From positions 144,772,001 through 144,836,000 of the forward strand of contig NC_086097.1 in assembly GCF_963921235.1 (NCBI RefSeq): 64,000 nucleotides of DNA, read 5' to 3'. Under the pieces are notes generated by a model that saw only the letters and a list, made by a program, of their open reading frames with translations, searched no databases and was not told where the DNA came from. Below are positions 1 to 64,000 of this stretch, in pieces (position 1 is the stretch's first letter; every line of letters begins with the position of its first letter). This DNA comes from Mobula hypostoma (taxonomy: Eukaryota). Made by a program: the position numbers and the translations under genes.

Positions 1-89
1 GATGGCCTGGCGCCCTTTTTGGGGCCGGCCCTCTGCCTACGCGCGCTGTTGTGAGCCGGTTCGTGTGTGCCAGAAAGTGGGTCGCCACA
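1..89 (-). repeat. 3' LTR (partial)
   Basis: 87/89 identical to 4064-4152; follows the polypurine tract on the minus strand. Confidence 0.9.
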
Positions 90-91
90 AA

Positions 92-104
92 CCCCCCCCC
101 CCCC
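92..104 (-). promoter_or_regulatory. Polypurine tract
   Basis: G13 on the minus strand, 2 nt before the TG start of the 3' LTR. Confidence 0.85.
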
Positions 105-3100
105 AGAACCGGCGATACCTCCCCCAATGTCCACAGTCTGGATTGGCCTCTGTTTGGGAGGTCTGCCCCTGCGCCGCGGTGCCTGAGCCTGGACCAGTTG
201 CGCCAAGTCCACATGGGCCGGTTTGAGTCGGTCCACCGTGAAAACCTCCTCTCTTCCCCCAATGTCCAGCACGAACGTGGACCCGTTGCTCCTGATCACC
301 CTAAACGGTCCCTCGTAGGGCCGCTGTAGCGGTGCCCGGTGTCCGCCCCGTCGTACAAAAAGAAACTTACAGTTCTGCAGGTCTTTGGGTACGCAGGTCG
401 GGCTCTGTCTGTGCTGTGAAGTGGGTATGGGGGCCAGGTTACCGAGCCTCTCCCGTCGTCTGTCCAGGACTGCTGTGGGTTCTTCCCCTTGCCCCCTTGG
501 GGCTGGTATGAACTCTCCTGGGACGACCAAGGGCGCGCCGTACACCAACTCGGCCGACGAGGTGTGTAGATCCTCCTTGGGCGCCGTGCGGATTCCGAGC
601 AGGACCCAGGGAAGTTCGTCCACCCAGTTAGGCCCCTCCAAGCGGGCCATGAGAGCCGATTTCAGGTGACGGTGGAAGCGCTCCACTAGTCCATTCGACT
701 GTGGGTGGTAGGCAGTTGTGTGGTGTAGCTGTGTTCCTAAAAGGCTGGCCATAGCCGACAACAGGCTGGAGGTGAACTGAGCGCCCCTGTCGGAGGTAAT
801 GTGGGCTGGTACCCCGAAGCGTGCTACCCAGGTTGCGATCAGTGCTCGGGCACAGGATTCGGAGGTGGTGTCGGTGAGCGGGACTGCCTCTGGCCATCTG
901 GTGAACCGGTCTATCATAGTTAGGAGGTACTGCGCTCCTCGCGACACTGGCAGGGGCCCCACGATATCCACATGGAGGTGGTCGAACCTCCAGCGGGTGG
1001 GTTCGAACCGCTGCGGTGGAGCCTTGGTGTGCCGCTGCACCTTGGCCGTTTGGCACTGCATGCACGTTTTGGCCCATTCACTGACCTGCTTACGAAGTCC
1101 ATGCCACACGAACCTGTTGGCGACCAGCCGGACGGTCGTCCTGATGGAGGGGTGCGCTAAGTTGTGAATGGACTCGAAAACCCGCCGGCGCCAGGCTGCT
1201 GGGACAACGGGGCGGGGTTGGCCGGTAGCTACGTCACACAGTAGGGTCCTCTCACCTGGGCCTACGGGGAGGTCTTGGAGCTGCAAACCGGAGACTGCAG
1301 TCCTGTAACTGGGGATCTCAGCATCTGCCTGCTGTGCCTCTGCCAGCGCTGCATAGTCCACCCCCTGGGACAGGGCATGTATGGTAGGTCTGGATAATGT
1401 GTCCGCCACAACGTTGTCCTTTCCAGAGACACGCCGGATGTCCGTCGTGTACTTGGAGATGTAGGACAGATGTCGCTGCTGGCGGGACGACCAGGGGTCA
1501 GACACCTTAGTGAACGCAAAGGTAAGCGGTTTGTGGTCTGTGAACGTGGTGAAGGGCCTACCTTCTAAGAAGTACCTGAAATGCCGGATTGCCAGGTATA
1601 GTGCCAATAGCTTCCGGTGGAAAGCACTGTATTTGAGTTCGGGTGGTCGTAGGTGTTTGCTGAAGAACGCCAGGGGTTGCCAGCGACCCTCGATGAGTTG
1701 TTCCAGCACTCCACCGACCACTGTGTTGGATGCGTCCACCGTGAGGGCAGTAGGAACGTCCATTCTGGGGTGCACTAGCATCGCGGCGTTTGCTAAGGCT
1801 TCTTTGGTTTTAACGAAAGCGGTTGCGGCCTCTTCGTCCCAGGTAATGTCCTTGCCCTTACCCGACATCAGGGTGAACAGGGGGCGCATGGTTCGGGCTG
1901 CTGAGGGGAGGAAACGGTGGTAAAAATTCACCATACCCACGAATTCCTGCAAGCCTTTGATTGTGTTGGGTCGGGGGAAGTGGTGGACCGCGTCTACCTT
2001 GGCGGGCAGCGGGGTTGCCCCGTCTTTAGTAATCCTGTGGCCCAGGAAGTCGATGGTGTCGAATCCGAACTGGCATTTGGCTGGATTGATTGTAAGGCCG
2101 AATTAGCTCAGGCGGGAGTAGAGCTGGCGGAGGTGGGACAGATGCTCCTGCCGACTACTGCTGGCTATGAGGATGTCGTCCAAATAGATGAATGCAAAGT
2201 CCAGGTCGCGTCCCCCCGCGTCCATTAGCCGCTGGAAAGTCTGTGCGGCATTCTTCAGACCAAACGGCATTCGGAGGAATTCGAAAAGTCCGAACGGGGT
2301 GATAAGTGCTGTTTTGGGGATGTCGTCCGGATGTACAGGGATTTGATGGTATCCCTGGACGAGGTCTACCTTGGAAAAGATCCTTGCGCCGTGTAGGTTT
2401 GCTGCGAAGTCTTGAATGTGCGGCACAGGGTAGCGGTCTGGCGTTGTAGCCTCGTTCAGTCTGCGGTAGTCACCGCATGGTCTCCAGCCCCCCATTGCCT
2501 TGGGCACCATGTGAAGGGGGGGAGGCCCATGGGCTGTCGGACTGTCATATGATCCCTAATTCCTCCATCTTCTTGAACTCCTCCTTCGCCAGTCGGAGCT
2601 TGTCCGGGGGAAGCCTTCGAGCACGAGCGTGGAGGGGTGGTCCCTGGGTCGGGATGTGGTGCTGTACTCCGTGTCTGGGCATGGCTGCCGTGAACTGCGG
2701 TGTCAGTACTGATGGGAAATCCGCCAGGACCCTGGTGAATTCATCGTCGGACAGCGTGATGGAGTCCAGGTGTGGGGCTGGCAACTGTGCTTCACCCAGG
2801 GAGAACGTTTGAAAAGTCTTGGCGTGGACTAATCGCTTCCCTTGCAGGTCGACCAGCAGGCTGTGGGCTCGTAGAAAATCTGCCCCCAGCAGTGGTTGGG
2901 CCACGGCGGCCAGTGTGAAGTTCCACGTGAACCGGCTGGAGCTGAACTGTAGCCGCACCGTGCGGGTGCCGTAGGTTCGTATTGTGCTGCCATTAGCGGC
3001 CCTCAGGGTGGGTCCCGGTTCTCTGTTGCGGGTGTCGTAACTCTTTGGAGGTAAGACGCTGATCTCCGCTCCGGTGTCGACCAAAAAGCGGCATCCCGAC

Positions 3101-3134
3101 TGCTTGTCCCAGACGTACAGGAGGCTGTCCTGAT

Positions 3135-3180
3135 GGCCAGCCGCCGTAGCCATCAGCGGCGGCTGGCCCTGGCGTTTCCC
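3135..3180 (-). promoter_or_regulatory. Predicted -1 ribosomal frameshift signal (gag-pol)
   Basis: G GGA AAC heptamer (3180-3174) in gag frame, 5-nt spacer, perfect 12-bp stem GGCCAGCCGCCG/CGGCGGCTGGCC; pol is in the -1 frame. Confidence 0.8.
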
Positions 3181-3827
3181 GGGAATTTGCAGGGCGGTCT
3201 GCAGCAGCGGGCCTCTGTGCCCCACCGCTGGTGGTAGAAACACCATTGTTCGTTGGGCTCTGCTGCCGGGCCTGGTCTGGTCTGTCGTTGGGCATGCAGC
3301 TTGGTGATCTGTGCGATGGATGCCCCTCTCTCTTTCCTGGCAATCCACAGCACATCTGCTCGGGCCGCCACCTCCCGGGGGTCGCCGAAATCTGCGTCGG
3401 ACAGCAGCAGGCATATGTCCTCGGGCAGTTGCTCTAGGAACGCCTGCTCAAACATGAGGCAGGGTTTGTGTCCTTCAGCCAGGGCCAGCATCTCGTTCAT
3501 TAATGCTGACGGCGGCCTGTCTCCCAAACCATCCAGGTGCATTAAGCGGCGTGCTCGTTCGCGCCATGAGAGTCCAAAAGTCCTTATGAGCAGGGCTTTG
3601 AATGCTGTGTATTTGCCGTCCTCCGGGGGCGACTGTATAAACTGCTCAACTTGAGCAGCAGTCTCCTGGTCGAGGGAGCTCAGCACGTAGTAGTAGCGAG
3701 TGGACTCCGAGGTTATCTGCTGAATGTGGAATTGTGCTTCTGCTTGTTCGAACCATAATTGGGGTCGCAGCGTCCAGAAGCTTGGCAGTTTTAACGAAAC
3801 TGTGTGAACAGATGCAGCGTCGGTCAT
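3153..3827 (-). CDS. gag: Gag (about 224 aa) with CHCC knuckle
   Basis: Open ORF MTDAASVHTVSLKLPSFW...WFEQAEAQF..., with C-terminal CFYHQRWGTEARCCRPPC = C-X2-H-X9-C-X3-C. Confidence 0.85.
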   Translation of the reverse strand: MTDAASVHTVSLKLPSFWTLRPQLWFEQAEAQFHIQQITSESTRYYYVLSSLDQETAAQVEQFIQSPPEDGKYTAFKALLIRTFGLSWRERARRLMHLDGLGDRPPSALMNEMLALAEGHKPCLMFEQAFLEQLPEDICLLLSDADFGDPREVAARADVLWIARKERGASIAQITKLHAQRQTRPGPAAEPNEQWCFYHQRWGTEARCCRPPCKFPGNARASRR

Positions 3828-3853
3828 CTCTGGTCCAAATATCGTTTGGGCCA

Positions 3854-3865
3854 TCGGCGTCACCA
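3854..3865 (-). promoter_or_regulatory. Primer binding site, tRNA-Trp type
   Basis: Minus strand TGGTGACGCCGA, 2 nt inside the LTR; 11/12 match to the tRNA-Trp PBS TGGTGACCCCGA. Confidence 0.8.
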
Positions 3866-3867
3866 AT

Positions 3868-4152
3868 TGTAGCGATGTGCTACACACAGCGCTAGAATAA
3901 CCACACGGAGTTGGTGAGTTAGAGTTGCGATGAAAAAGATTTATTCAAACTTTGCGGCCCGCTTTAAAGCCTTCCCGTTCCCGTCCTCCCTGGGCGGGAC
4001 TGCTGTGGGGAATGCATATTCCCAGATCCTTTCTGCGCGCGGGATTTTCCCCCTGCTGGTGAAGATGGCCTGGCGCCCTTTTTGGGGCCGGCCCTCTACC
4101 TGCGCGCGCTGTTGTGAGCCGGTTCGTGTGTGCCAGAAAGTGGGTCGCCACA
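3868..4152 (-). repeat. 5' LTR (285 bp)
   Basis: Termini TGTAGCGA...TCGCCACA (TG..CA, imperfect inverted ends). Abuts the PBS, with AT-richer host DNA beyond 4152. Confidence 0.9.
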
Positions 4153-4969
4153 ATACCATTAATATTACATCAAAGAAGAGGAAGGGTAAAGAAGATGAAG
4201 GAGAGGGATTGAAGTTAGAAATAAGTAAATGAACAAAGTCAGAAATAAAATCAAATGTAGGTTGGATGTCAATGTAATCAGTGGAGTGGGTGGAATAGTT
4301 GAAGAAACAGAGCAAACACCAAATAAGCAATGAAAGTCGAAGAAGCAACAGATGCAACAATACAGCCACAGAGATAAAGAGACAGAAATAGCAATTAAGT
4401 GGCAGAGGAGACAGATGTCAATGATACAGTATACGACCGTTCTATAATATTCCTACACACCCAGTTCAGCAGTAATGTTTTTTCTCTTTCCTTCAGTTTA
4501 CAGATTAGAAATCCTGACCCAAGCATAATTCTGATCCAAGGATAGTTACTTTGGCAGTACTGGTTTATAGATTCGTCAGAATGCAGCTCTCTTCAGCAAT
4601 CATTAATGTTCAAAGAAAACCAAATAGAAGTTGTTTTTGAGTGTCCAAAACAGGTACCGATTTCATCATCTGTTCTCAATCTTTAACCACCTGAGGGCTG
4701 GGAACAAAACATTGCAGACTTTTTGAAATAAACTCAATGAGTTGTCAATTTTGGGAAATAAACCAGTGATTATTTTAAAAATCTTCTATCGGAGATGATT
4801 TTTCGTCCATATAATGTGAAGTTCTCCTGAAGAAGCCAAAATTAAAGGAAAACAAGAGTAATTTTAGGATCTTACACTGAATATGTGCTCCGGCTTAAAT
4901 AACTTATTCTCAGGGCATCAAACCTCTTTGAGTCTCCCTTCAAAAATTGGAACTGATTTATTATTGTCA

Positions 4970-5435
4970 TATTTACTAAGATTCGGTGAAAAGCTTTTCT
5001 TGTTGGGGGAAGGAAAAGTGTACAAACTGGAAGGTTATAGGTGAATCCAAGCAGATGGGGATGAAGAAGCTGGGAGGTGAAAGGCTGGAGAAGAAGGAAC
5101 CTTCTTCCCAGAAGGAGAGTGGACCGTGGGAGAAAGAGAAGGTGGAGAGGCATCAGAGAGAAGTGATAGGCAGGTGAGAAGTAAAGTGGGGGGGAACAGA
5201 ATGGGGAGTTGAAGAAGAGTGAAGAGGGAGGGGGGAGAATTACACTGTTGGAAGAATCAATGTTCATGCCATTAGGTTGGAGGCTACCCAGTCAGAATAT
5301 GAAGTGCTGCTCCTCCAACCTGAGCGTGGCTGCACCATGGCAGTAGGGGAGGCCATGGGCCAATATTTTAGAATGAGAATGGAGATCAGAGGTAAAATGG
5401 TTGGCCACCAGAAAATCCTCCTTTTTGTGGATGGA
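4970..5435 (-). mobile_element. Penelope-like element 3' fragment (GIY-YIG C-terminus and pyrimidine-rich UTR), degraded
   Basis: Minus strand resembles ...RLEEQHFIF*LGSLQPNGMNIDSSN, homologous to 28400-28500. Confidence 0.75.
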
Positions 5436-7009
5436 GACTGAAAGATCCAAAGTCTCTCTTTTATAGGAGACTATTTTATAGTTTTATAACAACAGGGCCT
5501 TATGGTATGTGCTTTCAGACTATCCTGTTATCTGCCCAATAAGAGAGGGTAGAAGAGAGAATGTCCGGGGTGGGTGGGTCTTTGATATGCTGGCTGCTTT
5601 ACTGCGTTCCATTCCGTAAATACCAAAGTGGAAAGGATGATTAAAGAAAAAAATAAATGCTCATGAAAGTAGTCATGATCTGTCTAACTTGGTCCTCTAA
5701 AACATGAACTTCTGCGAGACACTTTAAATATGGATAATATGTTTGTGTAACATGTCACTCAAATAGCAATAAAATTTAAATTCACGTGCGTGTTCTTGAT
5801 TGATGCTTTTTCAAATGGAGATTAAACAGAATTTAGAGAAGCCAAATAGATTGATCTCTGTGCTAATGTCTTTCCTATTTTTAATTATTTCCCAATGTTT
5901 GGCAGACTTTGACAGTCATGATGTTTATTCTGAATCTGCTAATTCTTACTTTGCCTGAGAAGGGGGCTTTCCATACTTCAGAAGTTGGACCAATGTGATC
6001 AGCTCTCCAGTCACATTTTAGCCAGGCTAGATAGAATCAGCCAATTTCCTTCTTTGGAGTACCTAAGCAGACCAACTGGGTATACAACAAATGTGTAATA
6101 GCTTATGGTCATTTCTACTTCTATCAATTTTTGTTCAATATTCTAGCAAAAAACAATCTCCAGAATTATTTTTTTGGACTCCACAGTAAAATTTGCCCTC
6201 AATCTTATTTTCAGCTGAGCAAGATAATCACAACACAACACTCACAAAGTTATGAAAAAAAAATGCCTTGCTAGCCTTCTTACCAGCTAGTATGGGGTTC
6301 TCTTATGTGCCGAGTAGAAACAGACAATAGGTTAACGTGAATACTTGCTCGTATCAATCAATGTCCCATTGAGTTAGAACTAACTGTGTTGTTCTTTGGC
6401 TTGATGCATGAGTTGGCAGTCATTCTGAAATTGAGTCTGGCCTGGGAAACAAAAGGATGGTGTTATGTGGGAGAACACTGGCACCAAAACAATTGGATGC
6501 TGCCCCGGAGGTCCTGGTGCAAAAGGTGCAAGAGAAGAGAGTTATCCTGCAGGAGAGATTAGCAAGGGCCTGAGAAGACTCCCAAATCTATGCAAAACAA
6601 GAAAAGGGAACTTTTAACCATGGATGTCAATACCTGGACGCAAGCCCAGAGCGTTTATATAAAATAGGTGACAAAGAGTATCATCAAAGACAGAGAATGC
6701 TTCTTATATCCCTCATCCTGTCAAGCATTCTGTCGATCACAACACTTTATAATTCATCAATCTCTTATTACTCACCTACACACAATCACTGTCATCTGGA
6801 GTTCATAACTAACTTGCAGAAGAAGCTGATGTGAATCAAGAAATGCTTGGTGCAGTAGGTAGGAAGCCTTTCAGAACATGAATAAACCTGTCACAATTAG
6901 GGCACAGGACTTCATAAGAATATGGAAGTGCAGAAGAATTCTGCGCACCTGACTCCCAAGGCTTGAACATCCTGACAACTGTCTAACCATGGCAGCCATT
7001 TTACCTAGA

Positions 7010-7287
7010 TGTAGGGTGGTTGGCACAACACTTTAGAGTACAGATGACCTGTGTTCAATTCCCACTGCTGCCTGTAAGCAGTTTGTATATTCTCCTCCTG
7101 ATCACACGGGCTCTTTTGAGTGTTGTGGTTTCCTCCCACAGTTACAAAGATGTACTGGTTGGTAGGTTAATTGGACATTGTAAATTATCCTGTGATTAGG
7201 CCAGGGTTGAATCGGTGCACTGCTGGGAGGAGCTGCTCAATGGGCCAGAGGGGCCGGTTGTGCACTATGTCTCAATAAATAAATAAT
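7010..7287 (+). mobile_element. V-SINE (HE1-like tRNA-derived SINE)
   Basis: tRNA-like head (gttcaattcc), V-domain-like ggtttcctcccaca...ggtaggttaattgg, CR1-like tail ending aataaataaataa. Confidence 0.8.
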
Positions 7288-7945
7288 TGCACAAAACACA
7301 TTGCTACCCTACACCGTCACTTGCACAATGAGATAAGCAGAGAAGGACTGCAATACCACCAATGAAAAGATGTTGTTGGCTAATTTTGTCACGATAATTA
7401 CAGAGGCTCGGTAGCTGCGAGTTGGAAACCTTTAGAGGTGACACCATATGCAAAACTAAACCGTCTTTTCATATTTTAAATCCCCTTCAATAAAACTTGC
7501 TTCTTAGTTAGAGCTGCTGATAGTGCACACCAACAATTCTTGATTCCACCCCACTCCCCAACAATCTCCTTTACCACAATCCAGGACCCTTTATCAGTCC
7601 ATTCACTGAAGCACTGCATTCTGGCCACGAATAGCAGCAGCAAAAAAAAAAAAAAAATTGATGAAGGCATCCCAGAGCTCAATTATTCACTTATAGTCAC
7701 CATCTTAGAACCTGATATACCCCACTGGGAAAATACAGAGATGAGATCTACATCTTGTGAGGTGTTGGAGCAAGTGTCCGAAGGGGCAAATTTAGCTCAG
7801 ACACAGTCCATCAGTGAGCAAGATTGACAGCGGCTTTGCTGCAGATTATTGAGGTTTGGACTTAGATGGATAAAATTGTGATGGAAGAAGTTGATGGGAA
7901 TCATGAAGTGTTTTGCACAGTTGAAAGTTTTTGAGAATATCTAGT

Positions 7946-8026
7946 TGCAGTAATGAGCATTGAATAATGCAGTAATAATGAGTAATAATAATGCAGTAAT
8001 AATGAGCATTGAATAATGCAGTAACT
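7946..8026. repeat. Short imperfect tandem duplication
   Basis: Repeated tgcagtaat(aat)gagcattgaataa units. Confidence 0.8.
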
Positions 8027-8399
8027 GAGTATGCCACAGGACTGTGCAGAAGGGTAAGATCTTGGCTTTTCCAGTGGGGAAAAGAAATCACTTTACCAGC
8101 ATCACTGGTACTACACCAACTGTACAAATGGATAGGAATATAGATCACTTTCTGCCTTCTTCCATCTCTTCCTCCTCCTTCCGCTCAACTGGTGATTATT
8201 GTTCATTTGGTAACCAGGGAAATAAAAAATAATTTTCACAACCACAAGGACAGCCCCGGCAATGTGACCCTGTACTACTCTGCATTTAGGCAGCGGATTT
8301 CCGTAAAAGTGTCCTTATTGAAATACAGGCACTTCTTTCACTCCTCTGGCCTGTGAGTTGATTTTGGAGAATTGCCTTCATCACACATTAGGTAGCATT

Positions 8400-9370
8400 A
8401 ACAGACTAGGTTGACCTAGACAAACAGTACACATATATTAATTGACTACAGCTCAACCTATAACAACATCATACCCTCAAAACTTGTTACCAGGTTCCAA
8501 AACATCGGCCTCTGTACTTCCCTCTGCAACTGGATCTTCAACTTCTGCACTGCGAGACCCTAATTTGTACAGGTCTTAAAACTCACCTCCTCCTCACTGA
8601 CCTCAGTGCTGTGTGCTTAGCCGCTTGCTCCGCTCTCTCTATACCTACGGTTGTGCGGCTAAGCATAGTTACAATTTCATCTATAAATTTACTGATGACA
8701 CCACCGTTTTTGAGAGAATCGTGGATGTTGAAAAGGAGGCATGCAGGAGTGGATAGGTCAGGTGACTGAATGATATAATAACAATAACCTTGTACTCAAC
8801 ATCGTCAGAACCAATCGTGGAATTCAGGAAGGGGGAACCTAGCAAGCTAACAGCAGTCCTCATTGAAGGGTCTGCAGTGGACAAAGTGTGCAGCTTCAAT
8901 GACCTGGGTATCTCGGAGGATTTGTCCTGGGCCCAGTACATAGATGCAACCATGAAGAGGGTGTGTACAGTGAAAGCGTCACGGCCTGAATGGAAAACCC
9001 ATTGTAGAGAAATCCAGGAGGCTACAGAACATCACAGGAACAGCTCTCCCCACCATCAAATACATTGACAAAGGCAAGATCTCAGGAAAATCATATCCAT
9101 CATTAAGGATACCGGCCTTCTGGGACATCAGGTTTTTGAATTGCCCCGAAAAACACTAATTCTACCTTGGACTATATTTCCCTCAACTTGCACTAATGTG
9201 TTATATTTTATTTTGTTTAGCTATATGAATGATGTATAATTTATATTAACTTTATTGATGTAATTTATCCTTGTCACATTTGTGACGTGCTGAGCTGCTG
9301 CTGCAAAAAGCTAAATTTTCCTGTCACTTATACACTGGGTATGTGTTCTCATGGCAATAAACTTGAAGTT
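8400..9370 (+). mobile_element. Rex1/Babar-like LINE 3' part, degraded
   Basis: IDYSSTYNNIIPSKL, LCNWI, YKFTDDTTV RT remnants; tail caataaacttgaa. Confidence 0.8.
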
Positions 9371-10649
9371 CAGATTTTTGACTTCGATTGTTCCGATGCA
9401 GGGTCTTGTCTTGAAATGTAGAGAATTTCTTTCCCCCCACAGATGCTCACTGACCTGCTGAGCTCCTGCAGCAGTTTGTAATTTGGCTCATTATATAATG
9501 TTAACTGTTGAGTTAAAATTCAGTCATTGGTTTCAGAGTATGAATTTTCCCAAGCTATACCTCTGGCAGACAGGCTCTCAAATCTTCTTCGTCTCAAGCA
9601 GACCCACTGCTGTTAGGCTGTATTCAATAAGTGGAAGCATGGTTATCAGTCAAGCCTTAATACTATCTCGTCTCACCAAGGACCAAGTGATAACAACACA
9701 TCTGGGTGTCTTCATTTCCATTAGTGACTCATGCCAGCTTATACAAGAAGCTGGCTGTGGAATAGGCTTCTTTGCTTTGAAACAGTGGAGGGAAGGACCT
9801 TGAATCTATTGTCATTCCCTGTACACTGAGCTTCGAGTGACCTCACAGGAAGGGTGCTCCTACTCCTCAGCAGCTTATTTCTGTGAGAATTACAACCCAG
9901 CCCTCTTAGTCACCTTCTGTTCAGCATCCTCTGTGACTCACAAGGGGCTGTCAGGGAACGGACATTCTCACAACCTCACCTCTGCCTTGGTTAGCCACAG
10001 GAGATTTAGCTAGAGTACAGAGCTCAGGCCTTCTGTGCAGTTCTGCTGAGGAATGAGTGTAAAATAATTTGGGATTTTACTTCTGTTCCATCAAGATAAC
10101 AAAATATACACACTACAACATGTTGATTATATAGGAGCATGATACAAGGTACAAGACACACTAAGAGTTTCTATTCCTGATCCTTGCCATTTATTGCAAT
10201 CTTGACTGGCGACCCTGTGGGAGAAGGAAATATATTTAGTTTACGTCACACTATATTATGCTGGACTTGAAATACAATGGATTACATCCCAGCTGATAAG
10301 AAGTTTGTATGGCAAAGGGAAATTTGCTGCAATAAATCAGCTGCATAATAACCACGTCATATTGTATTGAGTCTAAACTTCTTACGGACCAGCTGTAACT
10401 GAGAATGACAGTATGGAATTAAATCAGAAAAAGCTGGAAACACTCAGCATGACTGTGTAGGAGGAAAGGGTTAGATTGATCTTAGAGTAGGTTAAAATTT
10501 CAGCACAACATTGTGGGCCCAAGAACCTGTATTGTGCAGTAGTGTTCTATGTTCTATGTCCTAGGTTAGGCAGCATCTATGAAAAGAACAGAAAACATTG
10601 TATAATTTTACAGATCTTCCTCAGGAATAACAACTATTAAATTGGCATA

Positions 10650-11530
10650 TTGGTAAATTGGTTTATTATTGTCACATATACTGAAGAGTAGCACAAAACT
10701 TGGTTTTGATTGCCACCCATGCAAATCATTTCACTACAACAGTGTATTGAGGGAAAGCAATAAGAGAATGCAGAATAAAGTGTCATTTGCAGAGAAAGCA
10801 GAGATAGTAAAATGCAACGTCACAATGAGGTATGTTGTGAAGTCACGAGTCCATGGTAATGTATTTATCATTCAGTAATCTTTTCACAGTGGGATAGAAG
10901 CTGTCCTTGTATCTGACAGTATATGCTTCCAGTCTTTTGAACCTTCTGCCCGATGGGAGTGGGGGGTGGGGGTTGGAAACGGAGAATGTCCAGGTTAGGT
11001 GGGGTCTTGGATTGTGTTAGCTGCTTTATCGAGGAATAAGAGTTGTAGTCCATGGAGGGGAGGCTAGTTTCTGTGATGTGCTGAGCTACGCAACATTCTC
11101 TGTAGTTCCTTCTGGTCTCAGGCAGAGCAGTTGCCATACCGAGTAATCAAGCATCCAGATAGGATGCTTTCTACAATGTATTGATAAAAATTGGTGAAGG
11201 AGACATGCCAAACTTCTTTAGCCTCCTGAGGAAGAAGAGGTGCGCTTTCTTAGTCATGGCATCTTTGGATCAGCAAAGGCAATTGATAATATTCACTCCT
11301 AAGAACTTGAAGCTTCCAACTCTCTTGATCCCAGAGACCTCAATCTGTCCTTGCTGATTTTGGTCTATTGGCCAGGAATTCAGGGATCCAGTAATAAATG
11401 GATGTGTTGAGCACCAGGTCTAGGAGCTTAGAAATGAGTTTGCTTGGAATTACAGAAATGAAGGCAGAACTGTAGTTAATAATCAACAGTCTAATGAAGG
11501 TGTCTGTGCTGTCCAGATGCTCCAGAAATA
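10650..11530 (-). mobile_element. Rex1/Babar-like LINE 3' fragment
   Basis: Homologous to 60590-61950; begins with the tail ...ggtttattattgtcaca. Confidence 0.75.
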
Positions 11531-11914
11531 AATGAGATGGTGTTGCTGATAAATAGCATTATCGGTGAATAAATAAACTATTACGTTTAATTTGCACACC
11601 AGGACTGCAAGGAATAGGGGAAAAGAACAAATATAATCTGAAAGGCGACACAAGAGACTGAAGTTGATGGAATCTGGAGCAACAAACAACTACTAAAAGA
11701 GTCAAGGGTCAAGCAGCACTTTTGGGAGGCAATGGAATTGTTAATGTTTCAGGAAGGTCCTAATACAGGGTTTTGACCAGGTTATTTATTGCTCAAAAAA
11801 TGTGGAACATTTGCGTGGTCATCAGTTTATTCTGTGAAATGTTAAAATAGAAAAAGAAAGAGAGAGGGGATAAAAGTAGAAAGATAACAAATAAAAAAAT
11901 AGGAGAAGCAGAAA

Positions 11915-12450
11915 ATAAAGGACTTTTCTTTACATAGTACTTTTCTCAACCTCAGGGTGACCTCCTTAGGATCAGAGGATGGGGAAGTGTATGCATTTGA
12001 ACATATCTTGATTCACAGTGTACTGAGGCCAGTGTAATTTTGCAGGAAAGTTGCTACGTCCTGGGGCAGTTCAATTTTGTGAGAACTTCTACCCAGTTCT
12101 TGCTGTGAGTTTCATGAGAACACAAGGACTTATGTCCAAAGAACTACTTCATAAAAGAGCCGCCACAACAGGCAAACAGCGCACAGCAGGGTCTCTACAA
12201 GCAGCAAGAGATAATGACAGCGTTTTCTGTTTTAGTGATCTTGTTTGAGAGTTGAATATTGGCTCCACATGCTCTTTTCCACATATTGTAAATGGATCTT
12301 TCACACCCACCTGGGAAATCTCAACAGAAATATAGCACCTCTGATAGTAGAGCATGTTCCACTGAGGTATTAGTGTTTTGCATTCAACTCTTTTAGTTTA
12401 GGGATTGAGCTCACAGTATTTTGACTCGACAAAGGTATTATCACTAATCA
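11915..12450 (-). mobile_element. SacSINE1-like Deu-SINE, old and interrupted
   Basis: Minus strand gives ggtgggtgtgaaagatccatt...gccaatattcaactctc...atcactaaaacag...ctgctgtgcgc, matching the Deu core/tail layout. Confidence 0.6.
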
Positions 12451-12619
12451 AGAATGAAACATTAAAATTATCCACGTAAAAAAGCTTGTGCAAAGTATGG
12501 GAATACCATGGGGCATTGCACCATAAAATGAAATAAATCAATCATGCCTTTTCTGAAATCTTCCTTTAAAGAAATAACTTTCGCTGAAAAAGTATGTTGT
12601 CATGCCTTCAGAATTTCTC

Positions 12620-13050
12620 TGGCATTGCATTAATCGTTTCTGATATGTTTTAAAAAAGAACATAGAAACAAGAGGAGGCATTTCAATTTTTGCAGCTTAT
12701 TCCAACCTTCTGCTAAACTATAGCCAGTCTCTTCTATGCTCCATTTATCTGCTTTTGACCCATATCCCTTGATATCTTTATATAACAAATAATGTATCAT
12801 GTTCAGCCCATTTGTCCCAGCAACCAAAGCCTCTGGGAGTAAAAAGTTCCAGATTTATAATGGCTTTTGTTTAAATAAATCTCTTTGATTTTATGCTTGA
12901 ATGGTTCAAGTCTGTTTTCATTTTGCTCTCTTATTCTGGATTCCTCCTTAAAAAGAAACTATTCTATTTATCCAGCCTAGTGAATCCTATTATCATTTTA
13001 TGAAGCTCAATTACATCAGTTCTCAACCTCCTAGAACCAACTGAATATAA
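12620..13050 (-). mobile_element. Old CR1 3' fragment
   Basis: catagaaacaagaggaggc tail and CR1 3' homology. Confidence 0.55.
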
Positions 13051-13203
13051 TGCTTTGCCTACTGTGTTATTTTAAAAATTGCATCCAGTTCAGATTAGTT
13101 CCAGAAACAGCCTTGAAACTGGTGTCTGGTTATTTACCTTTATAGTGAACGTTGTGAGTTTGAAGAAACTTATGCTCATCTTCAAACATTGGCATGTATT
13201 CAG

Positions 13204-13397
13204 CAAGCAATCTGCTGCAGGAACCCAGTGGGTCAACCAGCATCTGCGGGAAGAAAGGAATTGACGACGTTTCAGTTGAAACCCTGCATCAGGACCCCTA
13301 ATTCTTTTCCTCCCACAGATGCTGCATGACCTTCTGAGTTCCTCCAGCAGATTGTTTGTTGCTCTAGAGCCCAACATCTGCCGTCTCTTGTGTCTCC
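13204..13397. mobile_element. Palindromic mini-Penelope insertion (older subfamily)
   Basis: Imperfect inverted arms, one-sided tail, TSD-like tggcatgtattcag/tggcatgagatcag (13190-13203, 13398-13411). Confidence 0.7.
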
Positions 13398-14487
13398 TGG
13401 CATGAGATCAGTTCTGCTCACACGTCTGAGTAAGTCATCCAAAAGCAAGTGAATTTTCTCATTCTTTTACTGAAGCTTTGGAGGAAGGTTGGCAAAAATA
13501 CTGATGAGATGATCAAGTGGAGCTTGTGTCAGTAGTAAAGCACTGCTGTGGGAGGGGGTCTAAGGAACTTTACTCTACCAGCCCTTGCACCCCACCTATC
13601 AATTTCACCCTTAAGTATATGACTTGGATTCTGGAACGTTTTATAGTCATTGCCCAATAGACTGCCAGACAATAGATGATATAATTGCTCATTATATTGA
13701 AATAAACAGCAACAAATGACACATTGGTAAATTCTACCATTTTATCTGCTTAAACTGCAAACAAGTGTGCACACACATGGTTCTAATTTTTTCCGTGTTT
13801 TTCCTTAGTTTTCTGGACTTAACCAAGCAGATTACACGGTAGCAATTAGCCTGTCTAAAATGCCCAAAGTGCTTGTAAGAAAAAAAAACAATCTTGGAAA
13901 TCAAGTCTCCATATGAAAAGCATGTATTCTATAGTCATTATTCAGGTACAACTGTACCCGTGTTTAAGGTGGTGCCCAATGCCCGTTTCAAGGCTCTCTG
14001 GGAAATTGGATACCAGAGTAACGCACTAACTTAAAAATAAACATTCTCCAATCTGATTAACTGAAGAAAATTCTGCATCTCAAAAAACAGGACCACTGCT
14101 AATCCCAGCATCTTAATCTCTTCATGAAGATATTATTTACTCTGCTTTTGGATAAAAAGAAACATCAACTATCCAGATCCCTCAACTGGTTTGGTGAATT
14201 TTGAAAATCAGCAATTGAATTTTTGACCAAATCGTTGTTTAAACCTGCAATCAAGGTTATAAAATATAAAATTCTTTACAATCTTCAGCATTCAACCTTC
14301 AGTATTTAAAAGTAAGTTCAACAGTTTTGCATCATTTTTGTTCTGACAACAGGCAATGGCTTCCTAATGACACCTCATTTTCCTCAGCTAACACATTTGA
14401 TGCAGTTCTGCACTATCATCCATTTTATATTTCACAACTCCCACCTTCTTTGCCAGTCAGCCTATTCTTATTGCTCTCCCATATTTC

Positions 14488-14665
14488 ATAGAAATATAGA
14501 AAACCTACAGTACATTACAGGCCCTTCGGCCCACAATGTAGTGCTGACCAATGTAATGCTACTCTTGAGGTTGTCTTGAACTTCCCTACCACATAGCCCT
14601 CTGTTTTTCTAAGCTCCATGAACTTAACTAAGAGTCTATTAAAAGACCCTATTATATCCAAATTC
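14488..14665 (-). mobile_element. CR1 3' end fragment
   Basis: catagaaatatagaaa tail plus caggcccttcggcccacaat. Confidence 0.8.
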
Positions 14666-15395
14666 CCCTGCCTTTGTGCTTCCTTAAGATCCATTATAGC
14701 TGTAGCATTTTCCTGTTTTGCTGACGGATATTTGACTTGAAACATTAACTATTTTTTCTTCTTAATGGATGCTACTTGATCTATCGAGTAACCACAGCAC
14801 TGTTTCAGTTTTAAGGTAATCAAAGCTTCTTAATTAATGGAATATTAAAAGATATGCAAACCATTTTTCTTCCATTGGTGCTTATGCCTTGCTGATTATA
14901 AAGACGTAAGTAGGTCCAACACACATCTTGAGCTTCTCTCTGATAAATGAGGTGTCTAAATATTTGTCTTAAAAATAATGGCACCTCATTAATTTAAGCA
15001 GCTGAGCATCAGGCAGGAGGTGAGGAGCAGGACTAACAGTGTACTCTACAAACAAAACCAGAACAAGTGTTTAAACTATCATTTACCAAACAATAGTTAC
15101 ATTATGGACTGACTCCAAAGCTTTAAGTCACTTGAGATGGAAAATGGAGAGTGTGTAAAATACAATATTTAAATATTTATTTGGCGTCATAATGAATGTC
15201 AACAGTGGTGCAGCACTTAGAAAAGTTTAATTATGGGCAAAAAATATATATATCTGTATATTTCCTGGTCTTCAAAATGAACATCTGTCACCCTTGCTCA
15301 CTCTCAGAATTCTCCTCCATTCTCCTTGCATTTCTTCATACTTCTTACATGCTTCCACATTCCAAAACTCATCACATTTCCTCACTGTTACTTCA

Positions 15396-15397
<2 letters not shown>

Positions 15398-15428
<31 letters not shown>
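15398..15428. repeat. (CT)n microsatellite
   Basis: Seen directly. Confidence 0.95.
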
Positions 15429-15431
<3 letters not shown>

Positions 15432-15699
15432 ACTTTCGCATTGACTTCTTAGCCTTTCCATTCTCTTACACAACCTCAAACTCGCTTTGGGCAATCTTTC
15501 CATTGCATATCATATCTTCTTATAACAAAGAGGGATTTCAGCCCATCAGGTTTATGCCAGTGGATGACATGGAAGCTGTGTGGAAAATGTAGATCAGACG
15601 GAAAGTTGGGCAGAGCATTGGCAGACGGAAGTGTGACTTACTTTATGGGGCAATTTATGTCCTGAAAATTAATAAGAAGCATTAAATTATTTATTTAGT

Positions 15700-15968
15700 A
15701 TTTTATTTATTTAGAAATGCAGCACAGAATGGGCCCTTCCAGCCAAATGAGCTGCACCACCCAGCAGCCCACCTATACTTAACACTAGACAGGACAGTTT
15801 GTAATGACCAGCTAACCTACTAACTGTACGCCTTTGGACTGTGGGAGGAAATAGGAGCACCTGTTCATGGGTAGAACGCACAGATGGAAGTGACGGCACC
15901 AGAATTGAACTCTGAACTCTGGAGCACCCCGAGCTGTAATGGTGTCATGCTAACAACTTCACTGCCAT
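15700..15968 (-). mobile_element. V-SINE
   Basis: Reverse-complement homologue of 7010-7287. Confidence 0.75.
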
Positions 15969-16059
15969 AGCCATCTTTCAGAGGAGAAATTATAAACAAC
16001 AGGAACAATGTCTTCTGATTTAGATGTACCACACTCAAACTCATGTACACGACTACTAT

Positions 16060-16575
16060 CAGTGAACCAAGGAACCGTGAAAAGAGCCAACCTGTCAATG
16101 CTGACAAAGATTCCCATCTAAGCTACTCCCACTTGCTCCAATTTGGTCATGTCTCTCTAAACCCTTCCTACCCATGTACCTGTCCAAGTCCCTTTTAAAT
16201 GTTAATGTACCTGCTTCAACCATTTCCTCTGGCTAGTTCCCTATACTGACCAACTTCTACGAGAAGAAGTTGCCCTTTAGGTTCAGTCTGCAAGGAGTTT
16301 GTATGTTCTCTCCATGACCACATGGGTGTCCTCTCACTTTCCAAGGACATATTGGATAGTAGGTTAATTGATCACCTGGGTGTAATCAGGCACCATGGGT
16401 TCATTGGGCCAATAGGGCCTTTAACACTGCTGTATCTCTAAAATTAAAAAAAATTAAGATCTCTCCCATTTCACCTTAAGCCAATGCTCTCTTGTTCTTG
16501 ATTCCATAACCATGGGAAAAAAATTCTGTCTGTGACCCGATATCTATGCCCCTTTTAATATTATACACTTACGTA
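16060..16575 (-). mobile_element. CR1 3' fragment interrupted by a plus-strand 5'-truncated V-SINE (about 16285-16450)
   Basis: CR1 3' homology on both sides of a ggagtttgtatgttctc...aggttaattg segment. Confidence 0.65.
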
Positions 16576-18829
16576 ATATGCGGCACCCTAAAACTTCTGC
16601 CAACATTCATCCCTCAGCCAGCTCTGCAAAAGCCAAAGGTAGATTAATGATTCGTCTTCAAAATACATTTGGTGGGATCATACTGTCTGCAGAACTTCTT
16701 CTGCATTCCTTCCAGTTCAACATCATCTTCACTGGTATTTTCGGCAGGTGCCTCCTACCTTGCCTTTATTATGTCAGTACAAGTGACAGGAGGAGTGATG
16801 CATGTCACCAGGGATGTTCAGCCAGAATTACAATGGAGAAGAAAAAGGCCCAGAGTAAAGACAGCAGCAATAATCATTCATCATGACAGAAGCCCTCAGA
16901 GAGGTGATAAGATGTTTAACAAGTCAGACTTCGTAATATACCAAAGAAAGGGTAATTCAATCATTTTCCCTGAGTGAGGTCAACCAAAGCTTTAACTCCT
17001 GCTTTGTCAAACTTCATGTTTCCATTTGAGTAGTTCAATTAAAATACCGCATTATAATTCCCTCCCAACTGTTCATTACTTAGAGCACAAATGTACACCT
17101 GCAAAGTTCAGAAGAGCTATGGAGGAATGGAATTATTTCTGTTGTAACTCCTATTGTTCACGAAAGATCATCTTCCACAAAGGTGCTTTTGGTTAACCTG
17201 CATTCCAGAAAGAGCACAACAGTTGCACTCTTTATATTACAACCTGTATTGTTCTCTGTCTCTCAATAACCTGAACTTTAATACCTGATCCCAACTGATG
17301 ACATATCTTCACCAAATAATAAGCCCGGACATCTGTGAATAATCCCTATTAAGTTAAATGGCATTTAATTAGATCGGCCCCTGGGTAGACTCTGAATTTT
17401 GAATTCAGTCCAACAGAACTTCTGGAAGAAATTGTTAACCCTTTTTTACTCTGAGTTTGAAAGAAAATAAAGGATTTTCATTTATTCAACAAATTCCATG
17501 TCTTTATCATGTCCAAAACACTTCACAGACAATGAAAGCTTTAGACATTGCTACGATACATGGAAATTCTGTGCACAGCAAGCTCCAAAAATTTAAAATG
17601 AAAGAAATGGGAATATGTTTTCAAGGAAATAGACATTGTTTCTGTTGGAGGTGCCATGTTTCAGATAACATGTAACCAGAGTTATGCCTGTTCTCTCACC
17701 TGGATGAAAAAAGTCTCATTACATTTTGCCCTGGAAGAGCAAGGAAATTTCATTTGGGGTCCCTGTCAATATTTACTTCTCATCCATCATGCCTGATATG
17801 GATAATCTAATCAATTTTATGTGGGGCCTTGCACAGCATTTTTGGATGCCCTGGCATTTCAAAATCTAATGTATAAATCCAGTACATCTCTTTGTTTTAT
17901 TTGGAGACATGAAAAGCTACAGATACTGGAATGTCAAGTAAGAAACAAACTACCAGGGGAACTGATGCTGGATCTCGACCTGAAACGTTGTCAAACTCTC
18001 TGCCCCATTGATGCTACTTGCATGCAGAGTTTCTCCAGCAGTTTGTTTCTTGCTATGTTTTACTTTCTGTAAGAGTGATATGAAATCTTTTACAACAATG
18101 TGATATAGAAAAGAAGACGTAACATCTCAGCTCAATATACTGCACTGAGGTATTGGCCATGACTTTGTTCACAAGCTTCTCGAGCGAGGCTTAACCTTAT
18201 AACTTCAGAGTCAGAGAATGCATATAAATGCTGAGACGAATTGAAAATGGATCTAGTGCCTTCCCAGTGTATATGACAAGTAAACTTTTCTTGGGCCTCT
18301 CAGGCTTACCTGTACCCAGCTGGAAGCCCAAAAAGAATTTATTCGCTGAGACAAATTGACCAAATCTCTGTAATGGGAGGCAAAAGTGTTCCAATTGACC
18401 ACAGCTGATATTTTATTGGCTGCTTTCATTCCTCTTCCTTTTATATCAATTTTAGCATTTTATCCTAAATCAAGATGCCAAGAAAAGTTTGGTGCAGAGC
18501 CCAGAAATCTCTGTCCTTGTTTGATAATGTCGATGGCATTTGCTTTTTCTCTTGCTGGGGTGGAACCTTTATTTGGTGCTTTAGTAATTGCAGACAGACA
18601 TCAGGGAAACTTAAATAGCTTCCCAGTAATTCTCAGAGTTTCCAACTTCCCAGGGCTCAGCCCTAGCACTTTCACAGATAGTTGATAATATAACACCCAT
18701 TTTTCCAGTAAAAAGGGATTGTTCCTTCCATCAATATTCGGCTTTCTCCTCAAGCATAACGATAAATCAAGAGGAAGCATTATAAGTTAATTTCCTTGCC
18801 TTAAATTTGTTTACAGAATCATACTCCGA

Positions 18830-19640
18830 GAAGTGTAATTTTGTACTTACCTAGGGCATAAGCACAGGTAACCCAGGAACTGTGTAACTTTCAGTCTGAT
18901 GGAAGAGAATCCTAAAGCCAAGGAATAAACTGTACAGAATCAACACAATCCCAAAGCCCAGGGCAATTAGCTCTATACCTGTGGGACATGGGATTATACA
19001 GCCCAGGACAATTGACTCCTGAAGTCAGGGCACAGGGCCATAAAACCCATCAATGCACCCTCAGCCAGCCCAGAGAAGTAGCCTCATACAACCTATGATA
19101 CAGCTCAATCCAGCCCAGAATATAGTTTCTCACAACCCATAGATAACAGTCCTAGCCATCCAGGAAAACAACCTCATAAAATCCATGGATGCACTTTAAT
19201 TCAACCCACAAACACCACTGAAAATATCCATTGATATATGCCTTTACATCCAAGGTCCCTAATGCTATGAACTTCATCCATACAATCCTATCCAGCCCAG
19301 CGGCATAACTTCATACTACCAATGGATATAGCCCCATCCAGTCCAGAATATGACCTCAGATCAGCCACGGACACAGCCTCATTCAACACAAGCATACATC
19401 TTCATAAAATCCATAGATACATCTCAACCTAGGCTTGAGTATAATGGATATAGACTAGGATACAGCTTCTTACAACCCAACAATACAACCTTCCTCACCC
19501 CAATGGAATAACTTGATATAGTTTTGGGATACACCTTTCTATAATGCAAGTACTCCACGTCATACATACTCGATGTACAATCTCATGCACAATGAGTCTT
19601 ACACAATGCAACTATACATCTTCATACAAGCCAAGGATAA
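18830..19640. repeat. Highly decayed minisatellite, period about 40 bp
   Basis: Recurrent cagcccag / cataca / ccat(g/a)gata motifs at roughly 40-bp spacing. Confidence 0.6.
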
Positions 19641-20437
19641 ATTCTCTAAGACAGTGTCCATATACAAGGCTTGACTCAATCTTAAACACAATTTGATGCC
19701 ATGAAGAAGGAAACTTCAAGAAACAGGCATAGCATTGCTGCTTATTTTTAATATTGAAATTTTACTATATATATTAACAATATATTGTCTGTAGAGGATA
19801 TGAAATGTTAAAACAGAGAATCATTTGCAAATACATCAATTTTTTTTGCCTTTCAGTAAATGAAGTCTGTAAACAGGCTTAAGTCACTTCAGTGGAAGTG
19901 AAAGGAATAAAGGGGGATGTAATAGAGGTTATGAGAATCAGGGCTGTTAAAGGTCTATTTATTGTAAATTATTATAAATTACTATGATTTAACATTGCAC
20001 ATTTAGATAGAAATGTAACAAAGATTTTTACTCCTCATATATGTGAAAGATGTAAGAAATAAAGTCAATTCAATTCAATTCATTTCATGTGGGATATTTG
20101 AATTAGTTTTGGACAGCAGAATGGGTGGGATGGTATGGCTATGAGCTGCTGTGGGTCTAAATGAATTTGGAACATGTTTCCTTGCTGAGTGGTTGGCAGA
20201 CCTTTTGAAGGAAAGCTACTGGGTCAAGGGCATTAAAATTCCAGGTTAAATTGGACAGAAGGTGGGGGGGGGGGTGATGGGAATATTGTTTCTCAGATCA
20301 TCAAGAGCTCCAGGAATCTAGAAACTCAAACTCAGTCTAAGAGTGCTTGAAATCCAGAATTGAGATTTTCTATTTGCATAAGCTAAAAATATCTTCATGT
20401 TTCTTACAGTGTTTACTAAGATAGCCCCTCCAGTAAC

Positions 20438-21130
20438 TTAGAACATAGGACATTATAGCACAGTACAGGCCCCTTAGTGCACAATGTTATACTGATCTTT
20501 TAACCTACTCTAAGATCAATCTAACACTTCCTTCCTAAAAACTTTCCATTTTTCATTCATCCATGTGGCTATCTAGGAATTTATTAAATGCCGCTAATAT
20601 TTCTGCCTCTACCACCAGCCCTGTCAGGATGTTCTATACAACCAACAATCTCTGTGTTAAACACATACCTCTGATATCTCCACTATTATCTAGATGTCCA
20701 CTTCATCTATGCCTCTTATCATCCTGTACACCTCTATCAAGTCACTTCTCATCTTCATTTGTTCCAAATAGAAAAGCCTTCGCTCGCTCAACTTATCCTC
20801 ATAAGACATTGAATCTTATCCAGGCAACATCCTGGTAAATCTCCTCTGCACCCTCTCTAAAGCTTCCACATCTTTCAATGTAACGGGGCAACCAGAACTG
20901 AATGCTATATTATACGAATGGTCTAACCAAGGTTTTATAGAGCTGTATCACTACCTTGTGGCTCTTGAACTCAATGAAGGTCAAAACACATACATCTTCT
21001 TAATAACTCTATCCATTTGTGCTTCAACTTTGTGGGATTGATGGCTATGAAGCCCAAGATCCATCTATTCCTCTATATTTTTAAGAAACCCGCTATTAAC
21101 CCTGTATTCTGCTTTCAAATTTGACCAATG
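20438..21130 (-). mobile_element. CR1 3' fragment
   Basis: tagaacatag tail; minus strand resembles VRPF...QFW...KDVEALERVQRRFTRMLPG. Confidence 0.85.
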
Positions 21131-22024
21131 CAGGTGAACATTTAATGATGGCATTAGATCCTTAATTTCGCCCTCTCTTTTCAAGATTACTGAATACGCA
21201 AGCTTTGTCTGATGAGTTCCTCACTTTGAATCTTGTTGTCTGTCTGTACACTCTTTGCAACAAGCTGGTACATCCAAAATGAGGTGTGGTCTTTTTATTT
21301 TTGTTTGCATAATGAAGGAAATAAATATGGAGGCAAGGGTTTTATTATTTTTGCTCCTTCCAGCCTTTAACTTATATCTCAAACTTGCAAACCCTGACGT
21401 TAGCACATTTTCAAAGATCCTGACTGACAATGAAAAATTGATTTCGCATTAATACAAGAGGAATGTGCCCTTCCAGCAAAGGATGTTTAAAAAACTACGT
21501 GTGTGTGCTTGACTCAATTATTTTTTAATAATATAACTTTTATAAGTCAAGTTAACCTCTCATATGTTGAACCGCCCTGTGTTTTTGCTTCAGGTGATGT
21601 CTGCAAGATTCAAATCCTTCTTGGCTTTACTTGTCTGGATGTTTAGACATATGTGCATTGTGGTGTCTGCAGAAAATGGAGTAAGAAGGAAAGAATGTAT
21701 TGTGCCATTAAGCTGTTGAAATGCATAAAAACCCAACTGGTTTGCTTATGTCATTTAACTTCCACCCTGATCTTGTCTGTTGAGAATCGCCTCACATAGA
21801 AACTGAACACCCCAGCACTAAATATTATGAACAGATCTAGCAGTATCTATGAAAAAAAACAGAAAATTTAGGTCAAAGGGTCTATGATCAGAAGTATTAA
21901 TCTTGTTTTTATTTTCACAGATGCTTTCTGACCTGCCAACAGTTCCCAGTAATTTCAGCTTTTGTTCCAGATTTCCAGAAATTGTACTTTTCTTGATTTC
22001 CATTAATCACATGAGAGTGTGTTC

Positions 22025-25000
22025 TATCAGGTCTACACAGGCAAGCATCTCGCACTTTCTGCCCAGCTAACAGGAGTGACCTGACACTTATTTCCAACTC
22101 ATTACCTGCAAGTCATTAAATCCTGTTCTCATCCCCTGTCCTTTGGTTACTTTGTTACCCATTGAAGTAGCCAGCCTCAACTTGTTCACCCATCGAACCA
22201 GCCAGTTATTAGTAACCTCCAATTACCTTGTTGCCTTGTTGTGTACAGTATCTATTCTCTCTTGTTTTCTGGCCCCTCTTGGCTTGTTATTTTGCAGCTT
22301 ACTAGTAAAATATTGGTTAGTGCTAAATCATCTCCATTGCTCTGCTTTTGGGTCAAGCCTCCTCCACACATCCTGATTGAGCCAGTAGAGAACGCCTGCC
22401 TAAAGGAAGTTATCTGTCAACAGGAGCACAAGATCCTGAAGCAGCAGGAAACCATTGACCTCCTGCTCGCCATTCTCAACCAACTCCCCGTCTTGATACA
22501 GCATCTCTGTGCCAGTCAGCCTCCTCCCCTTGAGGCCTAATTCTAATGCCTGAATACTTTGAAGGATCCTCAACCCGATGCCATGACTTCCAGTCCCCAT
22601 ATGTCTTATACTGCCCAGGCAGTCCTCGGCAGGACGAGGCACACCAGCGAGGAAACTGACAGGGATTCAGATGGAAGAGAACAGTCCTGCCTCAGGGTAA
22701 CAGCAAAGACAGCCTGGCTTACCCAACAGAGGTAAAGACAGGAAAGGACAGATTCAACCTGAGGGTAACAGCAAGGACAGCCTGACCTACCCCATGGAGG
22801 CAAGGACAGGAAGGGAGCTCAATCCAGGGTGGCTCCAAATCTCAGGGTGGCCAGCAACCTTGGCTGGCTACAGAAACAGCCAAATCCATATCCAGCTCAG
22901 AATGGCAGACAGCCACTCAGCTGGCTCTGGAAACAGCCACGATGACAGCTCCGACTAGAAACAACAAGGCTCCATGAAGCAGTGGTCCTCCAACCAGGGC
23001 TTGAGATCACAAATGGCTGCTCTAGCCTTCCCCGAGTAGGTTGTTCTAAGGGGATACTGACAAGATGATCCCAGGGCCGCTTATATTCCCAGCCCCAAGA
23101 GGAGCATCAGGTGCCTATGATTAAGCCCAACTGAAACAAGGGACAGCCGGAAGGCCCGGAGTCCGGAGTCCATGAACCAGACCGTGAACCAGAACGCAGA
23201 CTTCATGGACCAGCCCATGACAAAATCACCATTTTCAATAAATTTGAGGTAGTCAACACTGAGAAGTGCCTGGATGTACCCATCTGAACCCCTCTAGACC
23301 CTTTGTGTAGAGGAAGACACATTTGACATGGGTGTCAGGGCTATCTTCTCCTAGTAAGGACCAGATGGGAAGACATACCTTTGTGCCTTCTCCTCATGCA
23401 TGTTCAGCTCTACATAGAATCTTTATGAAGTGGGAGACAGGGAGCTACTCACCATTAAATGACCAGAACCTTATATCCATACAACAGACCCGATCCCTCA
23501 GCCTCAAAGCTCATTCTGATTTTCTGGGATCCTGAGAACCAGATTCGCCAGGCCTTACAGCATAAGCCTGCTCTAGCTGATACACAGAGCAACCAACAAC
23601 TGCAAGAACATGCCAGCAGCTGTGTGGTCTGATGCACTCCAGTGGGCCCATACCTCTAGTCTCACCTCTCTTACCACTCCAGGTGCACGACAGACTCTGG
23701 GTTTTCCGCGGTGCCTATTATGGTAAATCGCAGAAGTGTGTCAGTTGCCACTGCCTGCCCCCACTGTATCCAGACCAAGTCGCACAGCCAGCAGCTCTCT
23801 GGAATCCTGTTGCTCCTACTGTTCCCTCTATGCCCATGATCCCACATCACCATGGATTTCATCATGGGTTTGCCACCTTCCAATGGGCCACAGTGAACAT
23901 GACAATGGTGGACCGTTTCTCCAAGGTAGCCCACTTTATTGTTCTCACCAAACTTCTGACAACTCCTGAGATGGTGGACCTGGTTCTCCATCATGTACTT
24001 CACCTCTACGGTTTCCCTTAGGACATTGTGTCAGACCAGGGCCCACAATTTGTCTCCTGCTTCTGATGAGCCTTCTGCTCCCTCCTCCGCACATCAGTGA
24101 CGACCAATCAGCAAGTGGAGAAGTTTCTGTGATGCTTCACTGCCTGTAATCACTCCACAAGGAAGAGGTATCTACTCTGGACTGAACTATCCCACAATCT
24201 ACACACCTCCTCTGCATGAGCATGTCAAACTTTCAGGTAGCTCATGGTTACCAACCCCATTTGTTTCTCGCAGAAGAGCCAACAGTTGAGGTCCCATCCA
24301 CCAAGGCCCTTGCTTGTTAGATGCTGCCAGAATGCTTAGAAGTGGGCATGGATAGCCATCCTAGCTGCCAATGGTGTCCACGGAGGCAAGGCTATCTGCT
24401 GCCTGCACCCAGCCAGATTCCTCCACTCTGGGCTACATGTCTGGATGTCCAACTGAAATATGCCCCTGCACACCACTTCCTGCAAGCTCACTCCCCGGTC
24501 CATTGATCCCTTCAAGATTGCCCATTAGATCCTTCCTGTCACTTACCATCTCCGCTATCATCATCTCTCAGGATCACGCCTGCCTTCCACATGTCCTGTT
24601 CACCGGTTGATAGGTTCACGTTGCCATAATGGGATGTGCAGTACTTGGTCAACTGGGAAGAGTACAACTCAGAGGAGAAGTCTTGGGTGCCATCCAGTTA
24701 TAACTCGGATCCATCGCTAATCGAGGAGTTCCATTCTGTGCATCCAGATTGTCCTGGGCCGCCAGGTACCAGCCATAAGAGGGATTTCCTGTAAGTCCTG
24801 CACAGGCAGGCACCTTCCAGTCCCCACCCAGCAAACAGGGGTTACTTACAACTTGCAGTATTTCCAACGCATCATCTGCAGCCTTATTAAACACAGCTCT
24901 CAGTCACAGTCCTTGTTCACCCGTCAAACCAGTCAGACTCACCCAGTTACTCCTAACCTTCAGTTACCCTGTTGCTTTGTTGTGTTAAATATCTGTTCTC

Positions 25001-25120
25001 TCTTGTTTTGTGGCCCCTTGTGGCTTGTTATTTTGCAACTATATTGGTAAAATATCAGTTATTCTGAAATCGTCTCTGCAGCTGTGCTTTTGGGTCAAAC
25101 CTCCTCTACACTTCCTGACA
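22025..25120 (+). mobile_element. Decayed chromodomain-bearing Gypsy (chromovirus/sushi-like) with two diverged LTRs
   Basis: LTRs at about 22025-22378 and 24790-25120 (TGT...ACA) share long blocks such as cttttgggtcaa.cctcct..aca..tcctga. Integrase VDRFSKVAHFI...DIVSDQGPQF; chromodomain VQYLVNWEEYNSEEKSWVP; purine tract before 24790. Confidence 0.85.
22602..23222 (-). mobile_element. Probable solo-LTR-like insertion nested in the chromovirus
   Basis: TGTC...GACA termini, internal short tandem repeats, unrelated to the flanking gag/pol; no clear TSD. Confidence 0.45.
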
Positions 25121-26927
25121 GATTCATTCTGGAGTTTCGGTCAGAGAGGAATTTCCAGATTTATTTCCTCCTAAAAATGCAAACAGAATACTGGGAGTAC
25201 TCAGTAGGTCAGATAGCATTTTTGGAAAGAAACAGTTCATGTTTAAGGTCAAAGAAGCTTTAATATGAAGGGTTTTCAATCTGAAACCTTAACTCTGTAC
25301 CTCTTTCCACAGATGCTGCCTGGCCCACTGAGTCTTCTGAATATTATTTTTATTATTTTAGACTTACAGCTTCTGTGATTATTTTTGTTTTATTCCCCTC
25401 CCCGCACCCTTAAATTTATTTGTGTATGAATTTGGTTATCTGGTCTCTTCCAGAAGATTGAGGATTTCAGGTATGGATGAAGGGAACACATTGTAATGCA
25501 TCATTATCACAGTTGCATCAGAGAGGTTGGATGAATTAGAAGATCTATTAGCAGTACCTCATACATTTATATCCTTGACCAGAAATATTTATGCAGATTG
25601 TTAATTCGTAAGATCACTGAAACCGTCCACATATCTCATCTGTAAAGAGTTTTTGCTGTCCCGTGTTAAGCTGAAACACCCTGAAAGTGGCAATCCACAT
25701 GTTTAGTACTGTAGCTGGCTTTTCATTATACCACCACCACGTCATTTATGCCATACTCCATGTCTCAAAAATGAATTAAACCCAGCTGTGACAGATTATT
25801 GAACATCGGCTAAAATAGCAATTAAACTATTAATTAAGCACAGGCTTGGTAAAATAAGCAATGCTGTTATTTGCACATTTTATGTAGGTCATAAGGCAAA
25901 TATGAAGTCAGTTTAATGGTAAGTGGCTGATCTCCCATATAGACAGTGCCTTACAGTAATTTGTTACCAATTCTGTGGTGACTGGGGAAATGGTAAATTA
26001 GCAAACACTCTGATGGAACCTCAGAAGTATTGTTGAATTTAAAAGAAATATATTATTTTTCTAAATTACTTAAAATGATTAATTTCATTTTGGAAAAGCT
26101 TGAATTGATGTAAGGAAGTTCTTCATGTGGACCGATTAACACTTGGAATGGATCACTGGGTAGAAAAGTGGAAGCAAAAGCCTTTAGGGATATTTGGAAC
26201 GTAGCTGCTTACTCCAATGGGAGGATATGTCTGTTTCTAACTGGATGAAGCAGTATGAGTCAAATGGCCTTTCTCATTCATTTTATCTTACTAATCTTTG
26301 GAATGACTCTGAAATACTATTTTGTCAGTTGGGCGTCACTCTCTAAGTGTGAACAGGCAAACTGTTGGTTTAGTATTGTTTTCCGTACCTCTGACCACCA
26401 AGTGAGTTCAGTTCTCTACTGATGGTGCTGGGTTGTAAAATTATCCTCTTGAATTTATTTTTGTATTTTTTAGTTGTGAATAATTTCTAGCCTCTTCTAT
26501 GTGAAATAATAAATATTTCCCCTTGGTATTGCTAAGCCCCTTCGCTAATACTTGTAGCCAATGTTTGTCCTTATTAATCTCTTCACTATAGAAAACCCAT
26601 TCTAAACCTCTTCATTTGCACATAAACACAATTCCATCTTTCCAACTCCATTTGGTGGTTGATTTTCCTTTCCTCTCCATGCATTCCATGAAGTGTCTCA
26701 GACAACTTGTTAATTTAAAACATCTTTATGGTCAAAGTTATTGTGCTTATCCAGCTATTTGTATGAGTGATTTGGCTCAAGATACAGAGCTTTTTTTTTT
26801 CCATGCACAAAGAAATTAAATGATTCCCAAAGTGCTCCAATAGTGGCCTGATTCAGAACTGACTCAGTCGGATCCCAAAAAGGTAGTTATCATGGAATGG
26901 TATTTTTCACAGCAGCAAAGTGGGACA

Positions 26928-27320
26928 AGAATCAGAATCAGGTTTAATATGTTGTGAAATTTGTTGTCTTTGTGGCAGCAGTGCAATGCCATACATAATA
27001 ATAAAGAAAAGATATGAATTACAGTAAGTATACATATTAAATAGATAAATTAAATAAGCAGTGCACAAAGAAAAAAAGTAGTGAGGTAGTGTTCATGGGT
27101 TCAACGTCCATACAGAAATTGGATGGCAGAGGTGAAGAAGCTGTCTCTGAAATGATGAGTATGTGCCTTCAAGTTTCTGTACTCCTTCCTGATGGCAGTA
27201 ATGAGAACAAAGGCATGACTTGGGTGATTGGGGTTCTTACTGATGCATGCTGCCTTTTTGAGGCATCACTTCTTGAAGATGCCCTGGATGATATGGAGGC
27301 TAGCATTACCACTGTACTGG
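26928..27320 (-). mobile_element. Rex1/Babar-like LINE 3' end
   Basis: aatcagaatcaggtttaatat tail, same family as 38763. Confidence 0.75.
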
Positions 27321-27496
27321 CTCATTATCATTCTACTGGCTCTTTGGAAGATGCCCTGGATGATATGGAGGCTAGCATTACCACTGTACTGGCTCATTAT
27401 CATTGTATTGGCTCTTTGGAAGATGCCCTGGATGATATGGAGGCTAGCATTACCACTGTACTGGCTCATTATCATCGTACTGGCTCTTTGGAAGAT
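27275..27496. repeat. 72-bp tandem repeat, 3 copies plus 6 nt
   Basis: Units start at 27275, 27347, 27419 and are near-identical. Confidence 0.95.
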
Positions 27497-27759
27497 TTAG
27501 AAATGTCACATTTCCCTCTCCAATCTCCAAATTTTGCAAGTGGATATAATTTCCTGTACCTAAATTCCAGTACTTCTCCTCATCCAACTATCTTAAATCT
27601 GTGACATCTGATATTTGACTGTGCTGTCAATGAGAAAGTCTTCAAATGTTCCACAATAACGTAAACTGTCACTTCTGTGATCATTTAACTCTCTGTATGA
27701 TTTACAAGATCAGATATAACATGTAGCCCAAACAGGGTCATGGCAAGAAGGTCAAACGT

Positions 27760-29370
27760 GCAACATAGAACAGTATGGCCAATGATGTCTATGCCAAACA
27801 TGATGCCAAATTAAACCAATCACTTCTGTTTGTACATGATTCATGTCTCTGCATCCCCTGCTTATTCATGTGTCCATCTAACACCACTATCGTATCTGCT
27901 TCCAACATATTCCAGACACCTAGGGTGTAAAAAAAAAACTTGCCCTTCATATCTCCTTTAAACTTTACCCCCGCACCCTAAAACTATCCCTTCTAGTATT
28001 TGAAAAGGCAAACATGAGGAATTCTGCAGGTGCTGGAAATTCAAGCATTCCTAGTGAGGTGGCAGAAGGATGGAGTGAGAGCAGATGTGCATGAATGGGG
28101 GAGATGCGTTTGAGAGCAGAGTTGACGGTGGAGGAAGGGAAGCCACTTTCTTTAAAAAGGGAGGACATCTTCCTCGTCCTGGAACAAAAAGCCTCATCCT
28201 GAGAGTAGATGCGGTGGAGACGGAGGAATTGCGAGAAGGGGATGGCATTTTTGCAAGAGACAGGGTGAGAAGAGGTGTTGCTGAACACCTACGCTCTGTC
28301 CGCCAGAGAAAGCAGGATCTCCTAGTGGCCACACATTTTAATTCCACATCCCATTCCCATTCTGATATGTCTATCCACGGCCTCCTCTACAGTAAAGATG
28401 AAGCCACACTCAGGTTGGAGGAACAACACCTTATATTCTGTCTGGGTAGCCTCCAAACTGATGGCAGGAACATTGACTTCTCAAACTTCCGCTAATGCCT
28501 CACCTCCCCCTCGTACCCATCCGTTATTTATTTATATACACAAATTCTTTCTGTCTCTCTCCTTTTTCTCCCTCTGTTCCTCTGACTATACCCCTTGCCC
28601 ATCCTCTGGGTTTTTCCCCCTCCCCCTCTTCCTTCTCCCTGGGCCTCCTGTCCCATGATCCTCTTATATCCCTTTTGCCAATCAACTGTCCAGCTCTTTG
28701 CTCCATCCCTCCCCCTCCTGTCTTCTCCTATCATTTTGGATCTCCCCCTCCCCCTCCCGCTTTCAAATCTCTTACTAGCTCTTCCTTCAGTTAGTCCTGA
28801 CGAAGGGTCTCGGCCGGAAACATCGACTGTAGCTCTTCCTAGAGATGCTGCCTGGCCTGCTGCGTTCTCCAACGACTTTGATGTGTGTTCCTTCTAGTAT
28901 TTGATATTTCTACCATGGTAGAAAGTTCCTGCCTGTTGGCCCTACCTTCGCCTCTAATAATTTTATAAATCTCCATCAGATCTCTCCTTAGCTTCTGATG
29001 CTACAGAGAAATCAATCCAACCTCCCCCTATGGCTATGCCCTCTTTTACTCCCTAAATCAATCCAACCTCTCCCTATGGCAACATCCTGGTGAACCTTTT
29101 CTGCATCTTTTCCAAAGTCTTCATATCTTTCCTGTAATGGGGCAACCAGAAATGCACACAATGGAAGTGAAGCTGAAGGCACTGTTGAAGGTATGAGTAC
29201 ACCATTTGACTCATTGCTAATGCTCTCTATTGCAGGCAGTTTCTTGGTGAACAACTTTGGCAACCTCTCCAAAGCCTCCACATCCTTCTTGGAATGAGGT
29301 GACCAGAGCTATAAGCAAAACTCCAAGTGTGGACTAACCAAAGTTTCATACAGCTTTGACATGAATTCTC
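27760..29370 (-). mobile_element. Old CR1 3' fragment interrupted by a Penelope insertion
   Basis: aacatagaacagta tail at about 27762; EALERLPKLFTKKLP-like remnants at 29200-29350. Confidence 0.7.
28004..28889 (+). mobile_element. Penelope-like element, 5'-truncated with inversion, 15-bp TSD
   Basis: GIY-YIG C-terminus AEHLRSVRQ...VATHFN...RLEEQHLIF on +; inverted RT C-terminal piece SSHPVSCKNAIPFSQFLRL on - (about 28050-28275); TSD CCTTCTAGTATTTGA at 27989-28003 and 28890-28904. Confidence 0.9.
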
Positions 29371-29554
29371 GAGTCTTATATAAATATAAATAATAATATA
29401 CTGTATAATTTTGTCTCCTTCATCAGGAGCATAATAAAATACCTGCAAAATTAGATAAAGGCTGGGAACAAGATGTAATGATTCATTCAACCATTCTGGA
29501 ACTCAGTCCTGTTCAGTTGATACCAGAGTAATTTTCAAGTCTGGAATTAGTACA

Positions 29555-31750
29555 AAAGTTCAAGCTTAAAGTTCAGAGTAAATTTTATTATCAGCGTACA
29601 TATATGTCACGACATAGATCACTGAGATACACTTTCCTGCGGGCATACTCAGCAAATCTATAGAATAGTAACTGTAACAGGATCAATGAAAGATCAACCA
29701 GAGTGCAGAAGACAACAAACTGTGCAAGTGCAAATATAAATAACAAGATAAAGAGTCCTTAAAGTGAAATCATTGGTTGTGGTAACATCTCAATGGATGG
29801 GCAAGTGAGTGTAGTTATCCCCTTTTGTTCAAGAGCCAGAAGATTGAGAGGTAGTAACTTCGTGAACCTGGTGGTGCAAGTCCTGAGGCATCTGTATCTT
29901 CTATCTGACGGCAGCACTGAAAAAATTGCGTGGCCTGTGTGGTGAGGATCCCCGGTGATGTTTTCATGCAACAGTGTTTCATGTAGCTGCACTTAATAGT
30001 TGGGAGGGCTTTACCCATGGATGTACTGGGCTGAATCTACTACCTTTTGAGAGATTTTCCATTCAAAAGCATTGGTGTTTCTATACGAGGCGAGGGAAGA
30101 GATTGCTGAGACTCGGTCTAGGATCTTCCTGTCCTCGTTGTGCACAGGAATGATACCAGAGGATTGGAGGGAGGCGAATGTTGTCCCCTTGTTCAAAAAA
30201 GGTAGCAGGGATAGTTCAGGTAAATATAGACCAGTGAGCCTTACGTCTGTGGTGGGAAAGCTGTTGGAAAAGATTCTTAGAGATAGGATCTATGGGCATT
30301 TAGAGAATCATGGTCTGATCAGGGACAGTCAGCATGGCTTTGTGAAGGGCAGATTGCGTCTAACAAGCCTGATAGAGTTCTTTGAGGAGGTGACCAGGCA
30401 TATAGATGAGTGTAGTGCAGTGGATGTGATCTACATGGATTTTAGTAAGGCATTTGACAAGTTTCCACACGGTAGGCTTATTCAGAAAGTCAGAAGGCAT
30501 GGGATCCAGGGAAGTTAGGCCAGGTGGATTCAGAATTGGCTTGCCTGCAGAGGGCAGAGGGTGGTGGTGGAGGGAGTACATTCAGATTGGAGGATTGTGA
30601 CTAGTGGTGTCCCACAAGGATCTGTTCTGGGACCTCTGCTTTTCGTGATTTTTATTAACGACCTGGCCATGGGGGTAGAAGGGTGGGTTGGTAAGTTTGC
30701 AGATGACACAAAGGTTGGTGGTGTTGTAGTTAGCGTAGAGGATTGTCAAAGATTGCAAAGAGACATTGATAGGATGCAGGAGTGGGCTGAGAAGTGGCAG
30801 ATGGAGTTCAACCTGGAGAAGTGTGAGGTGATACACTTTGGAAGGACAAACTTCAAGGCAGAGTACAAAGTAAATGGCAGGATACTTGGTAGTGTAGAGG
30901 AGCAGAGGGATCTGGGGGTACATGTCTATAGATCCCTGAAAGTTGCCTCACAGGTAGATAGGGTAGTTAAGAAAGCTTATGGGGTGTTAGCTTTCATAAG
31001 TCGAGGGATAGAGTTTAAAAGTCGCGATGTAATGATGCAGCTCTATAAAATTCTGATTGGGCCACACTTGGAGTGCTGTGTCCAGTTCTGGTCACCTCAC
31101 TATAGGAAGGATGTGGAAGCATTGGAAAGGATACAGAGGAGATTTACCAGGATGCTGCCTGGTTTAGAGAGTATGCATTATGATCAAAGATTAAGGGGGT
31201 TAAGGCTTTACTCTTTGGAGAGGAGGAGGATGAGAGGAGACATGATAGAGGTATACAAGATATTAAGAGGAATAGATAGAGTGGGCAGCCATTGCCTCTT
31301 CCCCAGGGCACCACTGCTCAATACAAGAGGACATGGCTTTAAGGTAAGGGGTGGCAAGTTCAAGGGGGATATTAGAGGAAAGTTTTTTACTCAGAGAGTG
31401 GTTGGTGCATGGAATGCACTGCCTGAGTCAGTGGTGGAGGCAGATACACTAGTGAAATTTAAGAGACTACTAGACAGGTATATGGAGGAATTTAAGGTGG
31501 GGATTAAATGGGAGGTAGGGTTTAAGGGTCGGCACAACATTGTGGGCCGAAAGGCCTGTACTGTGCTGTACTGTTCTATGTTATACCTGGGCATGATGTA
31601 GCCAGTCCATATACTCTCCACCACACATCTATAGAGGTTTGTCGAGGTTTTTGATGTCATGCCAAATTTCCGCAGAGTCCCGAAGAAGCAGAGGCACTGC
31701 CATGCTTTCCTCACAATTGAACTTACATACTCGGCCTAGGACAGGTCCCA
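29555..31750 (-). mobile_element. Rex1/Babar-like LINE fragment split by a CR1 insertion (halves about 29555-30086 and 31582-31750)
   Basis: Colinear halves either side of the CR1, with TATAC at both junctions. Confidence 0.75.
30087..31581 (+). mobile_element. Young 5'-truncated CR1 LINE (RT region)
   Basis: PEDWREANVVPLFKKG, YRPVSLTSVVGK, DFSKAFDK, GVPQGSVLGP, KFADDTK; one stop at about 30516; gttctatg tail. Confidence 0.95.
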
Positions 31751-34344
31751 GGATGTATATTTTGTGGAGTAAGAAATCAATAGATTTTAATCAAAGAGAA
31801 GTTAATGGTGTAAAGTACAGTTTAGATATATTCCAATGGAATTGAAATCAATTAGAGGTAATATAGTTCCAATATGATGTTGTTCATTTTATCCATTTGT
31901 TGAAATCTAATTTATCTCAAAGCCTTAAACAGAAATTTTATTTTAGCACTTTGCTGAGGGATTTTCAGAAGAGTGGGTGTAAAAAAAAAAATTCAAGTTG
32001 ATTACATTAAGAGCTTTGGCCAATAGTCTTCCTTCAACCAAAGGATACTTTAATAGTTCATTCATCATATTTAATGTTTATTTGGGCCTGTACTAACACT
32101 GGCTTATTTGCGAACAGTAAATGACTGAGTAAGTTACAGGCTGACTTGCACTTTGGGACATCCTGAGATCATGGTGAGCTATTCTATAAGTCTATATTAT
32201 TTATTTATTTATTCCACGGGACACAATTGTTTCCTGTACTGGTGAGGCCAAAAAGTAAGACTGCTGTCTGTAAGAGGCAGCACGCCAACTTTGTGTCATA
32301 GAAATGAAAGCATGGGTGAGTACTCTGGTGTTTTGGCGATTGCTTTTGGAGATTGGGGACATTTTACGTCAGGTTTTCCAGAGCCATTTGCACAGGTGTT
32401 AGGTCCTTGTAAAGGTAAGTTCTAAAGTACCCGTGAAAGGAAATGGCTGGATTTTGATGCTGTTTTTTACTCTTGTCCTTTTACCTCCAGTGTTCACTCC
32501 AATAATTATGGGCCGTGAATGAGTGATATATATTGTGTCTCATTCATGAATTACAATGTGAATTCACATCTGAGAATTTTTCACTTGATCAGCTCTCAGA
32601 ATCAGGAAAAAAATTCATAGCTTCCAGATTATTGAAGGTTTTGCCTCACCATGCTCTGGAGATTAAATAAATCTGTGGGAGATCACAAGTATGAGCTACA
32701 CAAAGTCTATTGGAATAAACAGTTTTGATGGACTGAATTGAAGATGAGATATTTTTGCCAAGTCCATGAACAATACAGAGGCAATACTTACAGACAATAT
32801 GTCCTTCTCTCAGTGATTAGCTCATCCTGCTGTCAGCCATGCAAAAAGAAAATTCTGAGGAAACCAAAATCCCATGCCCACAGTGTAGACAGCAGACAGT
32901 TGGCCTGCCAAGATGGAATCAAGGGAAAAGCGTGGATCTGCTGGGATTCCATCACATTCACAGCTCATCCTGTATTCCAGTCGGTGTGATGTATATTCTG
33001 TAACAATTACTTTACTGCCAGACTCTGGAGTGCATTATTCCCACATTATTTGGCAACAAGTCATACTTAGGCATGCCAAATAAATGCTTCTCACAGGATA
33101 TCAAAAGGATTCTGCCATTGAGATTTATGTACTTCAACCCAATGGAACTTTTACCATCTGGGTGCTGTTATGAAAAATACTAAAACCTAATGAACCTGTC
33201 TTCACCCAGAGCATGAGCTTGAAGTAAGAAGGTAACTAATTAATCGATTCAAGCTTCCTGTGGGTGCAACACCCAATTGGAAGCATAATATTTCAGAATC
33301 ATGGTCGCCTGATTTGTCCACAACTCTTCCCTAATCAGTACATGGGCTGCATTATGTATTTACAGATGTTTCTATTTCACTAAAGAAATTCAATGGAAAT
33401 GAATTCAAGGAGAAGAGATGTACAGAGACTATTACAGAGTCCATTTCATACTGCCTGCTGGGAAATAATTACTAGGCAATCAAAATCCCACAAGCAGAAG
33501 GCAATTACTCCTCCAGGTATGTCATAAGGTTTGGAGTTATTTCTTTGATCAAAAAGGGAAAAGCAGAATATTAGGACTGTGAATTAGTCATCTGCTATAT
33601 TCCATATTGTTATTTGCTGAATGATATCTTACTTATATTTGAATAATTCTTTTACAACTATCTTCACCTTTTTAGCTAGCATGTAACATAAATTAATTGA
33701 GTTAACTGTTTCTGCAGATAGGTATCAATGTGATTCCAAATATTTTGATGATGTTGCCAGAACTACATTGAAACTATTATGATCACATAACAGAAAACTG
33801 CATTTACATTCACAGCCAAAACAGGGTTTACACATGAAAACCTGTATCAGAAGGTAAAATGTCTTTTAAAATCATTCTGGATTCATTCATTATTGTAAAT
33901 TATTTATTATTTGTTTTCATTGCAGTTTTCTCAAGGCAAAATTACCTTATCATAATTTACCGTGAAAGGAAATTCACAGAAATTGCTATTAAAAAGAAAG
34001 ATGATCAAATATAGGGGTGTCACAGTGTCAGATATTACAGTCATTGTTTGATTCATTGCTAAACTCACTGATTAGAAAACCAGGAAATCCTGGGATGAAC
34101 TTACCAGTGAGAATCAGCCAGTGTCAAATTTATAGCATTTGGCACCATAATTTCCACTTCAGGAAATTCAAAGCCATTGTTTTTATAAACTGGCAATGTG
34201 GTAACAAGGAACAAGGAGGAGTACACTATGATTATCATTAAGCAAATGTAAGAGAAAACTAGCAGATTAAAAAACTTGGATCAATTTTGTACCTCATTAT
34301 GACCTGAGGATATTATAAGCAACTGAATCATTGTCACTGTGTGC

Positions 34345-35565
34345 ATACATCTATTGATGCTTCTGGACACATCTTCAGTGATGTTCCTGGAATCATCGGG
34401 TGTTTCGGGTCTTTCAACATCATACAATCTCCTCCAGGTGACCCAGCCGGGGCTGATCAGACCCCAGCTTGTGTCCAGATGGCTAGCTACTTATGACTCC
34501 ATGGCTCCCCTCTTTTGAGCCACAGCCATCTTGAGGCCCTCTCTGCCGCATCGGTGATACTGCGGATGGCTCTCCTCTTCCTCTCTCCCTCGATGCCCAA
34601 AATGCTGAAGGCTCTAACTAAAGAACGGGCTATGAATCCCCTACAACCAACCTCCACTGGGAGACACCTCGCTCTCCATCCAGCCTGGTGACATTTGCTG
34701 ACCAGTCCTGCCTACTTGGAGAGCTTCCTTTCAAAGGCCTCTTCCAAGCTATCTTCCCATGGGACTGTCAGCTCCAGTAGTACCACTTGCTTAGTAGATT
34801 CATACACTAGGACAATGTCTGGTTGCAGGGTGGTGGCTGCGATATGGTTGGGGAACTTCAGCTGCCCTTCGAGGTCCACCAACAGCTGCCAGTTCCTTGC
34901 AGAGGTCAGAATGCCTGCAGATGTTCTTTTGGCAGGTATTGGCTGCTCCCCAGCTCTGACAAAGGCAATGGTCTGCTTGGAGAGTCGGGACCGCTTCGCC
35001 CACTCAACTCCTGCGCTGACGGCTTCAGCGATGGTCTTCAGGACCTGATCATACCTCCACCTGTACCATCCCTCACCAAGTGCCCTTGCACAGCCGCTGA
35101 GGATGTGCTCCAGGGTTCCTCGCTTGCAGCACAGTTGGCACACAGATGACTCTACCTTGCCCCATGTGTGCAGGTTTGATGGGCTTGGAAGCACATCGTA
35201 CGCTGCCTGGATGAGAAATTGGATGCGGTGTGGTTCGGCTTTCCAAAGATCAGCCCAGGTCACTTTCCTCTCAACCGCATTCTCCCATCTTGTCCAAGCT
35301 CCCTGTTGCTTCATTCCCACCGCCTTGCAGGCTCTCATCTCCTCCACTACTGCCCTCACCTCCTCCTGAACTAGACGATGCCTTTCCTTCCCTCTGGTGT
35401 CCATTTGGGGAGTTGGAAAGGATCCTAGCCCAGCTTGGCCTTGTGTGACCACTCCCACCAGCCTCCTGTGACGCAGCCTCGCCTCTGCCTCCTGAACAGC
35501 TTCCTCTGCCCTCCACTTCCTGCCAGTACTTACTTGGATCCCTGCTCTAGCTACCTTTTTAGTAT
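34345..35565 (-). mobile_element. HERO-like (R2-group) non-LTR retrotransposon, 5'-truncated, CCHC plus restriction-like endonuclease
   Basis: CQLC...EHILSGC knuckle, RWRYDQVL, PDIVL...LLELTVPWE, PVEVGCRG. One internal TAG (34712-34714); the same frame ends at 34487. Confidence 0.85.
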
Positions 35566-35623
35566 CTAATGGTGTTCCCTCAGTTAAGAAAGGCACAGGG
35601 AAAACCTAGGTAACTAGAGGCCA

Positions 35624-35894
35624 ACAACAGGAATTCTGCAGATGCTGGAAATTCAAGCAACATACATCAAAGTTGCTGGTGAACGCAGCAGGCCAAGCAG
35701 CATCTATAGGAAGAGGCGCAGTCGACGTTTCAGGCCGAGACCCTTCGTCAGGACTAACTGAAGGAAGAGTGAGTATCCCTTACTCACTCTTCCTTCAGTT
35801 AGTCCTGACGAAGGGTCTCGGCCTGAAACGTCGACTGCGCCTCTTCCTATAGATGCTGCTTGGCCTGCTGCGTTCACCAGCAACTTTGATGTAT
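35624..35894. mobile_element. Young palindromic mini-Penelope insertion with 14-bp TSD
   Basis: Perfect inverted arms 35661-35775/35781-35895, 37-nt unpaired tail 35624-35660, TSD GTAACTAGAGGCCA (35610-35623, 35895-35908). Confidence 0.92.
35800..35837 (+). ncRNA. Minimal type I hammerhead ribozyme motif (mirror copy on - at 35719-35756)
   Basis: tagtc-CTGACGA-agg gtctcgg cct-GAAA-cGTC-gactg: helix I agtc/gact, helix II agg/cct, palindromic helix III region typical of Penelope hammerheads. Confidence 0.75.
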
Positions 35895-35895
35895 G

Positions 35896-37070
35896 TAACT
35901 AGAGGCCAGTGAGCTTTATATCAGTGGTAGGGAAATTGTTGGGAAAATAGTTCTATGGCAGAGGATTTGTGTATGTTTAGAAAGCAGGGACTGATCAAGT
36001 ATAGTCAGCATAGCTTTTTGTAGGGAAATCCTGATTCATTCATTCATTTTTTTAGGAGGTAACTAAGAAGTCTGATAAAGGCAGAGTAGGAGTTATTGTC
36101 TACTAATGCATTTGACAAGGTACCAGATGATATACCGGACCAGAGATTAATAATAATTGAATCCAAAATTAGATTAATGATAGAAGGCAGAAGGTAATCT
36201 TGAAAGAATGCTTTTCTGATTGGAAGTCTTTGACCAAAAGTGCATCTCCAAGGATTGGTGGTTGGGGAAATTATTGTGATATCTAATAATGACTTGGATG
36301 TGGATGTAGTTGTATGATTAGTAAGACTTTGGATGGTACAAAAGTCCGTGGTGTTGTGGACAATGAGTAAGGTTTCAACAGGATGTAGATTATAGATTAG
36401 ATGGAAGTTGGACAGAGCGTTGGCAGATGAAACTTAATCATGACAAATATATGTTGGGAAGTCAAATAAGAGTAGGACATATATCTTTAGTATATAGTAG
36501 GGTGCTAAGGAATGTTGATAAATAGAGTGACCTTGGGGTTCAAATCTAGCCATTGCTCAGATTACATTTGGGGTACAGTGCACAATCCCAACTTCCCAAA
36601 CTATAGAAAGAATATGGTTGCGCTTGAAAGAGTACAGAGGAGATTTTTTAGGATGTCACCCAAATTGAAGGATGTTAGTAACTGGGAGAGATTAGACAGA
36701 TTAGATTTGTTTTCCCTGGACCAAAGGAGGCCGAGGGTGATCTGACACAAAATTATAAGTAGCACAGATAGAGTAGATAGCCAGAAGCTTTTTCCCATGG
36801 TAGAGATGTCAAAAACAAAGGAACTTAAGTTTTAGGTGAATGGCAGGAGTTTTAAAGGGCATCAAAGGAGGAAAGATTTTAGGGTAGTTGCTATCTACAA
36901 CTCACTTCTGGAGGAGGCAGTGGAGTCAGATATAAACATTCCATTTAAGAGATATTTGGATATTTAAATAGGAAAAATACAGACCTAGTGCAGGAAGTGT
37001 ATGTGTACAAAAGGTCAGCAGGGACATGATAGGCCAAAGAGCTTGTTTCTGTGCTTCAAACTCATGACTT
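35896..37070 (+). mobile_element. Degraded CR1 (RT to 3' end)
   Basis: Remnants RPVSFISVVGKLL, SQHSF, AFDKVP, ALERVQRRF. Confidence 0.8.
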
Positions 37071-37689
37071 GCTTGTAGACAAATACAACAACTGCTTGTG
37101 AACACAGTGCTTGGAACTTCTTACTGAGATGCCATACTGAGCAACAGTGTTTTCTATTCCACTCATGAAATTTATAGTTACAGTCAGTACCGAGGAAACT
37201 GAGAAGATTGCTTAAGGCAAGATGGTGGACGCAGTCCATATGGATCAATAAATCGGAGTTATTTTTTAATGTTGTTAAATTGGGTGAGATTTTTCTGGCC
37301 ATTCCTGCAGGAGACTTCCTGCTTTTCTTAAATAATGCCTATTATGTCTATCACAGTGGACAGTTATAGGAAATATTTTCCATCCAAACGTAAAGTGCAT
37401 GTGGAATGCATGGCGTAATTAATGACTGAAGCCAAGAATATAAAAAAAAAATTCCTGAAGTAGAATTTGCCATCATATGACGATTACCTTGAATTTCCTG
37501 GAATGAGGATATTGGGAAACGTTAGATAGTGTAATGGGGATTATATAACAGCATAGGGTTGATTGGATGAATAATAACTTTAACAATGAACAAAACCAAA
37601 CGGGGATTAATTTTTTACTTGTATTTGGAAACTGTAGGCTGGTGAGTTTATCATTACTGTGGGTAAATCGATGCAGGGGATTCTGTGAG

Positions 37690-38762
37690 ATAGGATCTAC
37701 TAACACTTGGAGAAGCGGTATGATTCTGGAAGTCATCATGGCTTTGTCCAAGGAAAGTTATGTCTAATAAATCTCCTGCAGTTCTTCGAAGAAGTAACTA
37801 AAAGGATAGATTGAGGATAGGGCAGTGGACGTTGTCTGCATGGACTCTTGCAAAAACTTTGACAAAGTCCCTCATGGCAGGCTAGTCTGGAAAGTTAGAT
37901 GACATGGGATCCGGGGAAAATGGCAGATTGGACTCATAATTGGCTCAGTGGTATGAAGGGTGATGGTCAGGGTTGTTTGTTGAACTATGTTTAATGGTGT
38001 ACCACAGGGATCAATGCTGGGACCTGTGTTGTTTACAATTTGTATAAATGATTTGGGTGCTAACATATAGGGAATGTTAGTAAATTTGTGGATTATATTA
38101 AAATAGGAAGTGTTGTAGATAGTGTAGAAGGATACAAGAATTATGGGTGAATCTTGACCAGCTAGGTATGCAGGCTAAGGATTTGAAAGTGGCTTTCAAT
38201 CTGGATAAATGTGAAGTATTGCACTTTGGGAGATCAAACAAGGGTAGAACTTACACAGTTCTTGGTAAAACCAAGTGAAATGTTAAGGAGCAAAGGTACC
38301 CAGGAATGCTCGGGCGTAGTTCAGTGAAAGCAGATTCTCATGTAGATAGGATGGTGAAGCAGGTTTTTGGAATGCTGGCCTTCGTCAAGCAGGGCATTGA
38401 GTGTAGGGGTTGGGAAGATATGCTGCACTAATATTACACATTGGTGAGGCCGCATTTGAAGCATTGTGTATTGCTCAAGGAAAGATGTTATTAAACTAGA
38501 GTGAGGTCAGGAAAGATATCACGGAATGTTTCCTAGACTTAGGGGTCAGATTTACAATGAGAGGTTGCATAGACTCGGACTCTCTGGAATGTAGGCGATT
38601 GTGGAGTAACCTGATGGAGGTATATAAGATCATAAGGTGCAAAGACAGGGTGCACATAGTCTCATTTCCTGGGTGGGGATGCTAAAAATATGACGGCACA
38701 GGTTTAAGACAGTAGGAAAAATATTTAAAAGGGAAATCAGGGGCAGCTTCTTCATGCAAAGG
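37690..38762 (+). mobile_element. Degraded CR1, truncated by the adjacent Rex1/Babar insertion
   Basis: HGFVQGK, FFEEVTK, FDKVPHGRL, GVPQGSMLGP remnants. Confidence 0.8.
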
Positions 38763-41700
38763 AATCAGAATCAGGTTTAATATCATTGACATATGCTGTG
38801 AAATAATTGTTTATATATAAAATTGTAAAATTAGTACAGAAAGAGAGGGGGAAAATTCTGAGGTAGTAATCATGGTTTCATTGTCCATTCAGAAATCTGA
38901 TGGCGGAGATGAATAAGGTGTTCCTGAAATATTGAGTGTGGGTCATCAGGCTCTTGTACCTCCTCCCTGATGGCAGCCATGAGAGGAGGGCATGTCCAGG
39001 GTGATAGGGGTCCTTTTTGAGGCATTGCCTTTTGAATGTTCCTGGATAATGAGCAGACTAATGCCCGTGATGGAGCTGGCTGAGTTTACAACCTTCTGGA
39101 CCTTTTCCCAAACTGTACTGTACCCCGTTCCCCCCCCCCCCATACCAGATGGTGATGCAACTTGGGAGAATGCTCTCCACAGTAGAAAATACATAGAAGA
39201 CATAGAACATAGAAAACCCACAGCACAATACAGACCCTTTGGCCCACAAAGCTGTGCCGAACATGTCCTTATCTGAGAAATTAACTTGGGATACCCATAG
39301 CCCTCTATTTTTCTAAGCCACATGTACTTATCCAGGAGTCTCTTAAAAGACCCCATCGCATCTGCGTCCACCACCATCACTGGCAACCCACTCCACACAC
39401 TTACCACTCTCTGCGTAAAAAATTTACCCTTGATATCTCCTCTGTACCTACTTCCAAGCACCTTAAAACTGTGCCCTCTCATGCTAGCCATTTCAGCCCT
39501 GGGAAAAAGCCTCTGACTATCCACATGATCAATGCCTCTCATCATCTTATACACCTCTATCAGGTCACCTCTCATCCTCCGTCGCTCCAAGGAGAAAAGG
39601 CCAAGTTCACTCAACCTATTCTCATAAGGCATGCTTTCCAATCCAGGCAAAATCCTTGTAAATCTCCTCTGCACCCTTTCTATGGTTTCCACATCCTTCC
39701 TATAGTGAGGTGACCAGAATTGAGCACAGTACTCCAAGTGGGGTCTGATTCGGCTCCTATATAGCTGCAACATTACCTCTCAGATCTTAAACTCAACCCC
39801 ACGATTGAGGAAGGCCAATGAACCATATGCTTTCTTAACTACAGAGTCAACCTGCACAGCAGCTTTGAGTGTCCTATGGACTCGGACCCCAAGATCCCTC
39901 TGATCCTCCACACTGCCAAGAGTTTTATCATTAGTACTATATTCTGTCATCATATTTGCCCTACCAAAATGAACCACCTCACACTTATCTGGGTTGATCT
40001 CCATCTGCCACTTCTCAGCCCAGTTTTGCATCCCATCAATGTCCCACTGTAACCATTGACAGCCCTCCACACTATCCACAACACCTCCAACCTTTGTGTC
40101 ATCAGCAAATTTACTAACCCATCCCTCCACTTCTTCTTCCAGGTCATTTATAAAAATCATGAAGAGTAGAGGTCCCGGAACAGATCCCTGAGGCACACCA
40201 CTGGTCACCAACCTCCATGCAGAATATGACCCATCTACAACCACTCTTTGCCTTCTGTGGGCAAGCCAGTTCTGGATCCAGAAAGCAATTTCCCTTTGGA
40301 TCCCATGCCTTCTTATTTTCTCAATAAGTCTTGCATCGGGCACCTTGTCAATTGACTTGCTGAAATTTTTGGTCGAAGATGAGTGAATTTGGTGACATAA
40401 CAACTCTCCTCAAACTCTTAATGAGGTATAGCCACTGTCATACCTTCTTTTCAATTACATCCATATGTTGCATTCAGGATATATCCTCAGAGATACTGAC
40501 ACACAGGAACTTGAAACTGCTCACCCTTTCCACTTCTGATCCCTCAATGAGGACTGGTGGGTTTTCCCTTGATTTCCTCTTCCTGAAGTCCACAATCAAT
40601 TCCTTGGTCTTACTGATGTTGAGTGCAAGATTCTTGATGAAATACACTCAACCAGCTGATCTACCTCACTCCTCTACGTCTCCTCATCACCATCTGAAAT
40701 TCTACCAACAGTAGTTGAGTCATCAGCAAATATGTAGATGTCAGTTGAACTGTCCCTAGCTATGCCATCATGGGTATAGAGGGAGTAAAACAGTGGGCTA
40801 AGCAAGCATCCTTGAGGTGCACCAATGTTGATTGTCAGTGGGGAGGAGATGTTATTTCTGATCCACACAGATGGTGGTCTCCTGGTGAGGAAGTCAAGGA
40901 TCCAGTTGTAAAGGGAAGCACAGATTGTTTTTAATGCTGAGCTGCAATCAATAAACTACAACCTGATGTAGGAATTACATGGTGATGCAAGGCTGAGTGG
41001 AGAGCCAGTGAGATTGCACCTACTGTAGACCTGTTGCTGCGTTAAGCAAATTGCTCTGGGTCCAGGTCCTTACTTAGGCAAGAATTGAATCTAGCCATGA
41101 CCAACCTCTCAAAGCATCTCACCACAGATGTGAGTGGCACTGGGTGGTAGTCATTGAGACAGCTCACCCTGCTCTTTTTGGTCATTGGCATGATTGTTGC
41201 CCTTTTTGATGTCGGCCTCTGAGACAGAGATTACAGGGTCAGCAGATGCTGCAGGGATTCACAAAGGTGTAGATTTATTTCCCCTTTCAAAGTGTGCATA
41301 AGAGTCATTGAGATCATCTGGGAGTGAAACATCATAGTTAGCATGATGTTAAGTTTCACTTTGTAGGAAGTAATGGCCTACAAACTCTACCAGAGCTGAA
41401 GTGCGTCCGATTCCATTGCTAATCTTAACTGGAATTGTCTTACACCCTTAAAACAGCATTGTGTGGGTCATACCTGGATGACTTGTATAGTTCTGAATCA
41501 CTGGTCTTGAATCTGACAAATCTAGTCCCCAGCAGACTATGAATCTCCGGGTTCATCCATGGCTTTTTGTTTGGGTATGTTCTTGAAGGTATGCACTTAT
41601 CTACACAGGTCTTGATGAAGCCAGTGACTACTGTGACGTATTCATTCAGACTCAAAGACGAATCCCTGAATATTGTCTACCTTTGACCAAAGCAGTGCTG

Positions 41701-42230
41701 TAGGCACTCCTTCACTTCCCTTGACCATACCTTCTTATTCTTCACCACTGGTGCTGCAGTCTTTAGTCTCTGCCTGTACACTGGGAGTAGAAATACAGCC
41801 AGCTGATCAGATTTTCCAAAGTTTCGGCATGGGATGGCGCGGAAGGCATCCTTAATGGTGATATAACAGTGGTCAAATGCATTGGCTCCTCTGGTTCTGC
41901 AGGTGATACGTTGGTGGTAGTTCAGAGACTTATTCAAGCTGGCCTGGTTGAAATCTCCCACAGTGATAGGGAAGGCAACAGGATGCTCAGTCTTGTACCT
42001 GCTGATTACGTTGCTCAGCTCCTCCAGTGCCTGCTTGAAGTGGAATGTACACTGCCACCAGGAAGATGGCGGAGAATTCCCTGGCAGAAAAAATGGACCA
42101 TATTTGAATACTAGATGCTGCAGGTTAGGTTGAGCAAGATTAAGACAGAACCATCAGGTTTATACATCATGATTTGTTGATCATGAAACATACTCCACCT
42201 CCTCTGCTTTTAAAAGACTGAGTTGACCTA
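38763..42230 (-). mobile_element. Long Rex1/Babar-like LINE (APE endonuclease C-half and RT), interrupted by CR1
   Basis: GDFNQASL...TRGANAFDHCY...FGKSDQ (APE), [28 protein letters not shown]; tail aatcagaatcagg at 38763. Confidence 0.85.
39190..40350 (-). mobile_element. Young 5'-truncated CR1 nested in Rex1/Babar
   Basis: GVPQGSVPGP, SKFADDTKVGG, RPHLEYCAQFWSP; catagaa repeat tail. Confidence 0.95.
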
Positions 42231-42429
42231 CCTTTGTGGAGAATGGTGAAGCCTTCAGGCTGCAGTGCTGCAAATGAGGTTGTCAGTGAGAGTCAATTTT
42301 GATAACACAGAGTACTCAGCTGTCCCTGATATCCCTCTGGTGCAGTAATCTTCCTCCGAGGTCTTCAGTTTTATTTTCCAGAGACTGTATATTTGCCAGC
42401 AGGATAGTCAGGAGTGGGGTCTAAGGCCT

Positions 42430-42662
42430 GCTATCTGATTTCTAAATCAACATTGAACCTATGAACACTACCTCATTACTTTTTTATTTCTGTTATTTTG
42501 CACTTCTTATTTTAACTAAACTACTTAATAGACATATACTCTATATACTTAATGTAAACCAGTCTTTTCCTCTAAATTTAGTTATCATGTTTTTCATTGC
42601 ACTGCTACTGTAGAGTGAACAAATTTCATGGCATATTTTGGTGGTATTAAATCTGATTCTGT
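42430..42662 (+). mobile_element. Rex1/Babar-like 3' UTR fragment
   Basis: Ends attaaatctgattctg. Confidence 0.6.
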
Positions 42663-42744
42663 AGAAAGACCTCCCTGCCTCCATTGTTTTACAGGGGAAG
42701 TGCACTTGCAATCCGAGTCTGCCTTTCAAGGTTTATCGACTTAA

Positions 42745-43320
42745 GAATGTAATGCTGAGACATTATAAAGCACTAGTAAGGCCTCGCTTGGAGTATTGTG
42801 AGCAGTTTTGGGCCCATTATCTTAGACAGGATGTACTGACACTGAAAAGGGTTCAAAGGAGGTTCACAAAAATGATTCCAGGATTGAATGACTTCTCATA
42901 TGAAGAGCGTTTGATGGCTTTGGCCTGGTTTCTCTAGAATTCAGAAGAATGAGGAGTGACCTCATTGAAACCTAACGAAAGGTGAAAGGTCCTGATAGAG
43001 TGGATGTGGTGATGTTTCCTATGGTGGGAGAGTCTAGGACCAGAGGACACAATAGAATAGAGGGGTATGCTTTTGAAATGGAGATGAGGAAGAGTTTCTT
43101 TAGCCAGAGAATTCATTGCTACAGGCAACTGTGGAGGCCAAGTCCTTATGAGTATTTAAGACAGAGGTTGATATATTCTTGATTGGTCAGGGCAAGAAGG
43201 AATATGGGGAGAAGGCAGGAGAATGGGGCTGAGAGGAAAATTGGATCAGCCATGACAAAATGGTGGAACAGACTTGATGGGCCAAATTGCCTAATTCTGT
43301 TTCTATATCTTATGGTCTTA
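42745..43320 (+). mobile_element. CR1 3' fragment
   Basis: YKALVRPRLEYCEQFW...RVQRRFTKMIPG; tail tcttatggtctta. Confidence 0.9.
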
Positions 43321-46300
43321 AGATTTTGAGTATCGATAGAATTTTAAATGTCTTAAAACGATGCTGTTTACTGAAGTACCCATGGCTGTGATTATGGATT
43401 TCAGCTGTAGTAATAATCCTAAATGGGAATATTTGATGATTTGCCATTGGAGCTGCACACAAAGAGTCAGTACTTAATGGAGCCATTTTACTGGAACCAA
43501 TATTTGGGACGGTACTTGAAACAAGCTTCCAAATAGTAACTGAGGTGAGCACATTAGCAACATTTAAAGGCCATCGAGATGAGTGCATAGATAAGAGAGT
43601 TTTAGAGGGCTATGGGCCAAATGTAAGCAAATGGGGCTAAATTGCTGGGCAACACATTCGGCATGGCCCAAAAGGCCTCTTTCCATTCTGAATGACTGTC
43701 TCTATGGAATTAGGTTCTCCGAAATACAGAGCCTTCTTCCTTCACAAGGATTTCAAAACTGAGTGACTGTCTTTTCCTTTCCATCTTCACTTCCTTTAAC
43801 AACCTGCAATTTCTGAACATTCAAACTTCTAAATTCCCAACCACTATTTTACAATCAGTTACCCCTTTGCCTTCCACTCTTCAGTCTTGCTGATGGTCTG
43901 CAGTCTGCACTTTGAATCTTCATTTGGGTTCATTGATTTAACCTTTCAAGAAAGGTCTGTAGATTGGAACTGAAGATTGTAAATTGGAGTTTCAATGAAA
44001 ATAACAACCGATTCAGGCATAGTAACATATTGTGGAAAACTTACTGGATAACATCCATTGCTATGCATCATTTTTATTTCTTATTCCAATATTATACTTA
44101 AGGCTTCCAGTTATCCCGGGGAGAGAACATGTAACTAGTTCTATCCAACCTAACACACACCTCTTAACCCCCAACCACCACGAAACACAAAAGTTGCAGA
44201 AAAAGAGCCAAACTAAAAGTAAGTTTTATAAATCAAAAATGACATTAAATTTTACGAGCCAGGAAATGACAAGATATGGGCCTTCTGCCCGCTATTATTT
44301 GCTTTGTGGAATTCTTCACATATCAGGGAGGGGAGTGCGAGATGAGATCTTTCTCCATTACGTGAGAATGTTGGGAAGGATTGTTCTTTAACTTCTTCCC
44401 CACCGATGGACATCTGCCATTACGGATGAGGTTACATAAATTGCCTTTCCTTGTTGTCTTGAGATAGTGGAACATCATCCAAAACTGCTGGATGAAGTTT
44501 TGATTCAAACAAATGGTTTTATCAGACACCACAGACAGCAGTTAAGATTTAATCACGTTGACATGGCTAAGTATCAGATATAGACCACATGGGTAAAGCC
44601 TGCAGAATGCCTTTTCTGGAGGATGTTGGTGACATGGTTAAGATTTTATCGCAATCAGTGTTATCTAACAGCTTTTGTCATTTTCAAATATTTTAAGCAC
44701 TGAATTCAAATGCTCCCTTGGAGGTCCACTGCATTATTAGCCCAGCCCCCTTGACTAATATTCCAGCAATTTTTTAAGAATATAAATTGAAGTCTTCAAT
44801 TTGATGGTAACTTTTTACATTTTCTTTTCCTCGCCAATTTTCTAAAATCACGTAAGATCCAACAGTCGAATTTCAAGGCCAAAACAAATAAAACCCAATC
44901 TTGTCTGAGAACAACTCCTGCATCTGCAGAGCAGACGTGTATGGAAACATTCTTTCTCCCCATTTCTTAATTGTTTTTGATGCTGTCTCAGTGGGGAGCT
45001 CTCCTGCATTGTGAGAATATTAACAATGCTTTTCTGATTTCAGTAGACAAGTAGAACTGTTTTCTCTCCCTGGTTTTATTCTAACTCCTGAAGGTACCAA
45101 ATGGCTCTGAGGTGTGATTCTATACACACACATAATCCAGTGCCACACACATACTGTCGGTATTTCTCACATGTCATGTTCAGGCTGTATATGGGGGGCA
45201 GGGGGATCATCACAGTCAAACAGGATTCTGGTTCAGGTCTGTCAACAGTGCACATATGTAAACGTATATATTAATACATAAACACATATCCACACAATTC
45301 ACACACACAAGCATACACATGTTTCTCTAGCTGTGTGTGTACTCAGTTGGTCATCCAGGATTCAACACATTCACCCAACTAAGAATAAATTAAATCTATT
45401 TGATTAGAAATAATATGAATGTTTTGTGAGAAATTGTTGAAATACAATCTGTCAATTAAGGGATAAAGTAGCATAGTATTAAATTACAAGATTATTATCC
45501 AGAGGCCACATTAATGATCCAGAGAGAAACGCTTTAATCCCACCATGACAACTGAGCACTTAAATACATCTGATTAAATAACATCAAAAAATTAAACTTA
45601 ACGGGTGACCATGAAACTACAAGCTGATATTAGACAGAAGGCGATATTAAATGGTATGGGGAGAGAGTAAGATTTTTGGATTACTTGAATGGTGTATTAA
45701 AGGGTATAGGGATCAGGATTAGTTAAGGTGGGATTGTAAAGGATGCGATGCGTGAGCAGTAATTGTAACACTTGCTTCATGTGCGGAAATCTTCCAGGAC
45801 CGAAATCTGTCAGCCAAGCATTGTGTTTCCCTGATGAATCATACGATGAATCTGAGATTGATATAAGTGTTTATCATATCCCTTAGAAACATCTCAAAAC
45901 ATACTTAGTACTTTGTAACAATGGCTGCAGTTTTGGCAAATTTGGCCAGTTTTTGCACATAGTTTGATTCATAAGCAATGCAATAAATATGTAGTTCATT
46001 TATTTATCTAATTATATTGCTCAGGACTTTCGGAAACACCCTGATTCTTTTAAATCCTGGCGCAGCTTCTTTTCTTTGGTCCTGACATTCCTCCATTAAT
46101 GTGCAAACCCTCAGCAGAAGTCTAAAATGTCAACCCAGAATATATGATACAGATGACTACAGTTTGGATGCTAGACTAGAATGAACGGGGAAAAGAATCA
46201 ACTCACTAAAAAGTGCCATGTGTGGCTTAATGGAACCTACAGGAGAGGAAATCTGTCAATGGAAAAAAATACATAAAGATTGATAAATCCTGACTAATAT

Positions 46301-46495
46301 CCAGCAGTTGATGGCTTAGATCCATCATGGAAACATAGAGCTAGCCAACATTTTACTGTTCCTCTCAGTTGCTCTGGTCTCAGATGTAAAGTACTACTTG
46401 TAGTTTTAGACAGTAGAGATTCACCAGAATGATGTCATAATTTGAAGCATGGGGGCAGGCTAACAAACTTGGTTTATCGTCCTTGAATTCAAGTA

Positions 46496-47112
46496 CAGTC
46501 GGCCCTCCTTATCCGCGAGGGATTGGTTCCGAGACCCCCCGCGGATACCAAAAAACGCAGATACTCAAGTCCCTTAATTAACCTGTCTCAGTGCAGGTGG
46601 ACTTTAGGACCCAGGGCAGCACAGGACCCACCGCCCTCAGTGTTTCTGTTCCGTTGACTTATAATACCTAATACAATGTAAATGCTATGTAAATAGTTGT
46701 TATCGATGCTGATTCTCCCATGCTGTAGCGCTTTACACAGCCAGCCAGCCATCCCTAGCACTAACACTTCCACGAATTTCAGCTTCTTTCTGTTTTATTG
46801 TATGAATGCTCGATTCGTTCTTACCGACCTTATGGCTCACTTCGGAATGCAACATGCCACGTTTCAAAAGATTTGATATTTCTAATTTCTCGGCAAGAGA
46901 GAGCACTTTACATTCCCTCTTAGCCTTTGAGGAATTGCTTTGACCACGTAATTGCTTTTTAGGAGCCATTTTTTCACAGAAACAAAGTAGCGAACGAACG
47001 AGGCGAACAATGCTTGAACGAGTGCTGGAGAGTGAACTTCCGGGTATTCCCGATTCGCGGTTGGTTGGTTGAATTCACGCATGTGGAACTCGCGGATGAG
47101 GAGGGCCGACTG
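46496..47112 (-). mobile_element. Tigger/pogo internal-deletion derivative
   Basis: 24-bp TIRs CAGTCGGCCCTCCTTATCCGCGAG (1 mismatch), TA TSD, retains the transposase N-terminal HTH. Confidence 0.92.
46733..46969 (-). pseudogene. Truncated Tigger transposase (CENP-B/psq HTH only)
   Basis: MAPKKQ...KAKRECKVLSLAEKLEISNLLKRGMLHSEVSHKVGKNESSIHTIKQKEAEIR. Confidence 0.85.
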
Positions 47113-48448
47113 TACTTGTAAATCATCAGTATAAGTCTTAAGTCTTAAATATAAATGGTTAAAGAGTGTTCTGATTAAGGAGTTAATAATTATTTTTTCA
47201 AATCAGTTAGTTCATCTCAGTTGCTTAGAAGTTAGACCTATTTGAATATGAAAAGGGTGTTCCACACATTGGACTACACCAGGGATCATTTCCAGGGTGA
47301 TTAAGCACTACCTGTAAATTCACCCTGGGCGCTTCTGGGTGCAATTCACAACAGCATATCTGACACAGTCCTCCCGTCAGATGTACAGTACATCTAATGG
47401 AGTCATCTGATGTGCAAAGTCTGCTTACTGGCAGTAAGTAGATGGTAAAGATGCAACCTAAAATCTGCAATCCAAACTCAACAATAAAATGCAGTAATCA
47501 GCAAAGATCCTCCCTGCTCCTTTGATGTTTTGCTTCTTGTGTCAGTCAGCTTCACTTCCTGTACATCAGCATATTTCAAGACCCACTGTTAAGTGGTGTC
47601 TAACATTTAGCAGCCATCCAGCACAATTCACTGCTACAGAAACATGTTACCATTTCTGCCAACACGATGTACATTCACCGTACAGTGGTGTGAGCCACTT
47701 GTGGCATAGAACTAAAGGATTCAACCTATGTGGACAGTTGTGACTGTGGGTGCCAGACACAATGAAGACACCACACCACACCACACCACTTTAGTCTTTC
47801 TTAAAGTTGCTCTCTGGCTGCTCTGAAGAGAAGCTTCCCCTGCTTCATAGAAGTGATGATTCTTCTGCTATGATCTCTCCAGGCGGCTGCTTTCAGAAAC
47901 ATGAGTCGAGGTTTTTTTTTGTGTGTCTGAATCGTGAAGGAAGGTACTTGAACCATTTCTTAGTCAAATTCTCTCAGATTTCCTAGTTTTTTTTTGCAAG
48001 CCGCCTCATCCTACTTTCCATTCATTTCTGTACTGCTCCCAATCTGCTTTCATTTATAAATATCAGCTTCATATTTTTGAATATTTTGCATTTTTAATGG
48101 CTATTCAGCCTATTGTGTCTATGTCAACTCTTAGACCATGCATGTCAGTCGTAGTCCCCAATTTATATCTTGTAACCTATTCTCAAGTTCACTGTGATTC
48201 TTCCACTGCCTGTTTAGGGGTAATTTAAAAAAGCCAATCAGCTTTTTAACACAGCCATGTGTTCTCAGGATGTTGGACGAAACTGGAGCACTTGGGAAAT
48301 TCATAAGGTCGCAAGAACAACCCAGAGGAAAGATTCTGCAGCCTTTTTCACTCTTAGTCTGGGTAGAAATCTTAACCACCTGCTGAGAGCGTACAGGAAT
48401 GACTGAGGAGAAGAAGAACAAGAAAGAATTTGTGTTAGTATTTAAGAG

Positions 48449-48672
48449 AGGAGGGAACGTCGACTCAGACCATGAGAGGCCTGTGTCGGGCATTTTCATG
48501 CCTTACAAGGTGCAGATTGGAAGTCTGTGTGGGGCGCCACTCCGCTCACAGACTAGAGCAATGTGTGATTAAGTGCCTTGCTCAAGGGTACAAACACGCT
48601 GCCACAGCTGAGGCTTGAACTAGCAACCTTGAGGTAACTAGACGGACGCCTTAACCACTTGGCCACATGCCC
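48449..48672 (-). mobile_element. tRNA-derived CORE-like SINE with 13-bp TSD
   Basis: A box TGGCCAAGTGG, B box-like GTTCAAGCC, CCTTGAGCAAGGCACTTAA core; TSD TAGTATTTAAGAG (48436-48448, 48673-48685). Confidence 0.85.
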
Positions 48673-49860
48673 TAGTATTTAAGAGGAACGGTAATATCAC
48701 CTGGACAAATGAATAAATTGGCATTTATCTTACTGCTGCTTGTGAATCAGACTACTTGCCCAAATTTAGTAAACCTGTAACCATCATAACAATGGAATTC
48801 ATTTAATAAAATTGACTTTTTCTATTTCAAAAATGATGCATTCCATAAGAAGGATGAGCTCAAATTTTGAGACAACAGGAGCAATTTTTCTGATGTGAGA
48901 ATCCACAAGAATCTTAAAATTAGGGCAAGGCTATTTGAGAGTGAAATCATAAAGTACCTTCCACAGAAAGATTCATATAAATCTAAAATTAGCACCTCCA
49001 AGGTATTATGGCTGCCGACTGAATTGAAATTTTCAGTAGTGACATGATTATAGATCATGTAAATGAAGTTGAAATACATATCAGCAGTTATCTAAAAGGA
49101 TAATGAAGTACATTCAAGAGGTTAATAGGCCTATTCCTGTTAACATGTTGCCATAGCTGTTAAGTTTGCCACCTACATAAAAAATACAAGAGAAATACTG
49201 ACATAAAACTGAAATGCGAAAAAGAGCAAGCGATTAATGTTATAATTCAAGATTTCTTGAATCTGCATTTTTTGACTCCAAAAGAGAAATATTTATATTT
49301 ACAAAATAGTCTTCACAACCCTGGGATATTCCAAAGTTTGAAACAAATCATTTTTGGGAAATATAGCAACAAAGTTTCATAAAAATTACAAAGTCAAAAT
49401 CAAAGTTGAGCAAACAGATGTATAAATAGCTGCAATGAAAAGTTTTCTTGTAGCAACATCACAGACACGTATCATGTAATCAGAATCAGATCTACTATCA
49501 GTCACATACGAGGTGAAATTTATTCGCTTTCTGCAGCAGTACAGTGCAAACTGGTAAAAATTGTTAAATTACAAAAATAAATAAATATTGTGAATAAAAG
49601 GAATACAATGCCATGTTCATGGATTTATGGACCATTCAAAATTTTGATCATGCAAGGTAAGAATTTGTTCCTGCATCAATTAGTGAGTGTGCCCCTGTAC
49701 CTCCTAATTGATGGTAGTAACAACGGGTAATCATCTCTAAGATGGTTAAGGTCCATAAGAAGTATTCACAAGGAAATCTTTAATTATACATAAATTAAAC
49801 ACAATTCTTACAAGAAAGAACACAATTCAAACAAAAGTGCAAAGTGATCAAAATGGTCAC

Positions 49861-50413
49861 ACACTCCGTAGCCATATTATTAGCTACCTCCTGTACCTAA
49901 TAAAGTTGTCACTGAGTATATGGTTGTGATCTCCTGCTGCTGTAGACCATCCACTTCAAGGTTTGATGTGTGTGCATTCAGAGATGCTCTTCTGCACAAG
50001 TAATGCATGGTTATTTGAGTTATTGTCACCTTCCTGTCAGCTTGAACCAGTCTCTCTGACCTCTCTCATAAACAAGGCATCTTCACCCACAGAAGTGCCA
50101 CTCACTGGATGTTTTTTTTGTTTTTCATACCATTCTCTGTTAGCTCAAGAGAGTGTTGTGTGTGAAAATCCCAGGAGATCAGGAGTTTCTGAGGTACTAA
50201 AACCATACCATCTGGCAATAACAAACTTGGTTCTACAGTTGAAGTCACTTAGATCACATTTCTTCCCAATTGTGATGGTTGGTCTAAACAACATCTGAAC
50301 CCCTTGACCATGTCTGCATGCTTTTATGCAAAGTTGCTGCCACATAATTGACTGATTAATTATTTGCATAAACGAGCCGGTGTACACGTGTACCTAATAA
50401 AGTGGCCACTGAG
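49861..50413 (-). mobile_element. Tc1-like non-autonomous element
   Basis: Degenerate TIRs (cactc.gt.gcca...tattag.tac / gtacctaataaagtggccactgag). Minus strand GKKCDLSDFN...ARWYGFSTSETPDLLGFSHTT = Tc1 transposase N-terminus. Confidence 0.8.
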
Positions 50414-50437
50414 CAAAGTACTGCTAAACCGTAGTGA

Positions 50438-50752
50438 CACGCATAAAAGTTGCTGGTTAACGCAGCAGGCCAGGCAGCATCTCTAGGAAGAGGTACAGTC
50501 GACGTTTCAGGCCGAGACCCTTCATCAGGACTAACTGAAAGAAGAGCTAGTAAGAGAATTGAAAGATCTGAAGAGATTTGAAGAGCCTTTCAAATCTCTT
50601 ACTAGCTCTTCTTTCAGTTAGTCCTGACGAAGGGTCTCGGCCCGAAATGTTGACTGTACCTCTTCCTAGAGATGCTGCCTGGCCTGCTGTGTTCACCAGC
50701 AGCTTTCATGTGCGTTGCTTGAAACTCCAGCATCTGCAGATTTCCTCATGTT
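50438..50752. mobile_element. Palindromic mini-Penelope insertion with 16-bp TSD
   Basis: Inverted arms of about 125 bp, 37-nt tail on the right (50716-50752), TSD TGCTAAACC(G/A)TAGTGA at 50422-50437 and 50753-50768; hammerhead motif 50619-50656. Confidence 0.9.
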
Positions 50753-51979
50753 TGCTAAACCATAGTGATTAAGTTAGTTCCAAGTCAAATGGTTGAAGTG
50801 AGGTAGTTGTTTTGAACTTTGAGGTTCTATACTTTCCTCCCAAAGATGGTTGTGAGAAGATGGAAATACTTACATTCAACTCATTTAGCAGTCTGCTTGA
50901 CATTTAATCTATGGGACAGTAAATCACTAGGTTGAAGTGTTGCCTCAGTTTGGATGAAAATGCCAAACTCTGGTATGGAGCTTGGGCTAGCAACTTTCTG
51001 ACTGAGAGGCAAGAGAGCTACGACTGAGCCATGGCTAACACCCGACATTCTGCTATATTTCCCAGTCCAAGTTCACAACGTCCATTATGGTAAGGCTGAT
51101 TGTCATCCATGAAGCTGCATTGACATAAGCAGAAGTGCCTGAAGGGAAGCGGGGTGAGAATTAATATAAAACACTCATAAATATAAGCTCCTTTCAAAAG
51201 AGGTTCATCCAAGACAGTGCTGAATCAACTATCCCATCTGCATCATTGGCTGACCTAACAGGGCAGCATAAGGGGAGCTCTGGATGCACATTATGAGGAA
51301 ATGACCCTGAGGGGAGCTGAACGCTTTTCATTGAAGTGAAAGAACCAATTTAAATACAAAAAAAATACTGACAGGAATTTTTGACCTATTATTAATTAGC
51401 TTTCTTAATTCCACCAGGTCTCTTGCAGTCTCGCCCGTGAGTGGCCAATTGCTCTGTGATTGGATTACATAAGTCAATTATCTAAAGATTGTACCATAAA
51501 CTGTGAGACATTAACCCTGTCACCCATCTGACACACTGCAGAAATACTAAAGTGAAGCCTCAAAAGGCAATGGCCTTTCGTAATGTTCTTTTAATTAGTT
51601 CTGAGATAGTGATAGACCATTTCCTGTTTGAGTTCACCAAACATACTGCGCCAATCTAAAGAGAAAATAGCAATAAAACCAAGTTTTTTCACTAACTTAA
51701 CTCTTTAGAGACCAAATAGACCATCATCTGGAAAACAAAACTGCTTTGCATTTATACTTCAGTTTTTCCCAACGTGCTTTATAGCCAATTGAGTTCTGAG
51801 TTCTCCTGTAATGCAGTCAGCATTGTTTCCTTCTTAGGCAGTCACTTGGAGTCAGGAAAGACCTGTTTTCACTCTGTTTTCAGGTAGCTGATGAGGCCAT
51901 TGTGAGAGCGATCATCTCTTCCACAAATCTGGAAGGAAGTGACCGCACGGAGAAAGTACAAATAGCCCAGTTACTTGTT

Positions 51980-52430
51980 GACAACTATTACATGCAAGAG
52001 TTTCCACGCTTTGGTCAAGCACAGTTCACTGAAAACCAAAGCTAGGGATCAGCACATAAGAGAGAGAAGGGGGAGAGGGCAGACAGTGCCTGTTGTAAGA
52101 ACACTTTTGAAGAACTCTTCAACTATAACTCTGGTCTTGACATGAGCACCACGGACTCCATTTCACAAAAACCTCCTTGGGCCTATCTTACTACCTCTCC
52201 AGACTGGCAAAAATTCAGGAGGGCCATATCCCGACTCAAAGACTTGGAGGCAAATGGCATCCTCACTAAACCCTAAAACTGATTCGTGAAGAGCTTCAGT
52301 CACAAATCCTCAGCTTTTTCACCCACATCTGGGAACAGGAGGGGATACCAGGGGAACTCGAGGACTGTGGCAACCAAGTCTGTCTGTGTTCTTTGCTGTC
52401 TCCCACAAAGAAAGTCATCACCAAGTTCCT
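51980..52430 (+). mobile_element. Ancient RTE-like LINE remnant
   Basis: EH-FEELFNYNSGLDMSTTDSISQK...RRAISRLK...NGILT resembles the RTE ORF2 linker. Confidence 0.5.
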
Positions 52431-53640
52431 CCTCTCTTACTTCTCCCGAAGGCCAGATAAGTGCTCCCTGAATAACAATGTCGATTCACTTGCCCCTTCA
52501 ACGTGCCATGACAATCTTTGGGTCACAGCTTCTAATGAGCACATTTCCATTTGAAATAAAGGAGGCTATTCAGCCCTCTGAATTCATACCAGCATGCAGA
52601 GCAATTCCATGTCTCCCTGTGACCTACCCTGCTCATATTCCCATCAAACCTGCTACATTTTACACTCTCCACACCACCACTCCAAGGACAACTTGCAACA
52701 GCCTACCAACCTGCATGTCCTCCGAATGTTCAAATTTCAAAGTTCATGATCAAAATACACATACTGGTATGTCAACGTATACCACCCAGAGATTCTTGCA
52801 GGCATCCACAGTAGAACAAAGAAATACGATCGGATCAGTGAAACTGTAGCTCTGAAAGAAACAAACATGGTCAGAGGACAAATATGCAAACTCCACGCAG
52901 ACAGTGCTGGAACTGGAATGGGCTGTGAATATCATGAGGCATTGGCTTTGTTAGCTGTACCACTGTGCCACTCTGTAGGCGTACATTAGATAACAGATGA
53001 TTCATTTGAAAAAAAAAATTGGTTAATTGTGCAATGTCAGCCAAGATATTGGGTGGAAAAGGGCAAACAGTACTTAAGAAACACAAATATCCGAGGTAGG
53101 GGGAAGTATAGGATGTAGATGATACTGTAACCAGGGTTTTGAAGACCCTCTGGTTTATGAAGGATTATTTAGGATGGCTGGGGAGGGATTTATTTAAGTA
53201 GCCATATGCAGTTGTAAGATTAAAGTGCACAGATGAAGCTTTCAGCAGCAGATGAGCTAAGCTAGGTGATGTTACAAAGTTTGGAAATAGGTCGTCCTAG
53301 TTTTTAGCAATGGCATGGATGTGAAGTCTGTAGGTTTTTCTCAGGATTCAGACATAACACCAAGGGTACGAGTATTTTGGCTCAGTTTCAGACAAATACT
53401 TAGGAAAGGAATTGATCAGTGGACAAGGAGCAGAGAACAGGAACCATCCTGAAGCCGATTATTTGAAAAGTATCATGTATCATGAGATCTTTCACGACAA
53501 TTTGTGAGAATGGAATTTCCCTCAGTTTAATGTAGCATCCGAAAGTCTGTTATCTCCAACCTTGAAGCAATGCTCACTCAGCAGTCCACCAAGCAGTCAT
53601 CACAAAAATAAATTCCGTTGTAGGATCTGGACACCATTAT

Positions 53641-55144
53641 CAAAACTCGTTAGATTCTGGACTAGTTCCTGAGGATTGGAGGGTGGCTAATGTAACCCCA
53701 CTTTTTAAAAAAGGAGGGAGAGAGAAACCAGGGAATTATAGACCGGTTAGCCTAACGTCGGTGGTGGGGAAACTGCTGGAGTCAGTTATCAAGGATGTGA
53801 TAACAGCACATTTGGAAAGCGGTGAAATGATCGGACAAAGTCAGCATGGATTTGTGAAAGGAAAATCATGTCTGACGAATCTCATAGAATTTTTTGAGGA
53901 TGTAACTAGTAGAGTGGATAGGGGAGAACCAGTGGATGTGGTATATTTGGATTTTCAAAAGGCTTTTGACAAGGTCCCACACAGGAGATTAGTGTGCAAA
54001 CTTAAAGCACACGGTATTGGGGGTAAGGTATTGGTGTGGGTGGAGAATTGGTTAGCAGACAGGAAGCAAAGAGTGGGAATAAACGAGACCTTTTCAGAAT
54101 GGCAGGCGGTGACTAGTGGGGTACCGCAAGGCTCAGTGCTGGGACCCCAGTTGTTTACAATATATATTAATGACTTGGATGAGGGAATTAAATGCAGCAT
54201 CTCCAAGTTTGCGGATGACACGAAGCTAGGTGGCAGTGTTAGCAGTGAGGAGGATGCTAAGAGGATGCAGGGTGACTTGAATAGGTTGGGTGAGTGGGCA
54301 AACTCATGGCAGATGCAATTTAATGTGGATAAATGTGAAGTTATCCACTTTGGTGGCAAAAATAGGAAAACAGATTATTATCTGAATGGTGGCCGATTAG
54401 GAAAAGGGGAGGTGCAACGAGACCTGGGTGTCATTGTACACCAGTCATTGAAAGTGGGCATGCAGGTACAGCAGGCGGTGAAAAAGGCGAATGGTATGCT
54501 GGCATTTATAGCGAGAGGATTCGAGTACAGGAGCAGGGAGGTACTACTGCAGTTGTACAAGGCCTTGGTGAGACCACACCTGGAGTATTGTGTGCAGTTT
54601 TGGTCCCCTAATCTGAGGAAAGACATCTTTGCCATAGAGGGAGTACAAAGAAGGTTCACCAGATAGATTCCTGGGATGGCAGGACTTTCATATGAAGAAA
54701 GACTGGATGAACTGGGCTTGTACTCGTTGGAATTTAGAAGATTGAGGGGGGATCTGATTGAAACGTATAAGATCCTAAAGGGATTGGACAGGCTAGATGC
54801 AGGAAGATTGTTCCCGATGTTGGGGAAGTCCAGAACGAGGGGTCACAGTTTGAGGATAGAGGGGAAGCCTTTTAGGACCGAGATTAGGAAAAACTTCTTC
54901 ACACAGAGAGTGGTGAATCTGTGGAATTCTCTGCCACAGCAAACTGTTGAGGCCAGTTCATTGGCTATGTTTAAGAGGGAGTTAGATATGGCCCTTGTGG
55001 CTACGGGGGTCAGGGGGTATGGAGGGAAGGCTGGGGCGGGGTTCTGAGTTGGATGATCAGCCATGATCATAATAAATGGCGGTGCAGGCTCGAAGGGCCG
55101 AATGGCCTACTCCTGCACCTATTTTCTATGTTTCTATGTTTCTA
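53641..55144 (+). mobile_element. Young 5'-truncated CR1 LINE (second subfamily)
   Basis: VPEDWRVANVTPLFKKG...YLDFQKAFDKVP...GVPQGSVLGP...KFADDTK; one stop at 54664-54666; (tttctatg)n tail. Confidence 0.95.
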
Positions 55145-57194
55145 TAATGGTCATCATTGATTGTCCAGTTATGTTTTCCCTCTGGAATTAGTGGCTAGTC
55201 AGGCCATTAATTAGTTAATTACATTGGTTGGTCTGCATCCCTTCATCTAGAAAGAGCCTTCAGTCCCCAGCCTCTGACTGAGAGGCATGCATGCCAAAGC
55301 AGATCTCATAGTAGAAGGTACTAGACATAATAAGAAGATCAAAGTAAAAAGTAAAGCAAAAAAAACAGACAATAGGCTTTAAATCTGAAATGTAAAATAC
55401 AAGCAGAAAATACTGGAAATACTCATCAGGGCAGGACACATCTATGGGAAGTGATGTGGCCTGACCTTCTGAATATTTCCAGCAATTTCTCTTTTTATTG
55501 AACAGACAACGAATATGGTCTCTGAGATGTTGCAGAGAGAACGTCAGAGAAAATCCTAAAAAGCATTTTTTTGAGTTCTAAGGAAAGGTTAAGGAAATTG
55601 ATCTGAAGATAAATTAAGAAAAGCTAATTAAGACTAGGGTTAAAACAGACAAAGTGAATTCAGGAAAACATATTTCAGTTGTTCAAGAAGATAAAACTGA
55701 GGATATGAATTGCAGGAAGGTGAAATTTAGAAGGGTGGTCAAGTAAGAGCTTCGATATGACAGAACTATGTGTCTAAGCAATGTATTCGAAAAATAAATG
55801 GTACCTCTGGATGCTTGTAGAAGAAAAGATGGAATAGGAAAGTAAGCAGTTGGTGTTGAGCAATAAAAATTGGATGGGCTGATTGGATTTCTAGCCTTTT
55901 CCTATTCTTAAAATAAATTATGCTGTTATTGAGAGCCAACTCAGTTTGTATTGGCTGACCAATTTTTCACCTTTCTAATCCTAGAAGGAGCATCCAATTC
56001 TTAAACCTGTCAAGGTTTGGTTAAAAATGTGAATAGCATTCCACAACATCTTAGCCTGAAAACAACTCAGCCTTCTCATTTGTTACAACAGATTATGATT
56101 TCATTTTCTATTACTGTGGAAGCCCACCAGTCTCAAGAAAAGTCTCAGGGATGTATTTGTTGACATGTCACATTCACACTAGCCTAAGGTGCATCATTAA
56201 AAAAAAATAACCTGATACCTAACTTCAGTTTCACTCTCAAACTTGTTAACAAGATATCTCATTAGACGGGAACATTTGCCTGCAATTGAATCTCATAAGT
56301 TGTTTCCTTGATGTTTCTGAAGAAAAGCCAGATCACCAATCACACTAATGGTGATGATCGCTGGGTCTCGCTGGGTTTTTTACTGAACGCTGCTGTGGGA
56401 GCACACTCATGGGATTTGACCCAAAATAATATATTATGCCAAGACCACTTTTGCTCTGCAGACAAATGTTTAAAAAAATCCAGAGTGGAATTTTAATATC
56501 TACTATTCACCCCTTCACACAAAATGGATCTGTTACCATTGTGTTGTAGGGCCTTGCTGTGTGAAGATTAACTGCAATGCTACTTATTTTGAAATAAATG
56601 TTTGAAGGTTACTTCATTGGCTCTTTGGGATGTGCTGGAGTCGGAAAAGGACTATAAAATCCAGTTCTTCCTATATCTGAAGATGTTTATCTGGCCATTT
56701 ATTTCAACCCTGGGATATCGCAAATTAGCTGCAAACTTTTCTTACAGTAGCTGGCCAACGATGCAGTGAAGCCAACTGGCCAAATGATTACTGGCCTTTT
56801 TTTTGATGGGGCTGAGACCTATCATTAGTCTTGACTGAAGGTGAAGAGCCAAAAGTGAACCATATGTGCCACCCAAATTACCCTGATAACCTGGTAACAA
56901 CTTCTGCTATCAAAGACCCTTTCAACAATTTCTAAATTATCACAGGTAAAAGAAATTGAGATGGATTTAAATTCTTTATAGCTATACTACAAATATTTTA
57001 ATGAATTAGAGATAATTTTATTTAAAACCATATTAATTAAGACCAATTAATTAAAAACATTAAAATTAATTAAAATGAACAAACCACTTATCTTGACTTG
57101 TTTTCCATCCAAATTAACAACTCCATTCAAAGGAATGGAATTCCGGTCACCACACGAGCCCTGACCAGTGCAAAACTGTAGAATTAGGGGGAAT

Positions 57195-57570
57195 GAACTG
57201 TATGCTGCGCAGTTTATAGAGCTGATGCATCATTGCTCCAATAATTTGGGTTCAGTTCTGACCTCCGATGTTTCTTGTGTAGAGCTTACACATTCTCTCG
57301 GTGGCTGCATCGTTTCTCCCACATGCTTCAGTTTTCTCCCACAGCCCAGAAATGTGCATGTTCCTTGGTTAGTTACTGAAATCTGGAGCAACAAGCAGAA
57401 TGCTGAAGGAAGTCAATGGGTCAGGCAGCTGCTGTGGAAGGGAATGAACAGTTGATGTTCCAGGCTGAGATCCTTCATCAGGATGGCAACTTGTTTGTAA
57501 ACTGCCTGTAGTACATAGGTGAGTGGTGAATCTGGTGAAAGGGAATAGGAGTGAGGGGAACATGGGTCGC
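57195..57570 (+). mobile_element. Old V-SINE interrupted by a Penelope terminal fragment (about 57372-57485, minus)
   Basis: V-domain homology; the insert contains CTGATGAAGG...ctGGAAcatc on the minus strand. Confidence 0.55.
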
Positions 57571-58612
57571 AGGGGGTGAAAACTCAGTTGTCACCAATTC
57601 AATGGGTTGAAATTACTTCCTTTCCCCACCATATCTTGCTCCCTAGCTAAGCACATCTGAGCACTGCCAAGTCCAGTAACAGAGTATTAAATATGAAACC
57701 AGATAAGTTGCCATCTGACCACCAGAGAGTCCTATTCTTACACACAGCTGTGCAGTGCTATAAATGGGTGGTTCTAGAGAAAAACGCAAGCTGACTAGGA
57801 CATGATCTAGGCCATTAGCAATGCCACCAGAATACTTCCCAAGCTATTTCAGACATCTTAAACTAATTTTACTTTTCACTTCCTCTCCTTCCTCACGTCT
57901 CCATGGAAAATCCTTTGACACTGTTACCCAGCAACATATACAGTGGTGCAAGTTGCTGCCACTAACTGCTGATAAAGAGTTATTTGTTGATGGGAGTGGT
58001 AGAGTTCAAATCAGTCTTCGTTTTGTTTCCCATTAAAAATCTGGTCTGAAAGGTTCAACGTGAGGGGAACAGCAGGGAAGCAAAAAGTGGCAAAGGATGC
58101 ACTTCTTCAATGATGAATGGAAAGTTGAATTGAATCCACAACCAGGCATACAAAACCTGTAAACATAAAAAAGTCTGCAGATGCTAGAAATCCAAAGCAA
58201 CACACACAAAATGATGGAGGAACAGCATCAGGTCAGGAAAAAATAAACAGTTGACATTTTGGGCTGAGACCCTTCTTCAGGACCTGTATAAAGCCTGTAT
58301 CACCCACCATCCAGTTATGAATTACTGAATGAAAAAGTCAAATAATGTGGCTTTTTCTTTTCTCAAATAAGAATACAAAATCATAACCAATCCAGTGTGC
58401 AGGGTGCAGACACAGGTACTGAACCTGGTTAAAGGTAGACAGGAAAAATACACTAAATTAAAAAAAGCAGAAAATGCTGTTTTGACTGGACACATTCACC
58501 AAAAGTGACTCAGAATAGTTATGTTTTTCAATCAGAATGAAAGTTCTGGAAATATTCAGCAAGTTAGCCAGCAACTATGGAAAGAGGGGCAGAGAAAGAA
58601 TATTTTGTCCAA

Positions 58613-58985
58613 TGAGGATGAGAGGTGACCTGATAGAGGTGTATAAGATGATGAGAGGCATTGATCGTGTGGATAGTCAGAGGCTTTTTCCCAGGCTAAC
58701 ATGGCTAACATGAGAGGGCACAGTTTTAAGGTGCTTAGAAGTAGATACAAAGGAAATGTTAGGGGTAGATTTTTTACCCAGAGAGTGGTGAGTGCATGGA
58801 ATGGGCTGCCGACGACTGTGGTAGAGGTGGATATGATAGGGTCTTGTAAGAGTCTCCTGGATAGGTACATACAGCTTAGAAAAATAGAGGTCTATGGGTT
58901 ACTCTAGGTAATTTCTAAAGTAAGTGCATGTTCGACACAGCATTGTGGGCCAAAGGGCCTGTATTGTGCTGTAGGTTTTCTAATA
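58613..58985 (+). mobile_element. CR1 3' fragment, same subfamily as 39190-40350
   Basis: RMRGDLIEVYKMMRGIDRVDSQRLFPR... Confidence 0.9.
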
Positions 58986-59524
58986 GCCTAATTCTATGAA
59001 TCTCTTCATAGAACCTGTCAGACTTGATTCCAGCATCTGCCTTTAGAATTATGTTTGGTTCGTGAAGAATCTCTGCACCAGTCTAGGAAGAGGGAACAAT
59101 ACTGAGGTTGGTGCCACTTGCTGATCCCAGGAGAAAAACTGTATGCCACTGTTGCGTATAGATGATCCTGGTCTCCAATGTGACTGTTGAATGGTAGAAT
59201 GAGTTTCTGCATAATCATTATTCACTTCACATTGACAGTGCTTCACATTAATGGTCTCATCTCTGAATCAGAAGTTTACTTCCTCCGGTCCCAGTGCAGT
59301 GAAGCACTTACAAAACAATGCAGCAATTCAAAATCTGTTAGGTGACATTATAAAACCAAGATACATTCCAGCTCTGCCAACAATCATATGAAAATGGCAT
59401 TGAAATGTTTTGAAGTGAAAGTGAGTCTCCAGTTATTCTAGATTATATTTATGCCCCAGTTACTATAATCAACAAATTGTAATGTGTCTGATTTTTATTT
59501 GTGATAACTAGTTAGGGTTTACTT

Positions 59525-59810
59525 CACACAAAATGCTGGAGGAACTCTGCAGATCAGGCAGCATCTATGGAAATGAATAAACAGGCGGTGTTTTGGGCCT
59601 TTTCAGGTCTGAAAGGAAAGGGGAAGAGAACAGAATAAAAAGGTGTGGGGAGGGGAGGAGGGTTAGCAAGAAGGTGATAGAGGTGAAGCCAGCCAACAGC
59701 TGGAGAAGGAGGAATCTGATAGGAGAAGAGAGTGGGCCATAGGAGAAAGGGAAGGAGGGGCATCAGGGGGATTGATGGGCAGGTGAAGAGAAGAGGTAAA
59801 AGGCTACAGT
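59525..59810 (-). mobile_element. Penelope terminal/UTR fragment
   Basis: cacacaaaatgctggaggaactc...ggcagcatctatgg followed by a purine-rich tract on +. Confidence 0.7.
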
Positions 59811-60589
59811 AGGGAAAAAGTACATTGAGAGCCTCCCTGTGCTTTCCTACAATCATTTTAAGATTATGCCCCCTTGTATTACCTATTTCTATCTTGGGAA
59901 GTCCACGCGATCTTTGCTTCTTACCCTCTTGTACACCTTTATCAAGTCACCTCTCATCGTCTTTCACTCCATCCTCTCTCCATATTTAGTCATTCTCTCT
60001 GTAGGATGGTTACTCTGTTTTTCTCTAAAAATCAACTATTCTTTAAGTATGCTTAATTGACTTTTAATATTCATAGATGTACATTAGCCCAATCATTGAA
60101 GGAATTATATGTGATTCTTAATAATCCATTTAAATTTGTCAACAAGAGGGTGTTGCAGTTTAATATCTCATCTGGAGGATAGTTCCTCCAACAATGAAGC
60201 ATTCCAACAGTCCTGATGGAGTCAATGTTCACGACTCCTTTTGTGAACCACAAGTGGATCCTAGCCTGAAGAACTATCACATAAACCAAATTGACATAAT
60301 AACCAGATACTGTATATCACTGAACTTCATTATTTTGGTATTCAGTTATTCAATTGTTGCTCTCATACCTTCTCAAAAAGTTTCAGAGCCTGTGAGGTTT
60401 GTCATAATGGATACTTGGACTGATTCTTGAGTGGTGAACCTTCCTATTATCCAAAATGAAAAGGTAAAGAATTGAAGTACATTTATGTAATGAGACTTAC
60501 ATTACCAACAAGAAATGATGTAAATGATCAGTAAGAGAACGAGCAAGAAAAGAACTAATTTGGCTGCGAAGGGTCATGAGATATAAGTT

Positions 60590-61955
60590 AATCTTTTTTT
60601 AGTGTCATGTGTACTGAGTGACATTGAAAAACTTCTCTTGTGTACTGTTCATACAGATCAATTTATTAACGGTGAACTGAGGTAGTACAAGGTGAAACAA
60701 TAACAGAGTGCAGAAGAAATGTTGCAGCAAAAGAGAAAGTGCATTGCAAGTAGACAATTAAGTACAAGGTCACAATGAAGAGATTGTGAGGTCAAGTGTC
60801 CATCTTATCATACGCGGGAACTGTTCAATGGGATTGTATAACAATCCCATTGGGATAAAATCTGACCTTGAGCCTGGTGACATGTGCTTTTAGGCTATTG
60901 TATCTCCTGCCCAATGGGATAGGAGAGAAGAAAGAATGGCCAAGGTGGATGGGGTCTTTGCTTATGCTGGCTCCTTTACAGAGGCAACGAGAAGTGTACA
61001 CAATCAGTGGAGGGAGAGGCTAGTCTCCATGATGTGCTGAGCTGTGTTCACAACACTTTGTAGTTTCTTGCAGCCTCAGGCAGAGCAGTTGCCATACCAA
61101 GCCACGGTGCACCCAGATAAGATGCTTTCTTTGTTGCATCAATAAAAATTGGTGAGGATCAAAGTAGATATGATAAATTTCTTTAGCCTCCAGAGGAAGT
61201 GGACGTGCTGTTGAGCTTTCTTGGCTGTGGCATCAATGTGGTGGAACCAGGATAGGCTATTGGTAATGCTTACTCCTAGAAACTTGAATCTTTCAACCCA
61301 CTTGACTGCAGCACCAATGATGTAAGCAGGACCAAATGCACTGGCCTCCTACTTGAAGTCAATGACCAGTGCTTTTGTTTTACTGTCACTGAGGAAAAGG
61401 TTGTTGTCATGACACGATATCACCAGGCTCTCTAAGTTCTTCCACACTCTTACGCATCATTATTTGTGATAGGGCGCACAGCACAGGTATAATTTGCTAA
61501 CTTATAGATAAAGTTAGAGCAGAATCTGGCCATGCAGTTGTGAATGTACCATTGCTGAGAATGGCAGGGGTGTTGCTGCCTATCCTTATTGACTATGCTT
61601 TCTGTTGATCAGGAAATCAAGGCACAAGTTGCAAAGGAAGGTATTGACTCCCAGGTCTATGAGCTTGGAGATGAGCTTGCTGGGAACTCTAATACTGAAG
61701 GCCAAACTTCAATCGATAGAAAATAGCCTACGTAGGTGTGTCTTTACTCTCCAGAATCTCCTGAAATTCTGGAAGACTTGCTGTAGACTTGGTCTTGCTG
61801 TGGGTTGAGTTTGTCAAGGAGGCTGGAGTGAATGGGTGCAATGGCCAACGTCTCTAAGCACTTCATGATGGTAGGTGACAGAGCCACCAGGCAGTAGTCA
61901 TTAAGGCATGTTACCTTGTTTTCTCAGGTCAAGGAATGATAGTGATCTTCTTAAA
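60590..61955 (-). mobile_element. Rex1/Babar-like LINE 3' part
   Basis: Homologous to 10650-11530 and 40400-41200; IDFSLQY, LCNW remnants. Confidence 0.8.
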
Positions 61956-63039
61956 GCAGATGTGAAAGGTGTGACGAAAATGTCTGAGCCTTCAGAAGGA
62001 ACTTCCAAAAAACGGAGTAAGATAAATAAACTACTTTTGGATCCGATTTGATTTCATAAAAGCAAAATTTATCTGAAAGTTTGTTCTGTTGAATACCATT
62101 CAATAACCTTTCACCCTGGAACATCTTAAACTTCCATTCTGAGGCAATCATCATGTTATCTCCAAATTTACACATTGTCCAGCTATCTGGAGAGCAGGAG
62201 TCAAACAGATTTTCCATTGTAATTAATGTTTTTGGTAGAGTAGACCACATTTTTATTACCATCTACCTGTTATTTGGCCAATAAGCATAAAATCCTACTC
62301 TTTTTATGGTGAGAAGCCATTTCAGTGTATTTTATGCATGTCTTTAAAGTTTTCCAGATCCTCTTTGTTTTGGTTCTCCCATAAGATCAAGCTATTAAAC
62401 AATAAAATAGCTCTCAAAATGAATCAACACTAAGGAAACCCCTTCTATTCCCAATAGCTGCAGAGCCAATCAAGCTTTACACTGGCTACAGGCCAATTAA
62501 TTCAGATCACTGTCTCGCAACATCATCTCAGACAAAAGAAAGTGTAATTATTATCAGGAAGAGACACAATTTTTTGATTAAAACCAGACTACATTGGCCA
62601 TTGATTTCATCCTCCCTCTTCTCTTCTTAGCCCAATGACTGTATCAATCCAGAAGTAGAGATAGCCTTTACTTTTGTAATATACCAGAGTGGAAAACGTA
62701 GTCTACAGCTACACATAAACAGTATTTCCAAAGAATTTTCTGCAGGATAATGCTGGCAAAAGTGAAATTGGTCTAAGGAAGATCTCAGTCACAGAGACTG
62801 TGAGTTCTAATGCCAGCTTCATGAGGTTAATTTGCACCAACCTGAACCTTCCTGGACTGACCTTTGACTGTTAGAGTGGCCCAGCTTTGGGCTCAACAGG
62901 CTTAGCCAAGAATAAGATTGGGCAATCACAAATGGAGGTTCTAAATAAGTAAGAAAGTTCCTAGTAAGCAACACACACAAAAAATGCTGGTGAACACTGC
63001 AGGCCAGGCAGCATCTATAGGAAGAGGTACAGTCCACAG

Positions 63040-64000
63040 GTCCTAGAAAGTTTTATTTTTCTGTAGTACATAGCTAATGCACTGAAAATGGATCTGGAAG
63101 TAGTGGTATGTTCCTTGTATGAGATGTGGGAAATTTGGGAGACCTCCAGTCTCCATGATAACTACATCTCCACAAAGTGCATTGAGCTGCAGCTCCTTAG
63201 AGACTACGTTAAGTAACTGGAGCTGCAGCTTGATGACTTTCAGCTCATATGGGAAAATGGGGATGTGAAAGATAAGAGCTGCAGGGAGGTAGATAGCCCA
63301 AAGCTGCAGGAGGCAGGTCCTTGGGGGACTGTCAGGAGAGGTAAAGGGAACAGGCAGATAGAGCAGAGTAGCTCTGTGGCCGTTCCACTCAATAGTAAGT
63401 ACACTGCTTTGGATACTGTTGGGGGCAATACCCTGCCGGGGGAAGTACAGCAACAGGGTGTCTGGCACTGACTGGTTCTGTGGTTCAGAAGGGAAGGGGT
63501 GGGGAGAAAAGGGGAGCAGTAGAGTAGGGGATTCCATAATTAGAGGAACAGAAAGCAAATTCTGTGGATGTGGAAGAGACACCGGGACGGTATGTTGTCC
63601 CAGGTGTCAGGGTCAGGTCTACATCATTCTAAAGTAGGAATGTGAACAGCTGGAAGTCCTGGTACATACTGGTACCAACGAATAGGTAGGAAAAGGGAGG
63701 AGGCCCTAAGAGAGAATATAGGGAGTTAGGCAGAAAGCTGAAAAGCAGAATTTCAGGGCAGTAATCTCTGGATTGCTGCCTGTGCTATGTGCCAGTGAGG
63801 GTAAGAATAGGATCATTTTGGTGTTATGTAATGACCCAGATTTGATTAGGAAGCTGAAGGCAATGGCACCCTCAGGAGACAGTGATCATAATATGATAGA
63901 ATTCACCCTGCGGTTTGAGAAGGAGAAGGTAAAATCAGATGAATCAGTATTACAGTGGAGTAAAGGGAATTACAGAGGCATGAGAGAGGAGTTGGCCAAA
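63040..64000 (+). mobile_element. CR1 5' region: decayed ORF1 (zinc finger/leucine zipper, SGNH esterase) joined by deletion to the ORF2 endonuclease C-terminus
   Basis: VVCSLYEMWE, CIELQLLRDYV, VPLNSKYTALDTV, VGDSIIRG, VHTGTN; jump at about 63815 to VLCNDPDLIR...SDHNMIEF. Confidence 0.85.

Follow-up and report, generated by a model that had tools for sequence, protein, structure and literature searches.

A palindromic Penelope-like 3' terminus in a ray genome, probably formed by priming at both target nicks

The locus at 35610-35908 raises two questions: what kind of element consists of a perfect palindrome with an extension on one side only, and how could such a structure have entered the genome? 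All positions given here are those of the window, i.e., the whole 64-kb stretch of ray DNA that was analyzed. The inverted match covers 116 nt without a single difference (116/116; 35660-35775 against 35781-35896) and encloses a 5-nt loop, TCCCT. The longest exact direct repeat in the flanks is 14 bp, with copies that begin at 35610 and 35895; a rough estimate puts the probability that such a 14-nt match flanks both ends by chance at ~1e-6. Because the right arm and the right target site duplication (TSD) overlap by 2 nt, the arm measures 114 to 116 nt and the tail 36 to 38 nt. The 115-bp arm and 37-nt tail of the original prediction lie within these ranges, and its loop of 5 nt and TSD of 14 bp are confirmed.

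The unit is 271 nt long and contains no coding DNA, and there is no tandem repeat at this locus. The tail is present on the left arm only, and 5 extra nt are present on the right arm only. These 5 nt form the loop: they are five more bases of the element, belong to the right arm, and align with longer copies at 28740-28895 and 50587-50752. In contigs of the family, loose ends start before 35775, where the element continues upstream, and the contig table shows loose ends accumulating before 35623 and 35629. The unit is the 3' terminal module of an element, with one tail end and one tail-less end as its outer ends. Its centre consists of two unequally truncated heads that are joined with 1 base shared (Table 1).

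Table 1. Features of the palindromic unit, its target and the related copies in the window
Feature	Positions	Strand	Basis
Target: decayed LINE fragment, presumably CR1-type, split by the insertion	35568..36025	+	
Left TSD copy, 14 bp	35610..35623	.	Exact repeat; single copy in the probable empty site of organism B
Tail, 36-38 nt, outermost 3' part of the element; absent from the right arm	35624..35659	-	Bounds of the inverted match; loose ends of the family
Inverted arm (left): PLE terminal repeat truncated at its 5' end, with the element's sense strand on minus	35660..35775	-	116/116 against the right arm
Putative minimal type-I hammerhead, predicted cut between 35724 and 35723	35719..35756	-	Descriptor match at 35751-; mirrors the plus-strand motif
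Loop, 5 nt, element bases of the right arm; head-to-head joint shares one base (35775)	35776..35780	+	Longer copies; loose ends of the family
Right arm, element sense, ends at the tail-less 3' site; overlaps the TSD by 2 nt (35895-35896)	35781..35894	+	
Putative minimal type-I hammerhead, predicted cut after C35832	35800..35837	+	Descriptor; features in PMC4209133
Right TSD copy, 14 bp	35895..35908	.	Exact repeat
Longer non-palindromic copy, 886-nt insertion, 15-bp TSD	27989..28904	.	
Second palindrome, older, opposite orientation, other subfamily, 315 nt	50422..50768	.	

A blastn search of the 64-kb window with the tail and arm as the query returns 13 hits, two of which are the unit itself and 11 lie elsewhere. 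The longer copy at 27989-28904 links the module to coding DNA. Its left part contains an inverted tail (28004-47) and an inverted piece of the reverse transcriptase (RT) thumb (28048 to ~28278); these are followed on the plus strand by a GIY-YIG C terminus with a stop near 28495, the 3' region, the hammerhead region, and a tail-less end at 28889. The 3' module at 28760-28889, downstream of the GIY-YIG C terminus, shares 107 of 121 positions with that of the unit. Coding DNA for a Penelope-like element (PLE) is thus found at 28279-28889, upstream of the same 3' end as in the palindrome. Of 27 candidate proteins, the GIY-YIG C-terminal peptide matches four, each of which comes from a ray, with 89% identity in Mobula hypostoma (P0004) and 74 to 85% in Hypanus sabinus, and the RT-thumb peptide agrees with P0004 in 56 of 72 residues. 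P0004 contains the YIDD motif, a CX4CxxC linker (identified by eye), and a weak GIY-YIG match (E = 5e-4, below the cut-off). Pfam matched neither of the two short window peptides, and the Atlas search yielded HTH_animal/GIY-YIG clusters only. A separate fragment of a PLE GIY-YIG C terminus, 62% identical to P0004, is found on the minus strand at 5253-5444.

The CX2-5CxxC linker marks the Neptune and Nematis groups (PMC8557442); it is found in the homologue P0004 and is missing from the window copy. The ray protein matches, together with the P0004 linker, indicate that the palindrome represents the 3' terminal module of an endonuclease-bearing (EN+) PLE of the Neptune/Nematis type. Its build agrees with this assignment: an inverted, 5'-truncated copy is joined at its 5' end, a tail of 30 to 40 bp is found on one side, the TSD has a probable empty site, and a minimal type-I hammerhead is present as a motif. 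Inverted 5'-truncated copies with a one-sided tail of 30 to 40 bp are typical of PLEs (PMC8557442, PMC3846280, PMC8969392), and a PLE tail of this length matches 35624-35659 (PMC8557442, PMC11167929). As the original prediction stated, PLE termini with minimal hammerheads and inverted terminal repeats (pLTRs) with a tail had already been established (PMC4209133, PMC3846280, PMC8557442). With the EN+ PLE insertions described by Arkhipova et al. 2013 (PMC3846280) and Craig et al. 2021 (PMC8557442), the unit shares 5' truncation, an inverted head-to-head copy, a tail at one end, a TSD, and unequal arm lengths at the junction. The TSDs of 14 to 16 bp seen here differ from those of 8 to 10 bp in the rotifer examples. 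Unlike in the described PLE insertions, the direct copy is cut down to a terminal repeat of ~120 nt, and the family reaches ~1e5 copies.

When the flanks of the palindrome are joined with a single TSD copy between them, they match another LINE copy, at 30177-30349, through the insertion point (72% over 175 nt, E = 2e-17); in tblastn they read through against the open reading frame 53566-54666 (15/20 aa, E = 6e-06). We take the target LINE at 35568-36025 to be of the CR1 type; the target site is not AT-rich. Contigs from four of the 24 listed runs were compared, among them X1 from organism A and X5 and X6 from a single sample of organism B. Two X1 contigs, which cover 35528-35645 (depth 14.4) and 35874-36500 (depth 15.2), show no differences from the window and enter the element in opposite orientations by 22 and 21 letters, respectively; the bridging rule of the tool is 31 letters. 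In organism B, X5 and X6 each yield a single contig that agrees with 35895-36500, leaving 85 letters unplaced. For 35562, 35572, and 35577, differences are recorded there at depths of 38.5 and 8.71 and at end distances of 38, 38, and 33, which are the values expected from the piece 35525-35609. From the matching depths and end distances in these two tables, we infer that the contigs of organism B cross from the left to the right flank via a single TSD copy, i.e., that the site is empty in this organism.

The flanks of organism B differ from the window at 10 of 691 sites (1.4%). Together with the probable empty site and its single TSD copy, this divergence argues that the insertion is real and young. 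The absence of differences between the arms (0/116) has a probability of 0.18 at 1.45% divergence, and its 95% upper bound is 2.5%. The insertion site may be polymorphic in organism A or B. The claim that the unit is one recent PLE integration product made of the ribozyme-bearing terminus only is thus upheld, by the inferred empty site and by the PLE coding DNA at 28279-28889.

A descriptor of minimal hammerheads, run on the 64-kb window and on 20 mononucleotide shuffles, matched four positions in the window, two in the unit (35805+ and 35751-) and two in the second palindrome (50624+ and 50528-), and none in any of the shuffles. The plus-strand motif has a helix I of 5 bp with one G-U pair (35800-04/35833-37), a core at 35805-11, an unpaired A at 35812, a helix II of 4 bp at 35813-24, GAAA at 35825-28, and a palindromic CG at 35829-30. 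A hammerhead in each arm, as originally predicted, is thus supported at the level of the motif, but each strand carries one sense motif and one antisense copy, not two ribozymes. Rfam returned no family at the gathering score across the 64-kb window, and its 14 matches to the unit at E ≤ 10 include no hammerhead, all falling below gathering and mostly involving generic miRNA-hairpin models. For this reason, the ribozyme call is based on the descriptor and on the features of minimal hammerheads in PMC4209133. The motifs of the unit share with the metazoan PLE hammerheads of Cervera and De la Pena 2014 (PMC4209133) a helix I of 4 to 5 bp, the lack of helix III, an unpaired base before helix II, and a palindromic 15.2-16.2 pair. 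They differ in having a helix II of 4 bp, in which G-U replaces G10.1-C11.1 (a C is found in one other window copy). In Schistosoma, dual minimal hammerheads lie on opposite strands, 100 to 700 bp apart (PMC4209133). The accessible text of that paper names no cartilaginous fish among the hosts of minimal PLE hammerheads.

The 271-nt unit is predicted to fold at -248 kcal/mol (z = -29.9), with none of 200 shuffles equally stable, and a single arm folds no better than its shuffles (z = -0.17). For the hammerhead helices to form, the whole unit would have to give up ~78 kcal/mol on either strand, against 9 kcal/mol for a single arm and 4 kcal/mol for the isolated motif. In a palindromic read-through RNA, the predicted hammerheads would thus be locked in the hairpin and unable to fold as ribozymes. 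These putative ribozymes appear to be passengers of the terminal repeat, and the unit likely has no function of its own. The long double-stranded RNA that had been predicted in the case of transcription would follow from this fold. In run X10, which is RNA by guess only, contigs of the family are present, and the unique flanks 35561-35611 and 35969-36376 are uncovered.

The second palindrome has a 16-bp TSD with 1 mismatch (50422-37 and 50753-68) and a tail on one arm. Its arms agree at 118 of 129 positions, and by our own reading 7 of the 11 differences are CpG transitions. The centre, at 50566-86, is a rearranged stretch of 21 nt; this stretch repeats ~13 nt of the arm end, resembling slippage or repeated priming. 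The arms are concordant within each palindrome, and 8 sites differ between the two palindromes. Both arms of the unit at 35610-35908 share family-minority alleles at 35663, 35696, and 35717, where the other letter accounts for 86%, 71%, and 65% of the X1 depth, respectively.

Across the family, 1,023 joints were counted, 15 of which are listed and 1,008 are not; not all of them are palindrome centres, at 88% likeness some represent other subfamilies, and many may be of this kind or other rearrangements. Nine of the 15 listed joints connect 35750-57 with 35801-07, and the deepest of them reaches 918 against a single-copy depth of ~15 (X1). This recurrent zone coincides with the strand that forms the 5' side of helix I and lies ~30 nt ahead of the predicted cut. 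It fits a truncation hot spot, and amplification of some palindromes would fit as well. The unit's centre lies ~25 nt upstream of this zone. In the older copies at 13221-13295 and 58171-58283 (71 to 72% alike), the alignment stops at the position equal to 35802, although subfamily divergence beyond that point could have the same effect. Short copies seem to stop mostly at the 5' edge of the hammerhead, ~30 nt before the cut; this edge might correspond to a fixed 5' terminus of the RNA.

The summed depth of the family is 1e6 to 1e7 against ~15 on the unique flank (X1), an order of magnitude and not a copy number; the ray PLE family has on the order of 1e5 copies. Pattern scans of viral_contigs, metagenome_contigs, and genome_contigs found no further copies. 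Older relatives of the family, 66 to 73% alike, are found in the window at 13201-13420, 55396-55499, and 58171-58283: an inverted pair of unequal arms, the shorter of which carries a tail-like extension; a small palindrome that has decayed; and one arm on its own that has a tail. A short single-arm copy at 62959-63046, the only one of its kind (n = 1), has its 5' end at the predicted hammerhead cut or no more than 3 nt away from it, and a weak TSD-like repeat.

Two known classes of short repeats were considered and rejected. The unit is not a MITE: its left arm is set off from its TSD by the 36- to 38-nt tail, and the two young palindromes of the window are unequal in length (271 and 315 nt) and have different centres. 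With animal non-LTR retrozymes (Cervera and De la Pena 2020, PMC7229834), it shares its small size, the absence of coding capacity, a type-I hammerhead, and kinship to PLE terminal repeats, and such retrozymes have been reported in one chondrichthyan genome (PMC7229834; Li et al. 2026, bioRxiv 10.64898/2026.07.22.740005). However, retrozymes are arranged head to tail, with at least two ribozymes on the same strand, and release circular RNA (PMC7229834; 10.64898/2026.07.22.740005), whereas the ray unit is arranged head to head, with one sense hammerhead per strand.

How the two arms came to be joined is best approached from their unequal ends. Since the tail is found on the left only and the 5 extra bases on the right only, no strand primed at one nick templates the whole unit. 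The original prediction of a fold-back integration footprint holds insofar as the inverted shape is such a footprint, but fold-back of one strand alone, from either target end, is rejected because neither arm contains all of the other and neither is a full template. The palindrome is probably a dead-on-arrival, 5'-truncated PLE insertion, in which both nicks were primed on one RNA and the products were joined head to head. A GIY-YIG endonuclease from a full-length copy, acting in trans or in cis, would nick both strands 14 nt apart. The top-strand 3'-OH would then prime cDNA at the tail start of the RNA, the bottom-strand 3'-OH would use the tail-less start on this one RNA molecule, and the cDNA products, ~120 to 150 nt each, would join head to head through microhomology. 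Two routes both fit. In route (a), strand displacement would copy the RNA twice and the two cDNA ends would anneal; to our knowledge, the PLE RT has no RNase H, a lack that this route needs. In route (b), the tail-less cDNA would snap back, leaving the 5-nt loop, and its copy would join the short tail cDNA.

All three young TSD-flanked insertions that can be read whole, which come from two subfamilies and include the non-palindromic copy at 27989-28904, have the tail at one end, and their other end lies within ~3 nt of a common tail-less site. In the non-palindromic copy, the inverted tail reaches just to the point at which the opposite end sets in, so that the two have 1 base in common, and is followed by a jump to the RT-thumb region; the two ends of this copy thus tile one RNA end. 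It is tentatively suggested, at somewhat less than an even chance, that the tail is the private stretch of a second primer and that PLE integration routinely primes both nicks on a single RNA, from fixed start sites ~37 nt apart. The tail-primed cDNA might then either run on over the same sequence or meet the snap-back, giving a palindrome, or jump upstream, as at 27989-28904.

In L1 twin priming, both target nicks prime cDNA, the inversion joint has a microhomology of 1 to 2 nt, and there is a single TSD pair; the second primer anneals internally, and the pieces do not overlap. In contrast, both pieces of the ray unit span one and the same stretch, and their fixed 3' starting points are ~37 nt apart. 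A closer counterpart is PAc, the Poseidon element of Anolis carolinensis (Frangieh et al. 2024, PMC11167929), which likewise has a hammerhead and two downstream RT starts that bound the tail. In vitro, its protein, a predicted dimer, nicks and extends both target strands, as proposed here for the ray unit, and ribozyme mutants leave insertion unaffected (PMC11167929). PAc prefers AT-rich sites (PMC11167929), and Poseidon has no CX2-5CxxC linker, whereas the ray target is not AT-rich and the ray partner protein carries this linker.

Priming at both nicks has to be weighed against other origins. Self-priming, in which the antisense strand, including the tail, would fold back at its 3' end and extend to a hairpin, with the endonuclease trimming one tail, has been proposed on an antisense template for head-to-head PLE junctions (PMC3846280); the palindrome would then likewise be a by-product of integration, but would need a single priming event. 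The origin of the loop from one arm is what a snap-back predicts, and the identity of the arms would follow directly. We nevertheless regard self-priming as unlikely: the fold-back at this locus would be closed by 1 bp only, and these tail and tail-less ends also bound the copy at 27989-28904, which is no palindrome and jumps to an internal RT region, so that a second priming event would be needed. The retrozyme- or MITE-like, self-propagating family that the original prediction had also allowed for would require a master palindrome whose transcripts the PLE protein returns to the genome at full length. The extreme abundance of the family would suit such a cycle, as would the recurrence of some centres far above single-copy depth and the intact PLE 3' end in which a minus-strand transcript would terminate. 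However, the different centre and subfamily of the second palindrome and the 1,023 joints argue against a self-propagating unit, and the unit's own centre is absent among the 15 joints listed. Moreover, there is no head-to-tail ribozyme repeat, the single sense motif on each strand would be buried in the predicted -248 kcal/mol hairpin, and a copy that is no palindrome has the tail-less end too, which makes its inheritance from a master unnecessary. This part of the original prediction is abandoned as very improbable.

Inverted repeats can be homogenised, and two templates, or two successive insertions at one site, might in principle have given arms that later gene conversion made equal. There is only a single TSD pair, the arms of the older palindrome have drifted (11/129) instead of being homogenised, and 0/116 differences are expected of a young copy anyway, all of which makes this origin hardly credible. 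Perfect palindromes are also a known class of artefact, and a fold-back chimera of the assembly or library has to be considered because no listed contig in the four runs spans the centre and X1 is possibly the source sample. Against it stand the short-read contigs that contain both junctions, without differences and in opposite element orientations, the unique flanks that are colinear with the empty site of organism B, and a decayed palindrome of like build 15 kb away. A mirrored read cannot yield a tail, a templated loop, and a TSD, and the chance of an artefact appears minimal. Among the titles and listings covered, which do not extend to Repbase/Dfam, no paper on the ray PLE family or on PLE twin priming was found, and a prior description is quite possible.

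The palindrome lies among other repeats. RT fragments of LINEs, which we assume to be of the CR1 type, are found at 30051-31601, 38946-40409, and 53566-54666. The CR1-type target adjoins a young-looking, high-copy non-LTR fragment on the minus strand (34712-35560) with a restriction-like endonuclease motif and a zf-RVT match below the cut-off (E = 2e-4); it presumably belongs to the HERO/R2 group. A GC-rich region at 1-4153 resembles an LTR retrotransposon with broken gag and pol frames and contains a 90-nt direct repeat (1-90 and 4064-4153). A tandem repeat at 27275-27496, with 3.1 copies of a 72-nt unit that are 96% alike, is located within the open frame 27041-27604.

The locus itself is unremarkable, a dead repeat that sits within an old LINE. 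Its mirror shape most likely records an already described process whose workings are poorly understood: the origin of PLE inverted repeats and one-sided tails is described as unresolved in PMC8557442 and PMC11167929. Such palindromes could be misannotated as MITEs or as miRNA hairpins, given that generic miRNA models score on the unit, and their read-through would give long double-stranded RNA. The combination of a young, undecayed copy, a probable empty site, and a non-palindromic sister whose ends tile one RNA end leads to sharp predictions that are testable in the ray genome. If priming at both nicks holds true, the ~1e5 copies of the family and the empty sites of a relative would let PLE integration be read from the junction statistics of rays.
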